A stretch of DNA of 64,000 nt from Planctomycetota bacterium (GTDB taxonomy: Bacteria > Planctomycetota > Phycisphaerae > Phycisphaerales > UBA1924): positions 78,724-142,723 of the forward strand of contig JANRJU010000020.1 in NCBI GenBank assembly GCA_033763815.1. The letters are read 5' to 3'. The notes beneath the pieces are model-generated. The model was not told the origin of the DNA. It saw only the letters and a list, made by a program, of their open reading frames with translations, and did not search any database. Within the stretch, counting starts at the first letter, position 1; every line of letters starts with the position of its first letter. A program made the position numbers and the translations under genes. This document shows positions 1 through 64,000 of this stretch, piece after piece.

Positions 1-602
1 CCAATCTCGATGCCTCGGGCGGTGCCCGCGATGAACCGCCCGTTTGGCGAAATGCCGGCTCCGGACTCGCTGTGGGACAGGAACACACCGCCAGCGCTCG
101 TCCAGCGCAGAACGGTATCGGGCTCAAACGCCCTACTGCTGTTGATGACGATCACCTGGCCGTCGTCGGAGATCGCCACGGCTTCGTTGAGGCGGTCGAG
201 CGGATCCTGAAGCACGGAGAAGAGCGTCTCGAACGGTCCGGGAGCGGGGGCAAGCTGCTTGCGAAAAGCCCCGCTCAAGTAGCCCGGCACGGGAGGTGTG
301 CCGTCGTGCGAGCCGACCACCCACATGCCGCCCACGGAAATGTCCTGAGGAACGTTCCAGGTTGGTCCGATTTCCTGCGGCGTCCAAGCTTGATCCTGGC
401 GCCACTGGATCCCGATGCCGGAGCATGTTTCGCAGGCGGGCCTGCCGAGCACCACGCTTCCGTCACCCGAGATCGCAACGCCGACGTTGGAGGGCGAGAT
501 CGGAGGCGGTGAGAGCGGAAGCAACTGATTCTGCGCGAGCGCCGCACCGGCGGCGAGAGCCAACGATGCCGCAAATCCAGTCGATACAAACATCCGTGCC
601 AT
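1..602 (-). CDS. secreted repeat protein, N-terminal part only (gene runs off the left edge)
   Basis: Absent from the ORF track because it has no stop in the window. My reverse-complement translation from the ATG at 602..600 is stop-free to position 1. It begins MARMFVSTGFAASLALAAGAALAQ (signal-peptide-like), followed by recurring units VAISGDGSVVLG, AVAISDDGQVIVI and AGISPNGRFIAG. Confidence 0.5.
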   Translation of the reverse strand, partial: MARMFVSTGFAASLALAAGAALAQNQLLPLSPPPISPSNVGVAISGDGSVVLGRPACETCSGIGIQWRQDQAWTPQEIGPTWNVPQDISVGGMWVVGSHDGTPPVPGYLSGAFRKQLAPAPGPFETLFSVLQDPLDRLNEAVAISDDGQVIVINSSRAFEPDTVLRWTSAGGVFLSHSESGAGISPNGRFIAGTARGIEI

Positions 603-765
603 GGGCCCCTCCCGCTAAACTCTTCGGTCGACACCGCTGCACCCCAGCGGATGCCACAGCATACACACTTGTGAACGCTGTATGATGTGCTCGCTCACGG
701 TCATTCTAGAGAATGATTGAAGCCAGTCGGCAGCCGCCGTCCACGGACTCGAAACGAGATAGCGC

Positions 766-2106
766 ATGTCCATCCCGGTTGATGCCGTTCGCCCAGATTC
801 TCACTCGATATCGGGCGTTGCGTTGGTCGCCAGCACAGGGCTCTGGGGGAGCCCACGGATGGCGCTTCTCGCCCGAGATCGATCGGCACTGGGCGATCGA
901 GCGGCGGGCTTGGTCCGCACGCTGGCCCCGCCAAGCGCACACGCCGTTCGGCACGCCGGCATGACGTGGGCCGCGGCGCTCTGGGGCGGAACTGCGATGA
1001 CCGCCCTGGGCGAGACACCCGACGCGGACGTGTGCATCGTCGCAAGCTGGATGCTCGCCCGAGTAAGCACGCCCGACGCGGGTTGGAAGCGCTACGCAGA
1101 ACTCGCATCGAGCTATGTGAAGGGTGTCACGCTCGCCGCGACGACCAAGCCGGAACTCCGCCTCCTTCACTGCACGATGCACTGCAACAGCGTCATCGCC
1201 CAGTCGCTGGGCCTGCGCGGACAGGTGCTCCGCTGGTCGCCAGCGGATCTCGAGCGAGGCTCGCTGGCCAGGGGCAACGCGTCGATCTCGCTTCAAGATG
1301 CGTTGAGCTGGTGCATGACCCCCACGCTCGTTTTCGGCGTGCTCGACGACCTGCCGTGGCTGCTCGATGTTGCGTTCGACTTCCGCTGGGGAGTTGATCG
1401 CGCGGGTGAGCGGTCGTATGCGGATATCGGCGGGACAATCTCCTCGCTCTGGTTCGGGCACTTGTGCGCAACGCGCAACGAGGCGACGACATTCGCGAGC
1501 TTTGAGGCCGAGTTGTCCCGCGTGCTCGGGGCACGATACGACGCGCAGCAGATCTATCACCTTGCCAACGAGCCTTCGGTCATGAACTCGGCCCGGGCGG
1601 GCGAGTGGACGAAAGTGGCCAAGCGCCTGTGCGTCGAAGCGGCGCTGGAAGGCGACACGGATGCCGTCGCTGCGCTGGCGGGAGTTTCCGGTGGCGTTGT
1701 GGGGCGAGTGCGAGCAGAGGCGTCGCGGTGCATGAACGCCGCGGCGCTGGCGAGCCTTCTCGACGCGGAGGGCGAGCGAGCGGCCCTCGAGCGAGCGAGG
1801 ACAAGGCTTCTCTCGCTCGCGACGGGCGCGGACCTTGCCAGTTTGGACCGCCAACCGCCGACCGACCAACTCTTCGCCGCTGTCGCGCCCACAGCGACAT
1901 CGCGGGCAGATCCGATCGAGCCCCTCGATGCGGACCAGATTACTCAAGGGCCGGCGACCGCCCTCACGCTCGTGCGAGCGGCAAAGTCGGTTGTCGCGCG
2001 AGCCGACGGGCACGCTCGCTCGCAACTCGCGACCCATTTGGAGCGGGTACGCAAACTCCGCCCAGATGCGGCTGGCATGCTGGAAGCGACTGATCGCCCA
2101 CACTGA
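766..2106 (+). CDS. hypothetical protein with no recognisable domain
   Basis: 446-aa ORF with ordinary amino-acid composition and G/C-rich third codon positions. The overlapping 491-aa minus-strand ORF is Arg-rich, which is typical of an antisense artefact. The start is uncertain; in-frame ATGs also occur at 859 and 961. Confidence 0.45.
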   Translation: MSIPVDAVRPDSHSISGVALVASTGLWGSPRMALLARDRSALGDRAAGLVRTLAPPSAHAVRHAGMTWAAALWGGTAMTALGETPDADVCIVASWMLARVSTPDAGWKRYAELASSYVKGVTLAATTKPELRLLHCTMHCNSVIAQSLGLRGQVLRWSPADLERGSLARGNASISLQDALSWCMTPTLVFGVLDDLPWLLDVAFDFRWGVDRAGERSYADIGGTISSLWFGHLCATRNEATTFASFEAELSRVLGARYDAQQIYHLANEPSVMNSARAGEWTKVAKRLCVEAALEGDTDAVAALAGVSGGVVGRVRAEASRCMNAAALASLLDAEGERAALERARTRLLSLATGADLASLDRQPPTDQLFAAVAPTATSRADPIEPLDADQITQGPATALTLVRAAKSVVARADGHARSQLATHLERVRKLRPDAAGMLEATDRPH

Positions 2107-2335
2107 GGCACGTTCTGTCTCCGCTTGGACAACGAACCAACCCGGTTCGCCCTTCTCGTCGACGTAACCCCAGTCGCTCATCGGCTTCGATGTCTACGGC
2201 CGCCCCTTCTTCCGTTTGGGCTGTAGACGTGGTTCACCATCTGGCCTCGGATCCACAGCCCTGCACCCGAGCCGCCCGTCGTTCTGTTGCGCCCGCCCTC
2301 AACTTGGCTGGTGACACGCAGCATCTTGATCCTGG

Positions 2336-4981
2336 TTACGGAGCCTCGCTCTTGGAGGGGTCCCAGGGCGAACCCTTCAGTTTCTCCGCCAGTTCCGCCT
2401 GCCTCGCCTTGTCGCCCATGCGTTCCGCGAGGTCGTAGTCCAGCGTCAACACTTGCAGAACACGCTGGTGCCCCTCGCCATGAGCCTGGATCTCGCGGGC
2501 TCTCAGGTCGTCGATGGCGGCCCGAGCGTCGTCGTACCGGGCCGCGTGGATCAAGGCCGTTGCGTAGAGCCCGGTTGTCTGCATCGAGTGCTCTGCAAGC
2601 GGTGCCCGCGCTCTCCGTCGATCATGGAGCGGCTTGAGCACGTCCGCACTGCGAGCCGCGTCGCCCGACATAATCGCAAGCAGCCCGAGGTTGTACTCCG
2701 CGTCGTCCGTCTGGAAGTGGTCCTCGCCCCACACCTCTCGCATGGCGCGGGCCTGTTCTTCTGCCAGCGTCAGCGCCGCCGGCAGATCGCCCAGCGAGTT
2801 GTGGGCCCCCACCACGTTCTGCATGATCGCGAGCGTCTGCGTGTGTCGGTCGCCCATGACGCGTCGGCTGACTTCGAGCGCCGGCGTCAGCAGCTCAAGC
2901 GCCTCCTTGCTTCGGTCATGCGAGTTCAGAAAGAAGCCGAGATTGTTCGTCGCGAGCAACCAGCGCTCTGAACCCTCGCCATGCACAACCGCCGAGATGG
3001 CACGAACCTCTCGCAGCAACGCCTCGGACTCTTGCGGGTTCGCGTTCGCGTCGCTGTTCACCGCAACCTGCTGCATGAGGTTCAGCGTGGTTGGATGCCC
3101 CCGCGGCAGGACGCGCCGAGCGATCGCGAGCCCTCGACGAGCGCCCGCCTCGGCCTCCCTCTCTTTGTTCGAGTCGCTCAGCACGGAGTTCAGCGCCACC
3201 AGCGCGCCCAGCGTCGTCGGATCTTCCTCGCCCAGGCGTTCCTCCGCCAGCTTCAAGCCTGCCCGTGCGTGAAGCTCGGCCCGACGAAGATCACCCGTTC
3301 CCGTGAAGGCGTCGGCGAGCGCATCATGAATGGCCACCCGCACCACAACATCCCCGGGAGGCGCGTTCTCCAGCTTTCGCTCCGCGATCGCCAAAGCCTC
3401 ACGGATCGTCGGCTCAGTCCCCTGCGCCTCGGTCGGATGGGCAGCGTTGAGAAGGTTCTTGAGAAACTCGCTCGCGGCGCTCGCCGCTCGCGCCTCGGCA
3501 ACGGCGCGCTCGCTCGCGCGGGTCGCTTCCAGCGCTTGCCACGCGGTCGCCAGCGTCCCCGCGACAAGTGTCAGCGCCATGACCACACCAGCGACAACCG
3601 CGACCCGGTTGCGCCGCGCAAACCGCGACAGCTCGTACGCCGCGCTCGGCGGGCGGGCCGCGATCGGCTCATGACGCAACAACCGACGCACGTCTCCAGC
3701 AAGCTCCGCGGGCGAGGCATATCGACGGGCCTTGTCCTTCTCGATCGCCTTGGCCGCGATGATCTCCAGATCGCCCCGAAAGCGAGGATCGAGCTTGCCA
3801 AGCGCCACCGGGGTCTCGTGCACCACCGCATGCAGCGCCCGAGCCACCGGCATGTTCACCGTGTCGATCGGCAGGCGATCGCTCGCCACCTCGTAGAGTA
3901 GAACGCCCAGCGCGTAAACATCCGCCCGTTCGTCAACGCCCTCCGGCTCGCCGGCCGCCTGCTCGGGGCTCATGTAGGCCGGGGTGCCGATGATCTCGCC
4001 CGCCAGGGTTGCCAGCGATGCGTCGCCAGCGTCTGCAACCCGGGCAACGCCAAAGTCGAGGATCTTCACCTGTGGGCGGGTCTCTGCCGCATTGCCCGAT
4101 GAACGCTGTGTTGCCGAGTCCTTCACGAGGATGTTCGCCGGCTTCAGGTCGCGATGGATCACTCCCCGCGAGTGCGCGTGCTGCACGGCGTCGCAGACCT
4201 GCGCAAGCAACTCAAGCCGCGCTGAGAGCGGGAGCTCTTGCTGCCTTGCAAACCGCGTCAGCGGCACGCCCTCCACCAGCTCCATCGCAAAGAACGGAGC
4301 CCGCTCGCCGATCTCGGGGTCATCAACAAGCCCGGCTTCGTAGACCTGCGCAATCCCGGCGTGCGAGAGGCGAGCCAGTGCCGCCGACTCCAGTTCGAAC
4401 CGACGCAGAAGCTCCGCCGAGGCGTTCCCGCGGCGGATCAGCTTGATCGCCACAGCGCGGCGCGGATTGTCCTGCGTCGCCTCGTAGACAACGCCCATGC
4501 CGCCTGTGCCCAGCACGCGCTGCAGCGTGTACCGACCGAGCCGTCTCGACCGTTCCCCGTCCGACGCCGCAGGCAGCCTCGCCGCTGGGGCGTCAGTTCC
4601 CGCCCAAGGACGACGCGTCCCTGGCGCAAGCCCGAAGGAAGAGTCTTGAACCGGGGAACGCCGATCAGAACCGGAGTCAGTTCTCCGGTCGCCCAGCTCG
4701 ACCGAGTCAGCGGCATCCGGCGACAGTCGATGTACGGGCAGCGCAAATTCGATTGCGGCCCGGTCGAGAATGGCGCTCGACTCATCATGAAAGCGAAGGA
4801 GCGATTCGACCTCGCTGGCGATCAAGGGCTGGCGACGCCGAAGCTCCTCAAGGAACTCGATTCGAGCGACGCCAGCTAGCACAATCGCTCGCTCGAATGC
4901 CGCGCGACTGCCATCGGCGTCGCGATTGGAAGTCGCCCCAACCAGGTCGTCCGGAGATGTGTTCGGGTTTCGCTCGCTCAT
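2336..4981 (-). CDS. Ser/Thr protein kinase with one transmembrane segment and a C-terminal TPR-like repeat region
   Basis: Kinase motifs GTGGMGVVY, AIK, HRDLKPANILV, DFGVARV and GTPAYMSPEQ are present. A hydrophobic segment VAVVAGVVMALTLVAGTLATAW is followed by about 390 aa of helical repeats. The ATG at 4981..4979 overlaps the sigma-gene stop (ATGA). Confidence 0.85.
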   Translation of the reverse strand: MSERNPNTSPDDLVGATSNRDADGSRAAFERAIVLAGVARIEFLEELRRRQPLIASEVESLLRFHDESSAILDRAAIEFALPVHRLSPDAADSVELGDRRTDSGSDRRSPVQDSSFGLAPGTRRPWAGTDAPAARLPAASDGERSRRLGRYTLQRVLGTGGMGVVYEATQDNPRRAVAIKLIRRGNASAELLRRFELESAALARLSHAGIAQVYEAGLVDDPEIGERAPFFAMELVEGVPLTRFARQQELPLSARLELLAQVCDAVQHAHSRGVIHRDLKPANILVKDSATQRSSGNAAETRPQVKILDFGVARVADAGDASLATLAGEIIGTPAYMSPEQAAGEPEGVDERADVYALGVLLYEVASDRLPIDTVNMPVARALHAVVHETPVALGKLDPRFRGDLEIIAAKAIEKDKARRYASPAELAGDVRRLLRHEPIAARPPSAAYELSRFARRNRVAVVAGVVMALTLVAGTLATAWQALEATRASERAVAEARAASAASEFLKNLLNAAHPTEAQGTEPTIREALAIAERKLENAPPGDVVVRVAIHDALADAFTGTGDLRRAELHARAGLKLAEERLGEEDPTTLGALVALNSVLSDSNKEREAEAGARRGLAIARRVLPRGHPTTLNLMQQVAVNSDANANPQESEALLREVRAISAVVHGEGSERWLLATNNLGFFLNSHDRSKEALELLTPALEVSRRVMGDRHTQTLAIMQNVVGAHNSLGDLPAALTLAEEQARAMREVWGEDHFQTDDAEYNLGLLAIMSGDAARSADVLKPLHDRRRARAPLAEHSMQTTGLYATALIHAARYDDARAAIDDLRAREIQAHGEGHQRVLQVLTLDYDLAERMGDKARQAELAEKLKGSPWDPSKSEAP

Positions 4982-5664
4982 CCTCCGCCACTCGCCTCGT
5001 TCAGCTCCCGCAGCAGCCAGGCTCGGGCATACGCCCACTCGTTCTTGACCGTTGCCGGCGAGAGGTTCATCACTTCCGCCGTCTGCTCAACAGTGAGGCC
5101 TGCGAAGAAGCGCAGCATGACAACCTCGTGCTGGCGTTCGTCACGCGACCTCAACGTCTCCAGGACGTTATCGAGCTTGAGCAGCTCCTCGGCGCTGGTC
5201 GCGCGACCCGGCGTCACCGCCCGAGAGTCGGTTGCCGCCAGAACGTCGTCGTCGATCGACTGAGCCCCGCGAACTTCGCGCCGGGTGCGAGACTGGCGGG
5301 CGCGATCGATCAGGACGCGGCGCATGGCTTGCGCTGCGGCGCCGAAGAAGTGGGCCCGGTTCTCCCACGTCGCCTGCGTCGGACCCACAAGTCGGACAAA
5401 TGCCTCGTGAACCAGGGCCGTCGGCTGCAGCGTGCGGCTTCCTCCCTCTCGCATCATCATCGCCGCGGCGATCGACCTCAGCTCGGCATACACCGCCGAC
5501 AGCAACTCGTCGGATGCGCCGGCGTCACCGCCCTGAAGGCGCTGAAGGCACTCCGTCACTTCGTGCTGGCGAGACTTGTCCTGACGCGGTTGGTCCACTC
5601 GTGCCCACTCCCGGCTCGGCCCAAATCCAGGATTCTCTAGCCTGACCATCGTTGGCATACGCAT
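4978..5664 (-). CDS. ECF-type RNA polymerase sigma factor (TIGR02999-like, kinase-associated group)
   Basis: The N-terminal LQRLQGGDAGASDELLSAVYAELRSIAA, then LQPTALVHEAFVRL, NRAHFFGAAAQAMRRVLIDRAR and the region-4 motif LSPATVKNEWAYARAWL match this ECF subfamily pattern. The stop overlaps the kinase start. Confidence 0.85.
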   Translation of the reverse strand: MRMPTMVRLENPGFGPSREWARVDQPRQDKSRQHEVTECLQRLQGGDAGASDELLSAVYAELRSIAAAMMMREGGSRTLQPTALVHEAFVRLVGPTQATWENRAHFFGAAAQAMRRVLIDRARQSRTRREVRGAQSIDDDVLAATDSRAVTPGRATSAEELLKLDNVLETLRSRDERQHEVVMLRFFAGLTVEQTAEVMNLSPATVKNEWAYARAWLLRELNEASGGG

Positions 5665-5745
5665 GCACCTTCCGAAGCGAGGGTGAACGAGGGCTTCCGA
5701 TAAGCCCGCTCGACGCTTCTCTCACGCTTGGAAGGACTTTCTCTC

Positions 5746-7626
5746 ATGACACTCTGGCGAAATCTGCGACCCGCGTCAATGACAAACTGCCTCTTGGCGC
5801 TCGCCGCGGCGACAACCCTTGCCCCATCCGCCTCCCTTGCCCAGTGCACCGACATTTACGTCTGGGGCGTTCCCGACTTCGACCAGCGGCGTTCCAGCCT
5901 GCCCAACCTCGGCAACTGCTACTGCGTTCCAACCGCCGCCCTCAACTGGATGGGCTATTACGCCAACCACGGCGTCGGTACCGCCATGTGGGCCTCCAAC
6001 GCCAACTGGCAGTTCGCCAACTACGTCAACACGTCCAATCGCCTCCTCATCATGGGCGACTTCATGGACACCGATCCCGACTGCGGCACCGGGCTCGGCG
6101 ACGCCCTCTCCGGCATCATTGACTACCTTGACGAATACACCAACAGACCATTCATGGCCCAGTCCTTCTACGCCAATGGAAACTCCGCGCCGACCCCCAA
6201 GCAGTTCGCCGCCGCACTCAGGCTCAAGTGGCAGGTCATGATGCACTATGGGCGGTATGACCTCGACGGAACCGAATGGGAACGCGACGGCGGGCACGCC
6301 GTGACCCTCGTCGGTGTCCGCAACAACCCGTGCGGCTCAAATCCGATCGTCCAGTTCAACGACCCCTGGACCGGAGGCTCGGACTCCACCAACACGCAGT
6401 CCAGTTTTTCCTTCAAGGAATGGGAACTCGTTCGCACCACCCGCAACTTCGACGGTGAAGTTCGCGCCATGTGGGAGCCCCGCGGCCAGACTGGCACCGT
6501 CGACCGCCGCTTCATCGACAAGCGCATCTACATCATCCCCCTCTTTGCGCTCACCGGCGTTAGCACGAGCGTTGCGTCCTCGCTCAAGATGACCCGCCTT
6601 AACCAACTCGACAATGACGAGTCGGATCGCGAAGTCGTGATTCCTTCGCCCAACGGCAACTCGATCGTGAGCGCGATCAGTGATCTTGAGCACATGCAGC
6701 TCGTCGTCGTGACCGCCGCGTCGCGCACGCAGCCCGCTGCACTCTGGACGTACAGCCTGGCCGACGAGGCGTTTTCTGGACCACTCACCGAGTTTGGGGG
6801 GACGCCTGCGGCCGTCGATTCCGACCGCTTTGGCAACGTCTTCGTGCTCGAGTCGAGCCGCGTGACGAAGTGGCGCATGGGCGACGGGAGCGTAACGCCT
6901 CAAGGGACCGTGACGCTGCCCTATGTCTGTGACGCGCTCACCATCAACGATGCCAACGACGACCTCTTCGTCGTCGCGGGCGAGCGCCGACGGATCTTGA
7001 AGTTCACAGATGGCAATCTGGGTGTCGCTCCGCAGGATCAGCCGGTGCCGACCGGCGCGGCGTTCAACGGGATCCCGTGCATCGCGCCGAACCCGGCGAC
7101 CGGGCGACTCTTCCTGACCTCGGAAAACGGTTCGGCGTACGAGATCTCGCAAGCCGCGGGCGCGCCGGTCTGGGTGATCAACTCAACGATCCCCATGGGC
7201 AGCTTCCCGAATCGCAAGGGCTTGCAGTTCAGCGATCGCGGCGTCATGCAGTTCATCTCCAACGGCGTCGTCCGCGAGCTCGCACTCGACCCGCTCTCCG
7301 GACGCTGGATCGCCAACCCCATTCCACTCTTCACGGGCGGGCAGGCGTCGGATTTCATCACCCTCGGACGCTCTCGGACCAACTTCAACCCGGCCAAGCA
7401 CGCCACGCTCGGCTACCGCTTCCTTGAGAACCCCGATCCCACCACTCCCGAAACGCCCGTCTGCTTGGTTGACGTCAATGGCGACGGCGTCGTCGACTTC
7501 TTCGACTATCTCGACTTTGCCCAGTTCTACGCCGCCAGCAGCACCAACGCCGACTTCAACTTCGATGGGTCCGTCGACTTCTTCGACTACCTCGACTTCG
7601 TCGCGGCGTACGACGCGGGCTGCTGA
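5746..7626 (+). CDS. secreted protein: papain/C39-like Cys-peptidase-like head, beta-propeller-like middle, C-terminal double GC-type dockerin-like module
   Basis: The ATG at 5746 lies 9 nt after GGAAGGA. The signal peptide reads MTLWRNLRPASMTNCLLALAAATTLAPSASLAQ. Putative catalytic motifs are GNCYCVPTAALNWMGYY, GGHAVTLVGV and VQFNDPW. The C-terminus is CLVDVNGDGVVDFFDYLDFAQFY...DFNFDGSVDFFDYLDFVAAYDAGC followed by the stop. Confidence 0.8.
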   Translation: MTLWRNLRPASMTNCLLALAAATTLAPSASLAQCTDIYVWGVPDFDQRRSSLPNLGNCYCVPTAALNWMGYYANHGVGTAMWASNANWQFANYVNTSNRLLIMGDFMDTDPDCGTGLGDALSGIIDYLDEYTNRPFMAQSFYANGNSAPTPKQFAAALRLKWQVMMHYGRYDLDGTEWERDGGHAVTLVGVRNNPCGSNPIVQFNDPWTGGSDSTNTQSSFSFKEWELVRTTRNFDGEVRAMWEPRGQTGTVDRRFIDKRIYIIPLFALTGVSTSVASSLKMTRLNQLDNDESDREVVIPSPNGNSIVSAISDLEHMQLVVVTAASRTQPAALWTYSLADEAFSGPLTEFGGTPAAVDSDRFGNVFVLESSRVTKWRMGDGSVTPQGTVTLPYVCDALTINDANDDLFVVAGERRRILKFTDGNLGVAPQDQPVPTGAAFNGIPCIAPNPATGRLFLTSENGSAYEISQAAGAPVWVINSTIPMGSFPNRKGLQFSDRGVMQFISNGVVRELALDPLSGRWIANPIPLFTGGQASDFITLGRSRTNFNPAKHATLGYRFLENPDPTTPETPVCLVDVNGDGVVDFFDYLDFAQFYAASSTNADFNFDGSVDFFDYLDFVAAYDAGC

Positions 7627-7670
7627 TTACCCCCTTATCGCCCCAAAGCTGGCTCACTCCGCACTCCTAA

Positions 7671-7697
7671 GCACCGGCAGCCCAGCCGGTGCTTTTT
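7671..7697 (+). terminator. intrinsic terminator after the 5746..7626 gene
   Basis: GCACCGGC-AGCCCA-GCCGGTGC hairpin followed by TTTTT. Confidence 0.6.
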
Positions 7698-7898
7698 CCA
7701 TCTGGCACCTTCCTACGGGGCGGGTTCCATCGATGCTGGTTCGATCACCAGCTTCGGGGCCCGGTCGCCCCGTAAACCAGACCGGAACACCGATCCATCC
7801 ATCAAGATTGAACACCACGCCGCTTGACGGTTCGGGTTCGTCGGCGCATCCTGTTGGCGGCTCCAATCTCCGGGCGTGCCGGGTGGGGCGTTGCCCAC

Positions 7899-9212
7899 AT
7901 GCCCCCGACCACCTCAGGATCAGTCACCGAACCGCCGAACGATCGCGCGGACGCCTACGCCGCCCTTCGCGAGCCGAACTATCGGCGGTTCGCCTCGGGC
8001 TTCGTGGTCTCGTCCGCGGGGCTGCAGATGCTCGGTGCGGCGGTCGGCTGGGAACTCTGGGAACGCACCGGCGATCCGCTGCAACTGGGCTACGCCGGGC
8101 TGGCCAGGGCCCTTCCGGTGGTCGTTCTCGCTCTCCCGGCCGGGCACATCATCGATCGCTTCGACCGCAAGATGGTGTTGGCTCTGACGCAGGTTGCCAT
8201 GGGCGTGGTCGCAGCAGCGCTCTGCGTCGCCTCTGCCTTGCAAGCGCCGATCGCGCTCACCTACGCGTTGCTGGTGCTGGCGGGATGTGCGAGGGTCTTG
8301 AATGGACCAAGCAGGGCGACGCTGTTGCCCGCGATTGTCCCGGATCGCGTCTTCGGAAACGCCGTCACGTGGAACAGCGGGTTCTTCCAGCTCTCTGCCG
8401 TCATCGGGCCTCTGGTTGCCGGCGTATTGCTGGCGAAGTTCGCCGCCGCCTGGCCCGTGTACCTCTGCACGACGATCACCTGCCTTGTCTTTGCTGGCCT
8501 GGCGCTCACGCTCAAGCCCCGGCCCTCGCAGCGACTGACCGGTCGCTTCTCGCTCGCATCGATGTCAGCGGGCCTTGGGCACGTGTGGCGGGAGAAGTCC
8601 GTCCTCGGGGCCATCACTCTGGACATGTTCGCCGTGCTGCTGGGCGGCGCGACGGCCCTGCTCCCGATCTACGCCGACGAGATCCTGCACGTTGGACCCA
8701 TGGGTTATGGCGCGCTTCGGGCGGCGCCCTACATCGGCGCGTTCGCGATGGCGATTGTGCTTGCCCATCGCCCGGTCTTCCGCATCGCCGGTCCCGCCCT
8801 GCTCTGGTCGGTCGCGGGCTTCGGGGCGTGCATGATCGTCTTTGGCATCTCGACCAACTTCGCCCTGTCGCTGCTGGTGCTTCTCCTGGCTGGCGCCTTT
8901 GACAACGTCTCCGTGGTCATCCGCCATGCGCTTGTCCAGCTCCGCACGCCCGACGAACTCCGTGGTCGCGTCTCCGCCGTCAACTCGGTCTTCATTGAGT
9001 GTTCAAACGAGCTCGGCGCGTTCGAGTCCGGCGTCGTTGCCAAGTACTTTGGCCCCGTGTTCTCCGTCGTCAGTGGCGGCATGGGCACGCTGGTCGTTGT
9101 CGCCCTTGTCGCCCTCTGGCTCGCACCTCTGCGCAAGCTTGATCTGGGCGACATGCGAACGCCCGAGGAGGACGAGGACGACCTGCGTGGCAAATCCCCC
9201 GCGGCGTCCTAG
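7899..9212 (+). CDS. MFS transporter (EntS/MFS_3-like)
   Basis: The N-terminal YRRFASGFVVSSAGLQMLGAAVGWELWERTGDPLQLGYAGLARALPVVVLALPAGHIIDRFDRK is followed by about 12 hydrophobic segments. The ATG at 7899 was chosen over the longer ORF starting at 7824. Confidence 0.8.
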   Translation: MPPTTSGSVTEPPNDRADAYAALREPNYRRFASGFVVSSAGLQMLGAAVGWELWERTGDPLQLGYAGLARALPVVVLALPAGHIIDRFDRKMVLALTQVAMGVVAAALCVASALQAPIALTYALLVLAGCARVLNGPSRATLLPAIVPDRVFGNAVTWNSGFFQLSAVIGPLVAGVLLAKFAAAWPVYLCTTITCLVFAGLALTLKPRPSQRLTGRFSLASMSAGLGHVWREKSVLGAITLDMFAVLLGGATALLPIYADEILHVGPMGYGALRAAPYIGAFAMAIVLAHRPVFRIAGPALLWSVAGFGACMIVFGISTNFALSLLVLLLAGAFDNVSVVIRHALVQLRTPDELRGRVSAVNSVFIECSNELGAFESGVVAKYFGPVFSVVSGGMGTLVVVALVALWLAPLRKLDLGDMRTPEEDEDDLRGKSPAAS

Positions 9213-9283
9213 GCAACGTGTCGCTGCCGACCGTCCCGACCCGCCCCGGCCCTTCGCCAGCCCCCGCCGCCTCGTGCATCGGC

Positions 9284-10030
9284 CTATTCCACGCCCGCCA
9301 GGCGCGCGAGCTGGGCGAGGTCAGTCGTCGTCAGGTCGGGCTCGATCCGCGGCACGTCGGAACGCGAAGCGCCATAACCCCGTGAGCCGCGACGATTGAC
9401 CCAGCAAGTCCGCATGCCCAGCGACTTGGCGACCGGCAGGTCGTGGTACACGCTTTCCGCCACGTGCAGAACCTGGGAAGGGTCGAGATCGAGCAGCGCT
9501 AACCCCACCTTGAAATGCCGAGGATGGGGCTTGTAGCTCCGGCAATACTCGGCCGTGACGACCCGTCGAAACGTGAACGCATCGCGTTCGAGCTTGACTC
9601 GCGTCTGCTCGAACAGCTCATCATCGATGTTCGAGAGAATCACCAGCGGGAATCGGCGGGCGAGCGCGTCAAGCGCCTCGGGCGCATCCGCAAACTCGGG
9701 CCACCGAGCGACCGAATCGGGCAGTCGCTGAAGTTCGCGCTCGATCAGCGACAACCCGTAGTGTCGCCCAACCCGCTCCATGACCTCCATCAGCACGTTG
9801 CGATAGAGCTGGTAGCCCTCGCTCTGCACCTGCGATTCCAGTCGAGCGAAAAGCTCCAGGATCTCGCGGTCCTCGACTCGCTTCCCGTGGGCTGCGAGAA
9901 CCGGGCGGATCGCCTGAAGGATTCCTGCTTCCCAGTCAATCAACGTGCCATAGCAGTCGAACGTGAGGGCCTGGATCGTGGACAGATCCAGCGGAGAGGA
10001 AACGGATGCGGCATGGTGATCGCGGGTCAT
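9284..10030 (-). CDS. HAD-superfamily hydrolase (haloacid dehalogenase type II-like)
   Basis: FDCYGTLIDWE supplies the nucleophile motif. VILSNIDDELF and the SYKPHPRHF region fit HAD motifs II and III. Confidence 0.8.
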   Translation of the reverse strand: MTRDHHAASVSSPLDLSTIQALTFDCYGTLIDWEAGILQAIRPVLAAHGKRVEDREILELFARLESQVQSEGYQLYRNVLMEVMERVGRHYGLSLIERELQRLPDSVARWPEFADAPEALDALARRFPLVILSNIDDELFEQTRVKLERDAFTFRRVVTAEYCRSYKPHPRHFKVGLALLDLDPSQVLHVAESVYHDLPVAKSLGMRTCWVNRRGSRGYGASRSDVPRIEPDLTTTDLAQLARLAGVE

Positions 10031-10128
10031 GGCTTGAGAAACCTCGCTGGCTGAGCCGGCCGAGATCTGGCCGAGAATGGAACCGGGACGGCGACCGAGG
10101 CTCGACTACCCCTGTCGTGGTCGACACG

Positions 10129-10935
10129 TCACGGGTAGTCCTGCCTTGTTGGTCGGATCATCGCGTCGGATAGATGCACGTGCGCCGGCAGCGTGATGAT
10201 GCTCATGACGAGCTGGGCGACATCCGCGGGCTTGAGCACGGGACCGATGCGGTCCTTCACTTGCGCAAACCACGCCGGGTCGTAGCCCGCAACGCCCTGA
10301 AACTCCGACTCCACGAAGCCCGGCTCGATGAGCGACACGCGGATGCCCTTGGGCCCAAGTTCGCGTCGGGCCGCCTCGGTGAACGAGTGCAGCGCGAACT
10401 TGGTCGAGCCGTACATCGAAGAGAAAGGCGAGAGATTCCGTCCAACCGTCGAACCGACGACGACAATATCGTGCGGGCGCTGCAGCCAAGACTCGCTGGC
10501 CTCGCCCCGCCGCTTGCTTTCCTCCAGGTCGGCGAGCATCCGCTGCGCTGCTGAGCGCAGGAGGCGGGCCGCCCCGAGCACGTTGGTGCGATACATCTCT
10601 TCCCACTGCGCTTCGTCGGAGTCAAGCACCGACCCCTTCAGTCCGCGACCGGCGTTGATGACGACGAGATCCGCGTCGCGCTTTCCCTGCGCAAACTCGC
10701 CCCGCGCCGCCTGGAAAAGGCGTGCGATCGTCGCCGGGTCCGCCGCGTCGCCCGCAACGCCTGTCGCATCCTCGGACCCGAACTCACGGATCAGCTCATC
10801 GAGTTTCTCGCGACGCCTGCCGTTGAGAACGACCTGCGCCCCGGCGTGGACAAATCGGCGAGCGATCTCCTCACCGATGCCCGCGGTGGCGCCGGTGACG
10901 ATCGAGATCCGGTGTCGCAAGGGCATGTCGGGCAT
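10129..10935 (-). CDS. SDR-family oxidoreductase
   Basis: VTGATAGIGEEIARRF provides a TGxxxGIG motif, and YGSTKFAL provides YxxxK. GGAGGAG lies 9 nt upstream of the ATG. Confidence 0.85.
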   Translation of the reverse strand: MPDMPLRHRISIVTGATAGIGEEIARRFVHAGAQVVLNGRRREKLDELIREFGSEDATGVAGDAADPATIARLFQAARGEFAQGKRDADLVVINAGRGLKGSVLDSDEAQWEEMYRTNVLGAARLLRSAAQRMLADLEESKRRGEASESWLQRPHDIVVVGSTVGRNLSPFSSMYGSTKFALHSFTEAARRELGPKGIRVSLIEPGFVESEFQGVAGYDPAWFAQVKDRIGPVLKPADVAQLVMSIITLPAHVHLSDAMIRPTRQDYP

Positions 10936-11193
10936 CCGTCATCACTCCTCCGGAGCTTCGCTCCGCTGGGCGTCAAAACGTCGCACACGCGACGAGAGTT
11001 CGTCCCGCCGAAAGGCGTTGAGTCTAGGGATAGAACTTTGCGGTTCAGCACGTGAGGCCCTGCTCCGCGACCGGATCATGGTCCTGCTCGCGTCTCGCCC
11101 CGCGAAGAGTGGCCCGCCCTTGGCGGCGCCTCGTACGGGCCGCACTCTTCCCGCGCCGTCCGCCAACCCAAACCACCGGCCTAGCCTCCACGC

Positions 11194-12117
11194 GTGTTCG
11201 GCTCGCATCTCTCCATCGCCGGCTCGATGCTCAACGCGCTGCGCGAGGCGGAATCGCTCGGATTGGACACCGTACAGGTGTTCACCAAGAACCAGCAGCA
11301 GTGGAAGGCCAAGCCGCTCGACCCCGCGATGGTGCGAGACTGGGCTATCGAGGTTCGCCGCCTCGGATGGCACGAGGGCGGGCCCGGCGATGCCAAGGGC
11401 GGGGGCGGCCGGATCGTCAGCCACGCTTCCTACCTGGCCAATCTCGCTTCGCCCGACGACGTCCTCTGGACTAGGTCGATCGACCTGATGGTCGACGAGA
11501 TCGAACGCTGCGAGCACCTGGCTATCCCGTTCCTGGTTCACCACCCTGGCGCGTGGACAACTTCGGATTCAGCCAGCGGCCTGCGCAGGATCGCCCAGGC
11601 ATATCGACAGCTCCTGTCACGCACCCGCGGCGCCGCTGTCGTCTGCTGCCTGGAAACCACTGTCGGCGCCGGGAGCCAGATCGGAGGACGTTTCGACGAA
11701 CTTGCGGCCCTGCGTGCCGCGATCATCGACGCCACCGGCGAACCCACGCGCCTGGGGTTCTGCGTTGACAGTTGCCATGTCCACGCCGCCGGTTACGACT
11801 GTTCGTCCGCCGCGGGCGCAGCGAGCGTCCTCCAGCAGTTCGACGCGGCCTGCGGCATGTCCAACGTCAAGTGCGTCCACCTCAACGACTCCAAAGGCGC
11901 TTGTGGCAGCCACCTGGATCGACACGAGCACGTCGGCGCCGGCACGCTCTCACCCCGGACGATCAAGGACAGTGGATTCGGACCGTTCGTGAACCACCCC
12001 CACCTCAGGGGCGTACCCAAAATCTTGGAAACCCCCAAGGGAACCGATGAGAAAGGGGTCGCGTTCGACGCGCATAACCTCCGTCGCCTGCGCCGCCTGG
12101 TGCTGGCTCCGGGATGA
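11194..12117 (+). CDS. nfo: deoxyribonuclease IV (AP endonuclease family 2)
   Basis: GTG start. FGSHLSIAGSMLNALREAESLGLDTVQVFTKNQQQW, HASYLANLASP, CVDSCHVHAAGYD and HLNDSKGACGSHLDRHEHVGAG match the endonuclease IV pattern. Confidence 0.85.
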   Translation: MFGSHLSIAGSMLNALREAESLGLDTVQVFTKNQQQWKAKPLDPAMVRDWAIEVRRLGWHEGGPGDAKGGGGRIVSHASYLANLASPDDVLWTRSIDLMVDEIERCEHLAIPFLVHHPGAWTTSDSASGLRRIAQAYRQLLSRTRGAAVVCCLETTVGAGSQIGGRFDELAALRAAIIDATGEPTRLGFCVDSCHVHAAGYDCSSAAGAASVLQQFDAACGMSNVKCVHLNDSKGACGSHLDRHEHVGAGTLSPRTIKDSGFGPFVNHPHLRGVPKILETPKGTDEKGVAFDAHNLRRLRRLVLAPG

Positions 12118-12142
12118 ACCTTTCGATCGGGTTTGAACTCAC

Positions 12143-13222
12143 ATGATCCGCATGAACCGCACGAAACCCATCCAGGCCAACGTCATCACGCTGGTTGCCC
12201 TTGGGCTCTCCCTTGGCGTCACGCTGACGGGTTGCTTTTCAGGTCAGCGCTCTGGCGAGGCGACTTCGGCGGGCGGAACCACGACAAACTCGAGCAGCTC
12301 AAATGCCGGCTCGCGGGCCAAGCCCGCCCCGCCTCCCGCGGAGGTTGCAAACGCCGCACTGAAGCGGGCTCGGAACCACCAGTCCGAGGGCGACGCGGAA
12401 AAGGCGTTGGCGGAGTTCCAGCTCGCCATCGAGAACAACCCAACGCTGACGGTCGCCTATCTCGGTGCCGGCGACATCCACCGTGAACGGGGGGATTACG
12501 ACAAGGCCGAGCCTATGTACGCTCGCGCCGCCCAGCTCGAACCCCGCAACTTCGGCGCTCAGTATCTCCACGGCCTCGTCCTCCAGTTGATGGACCGTGT
12601 GCAGGAGTCGATCCGCGCATACCTTCGAGCCCTCAGCATCAAGCCCGACGACTTCGACGCGAACCTCAACGTCGCGACCGCGTACCTCCAAATCGGGGAA
12701 CCGGCCGAGGGCCTTGCCTTCGCAACCCGTGCCGTCGAGCTCAGGCCAGATTCCGCGCCCGCCCGCGCCAATCTCGGCGCGGTCTACAGCGCCCTGGCAC
12801 GCTACGAAGAAGCGATCGTCGAGTATCAGCAGGCGGCCGAAGGCGGGCCTCTCTCGGCACCCCTGCTGCTGAACCTTGCCGAGGCGCTGGGCAAACGCAA
12901 ACGGTTCCCGGAAATGGCGAGCACGCTCCGCGAGTTGGTGCGGACCGAACCGTCGGCCGCCTCCTACGAACGACTGGGCTTCGCCCTCTTTTCCATGCGC
13001 GAGTACGCCGAGGCCGAGACTGCCTTCCGCAAGAGCCTCGAGATCGACGCCAACCACTTCCCGTCGCTCAACGGCGTCGGCGTCTGCCTGCTCAACAAGT
13101 ACATCTGGAGCGGCATGAAGGACGAGGCCGCCCGGATCGAAGCCCTCTCCGTCATGCGGCGGTCGATCCAGGTCGAGCGGCGTCAGCCCCGAATTCTCGA
13201 CCTCATCAGCCAATACGACTGA
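12143..13222 (+). CDS. TPR-repeat lipoprotein
   Basis: Signal peptide plus lipobox LGVTLTGC, followed by repeated 34-aa A/Y/L-patterned units (EKALAEFQLAIENNP, YDKAEPMYARAAQLEP, EESIRAYLRALSIKP). Confidence 0.75.
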   Translation: MIRMNRTKPIQANVITLVALGLSLGVTLTGCFSGQRSGEATSAGGTTTNSSSSNAGSRAKPAPPPAEVANAALKRARNHQSEGDAEKALAEFQLAIENNPTLTVAYLGAGDIHRERGDYDKAEPMYARAAQLEPRNFGAQYLHGLVLQLMDRVQESIRAYLRALSIKPDDFDANLNVATAYLQIGEPAEGLAFATRAVELRPDSAPARANLGAVYSALARYEEAIVEYQQAAEGGPLSAPLLLNLAEALGKRKRFPEMASTLRELVRTEPSAASYERLGFALFSMREYAEAETAFRKSLEIDANHFPSLNGVGVCLLNKYIWSGMKDEAARIEALSVMRRSIQVERRQPRILDLISQYD

Positions 13223-13226
13223 TCCC

Positions 13227-14279
13227 TCAGCGTTCCCCGCTCCCCTCGCGAAGCCAGCGCACGGTCTGCTCGACAGCATCCGAGTAGGGCGTCGTGTAAT
13301 AGCCGCCCAGCGCCCGCTTCAGCTTGCTGCCATCCACCCACGCCGGTTCCTGATAGTGCGGCAGGATGTCCTTGAACATCCGAGCCTCCCCGTCAAGCAC
13401 TCCCGCAACCCCAAGCTCGAACTTCGTCACGGGCTTGCACGCCAGCGGCTTACCGCCCAGCCCGGCGGCTTGCTCCAGCAGTTTGCGAGGCTCGATCGGG
13501 CCCGAGCCCGCGATGTTCCACCGTCGGCCATACGCCCCCGGCCCCGCGCCAACCTCAGCAATCACGCGCGGTAAATCCGGCAGGTACATGAACTCGCGAC
13601 GAACATCGGGGTCGCCCAAGTAACGCACCGATTTGCCGTTCGCCGCACGTCCAAGGGCTGCGTTCAGCATGCTCGAACCCGTGCTGAGGCCCCGAGCCGT
13701 GCCCGCACCCGGACCGAAAAGGTCCGGTGTCGCGAGCACGCACGCGCCGAGCCCCATGAGTTCATCCTCCTCCTGACGACGAACCGCAGCGAGATCGCTC
13801 GTCGGGCTCCGAGGGTGGGCCTCGCTCACGGGGTTGAACTTCACAGGCGAGTACGACCACAAGCTTGTGACCAGCACAAGCCTGACCTTGGTCTGCTTCA
13901 TCGCCTGCCCAAGACGGGCCGCGAGGGTGGCATGGGCGCTGAACTGCGAGAGAGGAAAGCCGACGCAACAAATCGCAACGTCTCGTCCCTCGACCGCCCG
14001 CACCGCCTCGTCTTGAGCACAAAGGTCGGCCGCGACGCACTCAACGGGCTGCGAGCCAAAGGCTTTGCGCAGGTGCTCATCGCTGCGACTCACGCAGCGC
14101 ACGCGGACCTTCCGCCTGACCAGTTCCGGAACCAGCGCTCGCCCGATCTGGCCCGTAGCGCCAAGCACGACGACGGAGTTGAACGCAAACTCGCTCAACG
14201 GCGCCCCATCTGATTCCCCACCGTTTGCTCGCTCGGAACCCCAACCAGGCGGCGGAGCCCTGCCGCATCCGCCGCCCAT
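13227..14279 (-). CDS. NAD(P)-binding epimerase/dehydratase-family protein
   Basis: Rossmann motif VVVLGATGQIGRALVPELVRR near the N-terminus. The start is uncertain. Confidence 0.7.
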   Translation of the reverse strand: MGGGCGRAPPPGWGSERANGGESDGAPLSEFAFNSVVVLGATGQIGRALVPELVRRKVRVRCVSRSDEHLRKAFGSQPVECVAADLCAQDEAVRAVEGRDVAICCVGFPLSQFSAHATLAARLGQAMKQTKVRLVLVTSLWSYSPVKFNPVSEAHPRSPTSDLAAVRRQEEDELMGLGACVLATPDLFGPGAGTARGLSTGSSMLNAALGRAANGKSVRYLGDPDVRREFMYLPDLPRVIAEVGAGPGAYGRRWNIAGSGPIEPRKLLEQAAGLGGKPLACKPVTKFELGVAGVLDGEARMFKDILPHYQEPAWVDGSKLKRALGGYYTTPYSDAVEQTVRWLREGSGER

Positions 14280-14364
14280 GCTTCATGATTGTCCAGCCCG
14301 ACGCTGCAAGCGGAGCCAGACCATGACCGCCCCTTGAGAGGCCGAGGGAGGCGGTCGGCGCACA

Positions 14365-17190
<2,826 letters not shown>

Positions 17191-17420
17191 CTGCGATCCT
17201 CCTGTCACGCCGCTCGCGGCCCGCGCAGCTTCTTCCTTGACGCCAGCGCGGGGTGTGCACGGCGATCCGCGCGAGGCGCGGACCCAATCAGAAATGGGAT
17301 GGCAGGATACCCGCTCCAACGTGCGGATGCGAGCCGCAAGCCCAAGCCCTTTGTCCATCCGCTCAGATGGAACTGTTTCGCAAACTGCCCGCTTCGACAG
17401 GCAAGCGCCATTCCCGCGCC

Positions 17421-17456
17421 CAAAAACAACAGCGGTCGCGCAGCGAGCGCGACCGC
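17421..17456 (-). terminator. intrinsic terminator after rpsU
   Basis: On the minus strand, GCGGTCGCGC-TCGCT-GCGCGACCGC is followed by TGTTGTTTTTGG. Confidence 0.6.
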
Positions 17457-17488
17457 AAGAAACGACCTCGATGGGTCTGGACAGCTTC

Positions 17489-17716
17489 TCAGGCCGGACG
17501 CTCGGGACGCTGGGGCGGACCGATCCGCTCGCCATCGCCCTTGAGGCGGCGGTTGAGGCTCTTGCGCTGGGCGCGACGACGTCGCTCGGAAGGCTTCTCG
17601 TAGAACTCCTTCCGCTTGATGTCCTTGGTGAGGCCTTCCTTCTCGCACAGCTTCTTAAAGCGGCGCATCATCTGCTCAGAAGACTCGCCCGCTCGCGCTT
17701 TCACCCTGATCGCCAT
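17489..17716 (-). CDS. rpsU: 30S ribosomal protein S21
   Basis: MAIRVKARAGESSEQMMRRFKKLCEKEGLTKDIKRKEFYEKPSERRRR matches the S21 pattern. Confidence 0.9.
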   Translation of the reverse strand: MAIRVKARAGESSEQMMRRFKKLCEKEGLTKDIKRKEFYEKPSERRRRAQRKSLNRRLKGDGERIGPPQRPERPA

Positions 17717-18121
17717 CCGAACTCCTTCACTGGCCTGCCGCGGCGCGCTGAATTGGCCTTCGGAGGCCGCTTCGCCGGGTCTGTAGTAAAGGGATCAAGT
17801 TCGCTCGGATCAAGCGGGGCAACCCCGGAGTGTTCAGATTTCCGGGTTAAGTTCGGCGTGCGCCCCGTCGACCGACTCGCCAATCCGAGAGCCCGCCCAG
17901 TCGAACCAGGACTGGTCAAGCCGAACCAGCTCGAGAGAAGAAGCGCGGGACATAGCGGGATAACCCCGCGGACCACGTGTCGCTCTTGGGGACCCGAGTT
18001 TGGGCCAACCCTGTTGGACCCACCTAGTTTTTGGTTGCCTCCCGAGCCCGAACTTTGGCACGGGGGAACATCCAGCCGGGTCGGGGGGTGCCGGCGCTGA
18101 GCGCGACCGCGCGGGGGATTT

Positions 18122-19168
18122 GTGCTCATCGTCGACGCGTACAACGTTCTGCACACGGCTCTCACGATCGAAAGCACGATCGACTGGGATCTCGCCGAGC
18201 TTCGCGCCCGCATCGCCCTCAGCAGATATCGCTCGCGCGCGGCGCTCATCGTCTGCGATGGCACCCGAACCGGGGCGACCGAACCCCTCAATGAGCACGC
18301 GAACGCCGAGGCACCGTCGGCGGCCAGTCGACGCAAGCAGGGGCGCGCCGAAGCGCAGACGATCTACGCGGGCTCCGAGCAGGAAGCCGACGACATCATC
18401 GAGCAGATTCTGGCCTCGCGGCGCGGAGCGATTGCGATCTTGGTTGTCAGCTCCGATCGCCGCCTGCACCGTGCGGCACGAGCCCATCGCGCCCAGTTTG
18501 TCGAAAGCTCCACATTCCTGCGGGAGTTGCTTGCCGACACCGGGCGCCGACCAGCGCCCGCGCGGCCCGCGTTCGCTCAAGAGGTTCCGCTCGATCGATA
18601 CTCGCTCGCCCATTGGCTCAGAGAGTTTGGATTCAGCACCGAGGAACTGCTCGCTGGCCCGCTCGCCCCACCGCCAAGCGTTTCCAAGCTTCGATTGAGC
18701 GCTGGGCAAGTGAACCAACCCGCAACAGCACCGGAGGCGCGGCGACGACCGACAAGCGAAACCCACCCGCGAGCTGCGCCCCAAGCGCCCGCCCGGCGCG
18801 AAAGACCAAAGCCCGACTTTGGCGAGCGTCTCAAACTTCCCGTTCCGGAGGCGCCTCCGGCCCCCGCTGCCGCTGTGATCCCGCCGGTTCAACCACCCGC
18901 GCCGGCCCCGGTACCCGCATCAACGCCGGAACCAGCAGCCGAGTCCCCGGATGAAGCGTCCCCCGATGCCGGGGCGCGCGAAGCTTGGGTTGACGATGCC
19001 CTGTCGGTCTGGGCCCAGCGGCTGAGCCCGGACGATCTCAACATGGACCGATGGCTAGCCGACGCCGCCAATCTCCCCCCCGGCCCCACACCCACCACGA
19101 CGCCAAAGCGTCGTGCCGGTCACGATCGGGCACGCGACGACCGCGAACCACGCCGCTCGCGTTCTTGA
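18122..19168 (+). CDS. NYN/YacP-like domain protein with a long Pro/Ala-rich tail
   Basis: GTG start. LIVDAYNVLH, ALIVCDG, IYAGSEQEADDIIEQIL and LVVSSDRRL resemble the YacP (Rae1-type) NYN layout. The C-terminal 170 aa or so is low complexity. Confidence 0.6.
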   Translation: MLIVDAYNVLHTALTIESTIDWDLAELRARIALSRYRSRAALIVCDGTRTGATEPLNEHANAEAPSAASRRKQGRAEAQTIYAGSEQEADDIIEQILASRRGAIAILVVSSDRRLHRAARAHRAQFVESSTFLRELLADTGRRPAPARPAFAQEVPLDRYSLAHWLREFGFSTEELLAGPLAPPPSVSKLRLSAGQVNQPATAPEARRRPTSETHPRAAPQAPARRERPKPDFGERLKLPVPEAPPAPAAAVIPPVQPPAPAPVPASTPEPAAESPDEASPDAGAREAWVDDALSVWAQRLSPDDLNMDRWLADAANLPPGPTPTTTPKRRAGHDRARDDREPRRSRS

Positions 19169-19548
19169 TGGCGAGCCTCGTGCTCACGGGGTGCAGCACC
19201 GCACTCGCGCCCGCGGGCTCGGGAGCCATCGGACGCCACATCACGGCGTCGTACCGCGTTCGCTCGCTCTCAGCAGAACTCCCGCCTCACGTCAAACCCA
19301 TCGCATTCATCGCCGCAATGGAGTCCGTTGTATTGAACCGCGGCTACGCGATGACACGCGCCGATCACAATGCCGATGAGTCGCGACTCTGGGCCAAGCC
19401 CCCGAATCCCGACGACTTCGAACGGGTGAGCGTGCTGGCCGCCCTCTCGCCTTCGGGCACACGCATCGAGATCATCGTCGAGCCCTTTGGTGGCGAAGTC
19501 CTCGCTCGCTCACTCCTCGATGGTGCGCTCGTACGCCTCGGGTTGTAA
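19168..19548 (+). CDS. small lipoprotein
   Basis: The ATG at 19168 shares one base with the upstream TGA (TGATG). MASLVLTGCST provides the lipobox. Confidence 0.55.
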   Translation: MASLVLTGCSTALAPAGSGAIGRHITASYRVRSLSAELPPHVKPIAFIAAMESVVLNRGYAMTRADHNADESRLWAKPPNPDDFERVSVLAALSPSGTRIEIIVEPFGGEVLARSLLDGALVRLGL

Positions 19549-19622
19549 CTGAGTTTGCCTCCATCAGTGCAAACACGCGCCTCACCGCGGGCGACTTGTC
19601 GAACGCCGGACTACGCTCGAAC

Positions 19623-20483
19623 ATGGTTAAAATCGCACGGACGCGACGGCTTGTCCGCACCCTCGGTCGCACCCGTTCAGTTGGGAGCGCCGGCCACCCA
19701 GCGGTTCCCCTGTTCGCCGTCGCACTTGCCGCAGCGACCATCGCGCCGACGACGGCGTTCTCGGCAAGCCCCCCCGCCGACGTTCCGGCGGACTCGCTGC
19801 TGACGAGTTCATCCCGCACGACTGCCAAAGGCCCCGGCTTGTTTGCGAGCCCCGCGGGCGGCCCAGCAGACGTCAAGCTTCTCGACCACGCGGATCGCGA
19901 GATCCCCGAACTCCGCGTGTCGGACGCACAGCTAAGCCTGGGAGTGCTCCGCCAGCCGGCATCCACGGAGCCAACGCCGACACTCGAGCCAGCATCAACG
20001 AGCTTGCGGTTCGGACAAGCCGAATCGACCTGGTGGGGCGTGACGACCGGCGTCGCCTTTGACTTTGAAGACGCGTACGACACAAACGTCGCGCTCTCGT
20101 ACACCTACTTCGTCGTCGAAGACGTCGAGTTCAATCTCGAGCTTGGCGCGTGGTACTTCTCCCAGCCCGAAGACGATGCCGCGGGCATCAACCCGGCGAT
20201 GGTTTTCCGCTGGCACTTCGTCAACACAGGAACCTGGACGCTGTACGCGGACGTGGGGATCGGTGTCCTGGCGAGCACCGACAACGTCCCGGAGAATGGC
20301 ACGAGCTTCAACTTCACGCCTCGGGCGGGAGCGGGCTTCACGCGTCTGCTGGACGACTCGGGGACGCGTTTGCAGGTTGGCGTCCGCTGGGCACACGTGT
20401 CTAATGCACGCATCCAGGGGGAATCGAGCAATCCCGGCCGCGATTCGCTCATGCTCTACGCGGGCTTGATCTTTCCTTTCTGA
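19623..20483 (+). CDS. outer-membrane acyloxyacyl hydrolase (PagL-like lipid A deacylase family)
   Basis: A signal peptide is followed by alternating beta-strand patterning. The C-terminus RWAHVSNARIQGESSNPGRDSLMLYAGLIFPF carries an HxSN motif and an aromatic terminal residue. Confidence 0.65.
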   Translation: MVKIARTRRLVRTLGRTRSVGSAGHPAVPLFAVALAAATIAPTTAFSASPPADVPADSLLTSSSRTTAKGPGLFASPAGGPADVKLLDHADREIPELRVSDAQLSLGVLRQPASTEPTPTLEPASTSLRFGQAESTWWGVTTGVAFDFEDAYDTNVALSYTYFVVEDVEFNLELGAWYFSQPEDDAAGINPAMVFRWHFVNTGTWTLYADVGIGVLASTDNVPENGTSFNFTPRAGAGFTRLLDDSGTRLQVGVRWAHVSNARIQGESSNPGRDSLMLYAGLIFPF

Positions 20484-20910
20484 GCGCCGAACCCTTTCTG
20501 AGCTCCAATCTGACACCTTGCAAGCTGCGAGCATGTCCAGTTGCACGCGACTTTGGCACATGGTGTGTGCATGCAAGACCGCTGCTTCGCCGCCTTTCTC
20601 GGCCCAAGCATCACAACCCAGACTATCCAGATTCACAAGTCACACCACTTGGTGTCGATCTTTACACATTCTTAGCATAAATCGATGTACAAGCTGACCA
20701 TCTTCTGGCGCACTCATTGCAGCCGCCTTTCCGGGCTGGCCTCGCCGCCCTTCCGGGTGGCTGGATGAGTTGACTCGAGCCACCAGGTCCACCGACCCGT
20801 CGCGAGCCGCTCTTGACGGGGAACATGGCGTTCGACGGGATAGTCCAGATAGCGGTATCCTGTTTCCTAGACACGAACCACCGCTGTGTTCCCAAGCTCA
20901 GGAGAGAAAG

Positions 20911-22359
20911 ATGAACCCGCTCCCCCGCTCGGCGTCGCTGTCGTTGCTCGCATTGCTCGCCGGGACTTCGCTGGCTCAAGCGCAGCGCGTCTGGTACGTC
21001 AGTCCAACAGGATCGCCAAACACCTCAGGTGACTCGTGGACGACCGCTCTCAATGGCATCGAGCTGGCCATCCAGCGGGCGCAGCCCGGGGATCGCGTCT
21101 GGGTTCGTGCGGGGACGTACATCAACACGCAGTCGCGCGGGGCTCCGATCTCAATGCGCACAGGCGTCGTCGTCCTCGGAGGCTTTGCGGGCAATGAGAC
21201 GAACGAGTCGAGTCGGAACCCTGAGGCCAACCTGACGACCATCACCGGTGATCTGAATGGCGACGATGATCTTGGGGGCACCACCGCCGACAACGCCAAC
21301 ACCGTCATCGACGTTCCCCCCGGCACCGTCGCGACCGCCGTCCTCGATGGCTTCACCATCCGTTCCGCCCGCAGTCAGGGCATTCGCGTGAACGGCAGCT
21401 TCACCCTCCGCAACTGCACGCTCACCCGGCATACGGGATCGTTCACCGGGAGCGTCTTGGGCATGGCCAACGCTGCACTCGGTTCCGTTCTTCGCGTCGA
21501 GAACTGCAGGTTCATCCGCAACGGATCGCCAGCCTTTGCCGGGCCGCTTGTCGCGATCGAGTCCTCGGCGGTCGTCACGATTGTGAACTCCAGCTTCCTC
21601 GCCAACGTGGGCGGGCCGGTCATACGCGTGCAGAACCTGTTCGCGTCGGACAGTTCATTCTCGCTGGTCAACTGCCAGGTAGTGCAGAATCGCATCGTCG
21701 CGAACGCCGCCGTCACGCTGCGCCCGCAGGGCGGCACGCTTGCCATCATCGGGTCCACGATTGCGGGCAACGAAAGCACAGGCGGATTCGCCGCCGGGCT
21801 CTCGATTGAGTCCACGCAACCCGGTGTGCTGCTGCGAAACTCGATCCTGTGGGGCAACCGTGTGGGCACGATCCCGCCAAATCTCTCGGCGCAGATTCAA
21901 GCCCCCTTGGGTGGGCTCAGCGTGGATTACTGCCGCGTGCAAGAGTGGGTGCAAGGCCAGCCCTTCAGCGGCGTCGGCACGAGCGGTGCCGACCCACGCC
22001 TGGCCGACCTCGATGGCCCCGACGACCTCTTTGGCACGGGCGACGAGAACGTCCGCCTGCTGGGCGACTCTTCCGCCATCGACGCGGGCAACAACTTCTA
22101 TGTCCCGCCCGACGTGCTGGACCTGGATCGCGACGGTAACACCACCGAGCCGACGCCCTTCGACCTCGCCGGCGGCCCGCGTTTCCTGGACGAAGCCTCC
22201 GTCCCCGACACGGGCGTTGGCACGCCCCCGATCGTCGACATCGGCGCCTTCGAGCGTGGACAACCGATCGAAGAATGCGCCGCTGACTTCAACAACGACG
22301 GGCAGGTGGATCTCTTCGACTACCTCGACTTCGTCGTCGCGTTCGGCGCGGACTGCTGA
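20911..22359 (+). CDS. secreted right-handed beta-helix protein with a single-loop GC-type dockerin-like tail
   Basis: AGGAGAG precedes the ATG at 20911. The signal peptide is MNPLPRSASLSLLALLAGTSLAQA. WYVSPTGSPNTSGDSWTTA...GDRVWVRAGTY and repeated GFTIRS/NCxF/NSxF rungs indicate a beta-helix. The protein ends CAADFNNDGQVDLFDYLDFVVAFGADC followed by the stop. Confidence 0.8.
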   Translation: MNPLPRSASLSLLALLAGTSLAQAQRVWYVSPTGSPNTSGDSWTTALNGIELAIQRAQPGDRVWVRAGTYINTQSRGAPISMRTGVVVLGGFAGNETNESSRNPEANLTTITGDLNGDDDLGGTTADNANTVIDVPPGTVATAVLDGFTIRSARSQGIRVNGSFTLRNCTLTRHTGSFTGSVLGMANAALGSVLRVENCRFIRNGSPAFAGPLVAIESSAVVTIVNSSFLANVGGPVIRVQNLFASDSSFSLVNCQVVQNRIVANAAVTLRPQGGTLAIIGSTIAGNESTGGFAAGLSIESTQPGVLLRNSILWGNRVGTIPPNLSAQIQAPLGGLSVDYCRVQEWVQGQPFSGVGTSGADPRLADLDGPDDLFGTGDENVRLLGDSSAIDAGNNFYVPPDVLDLDRDGNTTEPTPFDLAGGPRFLDEASVPDTGVGTPPIVDIGAFERGQPIEECAADFNNDGQVDLFDYLDFVVAFGADC

Positions 22360-22603
22360 GTCACCGCCACGTTGAACAACTCTGCGGAAATCCGGACAGG
22401 GGCCGACTTGGGCCAGACGCAGGACGCGGCTGGCTTATTCACACGAGCTTTGACGGTCGACTTTCCTGAGGCCGCCGAGCGCCAGCAGCCAGACGTTGCA
22501 TTCCGAGCCAAGTAAGCCTACACTAACTTCCTGATACGACGTGTCGGAGACGGGGGCGCCCTCTCGGGCGAGCTCGCTCGAACGCCGTCAGGAGAGCTCG
22601 GCC

Positions 22604-23920
22604 ATGCCACTCACGGACACTCGGAATGACCTGGGCGACGCGGACGCGAACGCTCAAGATGCAGACGCGATCGTGCGCCACTATCGCTCGCTCTGCACCG
22701 CCCAGGTGAGTTCGGCGATGTTGTTCCAGAGTGCCGCGGGCTGCCACGTGCGTGACGCCCACGGACGGGACTATCTGGACTTCCTTTCGGGGTTCGGGGC
22801 CGCCAGCACGGGCTGGCGTCACCCGCGAGTCATGGAGCGCTCTCGTGCCCAAAGCGAGCGGGACCTCTTCGCTCCACCCGTGCTCGCGACCCGCGAGGGC
22901 GCGGAACTGGCACACATGCTGCTAGAGGTTCTCGCGCTCCCGGAAGGGTGGCGGGTTGTCCGCGCCGCGGGCGGCGCCGACGCCAACGAGCAGGCCCTCA
23001 AGGCTGCAAGCTCGCTCGCCGCCGCACGCGACCGCCCGGGGCCCCACCGCTTCGTCTGCTTCGAGCGCGCGTACCACGGCGGATCGCTCACGACGCTCGC
23101 CCTCAGCGATCGCGTCACGCTCAGCCTTGGCCCCGCCTCAGCGGGCCATCCGCATCCGCGCTTCCCGCTGCCCGCGACCTCCAGCGACGTGACCCAGATC
23201 GAATCACTGATCGAACGTGACCGTTCCGTCGCAGGCGTCATCTTGGAGCCGGTCATCGGCAGCGGCGGGGTCTTTCCGATCGCCGTCGAAGCTCTCCGCG
23301 CGCTACGCGACTGCTGCACTCGGCACGGAGTCTCGCTCATCTTCGATGAAGTGATGACAGGCTGCGGACGCGTCGGCGCCATGGCCGCGTCGCACATGTT
23401 GGACGTCACGCCGGACGCCCTCACGCTGGGCAAGGGCTTGTCGGGAGGGACGGCCCCGCTCGGCGCGGCGCTGCTCTGTCCGGAGCTTGCGCACCATGCC
23501 TGCCGCGACGCCGACACGACCTCCACGTTCGCGTGGACGCCCTTCGCGTGCGCGGTCACCCTGGAGAATCTTGCGGTGATCGAGGATGAGAATCTCGCGC
23601 CGCGCGCGGCGCTGCATGGGCAGGCACTCCGCGTCGCGCTCGCCCACGCGCTCAACTCCGCGTTCGGCGATCTGGTCCAAGTTCGAGGCGTCGGGCTCAT
23701 GGTCGGCGCCAGCGTTCGGGCGGTCGGTCGCAACGACTGGGATTCGGGCGTGATCCGCCGCATCGTCGTGCGCTGTCTGAAGGAAGGTCTGATTGTCGGC
23801 GCGTCGTGGGACTGGAAGCACCTGCTCCTGCTCCCGCCGCTCACGATCTCGCTCGAACAGTGCGACGAGGGCGTGGCGAAGATCGCTCGGGCGGCGCTGG
23901 CAACGGCGCGCGGCCGGTGA
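22604..23920 (+). CDS. class-III PLP-dependent aminotransferase
   Basis: YHGGSLT, EPVIGSGGV, DEVMTGCGRVG and LGKGLSGG (the PLP lysine context) are present. AGGAGAG lies 7 nt before the ATG at 22604. Confidence 0.8.
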   Translation: MPLTDTRNDLGDADANAQDADAIVRHYRSLCTAQVSSAMLFQSAAGCHVRDAHGRDYLDFLSGFGAASTGWRHPRVMERSRAQSERDLFAPPVLATREGAELAHMLLEVLALPEGWRVVRAAGGADANEQALKAASSLAAARDRPGPHRFVCFERAYHGGSLTTLALSDRVTLSLGPASAGHPHPRFPLPATSSDVTQIESLIERDRSVAGVILEPVIGSGGVFPIAVEALRALRDCCTRHGVSLIFDEVMTGCGRVGAMAASHMLDVTPDALTLGKGLSGGTAPLGAALLCPELAHHACRDADTTSTFAWTPFACAVTLENLAVIEDENLAPRAALHGQALRVALAHALNSAFGDLVQVRGVGLMVGASVRAVGRNDWDSGVIRRIVVRCLKEGLIVGASWDWKHLLLLPPLTISLEQCDEGVAKIARAALATARGR

Positions 23921-23956
23921 GCGGTCGCCTGCGCCCGGCAGTAAAGCACTTGGAGG

Positions 23957-24051
23957 TCAAGCCAAGGCACACGGGTCGGAGACCCATGCTACGAGAAAGG
24001 GCATCAAGCCAAGGCACGAAATACAAGGCACACGGGTCGGAGACCCGTGCC
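23957..24051. repeat. nested direct repeats carrying hairpins in a convergent intergenic gap
   Basis: CAAGGCACACGGGTCGGAGACCC is identical at 23963..23985 and 24024..24046. TCAAGCCAAGGCAC is identical at 23957..23970 and 24004..24017. Each long copy folds as CACGGGTC-GGA-GACCC(G/A)TG. Confidence 0.6.
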
Positions 24052-24072
24052 ACCGTGCCAGGAACGCACCAT

Positions 24073-24843
24073 TCACCCCGCCTCGACCGGCGGGAGTTCC
24101 AGCCGCAGGCGACTCAGCAGGTTTTTCATGTCCTTGGGCATGGGAGAATGAACGTCCACCCGCTCGCCCGTTGTCGGATGCGTAAACACCAGTCGGTGCG
24201 CATGAAGAGCCAGCCTCGTCGCGGCCTGCTTGATGGCCTTCTTGGCATAGATCCCATCGCCCAAGATGGGCGAGCCGATGGATGAGAGGTGGATGCGGAC
24301 CTGGTGGAGACGGCCCGTCACCGGTCGGCATTCGATGAGCGCGCCACCAACCGACGTCGCCAGAACGCGGTACGCCGTGAGCGCGGGCTTGCCCCCGCTT
24401 CCGATGCGGGCCATTTTCTTGCGATCGACTCCGGAGGCATCTTCCCCGGCGTGCTCCACGATGGGACGCCGGACAACGCCACTGGGCTTGGCGGGCGGCT
24501 CCTGCACGACCGCGTAGTAAAACTTGGCGATCGATCGCGACTCGAACGCCTCGCGCAGCGCGTCATAAGCCTCGGGGGTGAGAGCAATGACCAGGAGGCC
24601 GCTGGTTTCCTTATCAAGACGATGAAGGAGCCCGAAATCTCGGGCCTTCCCTAGCCTCTGCAGCTTGTTGCCATAGCGCGCGAACACGCCGTTGAGCAGC
24701 GTGTCGTCGTCGTGACCCAGGCCCGGCTGCGTCACCATGTGCGCCGGTTTGTCGAGGACGATCACGTGCTCGTCCTCGTATCGAACCTTGAACACGACCT
24801 CGGCGTTGGGCTGGATTGAGAACTGCGCGGGCACATCGGACAT
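24073..24843 (-). CDS. RluA-family pseudouridine synthase (no S4 domain)
   Basis: VLDKPAHMVTQPG, HRLDKETSGLLVIA and GRLHQVRIHL are present. The ATG at 24843 was chosen because the longer ORF would overlap the 3' end of lgt. Confidence 0.85.
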   Translation of the reverse strand: MSDVPAQFSIQPNAEVVFKVRYEDEHVIVLDKPAHMVTQPGLGHDDDTLLNGVFARYGNKLQRLGKARDFGLLHRLDKETSGLLVIALTPEAYDALREAFESRSIAKFYYAVVQEPPAKPSGVVRRPIVEHAGEDASGVDRKKMARIGSGGKPALTAYRVLATSVGGALIECRPVTGRLHQVRIHLSSIGSPILGDGIYAKKAIKQAATRLALHAHRLVFTHPTTGERVDVHSPMPKDMKNLLSRLRLELPPVEAG

Positions 24844-24940
24844 TAGGGCCGCCCGCGTCAAACCCGGGAACAATCGTCCCGGTGCTTGCTGGTTCGCGGG
24901 GAAGTGAAGCCCGGCGAAAGGCCGAGGGCGCGCCCGGGCA

Positions 24941-25993
24941 TCAGGCCGGCCGACGATTTCGAACGCGGATCCACATGAGCAAGAGCGCGCCGAGGACGAC
25001 CATCCCGACGCTGAGCCACTGCCCGCGCGAGAGCCCCGCGACGCGAGCAACGGACAGGTGTGCGTCGGGCAGACGCCAGATCTCGGTGACGACGCGTAGC
25101 ACGCCGTAGACGATCAAGAACCACGCGCTGATGACCCCGTGTTGTCGAACTCGAAAGCGCACGATCACAAGAGCCAGCCCGAGCACCAATCCCTCGGCGG
25201 CTGCCTGAAGGAGTTGCGAGGGCACACGCGACGAGATCAAGGGCTCGATCTCCCGTGCCAGCGATGTGTCGCCATGTTGCACACGCTCCAGCACGCGGGC
25301 GTACGTCACATCCCACGTCTCGCCCGGGAGGGCGACGCGATCCAGCACACGGGCAAGGCGGTTGGGCAGTTCGGGGTCGGCCGACCACTCCTTTGTCCGC
25401 TCGAGGACTTCCTTTGGAAACTTGACCGCCCACCAAGGCCCCGGCTCTCCGGCGGGCGCGACGACCTTTCCGAGCAGTTCTCCATTCACAAAGTTGGCAA
25501 GGCGTCCGAGGAACAGGCCCATGGGCGCCAGCAAAGCCATGACGTCGAGCAGGTGCCACGTCGCGCCCGCGCGCCGGAGGGGCGGTTCGCCCTCGCGAGC
25601 ACGCACGATCGACCGGTCTGGCCGGCTCAGCCACCAGCACGCAATCACGACCCCGATCATCCCGCCGTGGCTGGCCATCCCGCCCCGGTTCATCCGCAAG
25701 AGATCCCAGTAGGGAAAACTGCTGGTGAACTCAACGAGGATGCCCGGCTGATAAAAGGCGACGTACCCGAGCCGGCCCCCAACCACCGCGCCCACCACCA
25801 CCGCGAGGATCACATCGGTCACGCGCTCGATCGGAACAAGGATGAGGCCACGGCGCGCGAGCCACCTCATTCCTAGCCAGCCCAGGAAGAAGCCGAGCGC
25901 ATAGGCCAACCCATACCAGCGGATGCCCAGCGTGTCCGTGAACCGGACGACGAACGGGCTCCAGTCGTGAAACCAGGCTGCGAGCGTGTACAT
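24941..25993 (-). CDS. lgt: prolipoprotein diacylglyceryl transferase
   Basis: IRWYGLAYALGFFLGW, GGRLGYV, GGMASHGGMIG and GRLANFVNGELLGK are present. At 350 aa it is longer than I expect, with an extra soluble stretch before PSQLLQAAAEG. Confidence 0.85.
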   Translation of the reverse strand: MYTLAAWFHDWSPFVVRFTDTLGIRWYGLAYALGFFLGWLGMRWLARRGLILVPIERVTDVILAVVVGAVVGGRLGYVAFYQPGILVEFTSSFPYWDLLRMNRGGMASHGGMIGVVIACWWLSRPDRSIVRAREGEPPLRRAGATWHLLDVMALLAPMGLFLGRLANFVNGELLGKVVAPAGEPGPWWAVKFPKEVLERTKEWSADPELPNRLARVLDRVALPGETWDVTYARVLERVQHGDTSLAREIEPLISSRVPSQLLQAAAEGLVLGLALVIVRFRVRQHGVISAWFLIVYGVLRVVTEIWRLPDAHLSVARVAGLSRGQWLSVGMVVLGALLLMWIRVRNRRPA

Positions 25994-26020
25994 AGATCGG
26001 CTTGCGACTCCAACCGGCGA

Positions 26021-26305
26021 TCAGATGCCCGCGCCCGCCCCCCCCGGCTCCCCCGGCCCCCCCGGACTGCCCGCAGCCCTGCCTCCGCTCTCGGGCGCCT
26101 TGGCGACGACCGCTCTCGTCGCGCCGTCGTAGACGTAGACGTTTCCGGGCTCCTCGCCCGCGCAGGCCTTGTGCGTGCCATCGCAGTAGGGCATGCGGTT
26201 CGAAAGCCCGCAGCCGCAAATCCAGATCGGTTTCCCGTTCGTCGGAAACTCGTGCGGCTCGATCTTGAAGGGCCCGGAACGCTCGATGCGGATGGTGCGC
26301 GCCAT
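26021..26305 (-). CDS. CDGSH iron-sulfur domain protein
   Basis: CGCGLSNRMPYCDGTHK matches the C-x-C-x2-S-x3-P-x-CDG-T-H signature. The tail is Gly/Pro-rich. Confidence 0.8.
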   Translation of the reverse strand: MARTIRIERSGPFKIEPHEFPTNGKPIWICGCGLSNRMPYCDGTHKACAGEEPGNVYVYDGATRAVVAKAPESGGRAAGSPGGPGEPGGAGAGI

Positions 26306-26318
26306 GGTTCGAGCGTAG

Positions 26319-27692
26319 TCATGCCAGCGCCGCGGCCTCCTCAGGCTCAGGGGCTCGCGAGGTGGCAATCGACGCCCTCGCTCCCCCGCCGTGCGACGTC
26401 GTCGCCAATGCCTGCTCCAAGTCCGCGATCAGGTCCGCGGCATCCTCGATGCCGACCGAAAGCCGGATCAGCCCGTCGGTGATCCCCGCCTCCAGCCGCT
26501 GCTCGCGCGGGACGTCGGCGTGCGTCATGGTCGCGGGATGGGTCACGAGCGATTCCACCGAGCCCACATGCTCCACCAACGCCCAAAGCTTGAGCGCGGA
26601 AAGCACGGGCTTGGTCGCTTCTAGACCTCCCTCCAGTTCGAACGAGATCACCCCGCCGTGCAAGCCTTCAAGGTGCTGGCGGCAGGCAAGCTCGTAGCCC
26701 GGGGCGTCCTCCAACCCGGGGTAGTTGACGCGGGCAACACGAGGATGCTCGCTGAGGTATCGCGCCACACGCAGCGCGTTGCGCGAGTGCTCGCGGATGC
26801 GCAGCGCCAGCGTCGCCAGCCCACGCTGCGTGCACCACGCCTGCCAGGGTGAGGTGATCGCGCCGGTGCACTTGCGGATGAAACGCACCCGATCGAGCAG
26901 TTCCACATCGCGCGAGATCACCGAGCCGCCCATCGCGCTGGAATGCCCCTCGATGTGCTTTGTGGTGGAGTACACCGTCACGTCGGCCCCGAGATCCAGC
27001 GGCTTTTGCACGATCGGCGTCAGGAACGTGTTGTCCACCAGCAAGCGAACGCCCGCGGCCCTGGTTACACGCGACAACGCCTCGATGTCCGTCAGTTGCA
27101 ACGTGGGATTCGAAGGCGTCTCGGCGAACACGAACTTGGTGCTGGGCTCAATCGCCCTCGAAACCGCGTCAAGATCCGAAGTGTCGACAAATGTCGACCG
27201 GACCCCAAACTGCGAGAGCAAGCGCTGGAACAAGCGCGTCGTTCCGCCATAGACGCCGGTCCCGATCACCGCGTGATCGCCGCTTTTGAGGAGCGCTAAG
27301 AACAGCGCGGTCTCTGCCGCAAGCCCGGTAGCGAAGCACACCGCGGGCGGGGCACCCTCCAGCGCTCCAAGCTGCTTTTCCAGCGCGTCCACCGTCGGGT
27401 TCGACACCCGCGAGTAGCAGTGCCCCTTGTGCTCGCCCAAGCCCGCCCGCTGGACATAGGTTGTCGAAGGGACGATCGGCGTCACCAGCGACCCGGCCCA
27501 TCCATCGACCTCGCGCCCGGCGTGGAGCACTTGGGTCGCGCTGCCCCAAACTCCATAAATGTCCTCCAGCGCTGGAGTTCCCGGAGCGTCTTGACGGAAA
27601 TGCTCCGCCGATCCGCGGGGCGCCGAGTTGACAGATTCGGGGAGTTGGCCGTTGGCAGACTTGAGCTTGAGTTCGTTTCGTGCGTGCGACAT
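26319..27692 (-). CDS. Cys/Met-metabolism PLP-dependent enzyme (O-acetylhomoserine sulfhydrylase / cystathionine gamma-synthase family)
   Basis: YSRVSNPTVDALEKQLGALEG and YSTTKHIEGHS (the PLP lysine) are present, and the C-terminus reads LIRLSVGIEDAADLIADL. Start at the ATG at 27692. Confidence 0.85.
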   Translation of the reverse strand: MSHARNELKLKSANGQLPESVNSAPRGSAEHFRQDAPGTPALEDIYGVWGSATQVLHAGREVDGWAGSLVTPIVPSTTYVQRAGLGEHKGHCYSRVSNPTVDALEKQLGALEGAPPAVCFATGLAAETALFLALLKSGDHAVIGTGVYGGTTRLFQRLLSQFGVRSTFVDTSDLDAVSRAIEPSTKFVFAETPSNPTLQLTDIEALSRVTRAAGVRLLVDNTFLTPIVQKPLDLGADVTVYSTTKHIEGHSSAMGGSVISRDVELLDRVRFIRKCTGAITSPWQAWCTQRGLATLALRIREHSRNALRVARYLSEHPRVARVNYPGLEDAPGYELACRQHLEGLHGGVISFELEGGLEATKPVLSALKLWALVEHVGSVESLVTHPATMTHADVPREQRLEAGITDGLIRLSVGIEDAADLIADLEQALATTSHGGGARASIATSRAPEPEEAAALA

Positions 27693-27859
27693 GCCGTGGT
27701 TCCTCACGGCATCAAGGCAGCGCAGCAACACGTGGGAGGCGAAATCGGCGAACGCCGCCGAACTCGCGGTGTGCCGGAACGCTCAAGCTCGAGGCAAAGA
27801 ACCGGCTCGGAAGCCGATTGTCTTTGCCGAAAGCCATCGCTTCCGGCCGCATCGGACCC

Positions 27860-27990
27860 CGCGTCCATCCTCGACGATTCGTCGAGCGCGAGGCACCCAC
27901 AGGGGCTGTCCTCGGCACCGCGGCGTGTTGGTCACGCTCGGTTGCCGCCCGGGCGAAAGCTCGCCCGAGACTCTTGATGCATCAAGAGCA
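27860..27990 (-). promoter_or_regulatory. candidate SAM-I/IV-like riboswitch aptamer in the leader of the Cys/Met PLP enzyme gene
   Basis: The minus strand reads CAUCAAGAG-UCUC-[CGGGCGA GCUU UCGCCCG]-GGC-GGCAACC-[GCGUG ACCAA CACGC]-CGC-GGUGCC-[GAGG...CCUC]-[CUCGACG AAU CGUCGAG]-GAUGG. AUCAAGAG, GGCAACC and GGUGCC occur in the order of the SAM-I core. This was matched from memory, not with a covariance model. Confidence 0.4.
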
Positions 27991-28150
27991 TATCGGTCAG
28001 TTGCCGCCGGTCAAGGCGGCCGCCCGTCCGGCCCAGGCGAACCTCAAAAACGACCCGGGGTCATTGCCAATACGCTAGCGTCTGGCACCCCATTCCGGGT
28101 CGGGCCGACCTCGCTCGCACTTCCTCCCAACTGGCAGCGGAGTTCCCACC

Positions 28151-29689
28151 TTGTCATCATCCGATCCATCGCGCCAATCGCCCGCCCTCGTCCCGGAGGC
28201 GCCACCGACCGCGCCAAGTAAGTCGCTGCCCCGCGTCGCCGCCCTGGATGTCGCTCGCGGCTTTGCCCTCCTGGGCATCCTCATGGTCAACATGGATTTC
28301 TTTGGCGAGTCCATGGCGAGCTTTTACGCGACAAAGCCGGAAAACCCGGGCATGCTCAACGCTGTGGTCTTCTACTTCACCGCCATCTTCTGCGAGGGCA
28401 AGTTCTATCCCCTCTTTTCCATGCTCTTTGGCATGGGCCTGGTCCTTCAAATGCAAAGCGTGGAAAGACGAGGCGCGCGCTTCGTCCCGCTGTACATCCG
28501 CCGACTCATCCTCCTGAGCATCATGGGCCTCTCCCACGGCTTCCTGCTCTGGTATGGCGATGTGCTCTTTGCATACAGCCTTGCCGGCGCAGTCTTGCTC
28601 CTGGCCCGGAACCTCTCCGCCAAGGCTCTGGCGTGGATCGGGGCGGGGCTACTGGCCTTCTCAACGCTCCTTACTTCTGGGCTGACACTGCTCACGCCGC
28701 CCGGGAGGACCGCTGCGACATCGCAAGACGCATCGTCGACGACTTCTGCGGCAACTGCAACGCCCGGATCAAACCAACCGGACGAGGTCGGAGTTCCGGT
28801 CAAGCCGGAGCAAGAGCCCACTGCCAGCGACGGAGGCGAAGCGACGCCAACCGAAGTCGCGCCCCCAACCGACGACCCCACCGCCGCCTCGCCTGACTCA
28901 GAGGGCGAGCCGAGCAGATCTGATGGTGTGCAGGACCCGGCGGACAAGGACGAGTCTCCGGTCAATCGGGCGGTGCGCGTGTTCAAGGCCGGGGGAGACC
29001 CGTTCTCGAGCGAGGAGTACCAGGCCGCCGAGATCGAGGCGTATGCCAAGGGCCCGTACTCGCAGGCGCTCTTCTTCCGCTCGATCTCATACGTCATGGC
29101 GATCGTCTTCAGCATCTTTGGACTTGGCTGGACGATCGTCGCCCTGTTCTGCTTCGGCGCCGCTCTGGCGAAGATCCGGATCTTCGCCCCCGAGCAGGCA
29201 GCGCTGCGTTCACGACTGCTGAGAATCGGCGCTTTGGTGGGCTTTCCGCTGGCCATCGGCGCAACAACCCTCACGGCAACCATCGATTCGCCCGTCGCTC
29301 TCGCGGCTTCACTCGCGCTGCTCTACTTGAGCGGACCGATGGTCGCGTTCGTTTATTTCGCCCTTGCCGTGAAGGCCGCTGAGCGAGGTCTCACCATCGC
29401 TCGCATCCTCGCAACCACCGGCCGGGCGGCGCTGAGCGTGTACATCAGCGAAACGCTCCTTTCAACCTTCGTCTTCTATCACTGGGGTTTGGGCAAGTTC
29501 GGCACGTTCGAACACGCCGAACGGGCGCTGCTGGCGCTGGCCATTTACGCCCTGCTCGTCATCGCCACCAATCTCTGGCTCCGGGTCTTTGCGATGGGTC
29601 CTTTGGAGTACATCTGGCGTGCCGCGACCTATGGCAAGCTCCCGGCGCTTCTGAAGTCTCGCTCGCCAGCGGAAAGCTCCGAGGGTTGA
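28151..29689 (+). CDS. DUF418/YeiB-like integral membrane protein with a low-complexity insert
   Basis: TTG start. LDVARGFALLGILMVNMDFFG is the characteristic N-terminus and there are about 10 hydrophobic segments. A T/S/P/D/E-rich insert of about 110 aa sits in the middle. Confidence 0.7.
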   Translation: MSSSDPSRQSPALVPEAPPTAPSKSLPRVAALDVARGFALLGILMVNMDFFGESMASFYATKPENPGMLNAVVFYFTAIFCEGKFYPLFSMLFGMGLVLQMQSVERRGARFVPLYIRRLILLSIMGLSHGFLLWYGDVLFAYSLAGAVLLLARNLSAKALAWIGAGLLAFSTLLTSGLTLLTPPGRTAATSQDASSTTSAATATPGSNQPDEVGVPVKPEQEPTASDGGEATPTEVAPPTDDPTAASPDSEGEPSRSDGVQDPADKDESPVNRAVRVFKAGGDPFSSEEYQAAEIEAYAKGPYSQALFFRSISYVMAIVFSIFGLGWTIVALFCFGAALAKIRIFAPEQAALRSRLLRIGALVGFPLAIGATTLTATIDSPVALAASLALLYLSGPMVAFVYFALAVKAAERGLTIARILATTGRAALSVYISETLLSTFVFYHWGLGKFGTFEHAERALLALAIYALLVIATNLWLRVFAMGPLEYIWRAATYGKLPALLKSRSPAESSEG

Positions 29690-29884
29690 CAAACGCTTGA
29701 TTAGGCGAGCCGCCGGCCCGAGATGCCAACACCCGAGACCCCGGCCCGGGTCGCCTGACCCGGGTTGTCGACTTTGACAGACCCACCCGATTCCCAAGCT
29801 CGGGCGCCGGCCTGAGTTATCAAGCCGGCCGGTTTGGGTTCTTGGTCTCGCTTGCGGGCGAGGAACCGCTATCCTTGGTTTCTT

Positions 29885-30562
29885 ATGAGCAGGACTGTCA
29901 TGGTGACGGGGGCGGGTCGGGGCATCGGCCTGGAGTTGTGCCGCCAGCTTGCCGCTTCGGGAGACAGCGTGATCGCGTGCGTTCGCGACCCTCGCAGCGC
30001 CGCCCCGCTGCAGGGGATTGCCAGCGACGTGGTATCGCTGGACGTCACGAGCGCCGCCAGCCGCGCCGCCGCCGCAGCGCTCCTGCGCGGCCGCCCAATC
30101 GACGTGCTCATCAACAACGCCGGCGTGAGCAGCACGAGCACGTCCTTGGGCACGCTCGATTTGGACGAAGTCTCGCGCGTCTTCCAGGTCAACTCCGTGG
30201 GCCCCCTGGCAGTCAGTCAACTCCTGCTCTCCAACCTTCGTGCCGGCAAGAGCAAGCTCGTCGTCAACATGACCAGCCAGCTCGGCAGCATCACCAACAA
30301 CAAGGGGGGCTCGAGCTATGCCTACCGCGCGAGCAAGGCCGCGCTGAACATGCTCACCGTCTGCCAGGCTCGCGAGCTTGAACGGGAGGGGTTTATCTGC
30401 GTCGCGATCCACCCGGGATGGGTGAGGACCGACATGGGCGGGCCTCACGCGCCGCTGAGCGTGGAACAGAGCGCCCGCGCCATTCTCTCAACCATGAACG
30501 CGCTCACGCCCGACAAATCGGGTTCGTTCTTGAACTACGACGGAGCCACACTGCCTTGGTAG
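29885..30562 (+). CDS. SDR-family oxidoreductase (CsgA-like short form)
   Basis: VMVTGAGRGIGLELCRQL, NNAGV and YRASKAALN are present. Confidence 0.85.
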   Translation: MSRTVMVTGAGRGIGLELCRQLAASGDSVIACVRDPRSAAPLQGIASDVVSLDVTSAASRAAAAALLRGRPIDVLINNAGVSSTSTSLGTLDLDEVSRVFQVNSVGPLAVSQLLLSNLRAGKSKLVVNMTSQLGSITNNKGGSSYAYRASKAALNMLTVCQARELEREGFICVAIHPGWVRTDMGGPHAPLSVEQSARAILSTMNALTPDKSGSFLNYDGATLPW

Positions 30563-31620
30563 GAACAACCTCGATCCCGCGTCGAAGCGTCCTTCCGCCG
30601 GTCGACCATGCTGGCGAGCCCGATTCTTCCCGCTCGGCCCCCATTCCCCATTCGCCCCCGGTTCCACGCTCTGTCGTGCTGCTGGAGAACCCCAACTCCG
30701 GGCGTGGGCTCGCGGCAACCATCGCGCGCACGCTCGCCGACGCGCTCACCGCCGCGGGACATCGCATCTCCCGCCGCAGCGCGCTCAGCTCGGGCCCGGG
30801 GCACGCGGACGCCGGAACAGATCTCGTCGTCGTCGTGGGAGGCGATGGTTCTGTCCATCACGCCCTCGATGGATTGATCGCCTCCGGCATCCCGGTCTTC
30901 CACGCACCCCTGGGCACGGAGAACCTCTTCGCGCGCCAGTTCGCGATGGCGCCAAAGCCCGAGCAGTTGCTCGCCGCGATCCATCGCTGGCAGGTGCGCG
31001 AGGTCGATGTCGGGCGGTGCCACTTTGAAGGAGGCTCGCGCCGATTCACGATCATGGCGAGCTTCGGCCCCGACGCGAGCGTGATCCACCGCTTGCACGC
31101 CATCAGGCGCGGGCCCATCAGCCACGCGTCCTACGTCTGGCCGTCGCTGCGCGAGGCGGTGGCGCCTCGCTTCGAACCAGTCACGCTCCGCGTCGATGGC
31201 AAGACGCTGGTCGAGCAACGCCCGGGCATGCTGGTCGTTGCCAACTCCCGCCAGTACGCAATGCGGATCGACCCGGCCTCACCCGCGGCGATGGACGACG
31301 GGCTGCTCGATGCTGTCTTCCTGCCCGCCAGCACGAGCATTCGCCTGGTTTCGTGGCTCGTGGGCTCGCGCTTCCGCCGACATCTGCGCGATGCCGACGC
31401 CATCCACGCGCGAGGCAAGCTGATCGAGGTCGTCGGGGCGGCGCCCTGCCAGCTCGATGGCGAGGCGTTCGCGCCCGGCGAGCCATCGTGCGCCCCGGCT
31501 CGACCGGAACCCGCCCGGCAGGCCAACCTCCAAGCTGCCCAACAAGCAACCCAAAGGCAATCGCCGCTCGAACTCCGGTTCGAGCCCGAGTCGCGGGCGC
31601 TTCGCGTGCTACTGCCCTGA
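30556..31620 (+). CDS. diacylglycerol/lipid kinase family protein
   Basis: LLENPNSGRG, VVVGGDGSVHHALDGL and APLGTENLFARQF are present. The start is uncertain: TTG at 30556 with GGAG 10 nt upstream, or GTG at 30676. Confidence 0.7.
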   Translation: MVGTTSIPRRSVLPPVDHAGEPDSSRSAPIPHSPPVPRSVVLLENPNSGRGLAATIARTLADALTAAGHRISRRSALSSGPGHADAGTDLVVVVGGDGSVHHALDGLIASGIPVFHAPLGTENLFARQFAMAPKPEQLLAAIHRWQVREVDVGRCHFEGGSRRFTIMASFGPDASVIHRLHAIRRGPISHASYVWPSLREAVAPRFEPVTLRVDGKTLVEQRPGMLVVANSRQYAMRIDPASPAAMDDGLLDAVFLPASTSIRLVSWLVGSRFRRHLRDADAIHARGKLIEVVGAAPCQLDGEAFAPGEPSCAPARPEPARQANLQAAQQATQRQSPLELRFEPESRALRVLLP

Positions 31621-31662
31621 GCGGCGTCGACCATCGCCCCCCATCCCGCCGGAACAGACAAG

Positions 31663-31685
31663 AAAAAAGCCCGCAACTTGCGGGC
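31663..31685 (-). terminator. intrinsic terminator (minus strand) downstream of the Gly-zipper gene
   Basis: On the minus strand, GCCCGCAAGTTGCGGGC is followed by TTTTTT. Confidence 0.5.
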
Positions 31686-31782
31686 TTGGTCTGCTGCATG
31701 GATGGCTCTCAAGCCTTCAGGCCTTCAGGCTCTCGACTATCGAGCCCGTGCACGTGAACCTGCCCTAAGCGCGGAGACGGGT

Positions 31783-32103
31783 TCAGCGATCGCGCGAGTT
31801 CCGGTCGTTCTGATCGCCGATGATCAGCCCGCCGATGCCGCCGATCACCGCGCCGGCGGCGGCGCCCTTGCCCATGTCGCCGGTCAGCGAACCCAGGGCC
31901 AAGCCGCCCAAGGCACCGAGCGCCGCACCGCTCAGCAAGCCCTGACCCGCGTCGTCGCAGCCCGAGGTCCCGACGAGCATTGCCGAGGCGACCGCCACGA
32001 CGCCCAGGGCTCGCATCCGGTGCTGGCCCGCACCCCGGAGACCCACGTGACCCGCACCAACCGCACGACCCACGCGACCCACGGGCAACATCCCAGACGA
32101 CAT
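31783..32103 (-). CDS. glycine-zipper lipoprotein
   Basis: GGAGAA lies 6 nt before the ATG at 32103. The lipobox is LVGTSGC. GALGALGGLALGSLTGDMGKGAAAGAVIGGIGGLIIG forms the Gly-zipper. Confidence 0.6.
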   Translation of the reverse strand: MSSGMLPVGRVGRAVGAGHVGLRGAGQHRMRALGVVAVASAMLVGTSGCDDAGQGLLSGAALGALGGLALGSLTGDMGKGAAAGAVIGGIGGLIIGDQNDRNSRDR

Positions 32104-32371
32104 TGTGCGTTCTCCTAGTCCGACGGGACTCGCGAAACACCCGCGAGCCGGTCGGCGATCAATCCCTTGAGACACTCCGACCCGAGTCAGATCCGAATGC
32201 CGTGAATTCTACTCGCGCCGACTGCGGAAGTTCCCACCACCCAAACAAATCCAAAACCGAACAGATCCTCAACTGAGCCGCGCGACCCCACCACGCACTG
32301 CTCCCGTTCTTTCGGATGCGCAAGACCCGCTTTTTGAGTCGAGCCCGCGCCCGCCGGGCATCAAGAAAGCC

Positions 32372-33076
32372 CTAGTTCCAACTGCACCCCTTGGGCCATT
32401 CCTCGGAGCGTTGTGCCGCGGCTTTTCGGACGAGCGATCCGAGGTGACGCAACTCCCGGAAGATCAACCTCGAACGCGACTCGACGTCGCCGTCGGCCAG
32501 TAGTCGATACCGCAGTTCCGCATCCGAGATCACGGCGTAGGACACGAGTTCGAGTACCGCCGCCGTGGGCACGCTCGGGTTCTCGATGTACTCGCTCAAC
32601 GGGCGCGCCGCCCGTAGCTTCGTGAGCGGGTCGCTGCTGAGTAACCGCTTAATCTCAACGCGGACCGGCGCGAGCGTCTTTTCGTCCGGAGTGCCAAGCC
32701 CGATGGGCTCCAGCATCGCCGAGCGATACAGCCGATCGCCCTCGGGCTTGAGTTCCTTCACGATCCTCGCCCGGCACCTACCCTGCAGCAGGATCGCAAA
32801 CCGCCCGTCGGCGAGCCGCTCGTGCTCGATAATCTGCCCGATGCACACCGCGGGCCTCAGGGGCGGACGCCCGTGGTACTGCTGCTTCCAGGCCTCACCC
32901 TCGAAGCTCGCCATCGCGATGAAGCCCGGGCCGTCGAGCGCCCCGGCAACCATCTGGCGATACCGGGGCTCGAAGACGTGCAAAGGCAGGACCTGCAGCG
33001 GAAGCAGCACCACCTGGTCCAATGGAAACAGCGGGATGGGCCTTTCGAAGTTGATCGGCACGCACTCGTCACTCAT
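32372..33076 (-). CDS. LON N-terminal (substrate-binding) domain protein
   Basis: IPLFPLDQVVLLPLQVLPLHVFEPRYRQMV is present, and there is no AAA or protease part. Confidence 0.8.
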   Translation of the reverse strand: MSDECVPINFERPIPLFPLDQVVLLPLQVLPLHVFEPRYRQMVAGALDGPGFIAMASFEGEAWKQQYHGRPPLRPAVCIGQIIEHERLADGRFAILLQGRCRARIVKELKPEGDRLYRSAMLEPIGLGTPDEKTLAPVRVEIKRLLSSDPLTKLRAARPLSEYIENPSVPTAAVLELVSYAVISDAELRYRLLADGDVESRSRLIFRELRHLGSLVRKAAAQRSEEWPKGCSWN

Positions 33077-33257
33077 GCCGCGCTCCGGGCCCCGCGACTG
33101 GCGCTCGACGGTTCGAACGAACCATTCCTTCGCCGCGTTGGATGATAGCCGAGCGCATGCTCGTTCAAATCCAAGCCCTCAGGTGCTGAGGGTTCATCTC
33201 TACCACCTCATGACCTCACGCACGCGGTTCACATCGCCTCGGAGCGTCGCCCGGGCT

Positions 33258-34466
33258 ATGAACTTGTGCATGAACTCGTCCTCGAGCTGGTCCATGAACG
33301 TGCGCCCGAACCGCCACCAGAACAGTCTCCAGTTCCACCCGAACTTCACCCAGCCGGCGTCTGGAGTTCCGCACCCGCGCCGCCTGGCGGGCGCGCGGCG
33401 CACGATACGGGCGATCATCGCGCTCGCGCTGCTGCAGCCCTTGGCCGGATGCATCGTGTGGGAACTGCGCGACGAGCTTCGCGAGGCGAACCAGCAGCTC
33501 ACATCGGTGAACACCGATCTCGTCGCCGCCAACGCCCGGCTCGACAATGCCAACACACGGCTCGACGAGGCCAACGAGCGCCTGGAGTATGTCGAAGCGA
33601 GCCTGGTGCGTCTGGACCGCACCAACGAGCTTGTCGACAACGTCGACGCCAAGTTGCTGACGACCAACGATTCGCTCGGTGACACCAACGCCGTCCTGGG
33701 CACGCTCCGGGGCCAGCAGCTCCCCACCGTGACCAACTCCATGACGCGTTTGGACGCGCACTTGGCTTCGCTGCGCAAGTCGCTGGAGTCATTGAGCGAC
33801 ACGGTTCCGTTCCTCGACTTTGGGGGCGATCCGGTTGAGACCACGCCGGGCGTGCCGCAACTGGCAGAGGAACCACTCTCGGAACCCCAGCGTGACCCCC
33901 AGATCGCAGCAGCCCCGGAGGGTGAGCTGGCCACCGCCCCCGCCGCTCCGGGCTCCCAGCCCGAACCTTCCGGGCCGGGCGAAGCTCCAGTATCCGGTGA
34001 AGCTGGCGCGCCGGGCGAAGCAGCCGACGCATCTTCGCCTGCGCCCGTCAATCAGCAGAAGGCTGGCGCTTCTGTCGCCCAGCCCCAGGCTCGCCCGCGC
34101 CCCTCACCGATCTCCGGCGTGTGGGTGAGCGCATATCCAGACGATCGCATCGCGATCATCCTGCTGCCCGATGGGCGATTTGTGCGTTCGACGCTTCCTC
34201 CTCAGCCAGGGGCCGGTCAGTCGGCCGGCTCGCGAGGCTCGAGTTCCGCATCGACGCTTTCGTCGAGCCCATCGTTGCTCCGCGGCACGTGGACACTCGC
34301 CAGCGGCGAGCTTCGCCTCAGCCCCGAAGCCCCACCGCCCCCGGCGGGTCAGGCGGCTACTCCGGTTGAGCCGCCCGCGAGCATCGCCGCCCGCGTCATT
34401 CAGGCGTCCGCACGCGTCCTGGCAATCGAGGACTCGGATGGCCTGGTGATCTTCCGCAGGCCATAG
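33258..34466 (+). CDS. lipoprotein with an Lpp-like coiled coil, a Pro/Ala linker and a C-terminal globular part
   Basis: The lipobox is LLQPLAGC. It is followed by LREANQQLTSVNTDLVAANARLDNANTRLDEANERLEYVEASL. The start is one of the ATGs at 33258, 33270 or 33294; the longest ORF (from 32565) overlaps the LON-N gene. Confidence 0.6.
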   Translation: MNLCMNSSSSWSMNVRPNRHQNSLQFHPNFTQPASGVPHPRRLAGARRTIRAIIALALLQPLAGCIVWELRDELREANQQLTSVNTDLVAANARLDNANTRLDEANERLEYVEASLVRLDRTNELVDNVDAKLLTTNDSLGDTNAVLGTLRGQQLPTVTNSMTRLDAHLASLRKSLESLSDTVPFLDFGGDPVETTPGVPQLAEEPLSEPQRDPQIAAAPEGELATAPAAPGSQPEPSGPGEAPVSGEAGAPGEAADASSPAPVNQQKAGASVAQPQARPRPSPISGVWVSAYPDDRIAIILLPDGRFVRSTLPPQPGAGQSAGSRGSSSASTLSSSPSLLRGTWTLASGELRLSPEAPPPPAGQAATPVEPPASIAARVIQASARVLAIEDSDGLVIFRRP

Positions 34467-34578
34467 CAATCACCGCGGCGATGCTGGTCTAGCCAGGGAC
34501 GCCCGTGAGCCGCCTGACTTGGCGCTCGCGGCTGTTCCCCGCAGCCCATGGTCGGCCCGAAAGAGTGGCGCCACAGCC

Positions 34579-34607
34579 AAAAACAAAGCGACGCCCCAGT
34601 CGGGGCG
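34579..34607 (-). terminator. intrinsic terminator after rpsT
   Basis: On the minus strand, CGCCCC-GACT-GGGGCG is followed by TCGCTTTGTTTTTGG. Confidence 0.55.
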
Positions 34608-34639
34608 CCGCAGCCACACCAATCGTGATCAAGTTGGAG

Positions 34640-34927
34640 TTACGCGGGCTTTGCGGCGGCCGCGAGCTTCTTCGCCTTGACGCGTGCGCTCAACCGGCTC
34701 TTGCGCCGGGCGGCAGTGTTCTTGTGGATCACACCCTTAGCCGCGGTGCGATCGATGATCTGGCTCACCTTGCGGAACTGCTCGCTGGTGTCTTCAACCG
34801 TACCGTGCAGGAGCTTCTCGTTCAGGTCCTTGATGGCGTCGCGCATGATCCGCAAGCGCCAGCGATTGCGGGCGCGGTGCTCGATATTCTGACGAACGCG
34901 CTTGCGGGCGGTGCGACTGTGAGCCAT
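34640..34927 (-). CDS. rpsT: 30S ribosomal protein S20
   Basis: MAHSRTARKRVRQNIEHRARNR...IDRTAAKGVIHKNTAARRKSRL matches the S20 pattern. Confidence 0.9.
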   Translation of the reverse strand: MAHSRTARKRVRQNIEHRARNRWRLRIMRDAIKDLNEKLLHGTVEDTSEQFRKVSQIIDRTAAKGVIHKNTAARRKSRLSARVKAKKLAAAAKPA

Positions 34928-35223
34928 CTGGCGTTTTACCGGCAGAGATCTGCCGCTCCTTTTCAACCTTCAAGACACGCGGACCAAAGCACGACTGCGC
35001 CGAACCCGAGCCGCTCGGGGAGCGCTCGGGTGGGAAGAGAAGTGTTGCTCCCTGCCGGCGGAAATCAAGCGGCGGTTTCCCGTTTACCCAGGCCGGGCGT
35101 ATTCCGCCAAGTTTCCCAACCAGCTCGCCGACCAGCTTCCCGATCCAGCTTGCCGACTGGTTTTGGGGCGGCGGGCGTCCGCCCTTCTATAGTCGGGCCC
35201 TTGGGGGATTCGGAGGAGGATCC

Positions 35224-35898
35224 ATGGTGCGCCAAGTGATTTCCCTTGCCTTGATCACCTCGTGCGGCGTGATGGTGTCCGGGTGCGACCAGCAAGCCAG
35301 TCCGGGGACCGGCTCGGGAACCAGTTCGGGGGCGACCGGCGGAAGCACGTCGCTCTTGGGCAAGAGCCGGGACATGGCCAAAGACGTGGCTGCCGACGCC
35401 GCCGAGCGGCAAGCCGCGGTGGCGGGCGCCGCGCAGGGCATCACCGGCGGCTCAATGGCCGATGTCGGCCCTGTTTCCTTCCCGGTTCCGGACGGGTGGC
35501 GCTCGGTGCCTCCCGCCAATCCCATGCGAGCTGCAGAAATGCGCTTCGGCGAAGGCGAGGGTGAATGCCTCGTCACCTTCAGCCTCGTGCGGGGCGACGT
35601 TGCAAGCAACATCGAGCGCTGGCGCCGGCAGGTCACCACGCTCACGGGTGAGCCCGTCGCTGGCACGCAAGAGACGCGGACCATCTCCGGAAAGCCCGTC
35701 ACGACGATCGAGCTGGAGGGGGTCTTTACCGACCAGATGACCGGTCGATCGGCCACGCCCGACTGGATGGTTCGCGGAGCCGTCGTTGAACTCGGCGGCG
35801 GGCAGCTCGCAGCGGTCAAGATGACCGGGCCGAGCTCCACGATGCGGCAAGCCGCGCAGGGATGGACGCAGCTCGTGAGCGGCATGCAGTCTCGATAA
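35224..35898 (+). CDS. lipoprotein of unknown function
   Basis: GGAGGAGGA precedes the ATG. The lipobox is VMVSGC, followed by a Gly/Ser-rich linker. Confidence 0.7.
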   Translation: MVRQVISLALITSCGVMVSGCDQQASPGTGSGTSSGATGGSTSLLGKSRDMAKDVAADAAERQAAVAGAAQGITGGSMADVGPVSFPVPDGWRSVPPANPMRAAEMRFGEGEGECLVTFSLVRGDVASNIERWRRQVTTLTGEPVAGTQETRTISGKPVTTIELEGVFTDQMTGRSATPDWMVRGAVVELGGGQLAAVKMTGPSSTMRQAAQGWTQLVSGMQSR

Positions 35899-36143
35899 CG
35901 CCTCCTGCGTCTCTGAACCCCGGACTCGCCCGGGCCCTCCGGGCCCCGCACTCCGGGGAGGGGGCTGAGGTCAAGACCGGATCTTCCGTGAGTTTGCGAG
36001 CAGAGCGCTTGCCTGAGGTATCTGCGCCGCAGCTTTTGTCCATAAGGTGTGAATGAAGGGACGATGATTCACCGCACACGCGGACGCTGGCAGCGACGAG
36101 CGTGACCTGATCCCTCGGGATCCAAGACAGGAAGGAGTACTGC

Positions 36144-36932
36144 TTGCGTTATCGCAGCCTTGCGTGGGCGCCCGCGATGCTTGTCGGGGCGTCGGTTGTG
36201 TTCGCAGGACCGTCAAACGGATCTGGCCCCTCGGATCGTGGCTTGGTTCGCCCGACCGACTGGCCGGGAAGTTCAGGAGATTCCGGCAGCCCTGGAAATC
36301 CAGATGGACCCTCGGGGGGCGGCAACAGTGAAGGGGGCGATGGCGGTGGCTCGCATTGGAGCGAGGAGTTCCCCGGGTGGCGCGGGTACAGCCCCTGGCG
36401 TGATCGTTCCGAGCGAATGGCCATCCTCGATCGCGCCGGTGCGGTCGTTCCCCTGCAGTTCGATGAAGAACTCAACGTCATTCCGCCGACGCCGGTTTAC
36501 CCGGCGCGCGAGGAACGCATCCGCACCGGCATGCCCAACTTCCGCTGGGTGGACAAGTCGGTCCGCGGCACATACATGCTCATCATCTTGACTCGGCTTG
36601 AGCCCGACAGCTCGCCTGAAGCCGAGGCTTCCTACGACGGACTGGTGGGCGAGTCGTTCCAGTTGCCGGAGGAGCACGAGCTGCCTCCCGGCCGGTACCG
36701 CTGGGAACTGGGATCGGCCCAGCCCTTCCTGGGCGGCTATTTCCACGAACCGACCGAGTTCGTGGTGCTGCACCAGGCCGATCTCAACGGCGACGAAGCG
36801 GTCGACGTGCTGGACTACTCGGCGTTTATGAGCGCGTACGCCATCGAGGACGCCCTGGCCGACTTCGACCAGAACGGGACGATCGACTTCCTTGACCTGC
36901 TGGATTTCATCGCGGCATATCGAGGCGGGTGA
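36144..36932 (+). CDS. secreted protein with a Cys-less variant of the dockerin-like tail
   Basis: TTG start 6 nt after GGAAGGAG, with a signal peptide and a Gly/Ser/Pro-rich stretch. The protein ends DLNGDEAVDVLDYSAFMSAYAIEDALADFDQNGTIDFLDLLDFIAAYRGG followed by the stop. Confidence 0.7.
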   Translation: MRYRSLAWAPAMLVGASVVFAGPSNGSGPSDRGLVRPTDWPGSSGDSGSPGNPDGPSGGGNSEGGDGGGSHWSEEFPGWRGYSPWRDRSERMAILDRAGAVVPLQFDEELNVIPPTPVYPAREERIRTGMPNFRWVDKSVRGTYMLIILTRLEPDSSPEAEASYDGLVGESFQLPEEHELPPGRYRWELGSAQPFLGGYFHEPTEFVVLHQADLNGDEAVDVLDYSAFMSAYAIEDALADFDQNGTIDFLDLLDFIAAYRGG

Positions 36933-37023
36933 TCAGGGGTCGAGGGAATCCCGAGCGGGTGTATAGTCCGTGCTTTTCCCCGAGCGGCGCACGACGCGCC
37001 GCACGGGCCCCGAGGAGACGGCA

Positions 37024-39957
37024 ATGACCTGGTCGAGCGTCGCGATCCGGCGGCAGTTCATCGAGTTCTACAAGCTCAAGCCCAGCAACGCGAATGGGCA
37101 CGCCTTCGTGCCCTCTTCGCCCGTGGTCCCACACGACGACCCGACGCTGCTCTTTGCCAACGCCGGGATGAACCAGTTCAAGAAGATCTTCCTTGGTCAG
37201 GCCGACCGGGGGAGCGAGCTTGGCAAGCTCAAGCGGGCCGTGAACAGCCAGAAGTGCATCCGCGCGGGCGGCAAGCACAACGACCTGGAGGACGTCGGGC
37301 ACGACACCTATCACCACACCTTCTTTGAGATGCTGGGGAACTGGTCATTCGGCGACTACTTCAAGGCCGAGAGCATCGCCTGGGGCTGGGAACTGCTCAC
37401 CAACGTCTACGGGATCGATCCCTCGCGCCTCTACGCGACGTACTTCGGCGGGAACGAGGCCGCGGGCCTCAAGCCCGACGAAGAGGCCCGCGACATCTGG
37501 CTCACGTTCCTTCCGCCCAGCCACGTCCTGCCCGGAAACATGAAGGACAACTTCTGGGAGATGGGCGACACCGGTCCCTGCGGCCCGTGCTCGGAGATCC
37601 ACTACGACCGCGTTGGCGAGGAAGAACGCGGCCGCGACGCGGCACACCTGGTCAACACCGGCGATCCGATGGTGATCGAGATCTGGAACCACGTCTTCAT
37701 CCAGTTCAATCGCGAAGAAGGCGGCGCGCTGCGACCGCTGCCCGCCAAGCACGTCGACACGGGCATGGGCTTTGAACGCCTGACCTCCGTGCTCCAGAAC
37801 GTCAACAGCAACTACGACACCGACATCTTCGCGCCGATCTTCCAGGCCATCGAGCGCGCCACCGGCGTCCGGCCCTACATGGGCCGCCTCGGCGCCTCGG
37901 ACACCGACAAGGTGGATACGGCCTATCGCGTGATCGCGGACCACATCCGCACGCTCACCTTCGCGCTCACCGACGGAGCGGTGCCCAGCAACGTCGGGCG
38001 GGGCTACGTGCTCAGGCGAATCCTTCGAAGGGCCGTGCGCTACGGGCGGCAGATGCTCGGCGCCAAGAACGGGTTCTTCGCGAACCTCGTGCCCGTCGTC
38101 GCCCAGCACATGGGCGAGGCGTTTCCCGAGCTGCGCCGGAACCCCGACAAGGTCGCGGCGATCATCCTGGAAGAAGAAGAGAGCTTCGGGCGCACGCTCG
38201 ACCGCGGCATCAAGCTGTTCGAGGACGTCGCGAAGAAGGCCGCGACGAAGACGATCTCGGGTCCGGATGCATTCAAGCTGTACGACACCTATGGGTTCCC
38301 GATCGATCTCACGGCACTGATGGCGCAGGAGCGGGGCCTGGCGGTCGACATGGCGGGATACGAGGCCGAGCGCAAGAAGGCCGAGGAGCTTTCGCGCGCA
38401 GGCGGTCAGGGCGAGGGGGGCGAGAAGCCCCTGGCGTTGTCGGCCGACGCTGTCGCGAGCCTGCACAAGCTCAACATCGCGACGACGGAAGACTGGGCGA
38501 AGTTCGACTCCAAGAACCTCTCGGCCAAGGTCGTCGCGATCTACAACGGCGACAACTTCGACGAGCACGTTCGCGGGAGCCAGTTGCTCGGCAAGGCGGT
38601 CGCGATCATCCTTGACAAGACGAACTTCTACGCCGAGATGGGTGGCCAGGAAGCCGACCACGGCAGGCTGAACACGATCGGCGAGACCCGGAATACGGGC
38701 GTGACCGACGCTCGTGGTTTGGGCACCGACACGCACATCGGGGGCGAGTTCCGCGTCGAGGACGTCAAGGTCTTCGCGGGTTACGTGCTTCACATCGGGC
38801 ACCTGATGCGGGGCGAGATCCGCGTGGGCGACCGCGTCATGGCCCATGTTGATCGATCCCGCCGCGGGCCGATCCAGGCCAACCACACCGCGACGCACCT
38901 CATGAATCTCGGGCTGCGCAACACCTTGGGCGACCATGTCGACCAGAAGGGTTCGCTGGTCGCGCCGGATCGCCTGCGGTTCGACTTCACCAACGCCGGG
39001 CCCGTCGCGCCCGAGCAGATCGCGAGCGTGGAAGCGATCGTTCGCGACGCGATCCGCAGCGACCTGCCCGTCTTTGCGCAGCTGGCGCACCTCAGCGAGG
39101 CCAAGCAGGTCAATGGCGTGCGGGCCGTCTTTGGCGAAACCTACCCGGACCCCGTTCGCGTTGTTTCCATCGGGGTGCCCGCCGCGGATCTGCTCGCCAA
39201 CCCGACCAACGAACGCTGGCGCAGTGTCTCCGTCGAGTTCTGCGGCGGAACACACGTCGCCCGGACCTCCGAGATCGGACCGTTCACGATCATCGCGGAA
39301 GAAGCGGTCGCCAAAGGCGTTCGCCGCCTCGTGGCGCTCACGGGCGTGCCCGCGGAAGCAGCACTGCAAGCAGGCGAGGCGAGCGCGGCCCGAGTTCGCG
39401 CTCTTGGAACGCTGCCCGACGATCGACTGGCCTCCGAGTTGAACGAGGTGAGCGCGGAGCTTGACCAGCTCACGATGCCTCTGACCCGACGCGCGGAGCT
39501 GCGCGCCCTGCTCGCGGCGCAGCAGGAGCGCGTCAAGGCGCTAGCGAAGAAGGCCGCGGCGGGCAGAGCCGACGAGGCGATCAAGAAGGCCAGGCAGATC
39601 GCGGACACCTCGGCAGCAACGCTCGAGGAGACGATCGTCGCGTCGATCGACATGCCCGACGATCGCCAGGCGCTGCTCGCGGCGGTCAAGCTGGTGCGCG
39701 ACAAGTGTCCCAAGTCCGCCGTGATGCTCGTGGGAGTGGATCACGAACAGGACAAGCTCTCCATCGCCGCGGCAATCCCGGAGGGGCTGGTGGCCCGCGG
39801 GCTCAAAGCCGGTGACTGGGTCCGCGATGCGTGTGCCGCGTGCGGCGGCAAGGGCGGGGGCAAGCCCGACTCGGCGCAGGGCGGCGGCGCGGGCGTGGGC
39901 AACTTGAAGGCGGTGCTCGAGGCCGGTCGGGCATACACGTACCGGATTTTGAAGTAG
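37024..39957 (+). CDS. alaS: alanine--tRNA ligase
   Basis: FIEFYK...GHAFVPSSPVVPHDDPTLLFANAGMNQFK, the HHTFFEMLGNWSFGDYFK region, WNHVFIQFNR, the editing-domain motifs HTATHLM and CGGTHV, and a C-terminal GGGKPDSAQGGG are all present. Confidence 0.95.
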   Translation: MTWSSVAIRRQFIEFYKLKPSNANGHAFVPSSPVVPHDDPTLLFANAGMNQFKKIFLGQADRGSELGKLKRAVNSQKCIRAGGKHNDLEDVGHDTYHHTFFEMLGNWSFGDYFKAESIAWGWELLTNVYGIDPSRLYATYFGGNEAAGLKPDEEARDIWLTFLPPSHVLPGNMKDNFWEMGDTGPCGPCSEIHYDRVGEEERGRDAAHLVNTGDPMVIEIWNHVFIQFNREEGGALRPLPAKHVDTGMGFERLTSVLQNVNSNYDTDIFAPIFQAIERATGVRPYMGRLGASDTDKVDTAYRVIADHIRTLTFALTDGAVPSNVGRGYVLRRILRRAVRYGRQMLGAKNGFFANLVPVVAQHMGEAFPELRRNPDKVAAIILEEEESFGRTLDRGIKLFEDVAKKAATKTISGPDAFKLYDTYGFPIDLTALMAQERGLAVDMAGYEAERKKAEELSRAGGQGEGGEKPLALSADAVASLHKLNIATTEDWAKFDSKNLSAKVVAIYNGDNFDEHVRGSQLLGKAVAIILDKTNFYAEMGGQEADHGRLNTIGETRNTGVTDARGLGTDTHIGGEFRVEDVKVFAGYVLHIGHLMRGEIRVGDRVMAHVDRSRRGPIQANHTATHLMNLGLRNTLGDHVDQKGSLVAPDRLRFDFTNAGPVAPEQIASVEAIVRDAIRSDLPVFAQLAHLSEAKQVNGVRAVFGETYPDPVRVVSIGVPAADLLANPTNERWRSVSVEFCGGTHVARTSEIGPFTIIAEEAVAKGVRRLVALTGVPAEAALQAGEASAARVRALGTLPDDRLASELNEVSAELDQLTMPLTRRAELRALLAAQQERVKALAKKAAAGRADEAIKKARQIADTSAATLEETIVASIDMPDDRQALLAAVKLVRDKCPKSAVMLVGVDHEQDKLSIAAAIPEGLVARGLKAGDWVRDACAACGGKGGGKPDSAQGGGAGVGNLKAVLEAGRAYTYRILK

Positions 39958-40041
39958 ACCCGTAGATGACTCGCGGCGTTCCTTGGGCACTTGGCCATGG
40001 CGCCCTCGCTCCAGCCGGTCGGACGCCGCTCGTTGTGTCAT

Positions 40042-41175
40042 TCACGTCCGGACCAGGACCGCTTCAACACTGAGCCCCGGGCCAAAGGCGAGCATCACGC
40101 ACGGAAGTGGTCGCGGCTCGCGCCGCAAGAGTCGCCCCAGCACGAAGAGCACCGTTGGCGATGACATGTTGCCATGCTCGCGCAGCACGCCCAGCGATTC
40201 GTCGCCAGCGGTGAGATCGAGCTCCAGCGCTGCGACGAGCTGTCGGACGATCTTGGGCCCGCCCGGATGGATCGCCCACGACGCCACGTCGCGGCGCGTG
40301 AGGGCGTGGGTCGCCAGCCACGCGTCGAGTGCGGGCCCGAGCGACTGCGCGAGGGTGCCGGGGATGCTGGGGGCGAGCGTCATGCCAAACCCGTGGTCGC
40401 CGATGCGCCAGCTCATGTCGTCGGTCGTGCCGGGGACGATGTGCGAGAGTGAATCGACCACGCGCGGAAACGAGGAAGGCGCGTCCGGGCTGGTGCTCGC
40501 GCGGGTGGAGGAGTCGGGCACGCCAACCACGCAGGCCGCGGCGCCGTCGGCAAAGAGCGCGTTGGCGACGCGCTGGTCCATCTCAGCGTCGAACTGATAA
40601 TGCAACGAGCAGAGCTCGGTGCAGACAACAAGAACCCGGGCGTCGGGGTCGCCCCGGGCGATCTGTGCCGCGAGGCGCAGCCCGACCACGCCCCCAAAGC
40701 AACCCATGAAGCCGACACTGACGCGGTGGACGCTGCGCGGCAGTTGGAGCTGCTCGACGAGGGCAACGTCGATGCCCGGCGCACCGAAGCCGGTGCACGA
40801 AACGTCGATCAGGTGGGTGATCTTGCGAGCGCTCGACGAGCTTGATCGTGCAGCGATTGAACCCGCATGGTCGAGCGCGTCGCGGGCGGCGGCGATCGCC
40901 AGATGTGGCGCCAACTCGCGATACTTCGCCATGCGCTCGCGCGTGCTCGGGTTGCGCAGCTCGCCGGCCCCGGTCTCAAAGAATGGCACCAGGCTCGAAC
41001 TCGGGTTGTCGGTCAAGAGCACACTCCCCCGGCGCTCAACGCCGGAGGATGTGTACATCCGCGCGAGCAGGGCCCGCTGCTCAGCGGGGCAATCGCGCAA
41101 CGCAAAGCTCATCGAGTCGGCCTGGCTGATCGAGCGGTCGGGCAAGGCAAACCCAAGTGAAAGGATCGCCGGCAT
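40042..41175 (-). CDS. type III polyketide synthase
   Basis: The catalytic contexts are VSCTGFGAPG (Cys), WAIHPGGPKIV (His) and HGNMSSPTVLFVL (Asn). The protein ends FGPGLSVEAVLVRT. Confidence 0.85.
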   Translation of the reverse strand: MPAILSLGFALPDRSISQADSMSFALRDCPAEQRALLARMYTSSGVERRGSVLLTDNPSSSLVPFFETGAGELRNPSTRERMAKYRELAPHLAIAAARDALDHAGSIAARSSSSSARKITHLIDVSCTGFGAPGIDVALVEQLQLPRSVHRVSVGFMGCFGGVVGLRLAAQIARGDPDARVLVVCTELCSLHYQFDAEMDQRVANALFADGAAACVVGVPDSSTRASTSPDAPSSFPRVVDSLSHIVPGTTDDMSWRIGDHGFGMTLAPSIPGTLAQSLGPALDAWLATHALTRRDVASWAIHPGGPKIVRQLVAALELDLTAGDESLGVLREHGNMSSPTVLFVLGRLLRREPRPLPCVMLAFGPGLSVEAVLVRT

Positions 41176-41225
41176 GGCAAGACTCGCGCGGCGCTCGCCT
41201 TCGAGTTGCGGACGCGGGTTCACGG

Positions 41226-42518
41226 TCACGCCATGGCTCCCGTGCTGATTCGCTGCCGAGAACCGGTCGGTTGGCGTCCAAACGCCGCGGCGAGCGTGCT
41301 GGCGACACGCGGCACTCGGGAGGCCACTCGCAGCGTTGAGTGAACGCCCAGCGGGCTTCGCAGCGCGAGCGAGAGCGTTCGGCATCGCGCATGCCTGAGA
41401 CGAAAGAGCCGCTTCGCGTGGGCCGTCCAGGCTCCCGGCAGAAAGGTCGAGCCTTGGACATCGCGCGTAATCAGCGCGCGTTCAACGAACGGCACGACCG
41501 CAATCGCGGCGTCGATCGCCCACGACATGCCCTCGCCCGTGAAGGGCTCTACATATCCCGCGGCGTCGCCAGCGACAAACAGTGATGTGCCGCCCACGTG
41601 GCACTCAAGGCTCTCTCGCGAGCGGGTGAGCGCCGGTGCCCCTTTCCATGCGGCGCTGCGTGCAAGGCGGGCCAGTTCGGGCTCATCCGAAGCGAGGACC
41701 TTCGCGACCGCCTCACCAGGGCCACCACTGGCCCGCACAAACTCGGGGCGTATCGCCGCGGCGACGACGCACAGTCCGCTGGCAAGGTCGGTCACGCCCG
41801 CGTATCCCTCGCGAAGCACACCCATGCGTATCACGCCGCGAGACTCCGCCCTTTCAGCCCCGGCCTTCGCGCCTGGCAAGCCGTGGAATGAACCGTCGAC
41901 GCCTGGTGCGCGTTCGCCCGGGCCAACTTGTATTGTCCTCGAGCCGTCGGCGAGATCGAGCACGCACGACATCCCGATTCGGGGCGCGGAAGACACGCGC
42001 CAGGCCATCGGGTCGACTTTCTGAAGCGACGAGCCAGCGATGCCGTCAGCCGCGATGATGGCCCGGGTGCGCACACGCGTGGACGTGCCGCCTCGGGTGA
42101 GCGAGACGCTGAGATCCGCGTGAATCCTCGCTGAGCACGCGTCGAGGAACATCGCCCCGCGTCGGCACGCCTCCCGGGCCAGGGCGGCATCCATCGCGTC
42201 GCGGGAGAGGGCCCAGCCCGGCGTGATGGCGAACTCCGCGTGCACGCCGGTGGAGTCAAAGACCCGGAGCCTGCGAAGCTCGGGGGGGTCCAGGTCGCGA
42301 AGACACGCGGCAAGATCGACGCTCTCAAGGGCGGCGATGGCGCGATCACTGAGACAACACCCGCACACTTTGGATCGCGGAAACGCGGCCCGATCGACGA
42401 GCAGCGCCGGAATGCCGCGCGCCGCGAGCATTGCCGCGGCAACAGTGCCCGCGGGCCCTGCGCCCACGATCAGAACGTCCGGTGCTTGGCTTGGCAGGTC
42501 GGTCGCTCGCACAGTCAC
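41226..42518 (-). CDS. FAD-dependent oxidoreductase (geranylgeranyl-reductase/aromatic-hydroxylase-like)
   Basis: DVLIVGAGPAGTVAAAMLAARGIPALLVDR supplies GxGxxG plus an acidic end. FVAGDAAGYVEPFTGEGM is also present. The GTG at 42518 overlaps the upstream stop (GTGA). Confidence 0.75.
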   Translation of the reverse strand: MTVRATDLPSQAPDVLIVGAGPAGTVAAAMLAARGIPALLVDRAAFPRSKVCGCCLSDRAIAALESVDLAACLRDLDPPELRRLRVFDSTGVHAEFAITPGWALSRDAMDAALAREACRRGAMFLDACSARIHADLSVSLTRGGTSTRVRTRAIIAADGIAGSSLQKVDPMAWRVSSAPRIGMSCVLDLADGSRTIQVGPGERAPGVDGSFHGLPGAKAGAERAESRGVIRMGVLREGYAGVTDLASGLCVVAAAIRPEFVRASGGPGEAVAKVLASDEPELARLARSAAWKGAPALTRSRESLECHVGGTSLFVAGDAAGYVEPFTGEGMSWAIDAAIAVVPFVERALITRDVQGSTFLPGAWTAHAKRLFRLRHARCRTLSLALRSPLGVHSTLRVASRVPRVASTLAAAFGRQPTGSRQRISTGAMA

Positions 42519-43402
42519 GCTCGGCTCCGCTTCGCCCCGACACCCTCCCCCGCGTGCCACACCAGCGCCATTCGGCATGGAAACATGGGGACGACCCTGG
42601 CGCCGGAGAGGCCCGCATGCTGGGCGGCGCTTTGCAGTTCCGCCGGCGTCAACGCCGCCCGCACGGAAAGCAGCGCGTCTTGATGAACCACGGGGCTTCG
42701 GGTGACGAGCCGGCTGGCGAGCGCGACCAAGGCGTAGGAGCTGGGGCTTCGGAAGAGATCGACCACCACGAGAAGCCTTCGAGCGGAGGCCGCGAGGCGA
42801 TGCAGCGCCGGAACAATCGCCTGCTGGGGAACGTGGTGGAGAAAGAGCGAGCATGTGACGACGTCCTGCGCGGGCGGCGGGGTTCCACCGCCCAGTACGT
42901 CCCACGTCGAGAGGGTTGCATCGATGCCGGCCCGTCTCGCTCGCTCCCCCGCGACGCTCAGCATCTCGGGCCTCAGGTCGGTCAGATTGAGCCGCACGCT
43001 GATGCCCCGGGAGCGCGCAAGCGTCGCCATCGCGAGCGGAACATCGCCCGACCCCGTCGCGGCGTCCAGGATCGTCAGCACGTCCCCCGTCGGCACACCG
43101 CCCTTGGCCCCGGCTGGTTGTCCTTGCGACGCCGCGTTCTGGGCGTGGGCTAGCGTCAGCTCGCGCTCGATCAACTTCCACATCGCCGATGCAACGCCCG
43201 AGACACGGTTCAGTCGCGAGAGCCCGCGCAGGGCTCGCTGCAGTTCATCTGCCGAGAGAGCGGGATCATCCATGAGCTCGGGCTCGACGTGCCGGTGGGC
43301 CAGCGCGGGCCAGAGCCTACCAACACGCCCGAGTTGAGTCCGGGAACTTCGCGGCCGATAGCTCCCCTTCGGACTGGGCGGCTGCTCGGAGACATCGGAC
43401 AT
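42515..43402 (-). CDS. class I SAM-dependent methyltransferase
   Basis: Motif I is ILDAATGSGDVP. Acidic and aromatic post-I motifs follow (LNLTDLRPEM, VVTCSLFLHH). Confidence 0.75.
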   Translation of the reverse strand: MSDVSEQPPSPKGSYRPRSSRTQLGRVGRLWPALAHRHVEPELMDDPALSADELQRALRGLSRLNRVSGVASAMWKLIERELTLAHAQNAASQGQPAGAKGGVPTGDVLTILDAATGSGDVPLAMATLARSRGISVRLNLTDLRPEMLSVAGERARRAGIDATLSTWDVLGGGTPPPAQDVVTCSLFLHHVPQQAIVPALHRLAASARRLLVVVDLFRSPSSYALVALASRLVTRSPVVHQDALLSVRAALTPAELQSAAQHAGLSGARVVPMFPCRMALVWHAGEGVGAKRSRA

Positions 43403-43665
43403 GCTTTGAGCGTACGGGCCCGAACGCGAGAGACGACGTGCCCAGGCGACTTCCAGGCGGCCCTAGACGGCTTTGCTCGACCACCCCGTGAAAGCCCGGA
43501 ACCGGCTTTCCCAAGCAGTAGCAGCCACGGAGGCACCGATGGCTGTCAACACGCGCTTCGGTCTTCTATTCTCCTTTGTCAGCGCGCCGTGAAGACAGTC
43601 CATTCCAGCGCGGCCCGTGCTGAAAGAACGATTCCGCGCAACAACGAAACACAGGGAGATCGGCG

Positions 43666-44673
43666 ATGAGGACTGCGATGAAGAGCCTGCTCGCCTTCCG
43701 AACTCGCTCGCACGGCACAGGTCGAAGCGACCTGCGCGTGATCTCAACTCTGGGAGCGTTGTGCATCGGAATCATGGGCGGGAACATGAGCGTCTATTCC
43801 GCTGGAGCGCTCGGCGCGGAACACACTCAGCAGGTGAGCGCTGGCGAAGAACCAGCGCCGCTCGCGGGGCCCAAGGTCACGGAGCAGCGCTCCAAGCAGC
43901 AATCCGAGTCGGCTTCTGGCGACAAGGATGGCGGTGCGGGCAAGGGCATGCCCGGCGAGATGCAGACGCTGATTCTGCCTCGCTTTGCGGGCGGATTGCA
44001 AGATCTGGATGGCCCACCGGAGGAAGCCGCCTTGCGGTCGCTCTCGCTTTCGCCCGCGGAGCGGGACGCAACCGAGGCGGTGCTGCTGAAGCGATCCCGC
44101 ATCTTCGATCGCTTCGTGGTTGGCAACATCAACCTGCTCACGTACATCGGAACCGTCACGCAAACCGGCAACGTGATCGATCAGGTCGTCGCGTTCCTGG
44201 CCGCTGCTCAACAGATTGAAGATCTCTGGCTTCAGCAGCCCCTGCGCGACCAGTTGGAAGGCGTGCTCACGACCGAAAATGCGGCGACGTTCAGCGCGAT
44301 GCTCGATCAGTACTGGGACGATGTCGTGGACGAGCGCCTCCGCGCCAGCAATGGCAAAGAGGGGTGGTTCGCCGCCATCTCGGATGCGTGGGGATCGACG
44401 GTCGGCAAGGAGATCGAACGAGCATACCAGAGGCAAGAGCAATCTGGCGGGCTCGCTTACGCCTACATCACCGACGGGCTGAAGCTCACAAAGCCTCAGC
44501 AGGTACGGATTCGGACACTGCTGGCCGACTTTGCCGAAAAAGGTGGCGAGGAAGCACCGCCCGAGGCCAAAGCGAGCGTGTTCTTCTCGCTCGCATCGAT
44601 GCTCACGCCCGAGCAGGCGAGGCAAGTGATGCGCCGGTTCAATCCCGAGAGCGTGCCCGAGAACGACAACTGA
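43666..44673 (+). CDS. secreted protein with two LTxxQ motifs (CpxP/Spy-like?)
   Basis: GGGAG precedes the ATG. There is an N-terminal hydrophobic segment, and the C-terminal third contains LKLTKPQQVRIRTLL and MLTPEQARQVMRRF. Confidence 0.55.
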   Translation: MRTAMKSLLAFRTRSHGTGRSDLRVISTLGALCIGIMGGNMSVYSAGALGAEHTQQVSAGEEPAPLAGPKVTEQRSKQQSESASGDKDGGAGKGMPGEMQTLILPRFAGGLQDLDGPPEEAALRSLSLSPAERDATEAVLLKRSRIFDRFVVGNINLLTYIGTVTQTGNVIDQVVAFLAAAQQIEDLWLQQPLRDQLEGVLTTENAATFSAMLDQYWDDVVDERLRASNGKEGWFAAISDAWGSTVGKEIERAYQRQEQSGGLAYAYITDGLKLTKPQQVRIRTLLADFAEKGGEEAPPEAKASVFFSLASMLTPEQARQVMRRFNPESVPENDN

Positions 44674-44961
44674 ACACGCCTGCAAGTGTCCTGATTCCAC
44701 GCACGTGAATCGGACGAGCAACACCACTTAGCGACGCGGACTCACTCGCGCGCGAAGCCAATCTCGTCATCTTTCAAGGAACGTGAACCGCGATCCGCGG
44801 GTATACTGATTTGTATCGCTGGCAACATGTGTCGTCACGGGGTCTCGCGCGGCTGCGTGCGTGCTCGGAGTGCATACGCGGCCAATCGCCCGGCGCGAAA
44901 CCGCCAGGCAATCAACGCGAGACCTCGAACTCAGCGACAACTGCAACCCGAGGAGAAGTTG

Positions 44962-45591
44962 ATGCATCGTCACGGACTTTTGACGCGAGGCCCCGTTGTG
45001 CTGGGCATCGCTGTTGGCGTCGTCGGAGGCGGCATGCTCGCGGCATCCAGCGCCGATGCCTTCCCCTCCTACTTCAACGAGTGGAAGTCGGTCTATCCGC
45101 AGTCGACGCTGCCCGCGCAGCTCAACTCGATCGGGCTCTCCAACTGCGCGATCTGCCACCACCCGCCCTCCTTTGGCGATGAGGGCAACTGCTATCGCCT
45201 CGCGGTGCGCGAACTGCTCCGCGAAGGCACGGCGATTCGCGACGCCATTCTCATCGTCGGCGAGCAGGATCCGGACAACGACGGCGTCAAGAGCCGCGTG
45301 GAGTTCGTGACGCCTCGCAGCGACTTGCCGGGCGAGATCGGTTACATCGCCGGTCTGGCGGGCCCCCTGGGTGTCGATCCGTGCTTCCTCCCGGAAGACC
45401 CCGTCACCGGGCGGAGCGAGACCCCATGCCTTGCCGACGTCAACCGCGACGACACCTTGGACTTCTTTGATTATCTGGACTTTGCGCAGGCATTCAGCGA
45501 TGAATCGCCCTCGGCGGACTTCAACTCCGACGGCGTGGTCGACTTCTTCGACTACCTGGACTTTGCCCAGGCGTACGACATCGGCTGCTGA
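44962..45591 (+). CDS. secreted CxxCH-motif protein with a double GC-type dockerin-like tail
   Basis: GAGGAGAAG precedes the ATG. The signal is MHRHGLLTRGPVVLGIAVGVVGGGMLAASSADA. NCAICHH is present. The protein ends CLADVNRDDTLDFFDYLDFAQAF...DFNSDGVVDFFDYLDFAQAYDIGC followed by the stop. Confidence 0.75.
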   Translation: MHRHGLLTRGPVVLGIAVGVVGGGMLAASSADAFPSYFNEWKSVYPQSTLPAQLNSIGLSNCAICHHPPSFGDEGNCYRLAVRELLREGTAIRDAILIVGEQDPDNDGVKSRVEFVTPRSDLPGEIGYIAGLAGPLGVDPCFLPEDPVTGRSETPCLADVNRDDTLDFFDYLDFAQAFSDESPSADFNSDGVVDFFDYLDFAQAYDIGC

Positions 45592-45616
45592 GCCGTACGA
45601 CATCGGCTGCTGAGCC
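45573..45616. repeat. perfect 22-bp tandem duplication spanning a stop codon
   Basis: GTACGACATCGGCTGCTGAGCC occurs at 45573..45594 and is repeated immediately at 45595..45616. Confidence 0.9.
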
Positions 45617-45659
45617 GGCGCTACAAGGCTCGGCGAGCAACTCCGTTCCCGTTCAGAAG

Positions 45660-45683
45660 CCCCGGATAACCCCGGGGTTTTTT
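45660..45683 (+). terminator. intrinsic terminator after the 44962..45591 gene
   Basis: CCCCGG-ATAACC-CCGGGG followed by TTTTTT. Confidence 0.7.
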
Positions 45684-46031
45684 AATGCCCCTGACCGAGG
45701 CACGCAGAGACAGCAGCTTGGCAGCCCCAGCAAAGACGCCATGGTTCATGACCCTGCTCCGCCTCGGGCGTCCCTCAATGCAAGAGCGCACGGGTGCCTG
45801 CCATGCGTTCCGCGGGCTGTCAGTTTGGCAATCTTCGTTCGCCGAATGTTCGTCAAGCGCTGAAATCAGAACCGTCCAGCAGTTCACCCGCTCACCAGTC
45901 TCGACTGGCACCGGAGTTGCAACACCTTCGGCATGCTTGTGACATGTGCATGCTCGGCGGATGGAACGCGGCGCCAGCGCCGCTCCGTTCCGGTCTTCGC
46001 GATTCGCAGCCCTCAACTGAAGGAGAAAGCC

Positions 46032-46472
46032 ATGCAGAACATCATGCGTCGTGACTCGCACGATTTTCCCATGAGCCGGGTGATCCAGTCGTTCTTCAAC
46101 GACCCGTTCTTCGCGGAGCTGCCCGCGATCGGGCGGGCGGCTGTGGAAGAAGGAACGCTCGCCCTCGATGTCTCGGAGGATGACTCCGCGGTCATCGTCC
46201 GGGCCTCGCTGCCCGGGTTCCGAAAGGACGACGTGGACGTTGAAGTCCACGATGGCGTGCTGACCATCAAGGCGCAGCATACCGAGGAGAAGGAAGAGAA
46301 CTCCGAGCGCTACTACAGGCGGGAGCGCCGCGTGGGATCGCTCAGCAGGCGCGTGGCGCTGCCCAGCGTGATCTCTGAAGACAAGGTCGAGGCCTCGCTC
46401 ACCGATGGCGTGCTGACGCTCCGCCTGCCCAAGATTCCGACGGCGCAGCCCAAGAAGGTTCGGATCGGGTGA
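46032..46472 (+). CDS. Hsp20/alpha-crystallin small heat-shock protein
   Basis: GAAGGAGAAAG precedes the ATG. LDVSEDDSAVIVRASLPGFRKDDVDVEVHDGVLTIKA and ASLTDGVLTLRLPK are present. Confidence 0.9.
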   Translation: MQNIMRRDSHDFPMSRVIQSFFNDPFFAELPAIGRAAVEEGTLALDVSEDDSAVIVRASLPGFRKDDVDVEVHDGVLTIKAQHTEEKEENSERYYRRERRVGSLSRRVALPSVISEDKVEASLTDGVLTLRLPKIPTAQPKKVRIG

Positions 46473-46532
46473 GGTGAGCTCGCTCAGCGAGCACTGATGA
46501 AACCACTTTCGCGCGGCGTGTGCCGCGCACGC

Positions 46533-46567
46533 GAAGGCTCCCGATGCAGCGGGGGCCTTCGCTTTTT
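46533..46567 (+). terminator. intrinsic terminator after hsp20
   Basis: GAAGGCTCCC-GATGCAGC-GGGGGCCTTC followed by GCTTTTT. A second hairpin, GCGCGGC-GTGT-GCCGCGC, lies at 46511..46528. Confidence 0.6.
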
Positions 46568-46853
46568 ACGTCCCTGGAACTTTCTGCCCGTTCTCATCGC
46601 CTTTTTCGCAACTCACCTTGCGAGCTTCGGTTGAACTTGGCACCCGATCCCTAGGGCCGCCTCGTTTGGACATCGGGTGAGGGTCGGGTATGCTGCGAGC
46701 GAAGGTCGCTCGACGAAGCCCGGGTAACGACCTGCCCGCCAACTTACCCGCCCAGTCGGCCTCGCTCCTCCCGCGCGACTTGCCCCGCTTGGGCCCCGGA
46801 GGCTTGAGGTCGACAAGCGGTCCAAAGAAAGTTCCAGTTGCAAGGAGAGCCCG

Positions 46854-47882
46854 ATGAGTCGCCGTTCGCTCGCTCGGTTTCCGGCACACCGTCGCGGATT
46901 CACGCTCGCGGAGTTGCTGGTCGGCCTGCTCGTTGTGAGCGTCCTCGCGGCGCTGGCGGGTGTCTGGACATCACGAACCAGGTCGATGGGCAGCCTCGGC
47001 GTAACCATGGCCAACCTTCGGCAGTTTGGCGCGTGGAACTTGTCGTACGCCGCCGATCACAATGACGTCTTCGGGACGTTCTCGTGGAAGGCGAACGTGG
47101 AGCAAAGCACGCAGTATCCTGACTTGCGTGGGCCCTTTGCGAACGGACAGGATGCGGCGGGGGCACAGGCAATCGACATCATCCGTCGGCTCGCCGGCGA
47201 ATCGGTCAGCTCGACGCCCAGACCCAGCAACTGGATTCCTCACATTCTCTATCAGCACCTGGTGTTGCTCGACCACGCGGGGGAGCGGTTGCCCTCCTTC
47301 TCCGCGATCTCGCCCGAGGATGCCAACCGCCTCGACTGGGCGAACGACCCGGCAGGCTTCCGTCGCGGGGTATTTGGCCCTCGCCAGCCATCTCCCGATG
47401 GCGTCAACTGGCGCTGGATCTTCTCAAGCTCCTACGAAACCTCGTTGAGTTTCTGCCAGTCGGGCGATGCGACCGGAGTCTCTCAGTCAAGCACGCACAA
47501 CACCTACACGTTTCAGAGCGGAACGGTGGACTTCATCCAGCGTCGACTGAGCGAGGTGGCGTTCGCATCTCGCAAGGCCCACATGTGGGATACGTACCAG
47601 CGTCACCTTGGCGCCCGCGTTGCCTACTTCGCCAGCGATGAAGCACGGGTGCCGGTGCTCTTCGTCGATGGGCACGTCGCGGTGCGTGCAACGACCGACG
47701 CCAATCGCGGGTGGAATCCGACAACACCAACTTCGCCCGCTGTCACATCGTTCGTGTATCAGCCCGCCTCTTGGGAGCCGCCGGTCCCGCCGCCGGGCGG
47801 TTCAGCGACGTACGCGGGCCGGTATCGCTGGACGCGGCGGGGAATCAACGGGCGTGACTTTGACGGGCCGGAAGTGCAGTGA
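46854..47882 (+). CDS. prepilin-type N-terminal cleavage/methylation domain protein (DUF1559-like)
   Basis: AAGGAGAG precedes the ATG. RRGFTLAELLVGLLVVSVLAALAG is the methylation motif. The C-terminus VPVLFVDGHVAV resembles the end of the H-X9-DG family, but the His is not in place. Confidence 0.75.
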   Translation: MSRRSLARFPAHRRGFTLAELLVGLLVVSVLAALAGVWTSRTRSMGSLGVTMANLRQFGAWNLSYAADHNDVFGTFSWKANVEQSTQYPDLRGPFANGQDAAGAQAIDIIRRLAGESVSSTPRPSNWIPHILYQHLVLLDHAGERLPSFSAISPEDANRLDWANDPAGFRRGVFGPRQPSPDGVNWRWIFSSSYETSLSFCQSGDATGVSQSSTHNTYTFQSGTVDFIQRRLSEVAFASRKAHMWDTYQRHLGARVAYFASDEARVPVLFVDGHVAVRATTDANRGWNPTTPTSPAVTSFVYQPASWEPPVPPPGGSATYAGRYRWTRRGINGRDFDGPEVQ

Positions 47883-47996
47883 GCTGTTGACGGGTGCTTG
47901 AGGAAGCCCTCCCGGTCTGGCTGCATATCGGATCGTGCTTGCACATTGAGATCGAACCGCTTGCCGCGCAAGGCAGGCTCACGCTGGAGATGACGC

Positions 47997-49724
47997 ATGA
48001 CTCTCAAGACACTCAAGGTACTGCCCCGCTCTCTGCTGTCGGGCTGTGCTTTCTCGAATGTGCCTTGCTTTGGGCTTGCAGCACTTAGCGCCGCGCCGCT
48101 GCTGGTTGCTGCCACCGCGTGGGGCGCGTCGCCCGGCGTGCGCTCGCAGGCGCTCGTCCGCACGGGTCAAGCGACCGGCATTGCGGACGTAACGTTCCTC
48201 GCGCCGTACGACCCCCGCGTGCTGAGCGATGGCCGCCTGACGTTCTGGTCGAGGCTTGCCGGCACGGGCGTCACCGCGGCCAACAACGACTCATTGTGGC
48301 TCCTCCCCGCCGAGCCCGGCTCGCCTCCTGGGCTCATCCAGCGCGAGGGTGGCACCGTCACCGGTCAAGCGGGGGTCTTCTCGGGCCTTTCGCCCGGCGC
48401 AGCTTCGCTCGTCAACGGACAAGCGCGCGTGATCTACGCCTCGGCGATCAACAACTTGGCGTCGCCGACGTTGCCCACGAGCCTCGGGCTCTTTGACATC
48501 GCGGGCACAGCCTTGGATCGCGACGAGGTCGGACGCGTGCAGATCCCTGCGCTCCCCCACCTCGATCCTCAGGGTCAGAGCACGTGGGTGCAGGGCAACT
48601 GGCGCTCGGGCGTCGGCACCACCATGGAAGACCTGGGCGGGATCGTCGCCGACCAGTCCATGACCGTGCCCGGAGCGGGCGGCGCCGACCTGCCGGCCGA
48701 GGCGCGCTTCCGCACCTTCTCGCAGCCTGAGCCCAGTGAAGCCAGCGACCTGGCGTTCCGCGCCGAAGCCGGAGTCTCGGCGACTGACGCCTCGGACTGG
48801 AAGGCGGGCATCTGGACCACGCTGGGTGGCCCGCTCTCACTGGTCGCGCTCGAAGGTCGCGAAGTCCCCGGTACGAGCCCGGCACAAACTTGGGTGGACT
48901 TTGGCGATGAGGTCCAGATCTCGAACGGGCGCATCGCGTTCTGGGGCCGCTTCTCGGGCGGCGCTGAACCCGGTTTGGACACAGGCATCTTTGCCAGCAC
49001 CCCAGACGGGATTGTCGCTGTCGCGCTCGCGGGCGACCCAATCCCTGGCAACAGCAACGAGTTCTTCGCCAGCTTCTCCCGGCGGTTCGATCTCGCGCCC
49101 GACGGCGGCGTCGCCCTTCTTGCCCGTTTGCTGGAGAGCCCCTCCGCTGCCAACTCCGCGATCTTCGTCGTCCGCGGGGGCGACGATGGACGCGAGATCG
49201 TTCGCGAAGGCGATGTGCTTCCCGGCGGAACCAGCGGCGAGCGACTGTTCCTTCTGCAACCGCCGCGGCTTGGGCCCACGGGGCAGGCCGCCTTCAAGGC
49301 GATGCTCCGCGGGCCCGATGTGACGCCCGCAACGGCCAGCGTGCTGCTGGCGACCAACCCCGTTGGCGAGTTGGTGCAGGTTGTCCGTTCGGGCGATGTC
49401 GTCACGCTCGCGCCGGGCGTTTCCAAGACCGTTCGCTCGATCTTCTTTGACAGCGACGCGCAGGACGCCGGCTGGTCGCAGATGGACGCCGCAAACGCGG
49501 TGTATTACACGCTCGACTTCACCGACAACACCAAGGCGCTCATGCGGTCGCTCGTCGCCTGCGTCGCCGACTTTGACACCAGCGGCACCGTCGATCTCTT
49601 CGATTACCTTGACTTTGCCGCCGCCTTCGCTGCGGAGGAATCGAGCGCCGACATCGACCAGAACGGGCAGGTCGACCTCTTTGACTATCTTGAGTTTGCC
49701 GCCTCATTTGGCAGCGGCTGCTGA
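47997..49724 (+). CDS. secreted repeat (G-x-x-A/T-F) protein with a double GC-type dockerin-like tail
   Basis: Signal peptide present. Recurring units are SDGRLTFWSRL, SNGRIAFWGRF, PDGGVALLARL and PTGQAAFKAML. The protein ends CVADFDTSGTVDLFDYLDFAAAF...DIDQNGQVDLFDYLEFAASFGSGC followed by the stop. Confidence 0.75.
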   Translation: MTLKTLKVLPRSLLSGCAFSNVPCFGLAALSAAPLLVAATAWGASPGVRSQALVRTGQATGIADVTFLAPYDPRVLSDGRLTFWSRLAGTGVTAANNDSLWLLPAEPGSPPGLIQREGGTVTGQAGVFSGLSPGAASLVNGQARVIYASAINNLASPTLPTSLGLFDIAGTALDRDEVGRVQIPALPHLDPQGQSTWVQGNWRSGVGTTMEDLGGIVADQSMTVPGAGGADLPAEARFRTFSQPEPSEASDLAFRAEAGVSATDASDWKAGIWTTLGGPLSLVALEGREVPGTSPAQTWVDFGDEVQISNGRIAFWGRFSGGAEPGLDTGIFASTPDGIVAVALAGDPIPGNSNEFFASFSRRFDLAPDGGVALLARLLESPSAANSAIFVVRGGDDGREIVREGDVLPGGTSGERLFLLQPPRLGPTGQAAFKAMLRGPDVTPATASVLLATNPVGELVQVVRSGDVVTLAPGVSKTVRSIFFDSDAQDAGWSQMDAANAVYYTLDFTDNTKALMRSLVACVADFDTSGTVDLFDYLDFAAAFAAEESSADIDQNGQVDLFDYLEFAASFGSGC

Positions 49725-49738
49725 GGCCAGACGCCAAG

Positions 49739-51088
49739 TCACCGAGTGCTTGAGCGCAAGCGCGCGCACGCGACCTGGGCGGCGCTGAGTCCGCTCCGCG
49801 TCGCACCCTCCATGGTCGCGGGCCAGCCCGTGTCGGCGTAGTCGCCCGCCAGCACGGGCACCCCAGGGCCGAGATCCGCCGGGGGACGCAACCTTTGCGA
49901 GCCGGGAAGCGGCGCAAACGTCGCCAGCCGCTCCTTCACCGCCCGCCCCCATACCAGCATTGCCCCGCGCGCCGCGGGCAAGCACTCGCGGATGTCTCCC
50001 GCAACCCGCTCCAGGATGCGAGGCTCGCCAAGATCCATCCACGCCCGCGCGTCGCTGATCACCGCGTGCACGCGGTCGCCCGCTGGCGACTTGCGAAAGA
50101 GCCATTGCGTCTCGCTCGCGGGAAGCACCGCGTGCGGCACATCGAGCACCGGGCGATCGAACGCGAGATGAACCCCGAGGATCGGGCGATGCTCAAGCCT
50201 GCCGACGTCCGTGAGGCGCTGCACGGCCAACTCGGGCAGGCTGCGACGATCCATCACCCGCCCGACCTGCTCAAAGGGCAGCGCGCACACCACAACGCCT
50301 GCCGTCAGTTCGGTCCCGTCGCGCAGGCGCACACAACGCTCATCGAGCGATTCCGCGCTCGCACCAAGCACAACCCCGCCCCCACTCTCTTGGAGAATCT
50401 CGGGCACGCGCTGGTACAGCGCCTGAAGCGGAACGCTCGGCACGCCAACGGCGCTCGCCCCGCGCGACCACAAGAACCCTTCCTGAAACACGTGCAGCGC
50501 GCTCGAGGCCGAGACGTGTTCAACAGCGCTGTTGCACGCGCTCACCACCACCGGCGACCAGAAGCGCTCGATCGCCCCGGGCGTCGCATCGCAGCGGGAA
50601 AGAAACGCGGCAAACGTCTCCTGCTCGTGCTCGCTCCGCTCGGCCAGCATGATCCCGCGCAGCGCGTGCGCAATTGAGAGCTTGTCCGCCATCGACAAGA
50701 ACCGGGCGCCGAGGAAGGACGGTGCAAAGTGCAAAGGCGGGGGCAAGAGCGAGGGCCGCAGCACGCTCCGGCGTCCGCCCGGCTCGATCCATGTCTGGGT
50801 TGTCGTCCAGCGAAGGAGTGAGTCGGCCCCCAGTCGGCGCAGCAGCGAGAGATAGGCCCGGCAGCAGCCAAGCGTCACATGCTGGCAGTTGTCGAGGGCC
50901 TCGCCCGAGCTCGCATCGATGAACGATGATGCCCGTCCGCCAAGCCTTCGGCGCGCCTCCAGCAACAGCACTCGGACGCCCCGATCGGCCAGCCCGACGG
51001 CGCAGGCAATCCCGGCCAGGCCGCCCCCCACGACAATGGCTTGCGACGCCGAACCAGCCGGCGATCGACGCGTCAGTACCGGCTTCAT
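49739..51088 (-). CDS. hpnE: hydroxysqualene dehydroxylase
   Basis: IVVGGGLAGIACAVGLADRGVRVLLLEARRRLGGRA and the C-terminal GDYADTGWPATMEGATRSG are present. It lies directly downstream of hpnD. Confidence 0.8.
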   Translation of the reverse strand: MKPVLTRRSPAGSASQAIVVGGGLAGIACAVGLADRGVRVLLLEARRRLGGRASSFIDASSGEALDNCQHVTLGCCRAYLSLLRRLGADSLLRWTTTQTWIEPGGRRSVLRPSLLPPPLHFAPSFLGARFLSMADKLSIAHALRGIMLAERSEHEQETFAAFLSRCDATPGAIERFWSPVVVSACNSAVEHVSASSALHVFQEGFLWSRGASAVGVPSVPLQALYQRVPEILQESGGGVVLGASAESLDERCVRLRDGTELTAGVVVCALPFEQVGRVMDRRSLPELAVQRLTDVGRLEHRPILGVHLAFDRPVLDVPHAVLPASETQWLFRKSPAGDRVHAVISDARAWMDLGEPRILERVAGDIRECLPAARGAMLVWGRAVKERLATFAPLPGSQRLRPPADLGPGVPVLAGDYADTGWPATMEGATRSGLSAAQVACARLRSSTR

Positions 51089-51101
51089 CTTGGGCGTCCC
51101 A

Positions 51102-52100
51102 TCAAGCACGGGACGCAACCCACTGTTCCAGGAGCGCGCGGGACGCGATCCAGAGTTTGGTTCGCCTTGGCACGCTGGCGGCCGGCCCCACGCAGAGCTC
51201 CGGACGCTCACGCAGCCGCCCGAGCAGCGTTCGATACGTCCGCGTCATCGCCTGCAGCGCCGCTCGCCCGTCGGAATGCACCAGGTCGTCGAGCGGTTCG
51301 GTCGCGATGAACTCTCGCTCAGCATAGTGGCACCACTCGCGGATGAACGCGGCGCACCGGTCGGCCTCGCGCCAGTGACGCAGGTCGCTCGCCGAGAGCC
51401 CCGCTCGGGCGAGCGAATCCGCGGGCAAGTACACCCTTCGCGGTTCGGCGTCGTAGTCGCAACCGACGTCGCGGAGGATGTTGGTGAGCTGGAACGCAAG
51501 GCCGCGGCGTGAAGCCAGTTCATCGACGCGTGCCATGTCGTCCGATGTCGCTCCCGCACGCAGACCCCACACCCGGATGCACGCGACCCCCACCGTCGAT
51601 GCCACGCCCCGGCAGTACGACCTCAGCTCGTTTTCGCTGGGCATGGGCAGCGGATCGAGATCGCGCCGCAGCGATGTGAACACATCCTCGATCAGCGCTC
51701 GCTCGATCTTGTAGCTCTGAATGGCTTGGGTGAACGCTGGCCAGAACGTGTCCCCGGTCTGGCCCGGGGCGTTCGAAGTAGCCGGTTCCGACGCCCGAGG
51801 CCATCGAACGGATCCACCCCCTTCAGATCCGGCGACAGCATCGCAAATCGCCAGGGAATCTGACGCAAACCGTTCGAGTTCGGCCGCTCGCCCAGCGGGC
51901 GAGGCAACGACATCGTCCGCGTCGCCATCGACGATGTCGTCGGCCCGCCTCATCCAGGCGTAGATCGCGTAGAGCGACGAACGCTTGGGCTCGGGCGTGA
52001 GGCGGAGGCCGAGGTAGAAGTTCCGGGCCCGCCGACGGGTGATCTCGCGGCAATACGCGCGGGAGCGTTCGAGTTGGTCCGGGCTGATCATGCTCGTCAC
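51102..52100 (-). CDS. hpnD: presqualene diphosphate synthase
   Basis: YCREITRRRARNFYLGLRLTP...YAIYAWMRRADDIVD and a second Asp-rich region (ILRDVGCDYD) place it in the squalene/phytoene synthase family. Confidence 0.8.
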   Translation of the reverse strand: MTSMISPDQLERSRAYCREITRRRARNFYLGLRLTPEPKRSSLYAIYAWMRRADDIVDGDADDVVASPAGRAAELERFASDSLAICDAVAGSEGGGSVRWPRASEPATSNAPGQTGDTFWPAFTQAIQSYKIERALIEDVFTSLRRDLDPLPMPSENELRSYCRGVASTVGVACIRVWGLRAGATSDDMARVDELASRRGLAFQLTNILRDVGCDYDAEPRRVYLPADSLARAGLSASDLRHWREADRCAAFIREWCHYAEREFIATEPLDDLVHSDGRAALQAMTRTYRTLLGRLRERPELCVGPAASVPRRTKLWIASRALLEQWVASRA

Positions 52101-52197
52101 GCAGGCGGATGCTGGTGCTGGTCACACGGTCCAGCGGGACTGGTCGGGCTCACCGGCAAGCTCGTTCGATGCTTGGAACCAGGCGGATGAGGGTATC

Positions 52198-53256
52198 TCA
52201 CGATGCGGATCGGGCCATGGCGTTAGCGGGGCTGGCTGGAGAAACCCACGCCTTCATGAACGCCTTGAACACGAGCCCGGCCTTCATTCGTCGAGAGAGT
52301 CTCGGCCGATGCCACAACGTGGCGCAGCCAGTCGCCCGAACGCGCCCGAGGATCGCCACCCCGCCGCTGCGAAAGAGCTCGATCATCGCGGCTCCCTTGT
52401 ATGCATCGCTTCGTGTGCCCCCGCGCGACCGAAGTCGCTCGCGAACCATCGCCGCCAGCGGACGCCCCTGCTCGAACAGTTCTTCGGTTCGGTCGACCAA
52501 AGGCCTCAATCCAAGAATAAACGGTACTCGGGCCGCCGCATCGCCGCCCCGATTGGCCCACTCGCGCAGCAGCCCCTCGTCCCAGCCCGTCAGCTCGCGT
52601 GGCAGATAGATGCGTCCAAGATCGAAAAGGTCGCGCCGAACGTCCTGCCAGAAGTTGATAAGCTGCAGCCCGGTGCAGATCGCGTCGGAGCATCGAAGAA
52701 GGGCCGACTCGCCCCGATCCTCGTCGCTGATGACACCGAGAAGGTGAAGGACGATCCGCCCGACCGGATTGGCCGAACGCGTGCAGTAATCGAGCAACTG
52801 CGCCCAGGTCTCATATCGCAGCACGCGTTGATCCTGCTCGAAGGCGGAGAGCAGATCCTCAAAGAGCCCGACGGGCACACGATGGCGCTCGATCGTGTCG
52901 CGAAGGGCCAGGAGCATGGGATCGAACGGATAGGGTGATTCGCCTCGTGGGCCAGCCACTGGCCTCCCGCTTGGCCCCCCGCTTGGACCGCCCTCGGCGA
53001 TCACCTGACGCAGCCTGGCACGGAGTTCGCCCAGACGGTGCGTCGCCGCCTCCCGGTGCTCCGGGGTAGGAGCAACGCCGGGAGGCAAGCCATAGTCGTC
53101 GCCCAGATCGTCGGCGAGGCGGCAGAACGCGTACACCGACGAGAAGTCGGGGCGAAGCCGCTGTGGCGTCAGGGGCGAGAGAACGCTGAAGTTCTCCTGA
53201 GCGCGGGCGGCGAATTGCTCGAGTGAGGCAACATCGAGCGGGGGTGGCGGGGACAT
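52198..53256 (-). CDS. hpnC: squalene synthase HpnC
   Basis: ENFSVLSPLTPQRLRPDFSSVYAFCRLADDLGDD and INFWQDVRRD are present. Start at the ATG at 53256. Confidence 0.8.
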   Translation of the reverse strand: MSPPPPLDVASLEQFAARAQENFSVLSPLTPQRLRPDFSSVYAFCRLADDLGDDYGLPPGVAPTPEHREAATHRLGELRARLRQVIAEGGPSGGPSGRPVAGPRGESPYPFDPMLLALRDTIERHRVPVGLFEDLLSAFEQDQRVLRYETWAQLLDYCTRSANPVGRIVLHLLGVISDEDRGESALLRCSDAICTGLQLINFWQDVRRDLFDLGRIYLPRELTGWDEGLLREWANRGGDAAARVPFILGLRPLVDRTEELFEQGRPLAAMVRERLRSRGGTRSDAYKGAAMIELFRSGGVAILGRVRATGCATLWHRPRLSRRMKAGLVFKAFMKAWVSPASPANAMARSAS

Positions 53257-53372
53257 CGCCCAGAGCCTAGCCGAGCCCGCGAAGCGGGTTCGGCACAGCA
53301 CGACGCCGGGCGCTCTCCCGGTCTATCCGGCAAAGTTGCTTCCCGGCCCCGACCGGCCCATGATCTGCCCTC

Positions 53373-54278
53373 ATGGCTAAGAACGTCTCACGATGGATCG
53401 TCGTGCTGCTTGCCCTGCTGGTCCTCGGACCGCTCGCGGCCTGGTTCACAGGGTTGCTGCGCGGGCCGACCGGGGGCGAGAACGCGACGCTGCTGGCTTC
53501 CTCGTCGCCCATCGGGGGTTTTCTCGCCGGGCTTACCGCGATCGCGATCGCGACCCTGTTCGGCTGCGTCGTCTCTCGGCTGCTCTCGCTCAAGGCGGGG
53601 CTGAACGCAGCGGGCTTGATTCTCGCCTGGGCCTCCTGGCCGCTAGGAACCTTCGAGAGTGTCGTCCGCGAGCATCGTGCGCCGGGCGTTCTGATCACCC
53701 TCGGCATCGAGGGCCTCATCGTGGGCGCGCTAGGCATTGCGAGCATCGTTGCGATCGTGGCGGCTGGTCGTGTGCACCTGACGAAGGCCATCGTGGGGCC
53801 GGACCTCGACCTGCGATCCGAAAAGTCACTGGCTCGCTCGCTGGTGCAGAGCCTTGCGACCCGTGATTTCCTCGCCGCCGCGGGAATTGCGCTGGCAGCC
53901 GGGGCGGCCCTGGCGTGGGTCGTTGCTTTCGAATCGCTTAAGGGGCAGTCGCTCATGGCTGCAGTTGCCGCCGGAATCGCGGCGGGCGCCGCGGGTCAGC
54001 TCGCGTCGCAGAGCTTCGGTCGTCCGGCAACCCCCGTGATCCCCGCCGCCGCTCTGGGCTTGCTTGCATTCCTGGGCCCGTTGGTTGGCTTCGCCTTCGC
54101 GGGCGGGAACTTCCTGACCGACGCCTATGCGGGCAACTTCTTCCCGCTGGCGGTGCCGAACTCACTGAACTGGGTGGCTGGCATGCTGCTGGGCGGTCCC
54201 GTGGGCCTGGCCTGGGCCGGCTCGATGATCGAGAAGCACGAAGTCGGTGGCTCGCAGACCAACCCGGCACGTTCTTGA
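53373..54278 (+). CDS. polytopic membrane protein of unknown function
   Basis: About 8 hydrophobic segments rich in Gly/Ala/Leu. No motif recognised. Confidence 0.6.
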   Translation: MAKNVSRWIVVLLALLVLGPLAAWFTGLLRGPTGGENATLLASSSPIGGFLAGLTAIAIATLFGCVVSRLLSLKAGLNAAGLILAWASWPLGTFESVVREHRAPGVLITLGIEGLIVGALGIASIVAIVAAGRVHLTKAIVGPDLDLRSEKSLARSLVQSLATRDFLAAAGIALAAGAALAWVVAFESLKGQSLMAAVAAGIAAGAAGQLASQSFGRPATPVIPAAALGLLAFLGPLVGFAFAGGNFLTDAYAGNFFPLAVPNSLNWVAGMLLGGPVGLAWAGSMIEKHEVGGSQTNPARS

Positions 54279-54337
54279 GTCGTCAAGTTCCAAGCGGCGC
54301 GCGAAACTCCCGCCCTCCCCTTCGGAAGAAATTGCCC

Positions 54338-55300
54338 ATGCTGATCCTCTCGCCACGGCGTCGTCCATCCGTTCACCGGCAGTCCCAGCGGAACGACGCA
54401 CCTGCGGCCAAGCTCTCGGCTGGGCTGGCCGCGAGCGGGCTCGCCCTCGCGCTTGGCTTGGGTGGGTGCTCGTCCAGTTGGTCCACCGTCACGGCCACCC
54501 AAGTCTCGAGCGTTCCGGCCCGCGCGGGCGAACCCTTGAGGCTGGAGGCCGCGAACGGCAGCGTCAAGATCGAGCCCTGGGATCAGTCCACCGCGGAGAT
54601 CACCGCCCGCATCTCGGCCCAGAGTAGCGAGCGGCTCAACGCCACCGAGATTCGGGCCGAACCGCTTCCCGGTGGCGGCCTCCATGTCTTTGCGGTCTTT
54701 CCGCCTCCCGGGCGCAAGAATGCCGAGGGCTGCGCCTTCACCATCCGCATGCCCGCCACCGGCGAGACAACCATCCGCACGAGCAATGGGTCGATCGAGC
54801 TCAGCGGCGGGCGCGGGCTCGCCTCCCTCGAAACCTCGAACGGATCCATCACCCTGTCCGATCGCGATGGGCCGGCGGTGCTGGATACCAGCAATGGCAG
54901 GATCGTTGTTGAGAACCTCACGGGAAATCTCGAAGCGGACACCAGCAACGGGAGCATCCGGATCGTCAACGCGGGCGGCGCGGTCGATGTCAGCAGCACG
55001 AACGGGTCCGCCTTCGTGTCGCTTGCTCCCTCGAGCAACGGGCCGGTCGATGTGGACACCTCCAATGGCAGCATCGAGTTCCGGGCTCCCGCGTCGTTTG
55101 CCGGGGCGATCGAGCTCGATCGCTCCAACGGGCGGTCCCGCGTGCACCAGGCGGGCAAGCTCGTGTTCAGCACCCGGGGCGACAGCCACTATGGAGATGG
55201 CCCACGCCGGGCTCGCCTGGACACCAGCAACGGCAACATCGATGTGTATCTGGAAGCACCGGACCACTCCGAGCCCGCCCCCAAGCCGAACTCCAACTAA
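54338..55300 (+). CDS. DUF4097-like beta-repeat lipoprotein
   Basis: The lipobox is ALGLGGC. Repeated (E/D)TSNGSI(T/R/E) rungs follow (IRTSNGSIELS, ETSNGSITLS, DTSNGRIVVE, DTSNGSIRIV, STNGSAFVSL, DTSNGSIEFR, DTSNGNIDVY). An alternative TTG at 54275 overlaps the upstream stop (TTGA). Confidence 0.7.
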   Translation: MLILSPRRRPSVHRQSQRNDAPAAKLSAGLAASGLALALGLGGCSSSWSTVTATQVSSVPARAGEPLRLEAANGSVKIEPWDQSTAEITARISAQSSERLNATEIRAEPLPGGGLHVFAVFPPPGRKNAEGCAFTIRMPATGETTIRTSNGSIELSGGRGLASLETSNGSITLSDRDGPAVLDTSNGRIVVENLTGNLEADTSNGSIRIVNAGGAVDVSSTNGSAFVSLAPSSNGPVDVDTSNGSIEFRAPASFAGAIELDRSNGRSRVHQAGKLVFSTRGDSHYGDGPRRARLDTSNGNIDVYLEAPDHSEPAPKPNSN

Positions 55301-55338
55301 CGCTTGAACTCGCCCGAGCCACCTGGCGTAATCGACCC

Positions 55339-56619
55339 ATGACGACCGGCGGCTCCGGGTCCGACAACACCGTCGCCAAGCCACCCGCGCCCAGCAGCGA
55401 CGGAGAACCCAAGCCTGCGCAAGCCGGGACGCCAACCGGAGCAAGCTGGCTCTCGCGCCAAATCATCCAGCCCGGCCGGCGAATCTCGCTCTCGCTCGCA
55501 TGGTTGTCGACGTTCGGCGCGACCGTGTCGATTGTGTTCGGGCGGCTTTGGCCTCAGATGCTCGATCTCACGCACGCCGGCTTTTTCGTCCGTTTCATGA
55601 GTTGGCTGGCGATGCTCGCGCGGACATTCGAGTTCCATGCCGCGCTCGCCGCTGGGGCAGGCGTGATTCTGGCGACGCTGGGCAAGGGTGGCATGCGCAG
55701 GCGCGCGGCCATCGCCGTTGGCTTATTCGCGTCCGCGTGGGGGCTGGCACCTGAGGCCTGGACCGCGATACCACCGGACTGGCGAAGCGGGGGCGGCCCT
55801 GGCGGAACCGCCGCGGCATCACGCCCCACCACACCCTCTCTCAGCCCGAGCCCGCGTGACCAGATCGTCCTCGTCACCGCCAACGTGCTGGTTGGCGATC
55901 GCCCTCGATTAGCGAAGCGCCTGCTCGCGATGGTGGACGAGGAAAAACCCGACGTTCTCCTGTTGCAGGAGTGGGACGAACACTGGGCCCGGCGAGCGGA
56001 ACCGGAGCTTCGCAAGCGGTTCTCGCACGTTCAAGGGCTGATCGGGCCGGGAGCGTTCGGTCAAGCGGTGTGCACAAACATCGAGCCGAGCGGGCCCATC
56101 AAGCTCTATCCGCCTTTCGGACCTCGGGGTGCGTGGATGACGCCGCAGATGAGGCTGATTTTGCCGCTGGCGGGGCCTGAGAGCCGCCCGCCCCTCAACG
56201 TGCTTATCCAGAACATCCACCTTCTCTCGCCCTCGTGGCAGAATAACTTCGACCAGTTCGTGCACCAGCGAGAGGAAGTTCGCGACCTTGGCATCTGGCT
56301 CGAGGGGCGTCCGGGCGACGAAGCCCGCCATTTGCCAGAGGGCGACGGCGCCCTGGTGCTCGCGGGCGACTTCAACATGCACCCGACGAGCGCTTATGCC
56401 CAGATTCTCCGCGATGCCGGCCTCCGCGACGCCCATCGCGAGGCGGGCTTCGGGCGGGGAACGACCTGGCCCCGCGTCAGTCGGCTGCGATATGCCCCGG
56501 GCATCCGGCTTGACCAGGTCTGGGTGCGGGGCGGGCTGCGGGTGGTCGAATGCCGAACGCTTGCCGACATCGGTTCGGACCACCGCCCGGTGCTGGTACG
56601 CCTTCGCCGGGCGGACTGA
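55339..56619 (+). CDS. membrane-anchored endonuclease/exonuclease/phosphatase (EEP) family protein
   Basis: N-terminal hydrophobic segments are followed by VTANVLVG, DVLLLQEW, AGDFNMHPTS and GSDHRPVLVRL. Confidence 0.75.
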   Translation: MTTGGSGSDNTVAKPPAPSSDGEPKPAQAGTPTGASWLSRQIIQPGRRISLSLAWLSTFGATVSIVFGRLWPQMLDLTHAGFFVRFMSWLAMLARTFEFHAALAAGAGVILATLGKGGMRRRAAIAVGLFASAWGLAPEAWTAIPPDWRSGGGPGGTAAASRPTTPSLSPSPRDQIVLVTANVLVGDRPRLAKRLLAMVDEEKPDVLLLQEWDEHWARRAEPELRKRFSHVQGLIGPGAFGQAVCTNIEPSGPIKLYPPFGPRGAWMTPQMRLILPLAGPESRPPLNVLIQNIHLLSPSWQNNFDQFVHQREEVRDLGIWLEGRPGDEARHLPEGDGALVLAGDFNMHPTSAYAQILRDAGLRDAHREAGFGRGTTWPRVSRLRYAPGIRLDQVWVRGGLRVVECRTLADIGSDHRPVLVRLRRAD

Positions 56620-56675
56620 AACGCCCGCGGCGCTCCTTGTCCATCCGGTGTCCACTTTGCTACCGTTTGCGACCT

Positions 56676-57242
56676 ATGCCCATCCGCGACGAAGACATCA
56701 TCGAGCTTTCCACCCCCAAGCTCAGCGCCCTGGAAGCGCTTTATCTGCCCGAGATCTTCAAGGGCATGGGCACGACGCTGCGCCACATGGTCACGAGCTT
56801 TGGTGCGGGCAAGTTTCTCCCGGCCAATCTCAACACCAGCCGGACGATGCAATATCCCGAAGAGCGTCGCGAGCACATGATCCCCGAGCGCGGTGGCATG
56901 AACGCGAGCAACTTCCGGGGCGTGCACCGCCTCAACCGTGACGAGCAGGGACGCGTGAAATGCGTCGCCTGCATGATGTGCCCCACCATCTGTCCGGCGC
57001 GGTGCATCCACATCGAAGCTGCGCAGAGCCCCTGGGATGACCGCGAGAAGTACCCCAAGAAGTTCGAGATCGACGAGCTTCGCTGCATCTTCTGCGGCAT
57101 GTGCGAAGAGGCCTGCCCGGTCGACGCGATCGAGCTCACGACCGAGTACGACATCGTGGGCAAGAGCCGCCAGGAAATGGTCTTCGACAAAGAGAAGCTG
57201 CTGCACGTCTACGACGTGACCATCAGCAAGAAGCCAATGTAG
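56676..57242 (+). CDS. nuoI: NADH-quinone oxidoreductase subunit I
   Basis: Two 4Fe-4S motifs are present (CVACMMCPTICP and CIFCGMCEEACP), plus YPEERRE and RGVHRL. Confidence 0.85.
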   Translation: MPIRDEDIIELSTPKLSALEALYLPEIFKGMGTTLRHMVTSFGAGKFLPANLNTSRTMQYPEERREHMIPERGGMNASNFRGVHRLNRDEQGRVKCVACMMCPTICPARCIHIEAAQSPWDDREKYPKKFEIDELRCIFCGMCEEACPVDAIELTTEYDIVGKSRQEMVFDKEKLLHVYDVTISKKPM

Positions 57243-57476
57243 CTTCCCGCGGCGCCGATAGGGTTACCCCCCAGCGAAAAACCCCCAAGGTGCGGATGCG
57301 TCGCTCTCGAAAGCCGGCTTGTAACCCGGAATCGGGAACGATCTCCCGCAGTTGTGTCCGCGGGTGACGGACGCATCCAAACAAGCGAGACGGGCGGGCC
57401 GACGAAGGAGCGAGCGCGGAACTGAACCCTCGCGCCCCTGGAATCGGTCACCTTGGTCACGCGAGTGCTTCACAAG

Positions 57477-60400
57477 ATGTGTTCTGGCCGAGCGGCGACC
57501 CTGGCGACAGTCGTCGTGCTTGTGATCGGCTTGATCGCGACGCTCACCGCGGTCCGGGTCCAGCTTGACGTCGCGGAGCGAATCAACCAAGAACGCCTCT
57601 CGCTCCGCGCCTCCATGGTTCGCGAGCAGGTCCTGCACAAGGTCGACCTGCTGCACGAGGCACTGGTGACCACGCGCGCGGCCTTCGACGCCAGCGATCA
57701 CATCAACCGCAACGAGTTCGACCGCCTGGTCGCAAGCAGCCGGGTACTGGAGCACTTGGAAAGCGTCGTCGGCATCGCGTTCATCCGCCGCGTGAAGCGG
57801 GATGAGCTTGCATCTTTCGTCGATCGGGTGCGGGAGTCCGAGCCCAGCTTCCATGTTGCAACGTCGGACAACGCCGCTGAGCTCTGGATCGTCGAGTACA
57901 ACAGGAACCGCCAGGATTTTCCGTTGACGCTGGGGCACGACGAAGCGATCGATGCCACTCGAGCGAGCATGCTGGAGCAGGCCCGAGATTCAGGTCAGGC
58001 GGTGCTCTCCGCGCCCATGACGCTGCGCGGTGTTACCGACTCCTCCTACGACTTCAACTTCGCAATCCCGTGGTACGGAGTCGGAACGCCCCTGTCGGTC
58101 GAAGAGCGCCGCGATCAACTCAAGGGTTGGCTGTGCTTGCGCATCCGCACCGACGCGCTGCTCGGTGTGATCTCGCGGCTCAATGGCGGCGAGGTCCTGT
58201 TCCAGGTTTCGGATGTCACGTCCACTCCTCGCACACTCGAATCGGTCCAGGACAACCAGAGCGGGCACGACAGCAACGTCGCGTCCCCGATCATGCAGCA
58301 TGAGCGACTGCACGTCGGAGGCCGCGAGTGGCTCATCACCGTTCGCCCAGGTCCGGCGTTCCCGGGCATCGCCCCCACCAAGGCGTATACGCTCGCCATC
58401 GCTGGCGTCGGCTTCACCTTGCTGTTGGCGGCGCTGATCGGCTCCTTCGGAAGGTCTGCTCGGCGTGCTCGCGAACTTGCCGACACGATGACCCAGGACG
58501 TGCGGCGCCTTGCCCTTGTTGCGGAGCGCACAACCAACGTGGTGATTATCACCGACGCGGATCGTCGCACGATCTGGGTCAACGACGCGTTCACACGCGT
58601 CGCCGGATACGAAAGATCGGAGCTGATTGGCCGCGTGCCTGGGCACCTGCTTCAGTTTGAAAAGACGAGCGCCGACACGGTGCGCCGGCTGCGAAAGGCC
58701 CTCAACGCGGGCGAGGGATTCAAGGGCGAGATCCTCAACCGGGGCAAGTTCGGGAATGAGTATTGGCTCGACCTCGAGATCCAGCCCCTCAAGGACGCGG
58801 AGGGCCGACTCACGGGGTTCATCGCCATCGAGAGTGAAGTCACCGAGCGCGTGAGACAACGTGAATCGCTCGCGGAACAGGTGCGCCAGCTCGAACAGGC
58901 CGAGGCGATGGCGAAGCTCGGGCACTGGTCATGGGATGTCAAGACCAATCGCGTCCGCTGGTCGAAGCAGATCTACCAGATCCATCGCCGAGATCCCGCG
59001 TTGGGAGAACCCGACTACCAGGGGATCTTACAGTTGTATTCGCCAGAGGCCGCGGCCCGGCTCGACACCGCGGTGCGATTCGCGATCGAGACTGGGACCT
59101 CCTACTCGCTCGTGCTTCGCACCAGCGACGAGGAAGAGCGGTATCTCGAGGGCACGGGGCACGTTCGTCGCAACGCCTCGGGAATCGCCGAGTCACTCTA
59201 TGGCACGGTCCGCGATGTGACCGAGAGCGTGAAGCAGGCTCGCGAACTACAAGCCGCGAAGGAGCGCGCGGAACGCGCCCTCCGCGAAGCCGAGTTGCTC
59301 CGCAACACCCTCGACAAGCACGCGATCTTCTCCGTTGCCGACGCACGGGGGCGGATCGTGGACATCAACGACAACTTCTGCAGGATCAGCGGCTATTCTC
59401 GCGAAGAACTCATTGGCCAAGACCATCGCATTCTCAACTCCGGAGTCCACCCAAAGAGCTTCTGGGTCGAGCTGTGGCGCACGCTGGCTTCGGGAAACGC
59501 CTGGCACGGCGAGGTGTGCAACCGCGCGAAGGATGGTTCGCTCTACTGGGTTGACAGCATCATCGCCCCCTCCATCGGGCCCGACGGCAAGGCCGAGCGA
59601 TACGTCTCCATCCGCACCGACATCACCGCTCGCAAGAAAGCGGAGGCGGCGCTGGCACAGCGTGAGCGAGAAATTCAGGCCATTGTCGCGGCCACCCCGG
59701 GGGTTCTCTATCGCTGCCTGATCGACAACAGGTGGACGATGCTCTTCATCTCAGATGAGGTCCGCACCTTGACGGGGCACGAGCCGGAAGCCTTCCGGGC
59801 CGGGTCTTCGATCTGCTATGCCGACGTGATCCACCCGGAAGATCGCGACCGGGTCGCTGGCGAGATCATCAACGCGACCTTCGGCAATGGACGCTTCGAG
59901 ATCACTTACCGCGTGGTGCACTCGAATGGCGCCATCAAGCACGTCTTCGAGCGCGGTCAGGTGCTGCTGAACGCGGATGGCAAGCCCGATTGCCTGGTCG
60001 GCTTCATCGTTGACGTCAGCGAGCAGAAGCTCACGCAGGAACGCCTGGACATGGCACTGCGGGGCGCCAAGGCCGGGCTTTGGGATTGGGACATCCCGAG
60101 CGGGAAGACGTACTTCAACGACACGTTCTACAGCATGCTGGGCTACGCCGCGGGCGAGCTGCCCATGACCATCGACACCTGGAACTCGCTCTGCCACCCG
60201 GACGATCTTCCCATCGCGCTCGAGGCGCTCGACCAGCACTTCCGGGGCGAGTGCCCGACCTACCGAGTCGAGCAGCGGCTTCGTACCAAGGATGGCGGGT
60301 GGAAATGGGTTCTCGACGCGGGTGAAATCACCGAGCGGCATGCCGACGGCTCACCCAAGCGCATGATCGGCGTCCACCTGGACATCCAGGATCTGCGCCA

Positions 60401-61631
60401 GGCGCGCGAGGCCGCGGAAACCGCGACCCGTTCCAAGAGCGAGTTCCTCGCCAACATGAGCCACGAGATCCGCACGCCGATGACCGCCATCCTCGGCTAC
60501 ACGGATCTGCTCGCAGAAGAGGGCGACAGCGACGCGGACTCCAACGCCCGACGCGAGTACGTCGCAACCATCAAGCGCAACGGCGAGCATCTCCTCTCGC
60601 TCATCAACGACATCCTGGACGTTTCCAAGATCGAAGCGGGCAAGATGTCCGTCGAGCTCATCGACAGCTCGCCCTTCCAGATCGTCCACGAAGTCGTCTC
60701 ACTCATGTCGATCAAGGCGCAGAGCAAGGGCATCCAGCTCGAAGCCGTCCACGAGACGTCGCTCCCCGAGACCATCCGCACCGACCCCGTCCGGCTCCGT
60801 CAGATCCTGGTCAACCTTATCGGAAACGCCATCAAGTTCACTGAGATCGGCGGGGTATCGCTCCGCATCGGCTACACCGCCGCCTCCGACCAGCTCCGTT
60901 TCGAAGTTGTGGACACCGGGATTGGCATGAGCCCCGAGCAGATGTCCCGCCTCTTCGGAGCCTTCGAGCAGGCCGACGCTTCGACAACCCGTCGCTTTGG
61001 CGGCACGGGCCTGGGCCTTCGCATCAGCAAGCGTCTGGCGCAGATGCTGGGAGGCGACATCGTCGTGACCAGCGAGCTGGGCAAGGGAAGCACGTTCTCG
61101 CTGCACATCGCCGCCCAGCCTCCCGCGGGAACGGCGCTGGTCGAAGCGACCGACAGCGTCAAGCCCAAAGAGATAGCCCCGAGGCCGACGACGTCCGCCA
61201 ACGACTCGCGTCTCAAGGGCGCCCGTGTCCTGCTCCTGGAAGACGGGCCCGACAACGTCCGCCTCATCTCCTTCTTCCTGAGGCGAGCCGGGGCCGAGGT
61301 CATCCACGCCGCCAACGGTCGACTCGGCATCGAAGCGCTCACCCGCGATGGCACCTTCGACGCCCCGCTGGCCAACCCGCCCCGCGTTGACATCGTGCTC
61401 ACCGACATCCAGATGCCCGAGATGGATGGGTACGAAGTCGCGCGGACCCTGCGTGCCCGCGGCTGGACCCGCGCCATCATCGCCCTCACCGCCAACGCCA
61501 TGAGCGGCGACGCCGAGCGGTGCCTGGCCAGCGGGTGCAACGCCTACGCGAGCAAGCCCGTCGATCGCGACGCGCTCATCGAGCTCTGCGTCGCCAGCAT
61601 GCCGCACAATCTGCTCGCCCACAGCGAATAG
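57477..61631 (+). CDS. hybrid sensor histidine kinase/response regulator (CHASE-like sensor, multiple PAS, HisKA, HATPase, REC)
   Basis: An N-terminal transmembrane segment and a periplasmic-type domain are followed by a second transmembrane segment and at least 4 PAS-like units ([32 protein letters not shown], and others). The H-box is [23 protein letters not shown] boxes are [10 protein letters not shown] and [13 protein letters not shown] motifs are [10 protein letters not shown] and [14 protein letters not shown]. The ATG at 57477 was chosen; a TTG at 57453 is also possible. Confidence 0.9.
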
Positions 61632-61799
61632 GCCTGCGCGGGTCAACCATCGCCACTGCCCGCTCGTGCTGACCAACACACCAAGGACAGTCGCGCCCGC
61701 CCCGGGGCGCGGACAGTCGCACCCACCCCCAGGGCGCATACGCTCCGTGCGGTTGTGGCGCCACCGTCGGCCTGCGCCCGACCGCCGACGGACCACGCC

Positions 61800-62654
61800 A
61801 TGCACACTCCCTCGCCCGCGTCCGACGACGCGGCTCCACCCCGAGTTGCAGCCTCGCCCCACTCGCGCGCCGCTGCCGAAGCGCCGCCGGAACTGCTCAA
61901 CGTCACTCGCGCCGATCGGCGGCTGCTCCGCATGCCCTGGACGCCGCTCATCCGCAACAAGTTCCACGAGTTCTGGATCAAGGCCCGAGGCAAACGCATC
62001 AAGGGGCAGGGCCTCATCGGAGCCGACTCCTGGAGCGTGGCGACCGGTTTCGAATCCCTCTCCCCGCGCGACTTTGAAACCTACAACCTGCCCCAGAACT
62101 GGGTCGAACGCCGAACCATTCCACGAGCCCTGAACCGCCGCGTCCCCGCCCACAACGCCCGAGTCATCGACCTTGGCTGCGGCCCAGGCTTCTCCACGCG
62201 CATCATCGCCCACTTCGCACAGCCTTCGTGGAACATTCTCGGTTTCGACTTCGTCGCGCATTACATCGCCGAGGCCTCGCGCCACGCCGCGGCGGGCACG
62301 ATCCGAAACCGCGACAATCTCATCATCCGTCCAACGTTTCGCGTGCAGAGCATCACCGAAACGCTCGCCACCGACTCGGGACCCCTTGAAGCGTCGAGCA
62401 TCGACTTCGCGGTTGCCGGGGGAGTGGTCGGACTCTATCTCCAACCGCCCGACGTCGCAACACTCGCCCTCGAACTCTGCCGCGTCATCAAGCCGGGCGG
62501 CTACGCGGCCCTCGACTCCGGGCCCGCCATCCCGCCCCACCGCCTCAAGCACATCATGCTCGACCGCGGCTTTGCGTTCGTCGAACTCATCCGCAGCGTC
62601 GCGTTCGACCCAAGGCCCAAGCTCGTCTTTATGAGGCTGCCGCACGCGACGTGA
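61800..62654 (+). CDS. class I SAM-dependent methyltransferase
   Basis: Motif I is VIDLGCGPGFST. The start is uncertain (GTG/ATG candidates between 61755 and 61930). Confidence 0.65.
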   Translation: MHTPSPASDDAAPPRVAASPHSRAAAEAPPELLNVTRADRRLLRMPWTPLIRNKFHEFWIKARGKRIKGQGLIGADSWSVATGFESLSPRDFETYNLPQNWVERRTIPRALNRRVPAHNARVIDLGCGPGFSTRIIAHFAQPSWNILGFDFVAHYIAEASRHAAAGTIRNRDNLIIRPTFRVQSITETLATDSGPLEASSIDFAVAGGVVGLYLQPPDVATLALELCRVIKPGGYAALDSGPAIPPHRLKHIMLDRGFAFVELIRSVAFDPRPKLVFMRLPHAT

Positions 62655-62734
62655 CGCGGGCTCGAGCAACGGCCTGACTCGACCTGCTCCTCGAGCGCGA
62701 GCGCGGCTCTGATCCGCTCCCGCTCAACGCGAAA

Positions 62735-63964
62735 CTAAAAGCCGTCAACCAGGCACGGGCACCCAACCGGAAACGCCGCCGCCATCGCTGCGAGCGCCTT
62801 GGGATCCCCCGAAACCAGACCTTGCAACTGCGCGTGAGCGGGGGCGAGAGAACCGCCATACATCGCCGCAAACCCGCGGATATCCGCCCTTGCTCGGGGT
62901 AGGGCGTTGCCTGCGCCCGAGTGCGGTGAGCTGCCTTCCGCAAGCTTCGTCGCCCGCCCCGCGCCGCCCTCGACCTCCACCCGCCACACACCGACGTTGG
63001 TCGGGCACGTCGCATCGCTGATCTCGAGTTCAAACGCGGTCTTGACGTGGGGCGAGAAGCCGCGGGCCGATACCGCCGCACCGATATCACACACGCGCAG
63101 CATCCACGCGTGCTTCACCGAGCTCTTCGCGACTTGTAACGCCAGCAATCCAAGCAGCGGATGCGTTGGCCCACCAAGAAAAGTTGCGTCGCCGGCGAGC
63201 ATTCCAAAGTCCGAGAGGAATCGCAGCACGCGCCTTCCGCCTCGCTCACGAACAAAGGCTACGTCGGAGAGATCGATCGTCTGGCGGAACGTCACCTGAT
63301 CCACCGTCTGCCTCAGGCGAAGGTACGCCTCAAGCTCGCCATCGGCAAAGAAGCCAAAGCCTCGGTACTCGCCCAGGCGGTTCTTCTCCGTCCGATTCCA
63401 GATGTACGCGCCGCGGTCGAGCATCCCATCCATCGTCCGGGCAAATGCCGCGTAGCACGCCTCAACCCGAGGCTTGTCCTCCGCAGTCAACTCGCGGACT
63501 TCACCCGCTGCCGATCGCTCGCCGATCTGCGCCAGCGGCAGCTCGTGTCGCAGCGAGAGCCCCGCCTGCTCGTAGCCCACCTGGCGATAGAGCGACTGCG
63601 TCGACGCGTACAACGACGAAATCGCAACTCGCTCGCTCGCAAGCTCTTGCATCGCCGCTCGCATCATCCCCCGCGCCAGCCCGCGTCCGCGGGCTTCGGG
63701 CGCGACTGCGACGCCCGCGATCCCCACCGTCGGCACGCTCCGCCCGCCGTAGTAGTGCCCCATCGCGATGCGAAGCAGGCATGCGACAGGGGAACCGTGA
63801 TCTCGCACCACGCGCACGTTGCCAATGCCGCTGGCGACCAGCCACTTCTCCGCCCGTTCTCGCTCGGTGCCAAACGCCAGCTCGATCAGTCGCACGACGG
63901 GGCCAAGATCGCGCTCGTTCATCACACCAAGCTCAACCGGCTTTTCCTCATGAGACTTTGACAC
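62735..63964 (-). CDS. Eis-like GNAT N-acetyltransferase (GNAT plus sterol-carrier-like C-terminal part)
   Basis: GTG start after GGGAGG. IAGVAVAPEARGRGLARGMM is an acetyl-CoA motif. The 409-aa length and overall layout resemble Eis/UPF0256 proteins. Confidence 0.75.
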   Translation of the reverse strand: MSKSHEEKPVELGVMNERDLGPVVRLIELAFGTERERAEKWLVASGIGNVRVVRDHGSPVACLLRIAMGHYYGGRSVPTVGIAGVAVAPEARGRGLARGMMRAAMQELASERVAISSLYASTQSLYRQVGYEQAGLSLRHELPLAQIGERSAAGEVRELTAEDKPRVEACYAAFARTMDGMLDRGAYIWNRTEKNRLGEYRGFGFFADGELEAYLRLRQTVDQVTFRQTIDLSDVAFVRERGGRRVLRFLSDFGMLAGDATFLGGPTHPLLGLLALQVAKSSVKHAWMLRVCDIGAAVSARGFSPHVKTAFELEISDATCPTNVGVWRVEVEGGAGRATKLAEGSSPHSGAGNALPRARADIRGFAAMYGGSLAPAHAQLQGLVSGDPKALAAMAAAFPVGCPCLVDGF

Positions 63965-64000
63965 GGAGCCTCCCGTCGTTCAACCACGCTCGTGCGACAT

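Follow-up and report, generated by a model that had tools for sequence, protein, structure and literature searches.

A Cys-bracketed GC-type dockerin tail on five secreted proteins of a Phycisphaerae-type planctomycete and its candidate role in surface docking

Five genes with a common C-terminal tail

The window analysed here, a 64-kb stretch of Phycisphaerae-type planctomycete DNA, contains five genes whose products terminate in the same small module, for which tail coordinates are given below without the stop codon. A motif scan in six frames revealed nine loop-helix units, all on the + strand and each located at the 3' end of an ORF, distributed over five ORFs with two units in four tails and only one in protein 2. 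A unit HMM, trained on all nine and applied to the window translated in six frames, matched exactly the five tail ORFs (E = 1e-13 to 4e-29), with E = 0.35 for the best match beyond them. The repetition of the tail in the window, as proposed earlier, is real and far beyond chance. The five coordinate ranges originally predicted, which include the stop codon, all translate as described. Neither Rfam nor tRNA searches gave any match in the window.

The protein 1 gene (MDX2148127, SFZ23_11465) occupies positions 5779..7626 of the + strand as an ORF with an exact match in the protein collection and with a second possible ATG at 5746. Its product is composed of a signal peptide, a domain with CVPT and GGH motifs, a beta-propeller indicated by AF2 and Foldseek, and the GC-dockerin tail, an architecture common to nine orthologues. 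The CVPT and GGH motifs are invariant in the orthologue alignment and, judged by this sequence pattern, the domain may be papain-like; however, the Cys-peptidase-like character originally ascribed to it found no family match and has these invariant motifs as its sole footing. Tail 1, at 7462..7623 (+) and followed by the stop codon at 7624-7626, comprises the two units CLVDVNGDGVVDFFDYLDF...DFNFDGSVDFFDYLDFVAAYDAGC, recognized in the translation and by the unit HMM with E = 1e-13 for each unit. The protein 2 gene (MDX2148139, SFZ23_11525; 20911..22359, +) encodes a signal peptide, a right-handed beta-helix matching Pfam Beta_helix and a tail with a single Cys-bracketed unit, CAADFNNDGQVDLFDYLDFVVAFGADC, translated from 22276..22356 (+; unit HMM E = 1.2e-13). 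Single-unit Cys-bracketed tails are also found in the metagenome proteins P0078-P0080 and P0082.

The protein 3 gene (44962..45591, +), with GAGGAG upstream of its ATG, specifies a segment of signal or anchor type, the CxxCH motif CAICHH and a GC-dockerin tail with two Cys-bracketed units at 45427..45588 (+), identified by translation and the unit HMM (E = 7.5e-14 and 4e-16). Protein 4 (MDX2148162, SFZ23_11640; 47997..49724, +) carries a signal peptide, NxxGxxAF repeats that match TIGR05002/DUF7453, and two Cys-bracketed tail units at 49560..49721 (+), again from translation and the unit HMM (E about 3e-14 per unit). Protein 5 is a small secreted protein encoded at 36144..36932 (+), for which TTG at 36144 and ATG at 36177 are alternative starts and whose two-unit tail at 36780..36929 (+), evident in the translation and to the unit HMM (E about 1e-13 per unit), lacks both bracket Cys and has the helices VLDYSAF and FLDLLDF. 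Thus, the beta-helix, the propeller, the CAICHH motif and the NxxGxxAF/DUF7453 repeats expected among the passengers were all borne out. In GenBank, proteins 1, 2 and 4, the three looked up, are annotated as 'hypothetical protein'. Signal-peptide-like segments in the gene models were judged by reading the sequence, and a hydrophobic N-terminus of this kind could be recognized by eye in all five proteins, exemplified by MNPLPRSASLSLLALLAGTSLAQA followed by Q in protein 2.

All five tails run to the stop codon, which is TGA after Cys in four proteins and after GG in protein 5. The Gly-x-Cys ending originally claimed requires modification, since the three endings AGC, IGC (tail 3) and SGC (tail 4) are of the GC type, but protein 2 ends in GADC. 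Eight of the nine units conform to D-x-N-x-D-G-x-x-D-x-x-D, and the first unit of protein 4 deviates by S at loop position 5 (DFDTSGTVD). As read from their translations, the tails are acidic and without a hydrophobic span, and the PEP-CTERM signature of PEP motif, transmembrane helix and basic cluster is absent from them. Between tails, nucleotide identity amounts to 62-70% and third-position identity to 52-63%; they are therefore not recent copies, and recent duplication or gene conversion is excluded by these values.

Family, fold and cysteine bracket

NCBIfam model NF041540, 'GC-type dockerin domain-anchored protein' (dockerin_GC), is a domain model of 67 positions with a curated cutoff of 29 bits, and its existence confirms the family name mentioned in the original prediction. 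None of the five window tails reaches this cutoff: tails 1, 3, 4 and 5 score 23.4, 25.4, 27.6 and 27.1 bits, respectively, and tail 2 gives no match. Homology of the window tails to NF041540 is nevertheless supported, because the four matches have E = 3e-6 to 6e-5 and extend over model positions 1-67 (3-66 in one case), and because relatives with the same 54-residue tail exceed the cutoff, namely the protein 4 orthologue P0224 (36.8 bits), P0016 (34.6 bits), which bears the NF041540 family name in GenBank, and P0094 (33.3 bits). Shared with NF041540 are the C-terminal place, the two loop-helix repeats, the Cys bracket and, in three of the five tails, the Gly-Cys end; differences reside in the sub-cutoff scores, in the unmatched single unit of protein 2, and in the best-scoring subtypes having longer loops or other helices (P0226, 60.9 bits; L011, 55.7 bits). 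The window tails are hence new, sub-threshold members of a known, uncharacterised family. Because all five tails in the window and a number of entire subtypes fall below the cutoff, annotation under-reports this family.

The gathering score of Pfam PF00404 (22.9 bits) was missed by protein 1 with 21.7 bits (Dockerin_1) and by protein 5 with 16.8 bits, the other three tails giving no match, and PF00404 matched only 4 of 88 members of the GC-dockerin family at E <= 1e-4. EF-hand_1 scored 17.2 bits against a cutoff of 25.4 bits, and PDB sequences searched with a profile of the tail returned only marginal dockerin and EF-hand matches (E >= 0.013); passenger searches were uninformative.

An AF2 model of tail 1, generated from a 52-sequence alignment, reaches a pLDDT of 92.6 and places its helices at residues 20-31 and 47-59. 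Its best three PDB matches in Foldseek are the dockerins 2ozn_B, 2y3n_B and 2vn5_B (TM 0.54-0.65, rmsd 2.3-2.6 A), and calmodulin-type structures align with TM 0.2-0.3 and rmsd 8-11 A. In this model the module is predicted to be an F-hand dockerin fold with two calcium loops and antiparallel helices. A true EF-hand is ruled out, because the fold matches calmodulin poorly and the entering helix is absent at loop 1, where DSSP assigns residues 1-19 of the model to coil. Of the dockerin/EF-hand architecture envisaged earlier, the dockerin part thus holds and the EF-hand part, with a TM of about 0.3, does not. Across approximately 230 units per repeat, the loop ligands are D at position 1 (93-98%), N at position 3 (93-95%), D at position 5 (96-98%), D at position 9 (98-99%) and D at position 12 (99-100%), and conservation of the ligand positions together with both bracket Cys is 92-100% across the family. 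From these residues, the loops would be expected to bind calcium.

Of 222 two-unit tails, 209 contain both bracket Cys, eight only the terminal Cys and one only the N-terminal Cys, in a sample that is biased because the search profile itself holds both Cys. In 9-10 orthologues of protein 1 with 24-44% identity and differing helices, both Cys are invariant, as had been anticipated for the terminal one. Protein 5, which has a cysteine count of zero, has lost both bracket Cys together, and in protein 4 the bracket pair (522 and 575) represents the sole Cys outside the signal-peptide region. Longer subtypes contain an extra Cys pair in the linker. The last two positions of the family are G in 87% and C in 97%. 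The proteins do not always stop after the final Cys, as was originally stated: four of the five in the window do so, and 112 of 138 top representatives end at Cys, but about 16 more of the latter have 1-4 extra residues, and L007 contains an internal copy of the tail that keeps the terminal Cys and is followed by 634 aa. The tail is most likely stapled by a disulfide that joins its C-terminal Cys to the Cys located three residues ahead of loop 1. Such a staple is likelier than free-terminus chemistry, because the Cys is kept with 1-4 residues after it and in the internal copy; of the two roles initially considered for the terminal Cys, a ring-closing disulfide is accordingly favoured over a free C-terminal Cys.

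Distribution, partner search and competing explanations

In Phycisphaerae metagenomes, 3,457 cluster representatives carry the tail at E <= 1e-10, and among the best 150 of 20,227 representative matches it is nearly always located at the extreme C-terminus. Its distribution is restricted to Phycisphaerae. A signal-peptide-like N-terminus was found in 78 of 88 full-length members using a crude hydrophobic-stretch test and also by eye, in line with the window proteins and with secreted rather than cytoplasmic passengers. These passengers include Ig, Kelch/propeller, FG-GAP, Laminin_G, PliI and subtilase domains. The DUF7453 passenger is joined to a GC-dockerin in P0224 and P0226 and to PEP-CTERM in P0225. 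The window, the family passengers and this exchange support the tail as a portable C-terminal tag on unrelated secreted proteins, as originally proposed. Each Phycisphaerae MAG has a single helix motif on all its tails, FFDYLDF in the case of the window genome, and the motifs, which also include FFDYDDF, PDDLSDFI and GADVEAFF, vary from one MAG to another, a pattern suggestive of a single common partner in each organism.

No Pfam cohesin was detected in 47 scanned ORFs of the window, as had been expected, nor in 19 secreted non-dockerin neighbours at Phycisphaerae loci or in two 20-kb neighbourhoods with precomputed Pfam assignments. All-against-all BLAST of locus ORFs yielded no candidate for a receptor or a processing enzyme. 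The only neighbours that recurred in the same comparison were pairs of ECF-sigma factor and kinase genes and paralogous passengers. Public assemblies gave little context for the window proteins, one of which lay on a contig of 2.4 kb while two had no entry. The earlier statement that the receptor is not published is matched by a literature search in which no paper with the phrase 'GC-type dockerin' was retrieved, and in which the queries 'choice-of-anchor' and 'dockerin + disulfide' yielded nothing on the GC-type dockerin family.

On balance, we somewhat favour the interpretation that the tail is a calcium-dependent dockerin tag, stapled by a disulfide, that docks passengers on a common partner at the surface. 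According to this scheme, the tail would constitute a 54-residue calcium-binding module of two F-hand loop-helix repeats with antiparallel helices and a disulfide staple. Following Sec export, it would dock binding proteins, propellers, beta-helices and peptidases non-covalently on one common cell-surface partner, and its role would be analogous to that of PEP-CTERM and other C-terminal anchors of other bacteria. The recognition surface may be the exposed face of the helices (FFDYLDF in the window genome), which is uniform in each genome and variable among lineages. That the passengers dock at the surface, and that they do so on one partner, is here inferred. We extend this only tentatively to a Phycisphaerae-wide surface-display system, in which GC-type dockerins could be the docking half and would bind either a partner unlike any recognisable cohesin or each other. 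If this rather doubtful extension applied, a lineage recognition code might lie on both helices, and the adjacent pairs of ECF-sigma factor and Ser-Thr-kinase might partly govern expression. It is likewise conceivable, at the same low level of confidence, that each genome displays dozens or more of its secreted proteins in this manner through a new docking system that is not a cellulosome variant.

Alternatively, the tails could bind one another through their aromatic helix faces in a calcium-dependent manner, forming a mixed coat or oligomers, with single-unit tails pairing into a two-unit domain, possibly with Cys1-Cys27' disulfides. We consider such homotypic binding unlikely, although the genome-uniform helix motif fits mutual compatibility as well as a common receptor, no cohesin was found, and single-unit Cys-bracketed tails recur beyond protein 2 while a lone F-hand would hardly be stable. 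It is countered by the confident AF2 folding of the two-unit tail as a monomer and by the dockerin structures matched, which are cohesin complexes. Less probable again is a sorting signal for a dedicated processing machine, comparable to PEP-CTERM/exosortase or the T9SS C-terminal domain, with attachment or cleavage at the terminal Cys. The strict C-terminal place, the high conservation of the last Cys, the exchange with PEP-CTERM on one passenger family and the eight tails in which only the terminal Cys is present would agree with sorting. However, the tail is a folded soluble domain with neither a transmembrane helix nor a basic cluster, the family tolerates extra residues behind the Cys as well as an internal copy, and neighbour genes provide no conserved enzyme candidate; moreover, the joint loss of Cys in protein 5 and the sole pair in protein 4 fit a Cys pair.

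We regard as improbable that the tail, without any docking, acts solely as a module that aids stability or folding in a calcium-dependent manner or as a C-terminal cap against proteolysis. Calcium ligands and disulfide bracket being the most conserved features, together with no partner being known, is what such a module would predict, but it would not require a helix that is identical on all paralogues of a genome and yet diverges between lineages. Alternation with a real anchor signal on homologous passengers would be unexpected for a stabiliser, and the passengers that bear the tail differ greatly and fold independently.

Significance and comparison with known systems

The tail occurs on thousands of Phycisphaerae metagenome proteins, five of them within a 64-kb window, and belongs to a family that is named in NCBIfam and is without a published function or partner in the literature searched. 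Should the tail act in docking, it would define which proteins make up the surface proteome of this bacterial class, which is widespread in aquatic habitats. Its genome-specific helix motif offers a handle for a partner search by co-evolution or pull-down, and a calcium-dependent, disulfide-stapled docking module of 54 residues could serve as an engineering part.

With the type I dockerin (PF00404), the GC-type tail has in common the duplicated F-hand loop and helix, a length of about 55-60 residues, the C-terminal location on secreted proteins and an internal two-fold sequence symmetry, and it differs by the Cys bracket and the terminal Gly-Cys. In clostridial dockerins, a Ser-Thr pair contacts cohesin, whereas the window tails have Phe-Phe in its place, and hence the aromatic helix residues might merely be the domain core. 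A further difference from cellulosomes is that the passengers of GC-dockerins are mostly binding or adhesion domains and not glycoside hydrolases, and that no cohesin was found in the ORFs scanned near GC-type tails.

A related proposal is the 'Planctosome', a hypothetical model put forward for Nemodlikiaceae (Phycisphaerae) by Andrei et al. 2019 (PMC6461901), which likewise envisages that freshwater Phycisphaerae dock secreted proteins at their surface through cohesin-dockerin pairs of a non-cellulosomal kind. It differs in being derived from dbCAN/InterPro cohesin and dockerin matches, with 0-6 dockerins and 0-1 cohesins in those MAG rows of its CAZy table that were considered here, and the Cys-bracketed GC type is not among the dockerins described there. 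The PEP-CTERM/exosortase system resembles the GC-type tail in that numerous unrelated secreted proteins of one genome share a tag at the C-terminus, and in using the same slot on the DUF7453/NxxGxxAF 'choice-of-anchor' passenger (P0225 as compared to P0224 and protein 4). However, PEP-CTERM is a short motif with a transmembrane helix and a basic tail that is processed by a membrane enzyme, whereas the GC-dockerin is a folded, soluble domain free of transmembrane segments.

A repeated C-terminal module in an ordinary chromosomal setting

The five stretches singled out in the original prediction as a portable C-terminal tag have translations identical to those proposed, with Cys-TGA at the end of four tails and Gly-Gly-TGA at the end of the fifth. 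A six-frame scan of the window for the helix motif (F/L)(F/L)DY(L/S)xF revealed nine units, without exception on the plus strand and each at the 3' end of one of five ORFs, which encode proteins 1 to 5 (5779..7626, 20911..22359, 44962..45591, 47997..49724 and 36144..36932, respectively). When an HMM built from these nine 27-residue units was searched against the six-frame translation, it matched these five ORFs only (E = 1e-13 to 4e-29), the best match elsewhere having E = 0.35, and hence the repeat is real, specific and far beyond chance. Pairwise DNA identity among the tails is 62-70%, with 52-63% at third codon positions, which rules out recent copies; the tails are old and kept by protein-level selection.

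All five proteins have a signal-peptide-like hydrophobic N-terminal segment, as read by eye, and their passengers are indeed unrelated: a domain bearing invariant CVPT and GGH motifs and, after it, a beta-propeller in protein 1, a right-handed beta-helix in protein 2, a CAICHH haem-type motif in protein 3, NxxGxxAF repeats matching TIGR05002 and DUF7453 in protein 4, and a small, cysteine-free protein 5. Exact GenBank matches for three of them, from a Planctomycetota MAG, are annotated as 'hypothetical protein' (MDX2148127, SFZ23_11465; MDX2148139, SFZ23_11525; MDX2148162, SFZ23_11640). The tail genes are scattered without clustering through an otherwise ordinary chromosome encoding an MFS transporter, H+-pyrophosphatase, AlaRS, Lgt, squalene-synthase-like enzymes and a hybrid histidine kinase, among others.

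Several neighbouring features were observed. Adjoining the protein 1 gene, 2336..5664 (minus strand) encodes an ECF sigma factor (PF07638) together with a Ser/Thr kinase bearing TPR or WD40 repeats. Pairs of this kind directly adjoin GC-type dockerin genes both here and in about 6 of 29 related Phycisphaerae loci (L010, L058, L007, L014, L032 and L065), an adjacency that may point to regulation dedicated to single surface proteins. Directly upstream of protein 4, 46854..47882 (plus strand) encodes a product whose N-terminus has a prepilin-type methylation motif (PF07963), and a weakly similar gene precedes a GC-type dockerin gene in a related locus (L002, 7134..8261). Directly downstream, on the opposite strand (49739..53301), two squalene/phytoene-synthase-family genes and a flavin amine-oxidase-family gene stand in a row, an arrangement resembling the three-gene HpnCDE route to squalene. 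At 40042..43402 (minus strand), a type III polyketide synthase of the chalcone/stilbene synthase family, an FAD-binding monooxygenase-like ORF and a methyltransferase could be a small-molecule cluster of alkylresorcinol type. The H+-pyrophosphatase ORF (14365..17535, minus strand; 1056 aa) matches Pfam from residue 275 onward only; either its N-terminus carries a long extension or the ORF start is placed too far upstream. Coding signal is weak or ambiguous over about 3 kb (33200..36100), which gave no Rfam or tRNA match; here a long plus-strand ORF of low-complexity composition (32565..34466) had no Pfam match, and 34640..34969 (minus strand) probably encodes ribosomal protein S20.

Predicted dockerin fold and a family already named

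AlphaFold2 modelling of tail 1 with a 52-sequence alignment gave a mean pLDDT of 92.6, with helices at residues 20-31 and 47-59 and a loop ahead of each. The three closest folds in the PDB (2ozn_B, 2y3n_B and 2vn5_B; TM 0.54-0.65, rmsd 2.3-2.6 A) are dockerins, each taken from a complex with cohesin, whereas calmodulin-type EF-hands match at a TM of about 0.3 only. Of the dockerin/EF-hand-like architecture initially proposed, these comparisons argue for an F-hand dockerin by predicted fold and rule out a true EF-hand. Over about 230 units per repeat, the residues at loop positions 1, 3, 5, 9 and 12 (D, N, D, D and D) are 93-100% conserved, by sequence the canonical calcium-ligand pattern.

The family name given in the original prediction, 'GC-type dockerin domain-anchored protein', exists as that of NCBIfam NF041540. 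Alignments of four of the five tails cover essentially the full 67-position model at 23.4-27.6 bits, under its curated cutoff of 29 bits, and the single-unit tail of protein 2 gave no match to this model; Pfam Dockerin_1 is likewise just sub-threshold (21.7 against 22.9 bits). Subtypes score very unevenly, between 21 and 60.9 bits: typical FFDYLDF tails reach 33-37 bits, above the cutoff, and the window copies and several entire subtypes fall below it. Given this unevenness and the passing of typical FFDYLDF relatives, the window tails are homologous members missed by the cutoff. By homology, the module thus belongs to a family already named by NCBI curators rather than to a new kind of element, and the window contributes new, sub-threshold members.

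A tail-profile search at E <= 1e-3 recovered 20,227 cluster representatives, of which 3,457 remain at E <= 1e-10; among the best 150 of the 20,227, the match almost always extends to the final residue. In species-representative genomes, relatives matched through the terminal Cys are almost all from Phycisphaerae or unclassified Planctomycetota, the exceptions being three weaker matches in MAGs labelled otherwise; matches in Bacillus and similar genomes span generic loops only. Besides the 54-residue, two-Cys FFDYLDF subtype of the window, there is a 62-64-residue, four-Cys subtype with a C-x5/6-C linker (FFDYDDFVxCFExGxCPPG), and others with FFDVLAFL, PDDLSDFI, PDDLGDFIN, ADDFFxFL or GADVEAFFxxW helices. 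Tandem arrays of paralogous secreted proteins adjoin or bear such tails in three related loci: four consecutive genes of about 950 aa each (L075, 1..10201), and runs of paralogues of about 380-470 aa starting GPLNPPAGPV (L003, 4657..9428; L006, 1..9355). The 64-66-aa genes called for P0021 and P0034 seem to be pieces of longer ORFs that hold the tail alone.

The bracketing cysteines

Among 222 two-unit tails, both the Cys three residues before loop 1 and the C-terminal Cys are present in 209, the terminal one only in 8, the N-terminal one only in 1 and neither in 4, counts biased by a search profile that itself contains both. Both are invariant, with four loop Asp, in ten aligned protein 1 orthologues (24-44% identity, common architecture of about 615 residues), in which the helices are entirely different from one lineage to another. 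The two Cys have been lost together in protein 5, and protein 4 has no other Cys outside its signal-peptide region. The proposed stop right after the final Cys holds for most tails, but 1-4 residues follow it in about 16 of 138 representatives. Moreover, a putative single gene in a related locus (L007, 4795..8364) carries an internal Cys-bracketed two-unit module, still ending ...SGC, followed by 634 residues made up of repeated domains in which Cys and Trp are conserved. Paired retention or loss, the extensions and the internal copy together favour, of the two roles originally suggested for the terminal Cys, a disulfide tying the module ends over chemistry needing a free C-terminal Cys. The antiparallel helices of dockerins imply that the two ends should lie close together.

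Exchangeable tails and a genome-specific helix motif

A signal-peptide-like start was present in most full-length members, both by eye and by a crude hydrophobic-stretch test (78 of 88), and the passengers of 88 members are for the most part Ig, Kelch/propeller, FG-GAP, Laminin_G, lysozyme-inhibitor and subtilase domains. Homologues of the protein 4 passenger end variously in a GC-type dockerin (P0224), a different GC-type subtype (P0226) or a textbook PEP-CTERM (P0225; IPEP, a hydrophobic helix, then RRRR), the 'choice-of-anchor' behaviour implied by NCBIfam names. This alternation on one passenger family backs the idea of an interchangeable anchoring tag and supports a putative role of the tail in surface retention. 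Overall, the original observation was confirmed and its interpretation supported.

Within each Phycisphaerae MAG, one helix motif is common to all paralogous tails: FFDYLDFV in all ten found in the assembly with isolate REEB511 (one being FFDYLNFV), and an own motif in other MAGs (5/5, 3/3 and so on). The motif varies between MAGs, and orthologous passengers bear that of their own genome. A single common partner per organism would be expected to yield just this combination of conserved structural positions and helix faces that are uniform within a genome yet lineage-specific; the main rival, association of tails with each other, fits the uniform motif equally well. In line with the original prediction, the Pfam scan of window ORFs found no cohesin; 19 secreted proteins encoded next to related genes and two annotated 20-kb neighbourhoods likewise yielded none. 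The phrase 'GC-type dockerin' occurred in no paper in the literature searched, and the only nearby published idea is a hypothetical 'planctosome' of Nemodlikiaceae, based on a few generic cohesin and dockerin matches (PMC6461901). What the analysis adds is the disulfide-staple evidence, the subtype set, the alternation with PEP-CTERM and the helix motif particular to each genome, the last being a route to the binding partner of a very large family. The genome-uniform helix faces expected from one common partner per organism have a known counterpart, as species-specific cohesin-dockerin pairs show the same behaviour.
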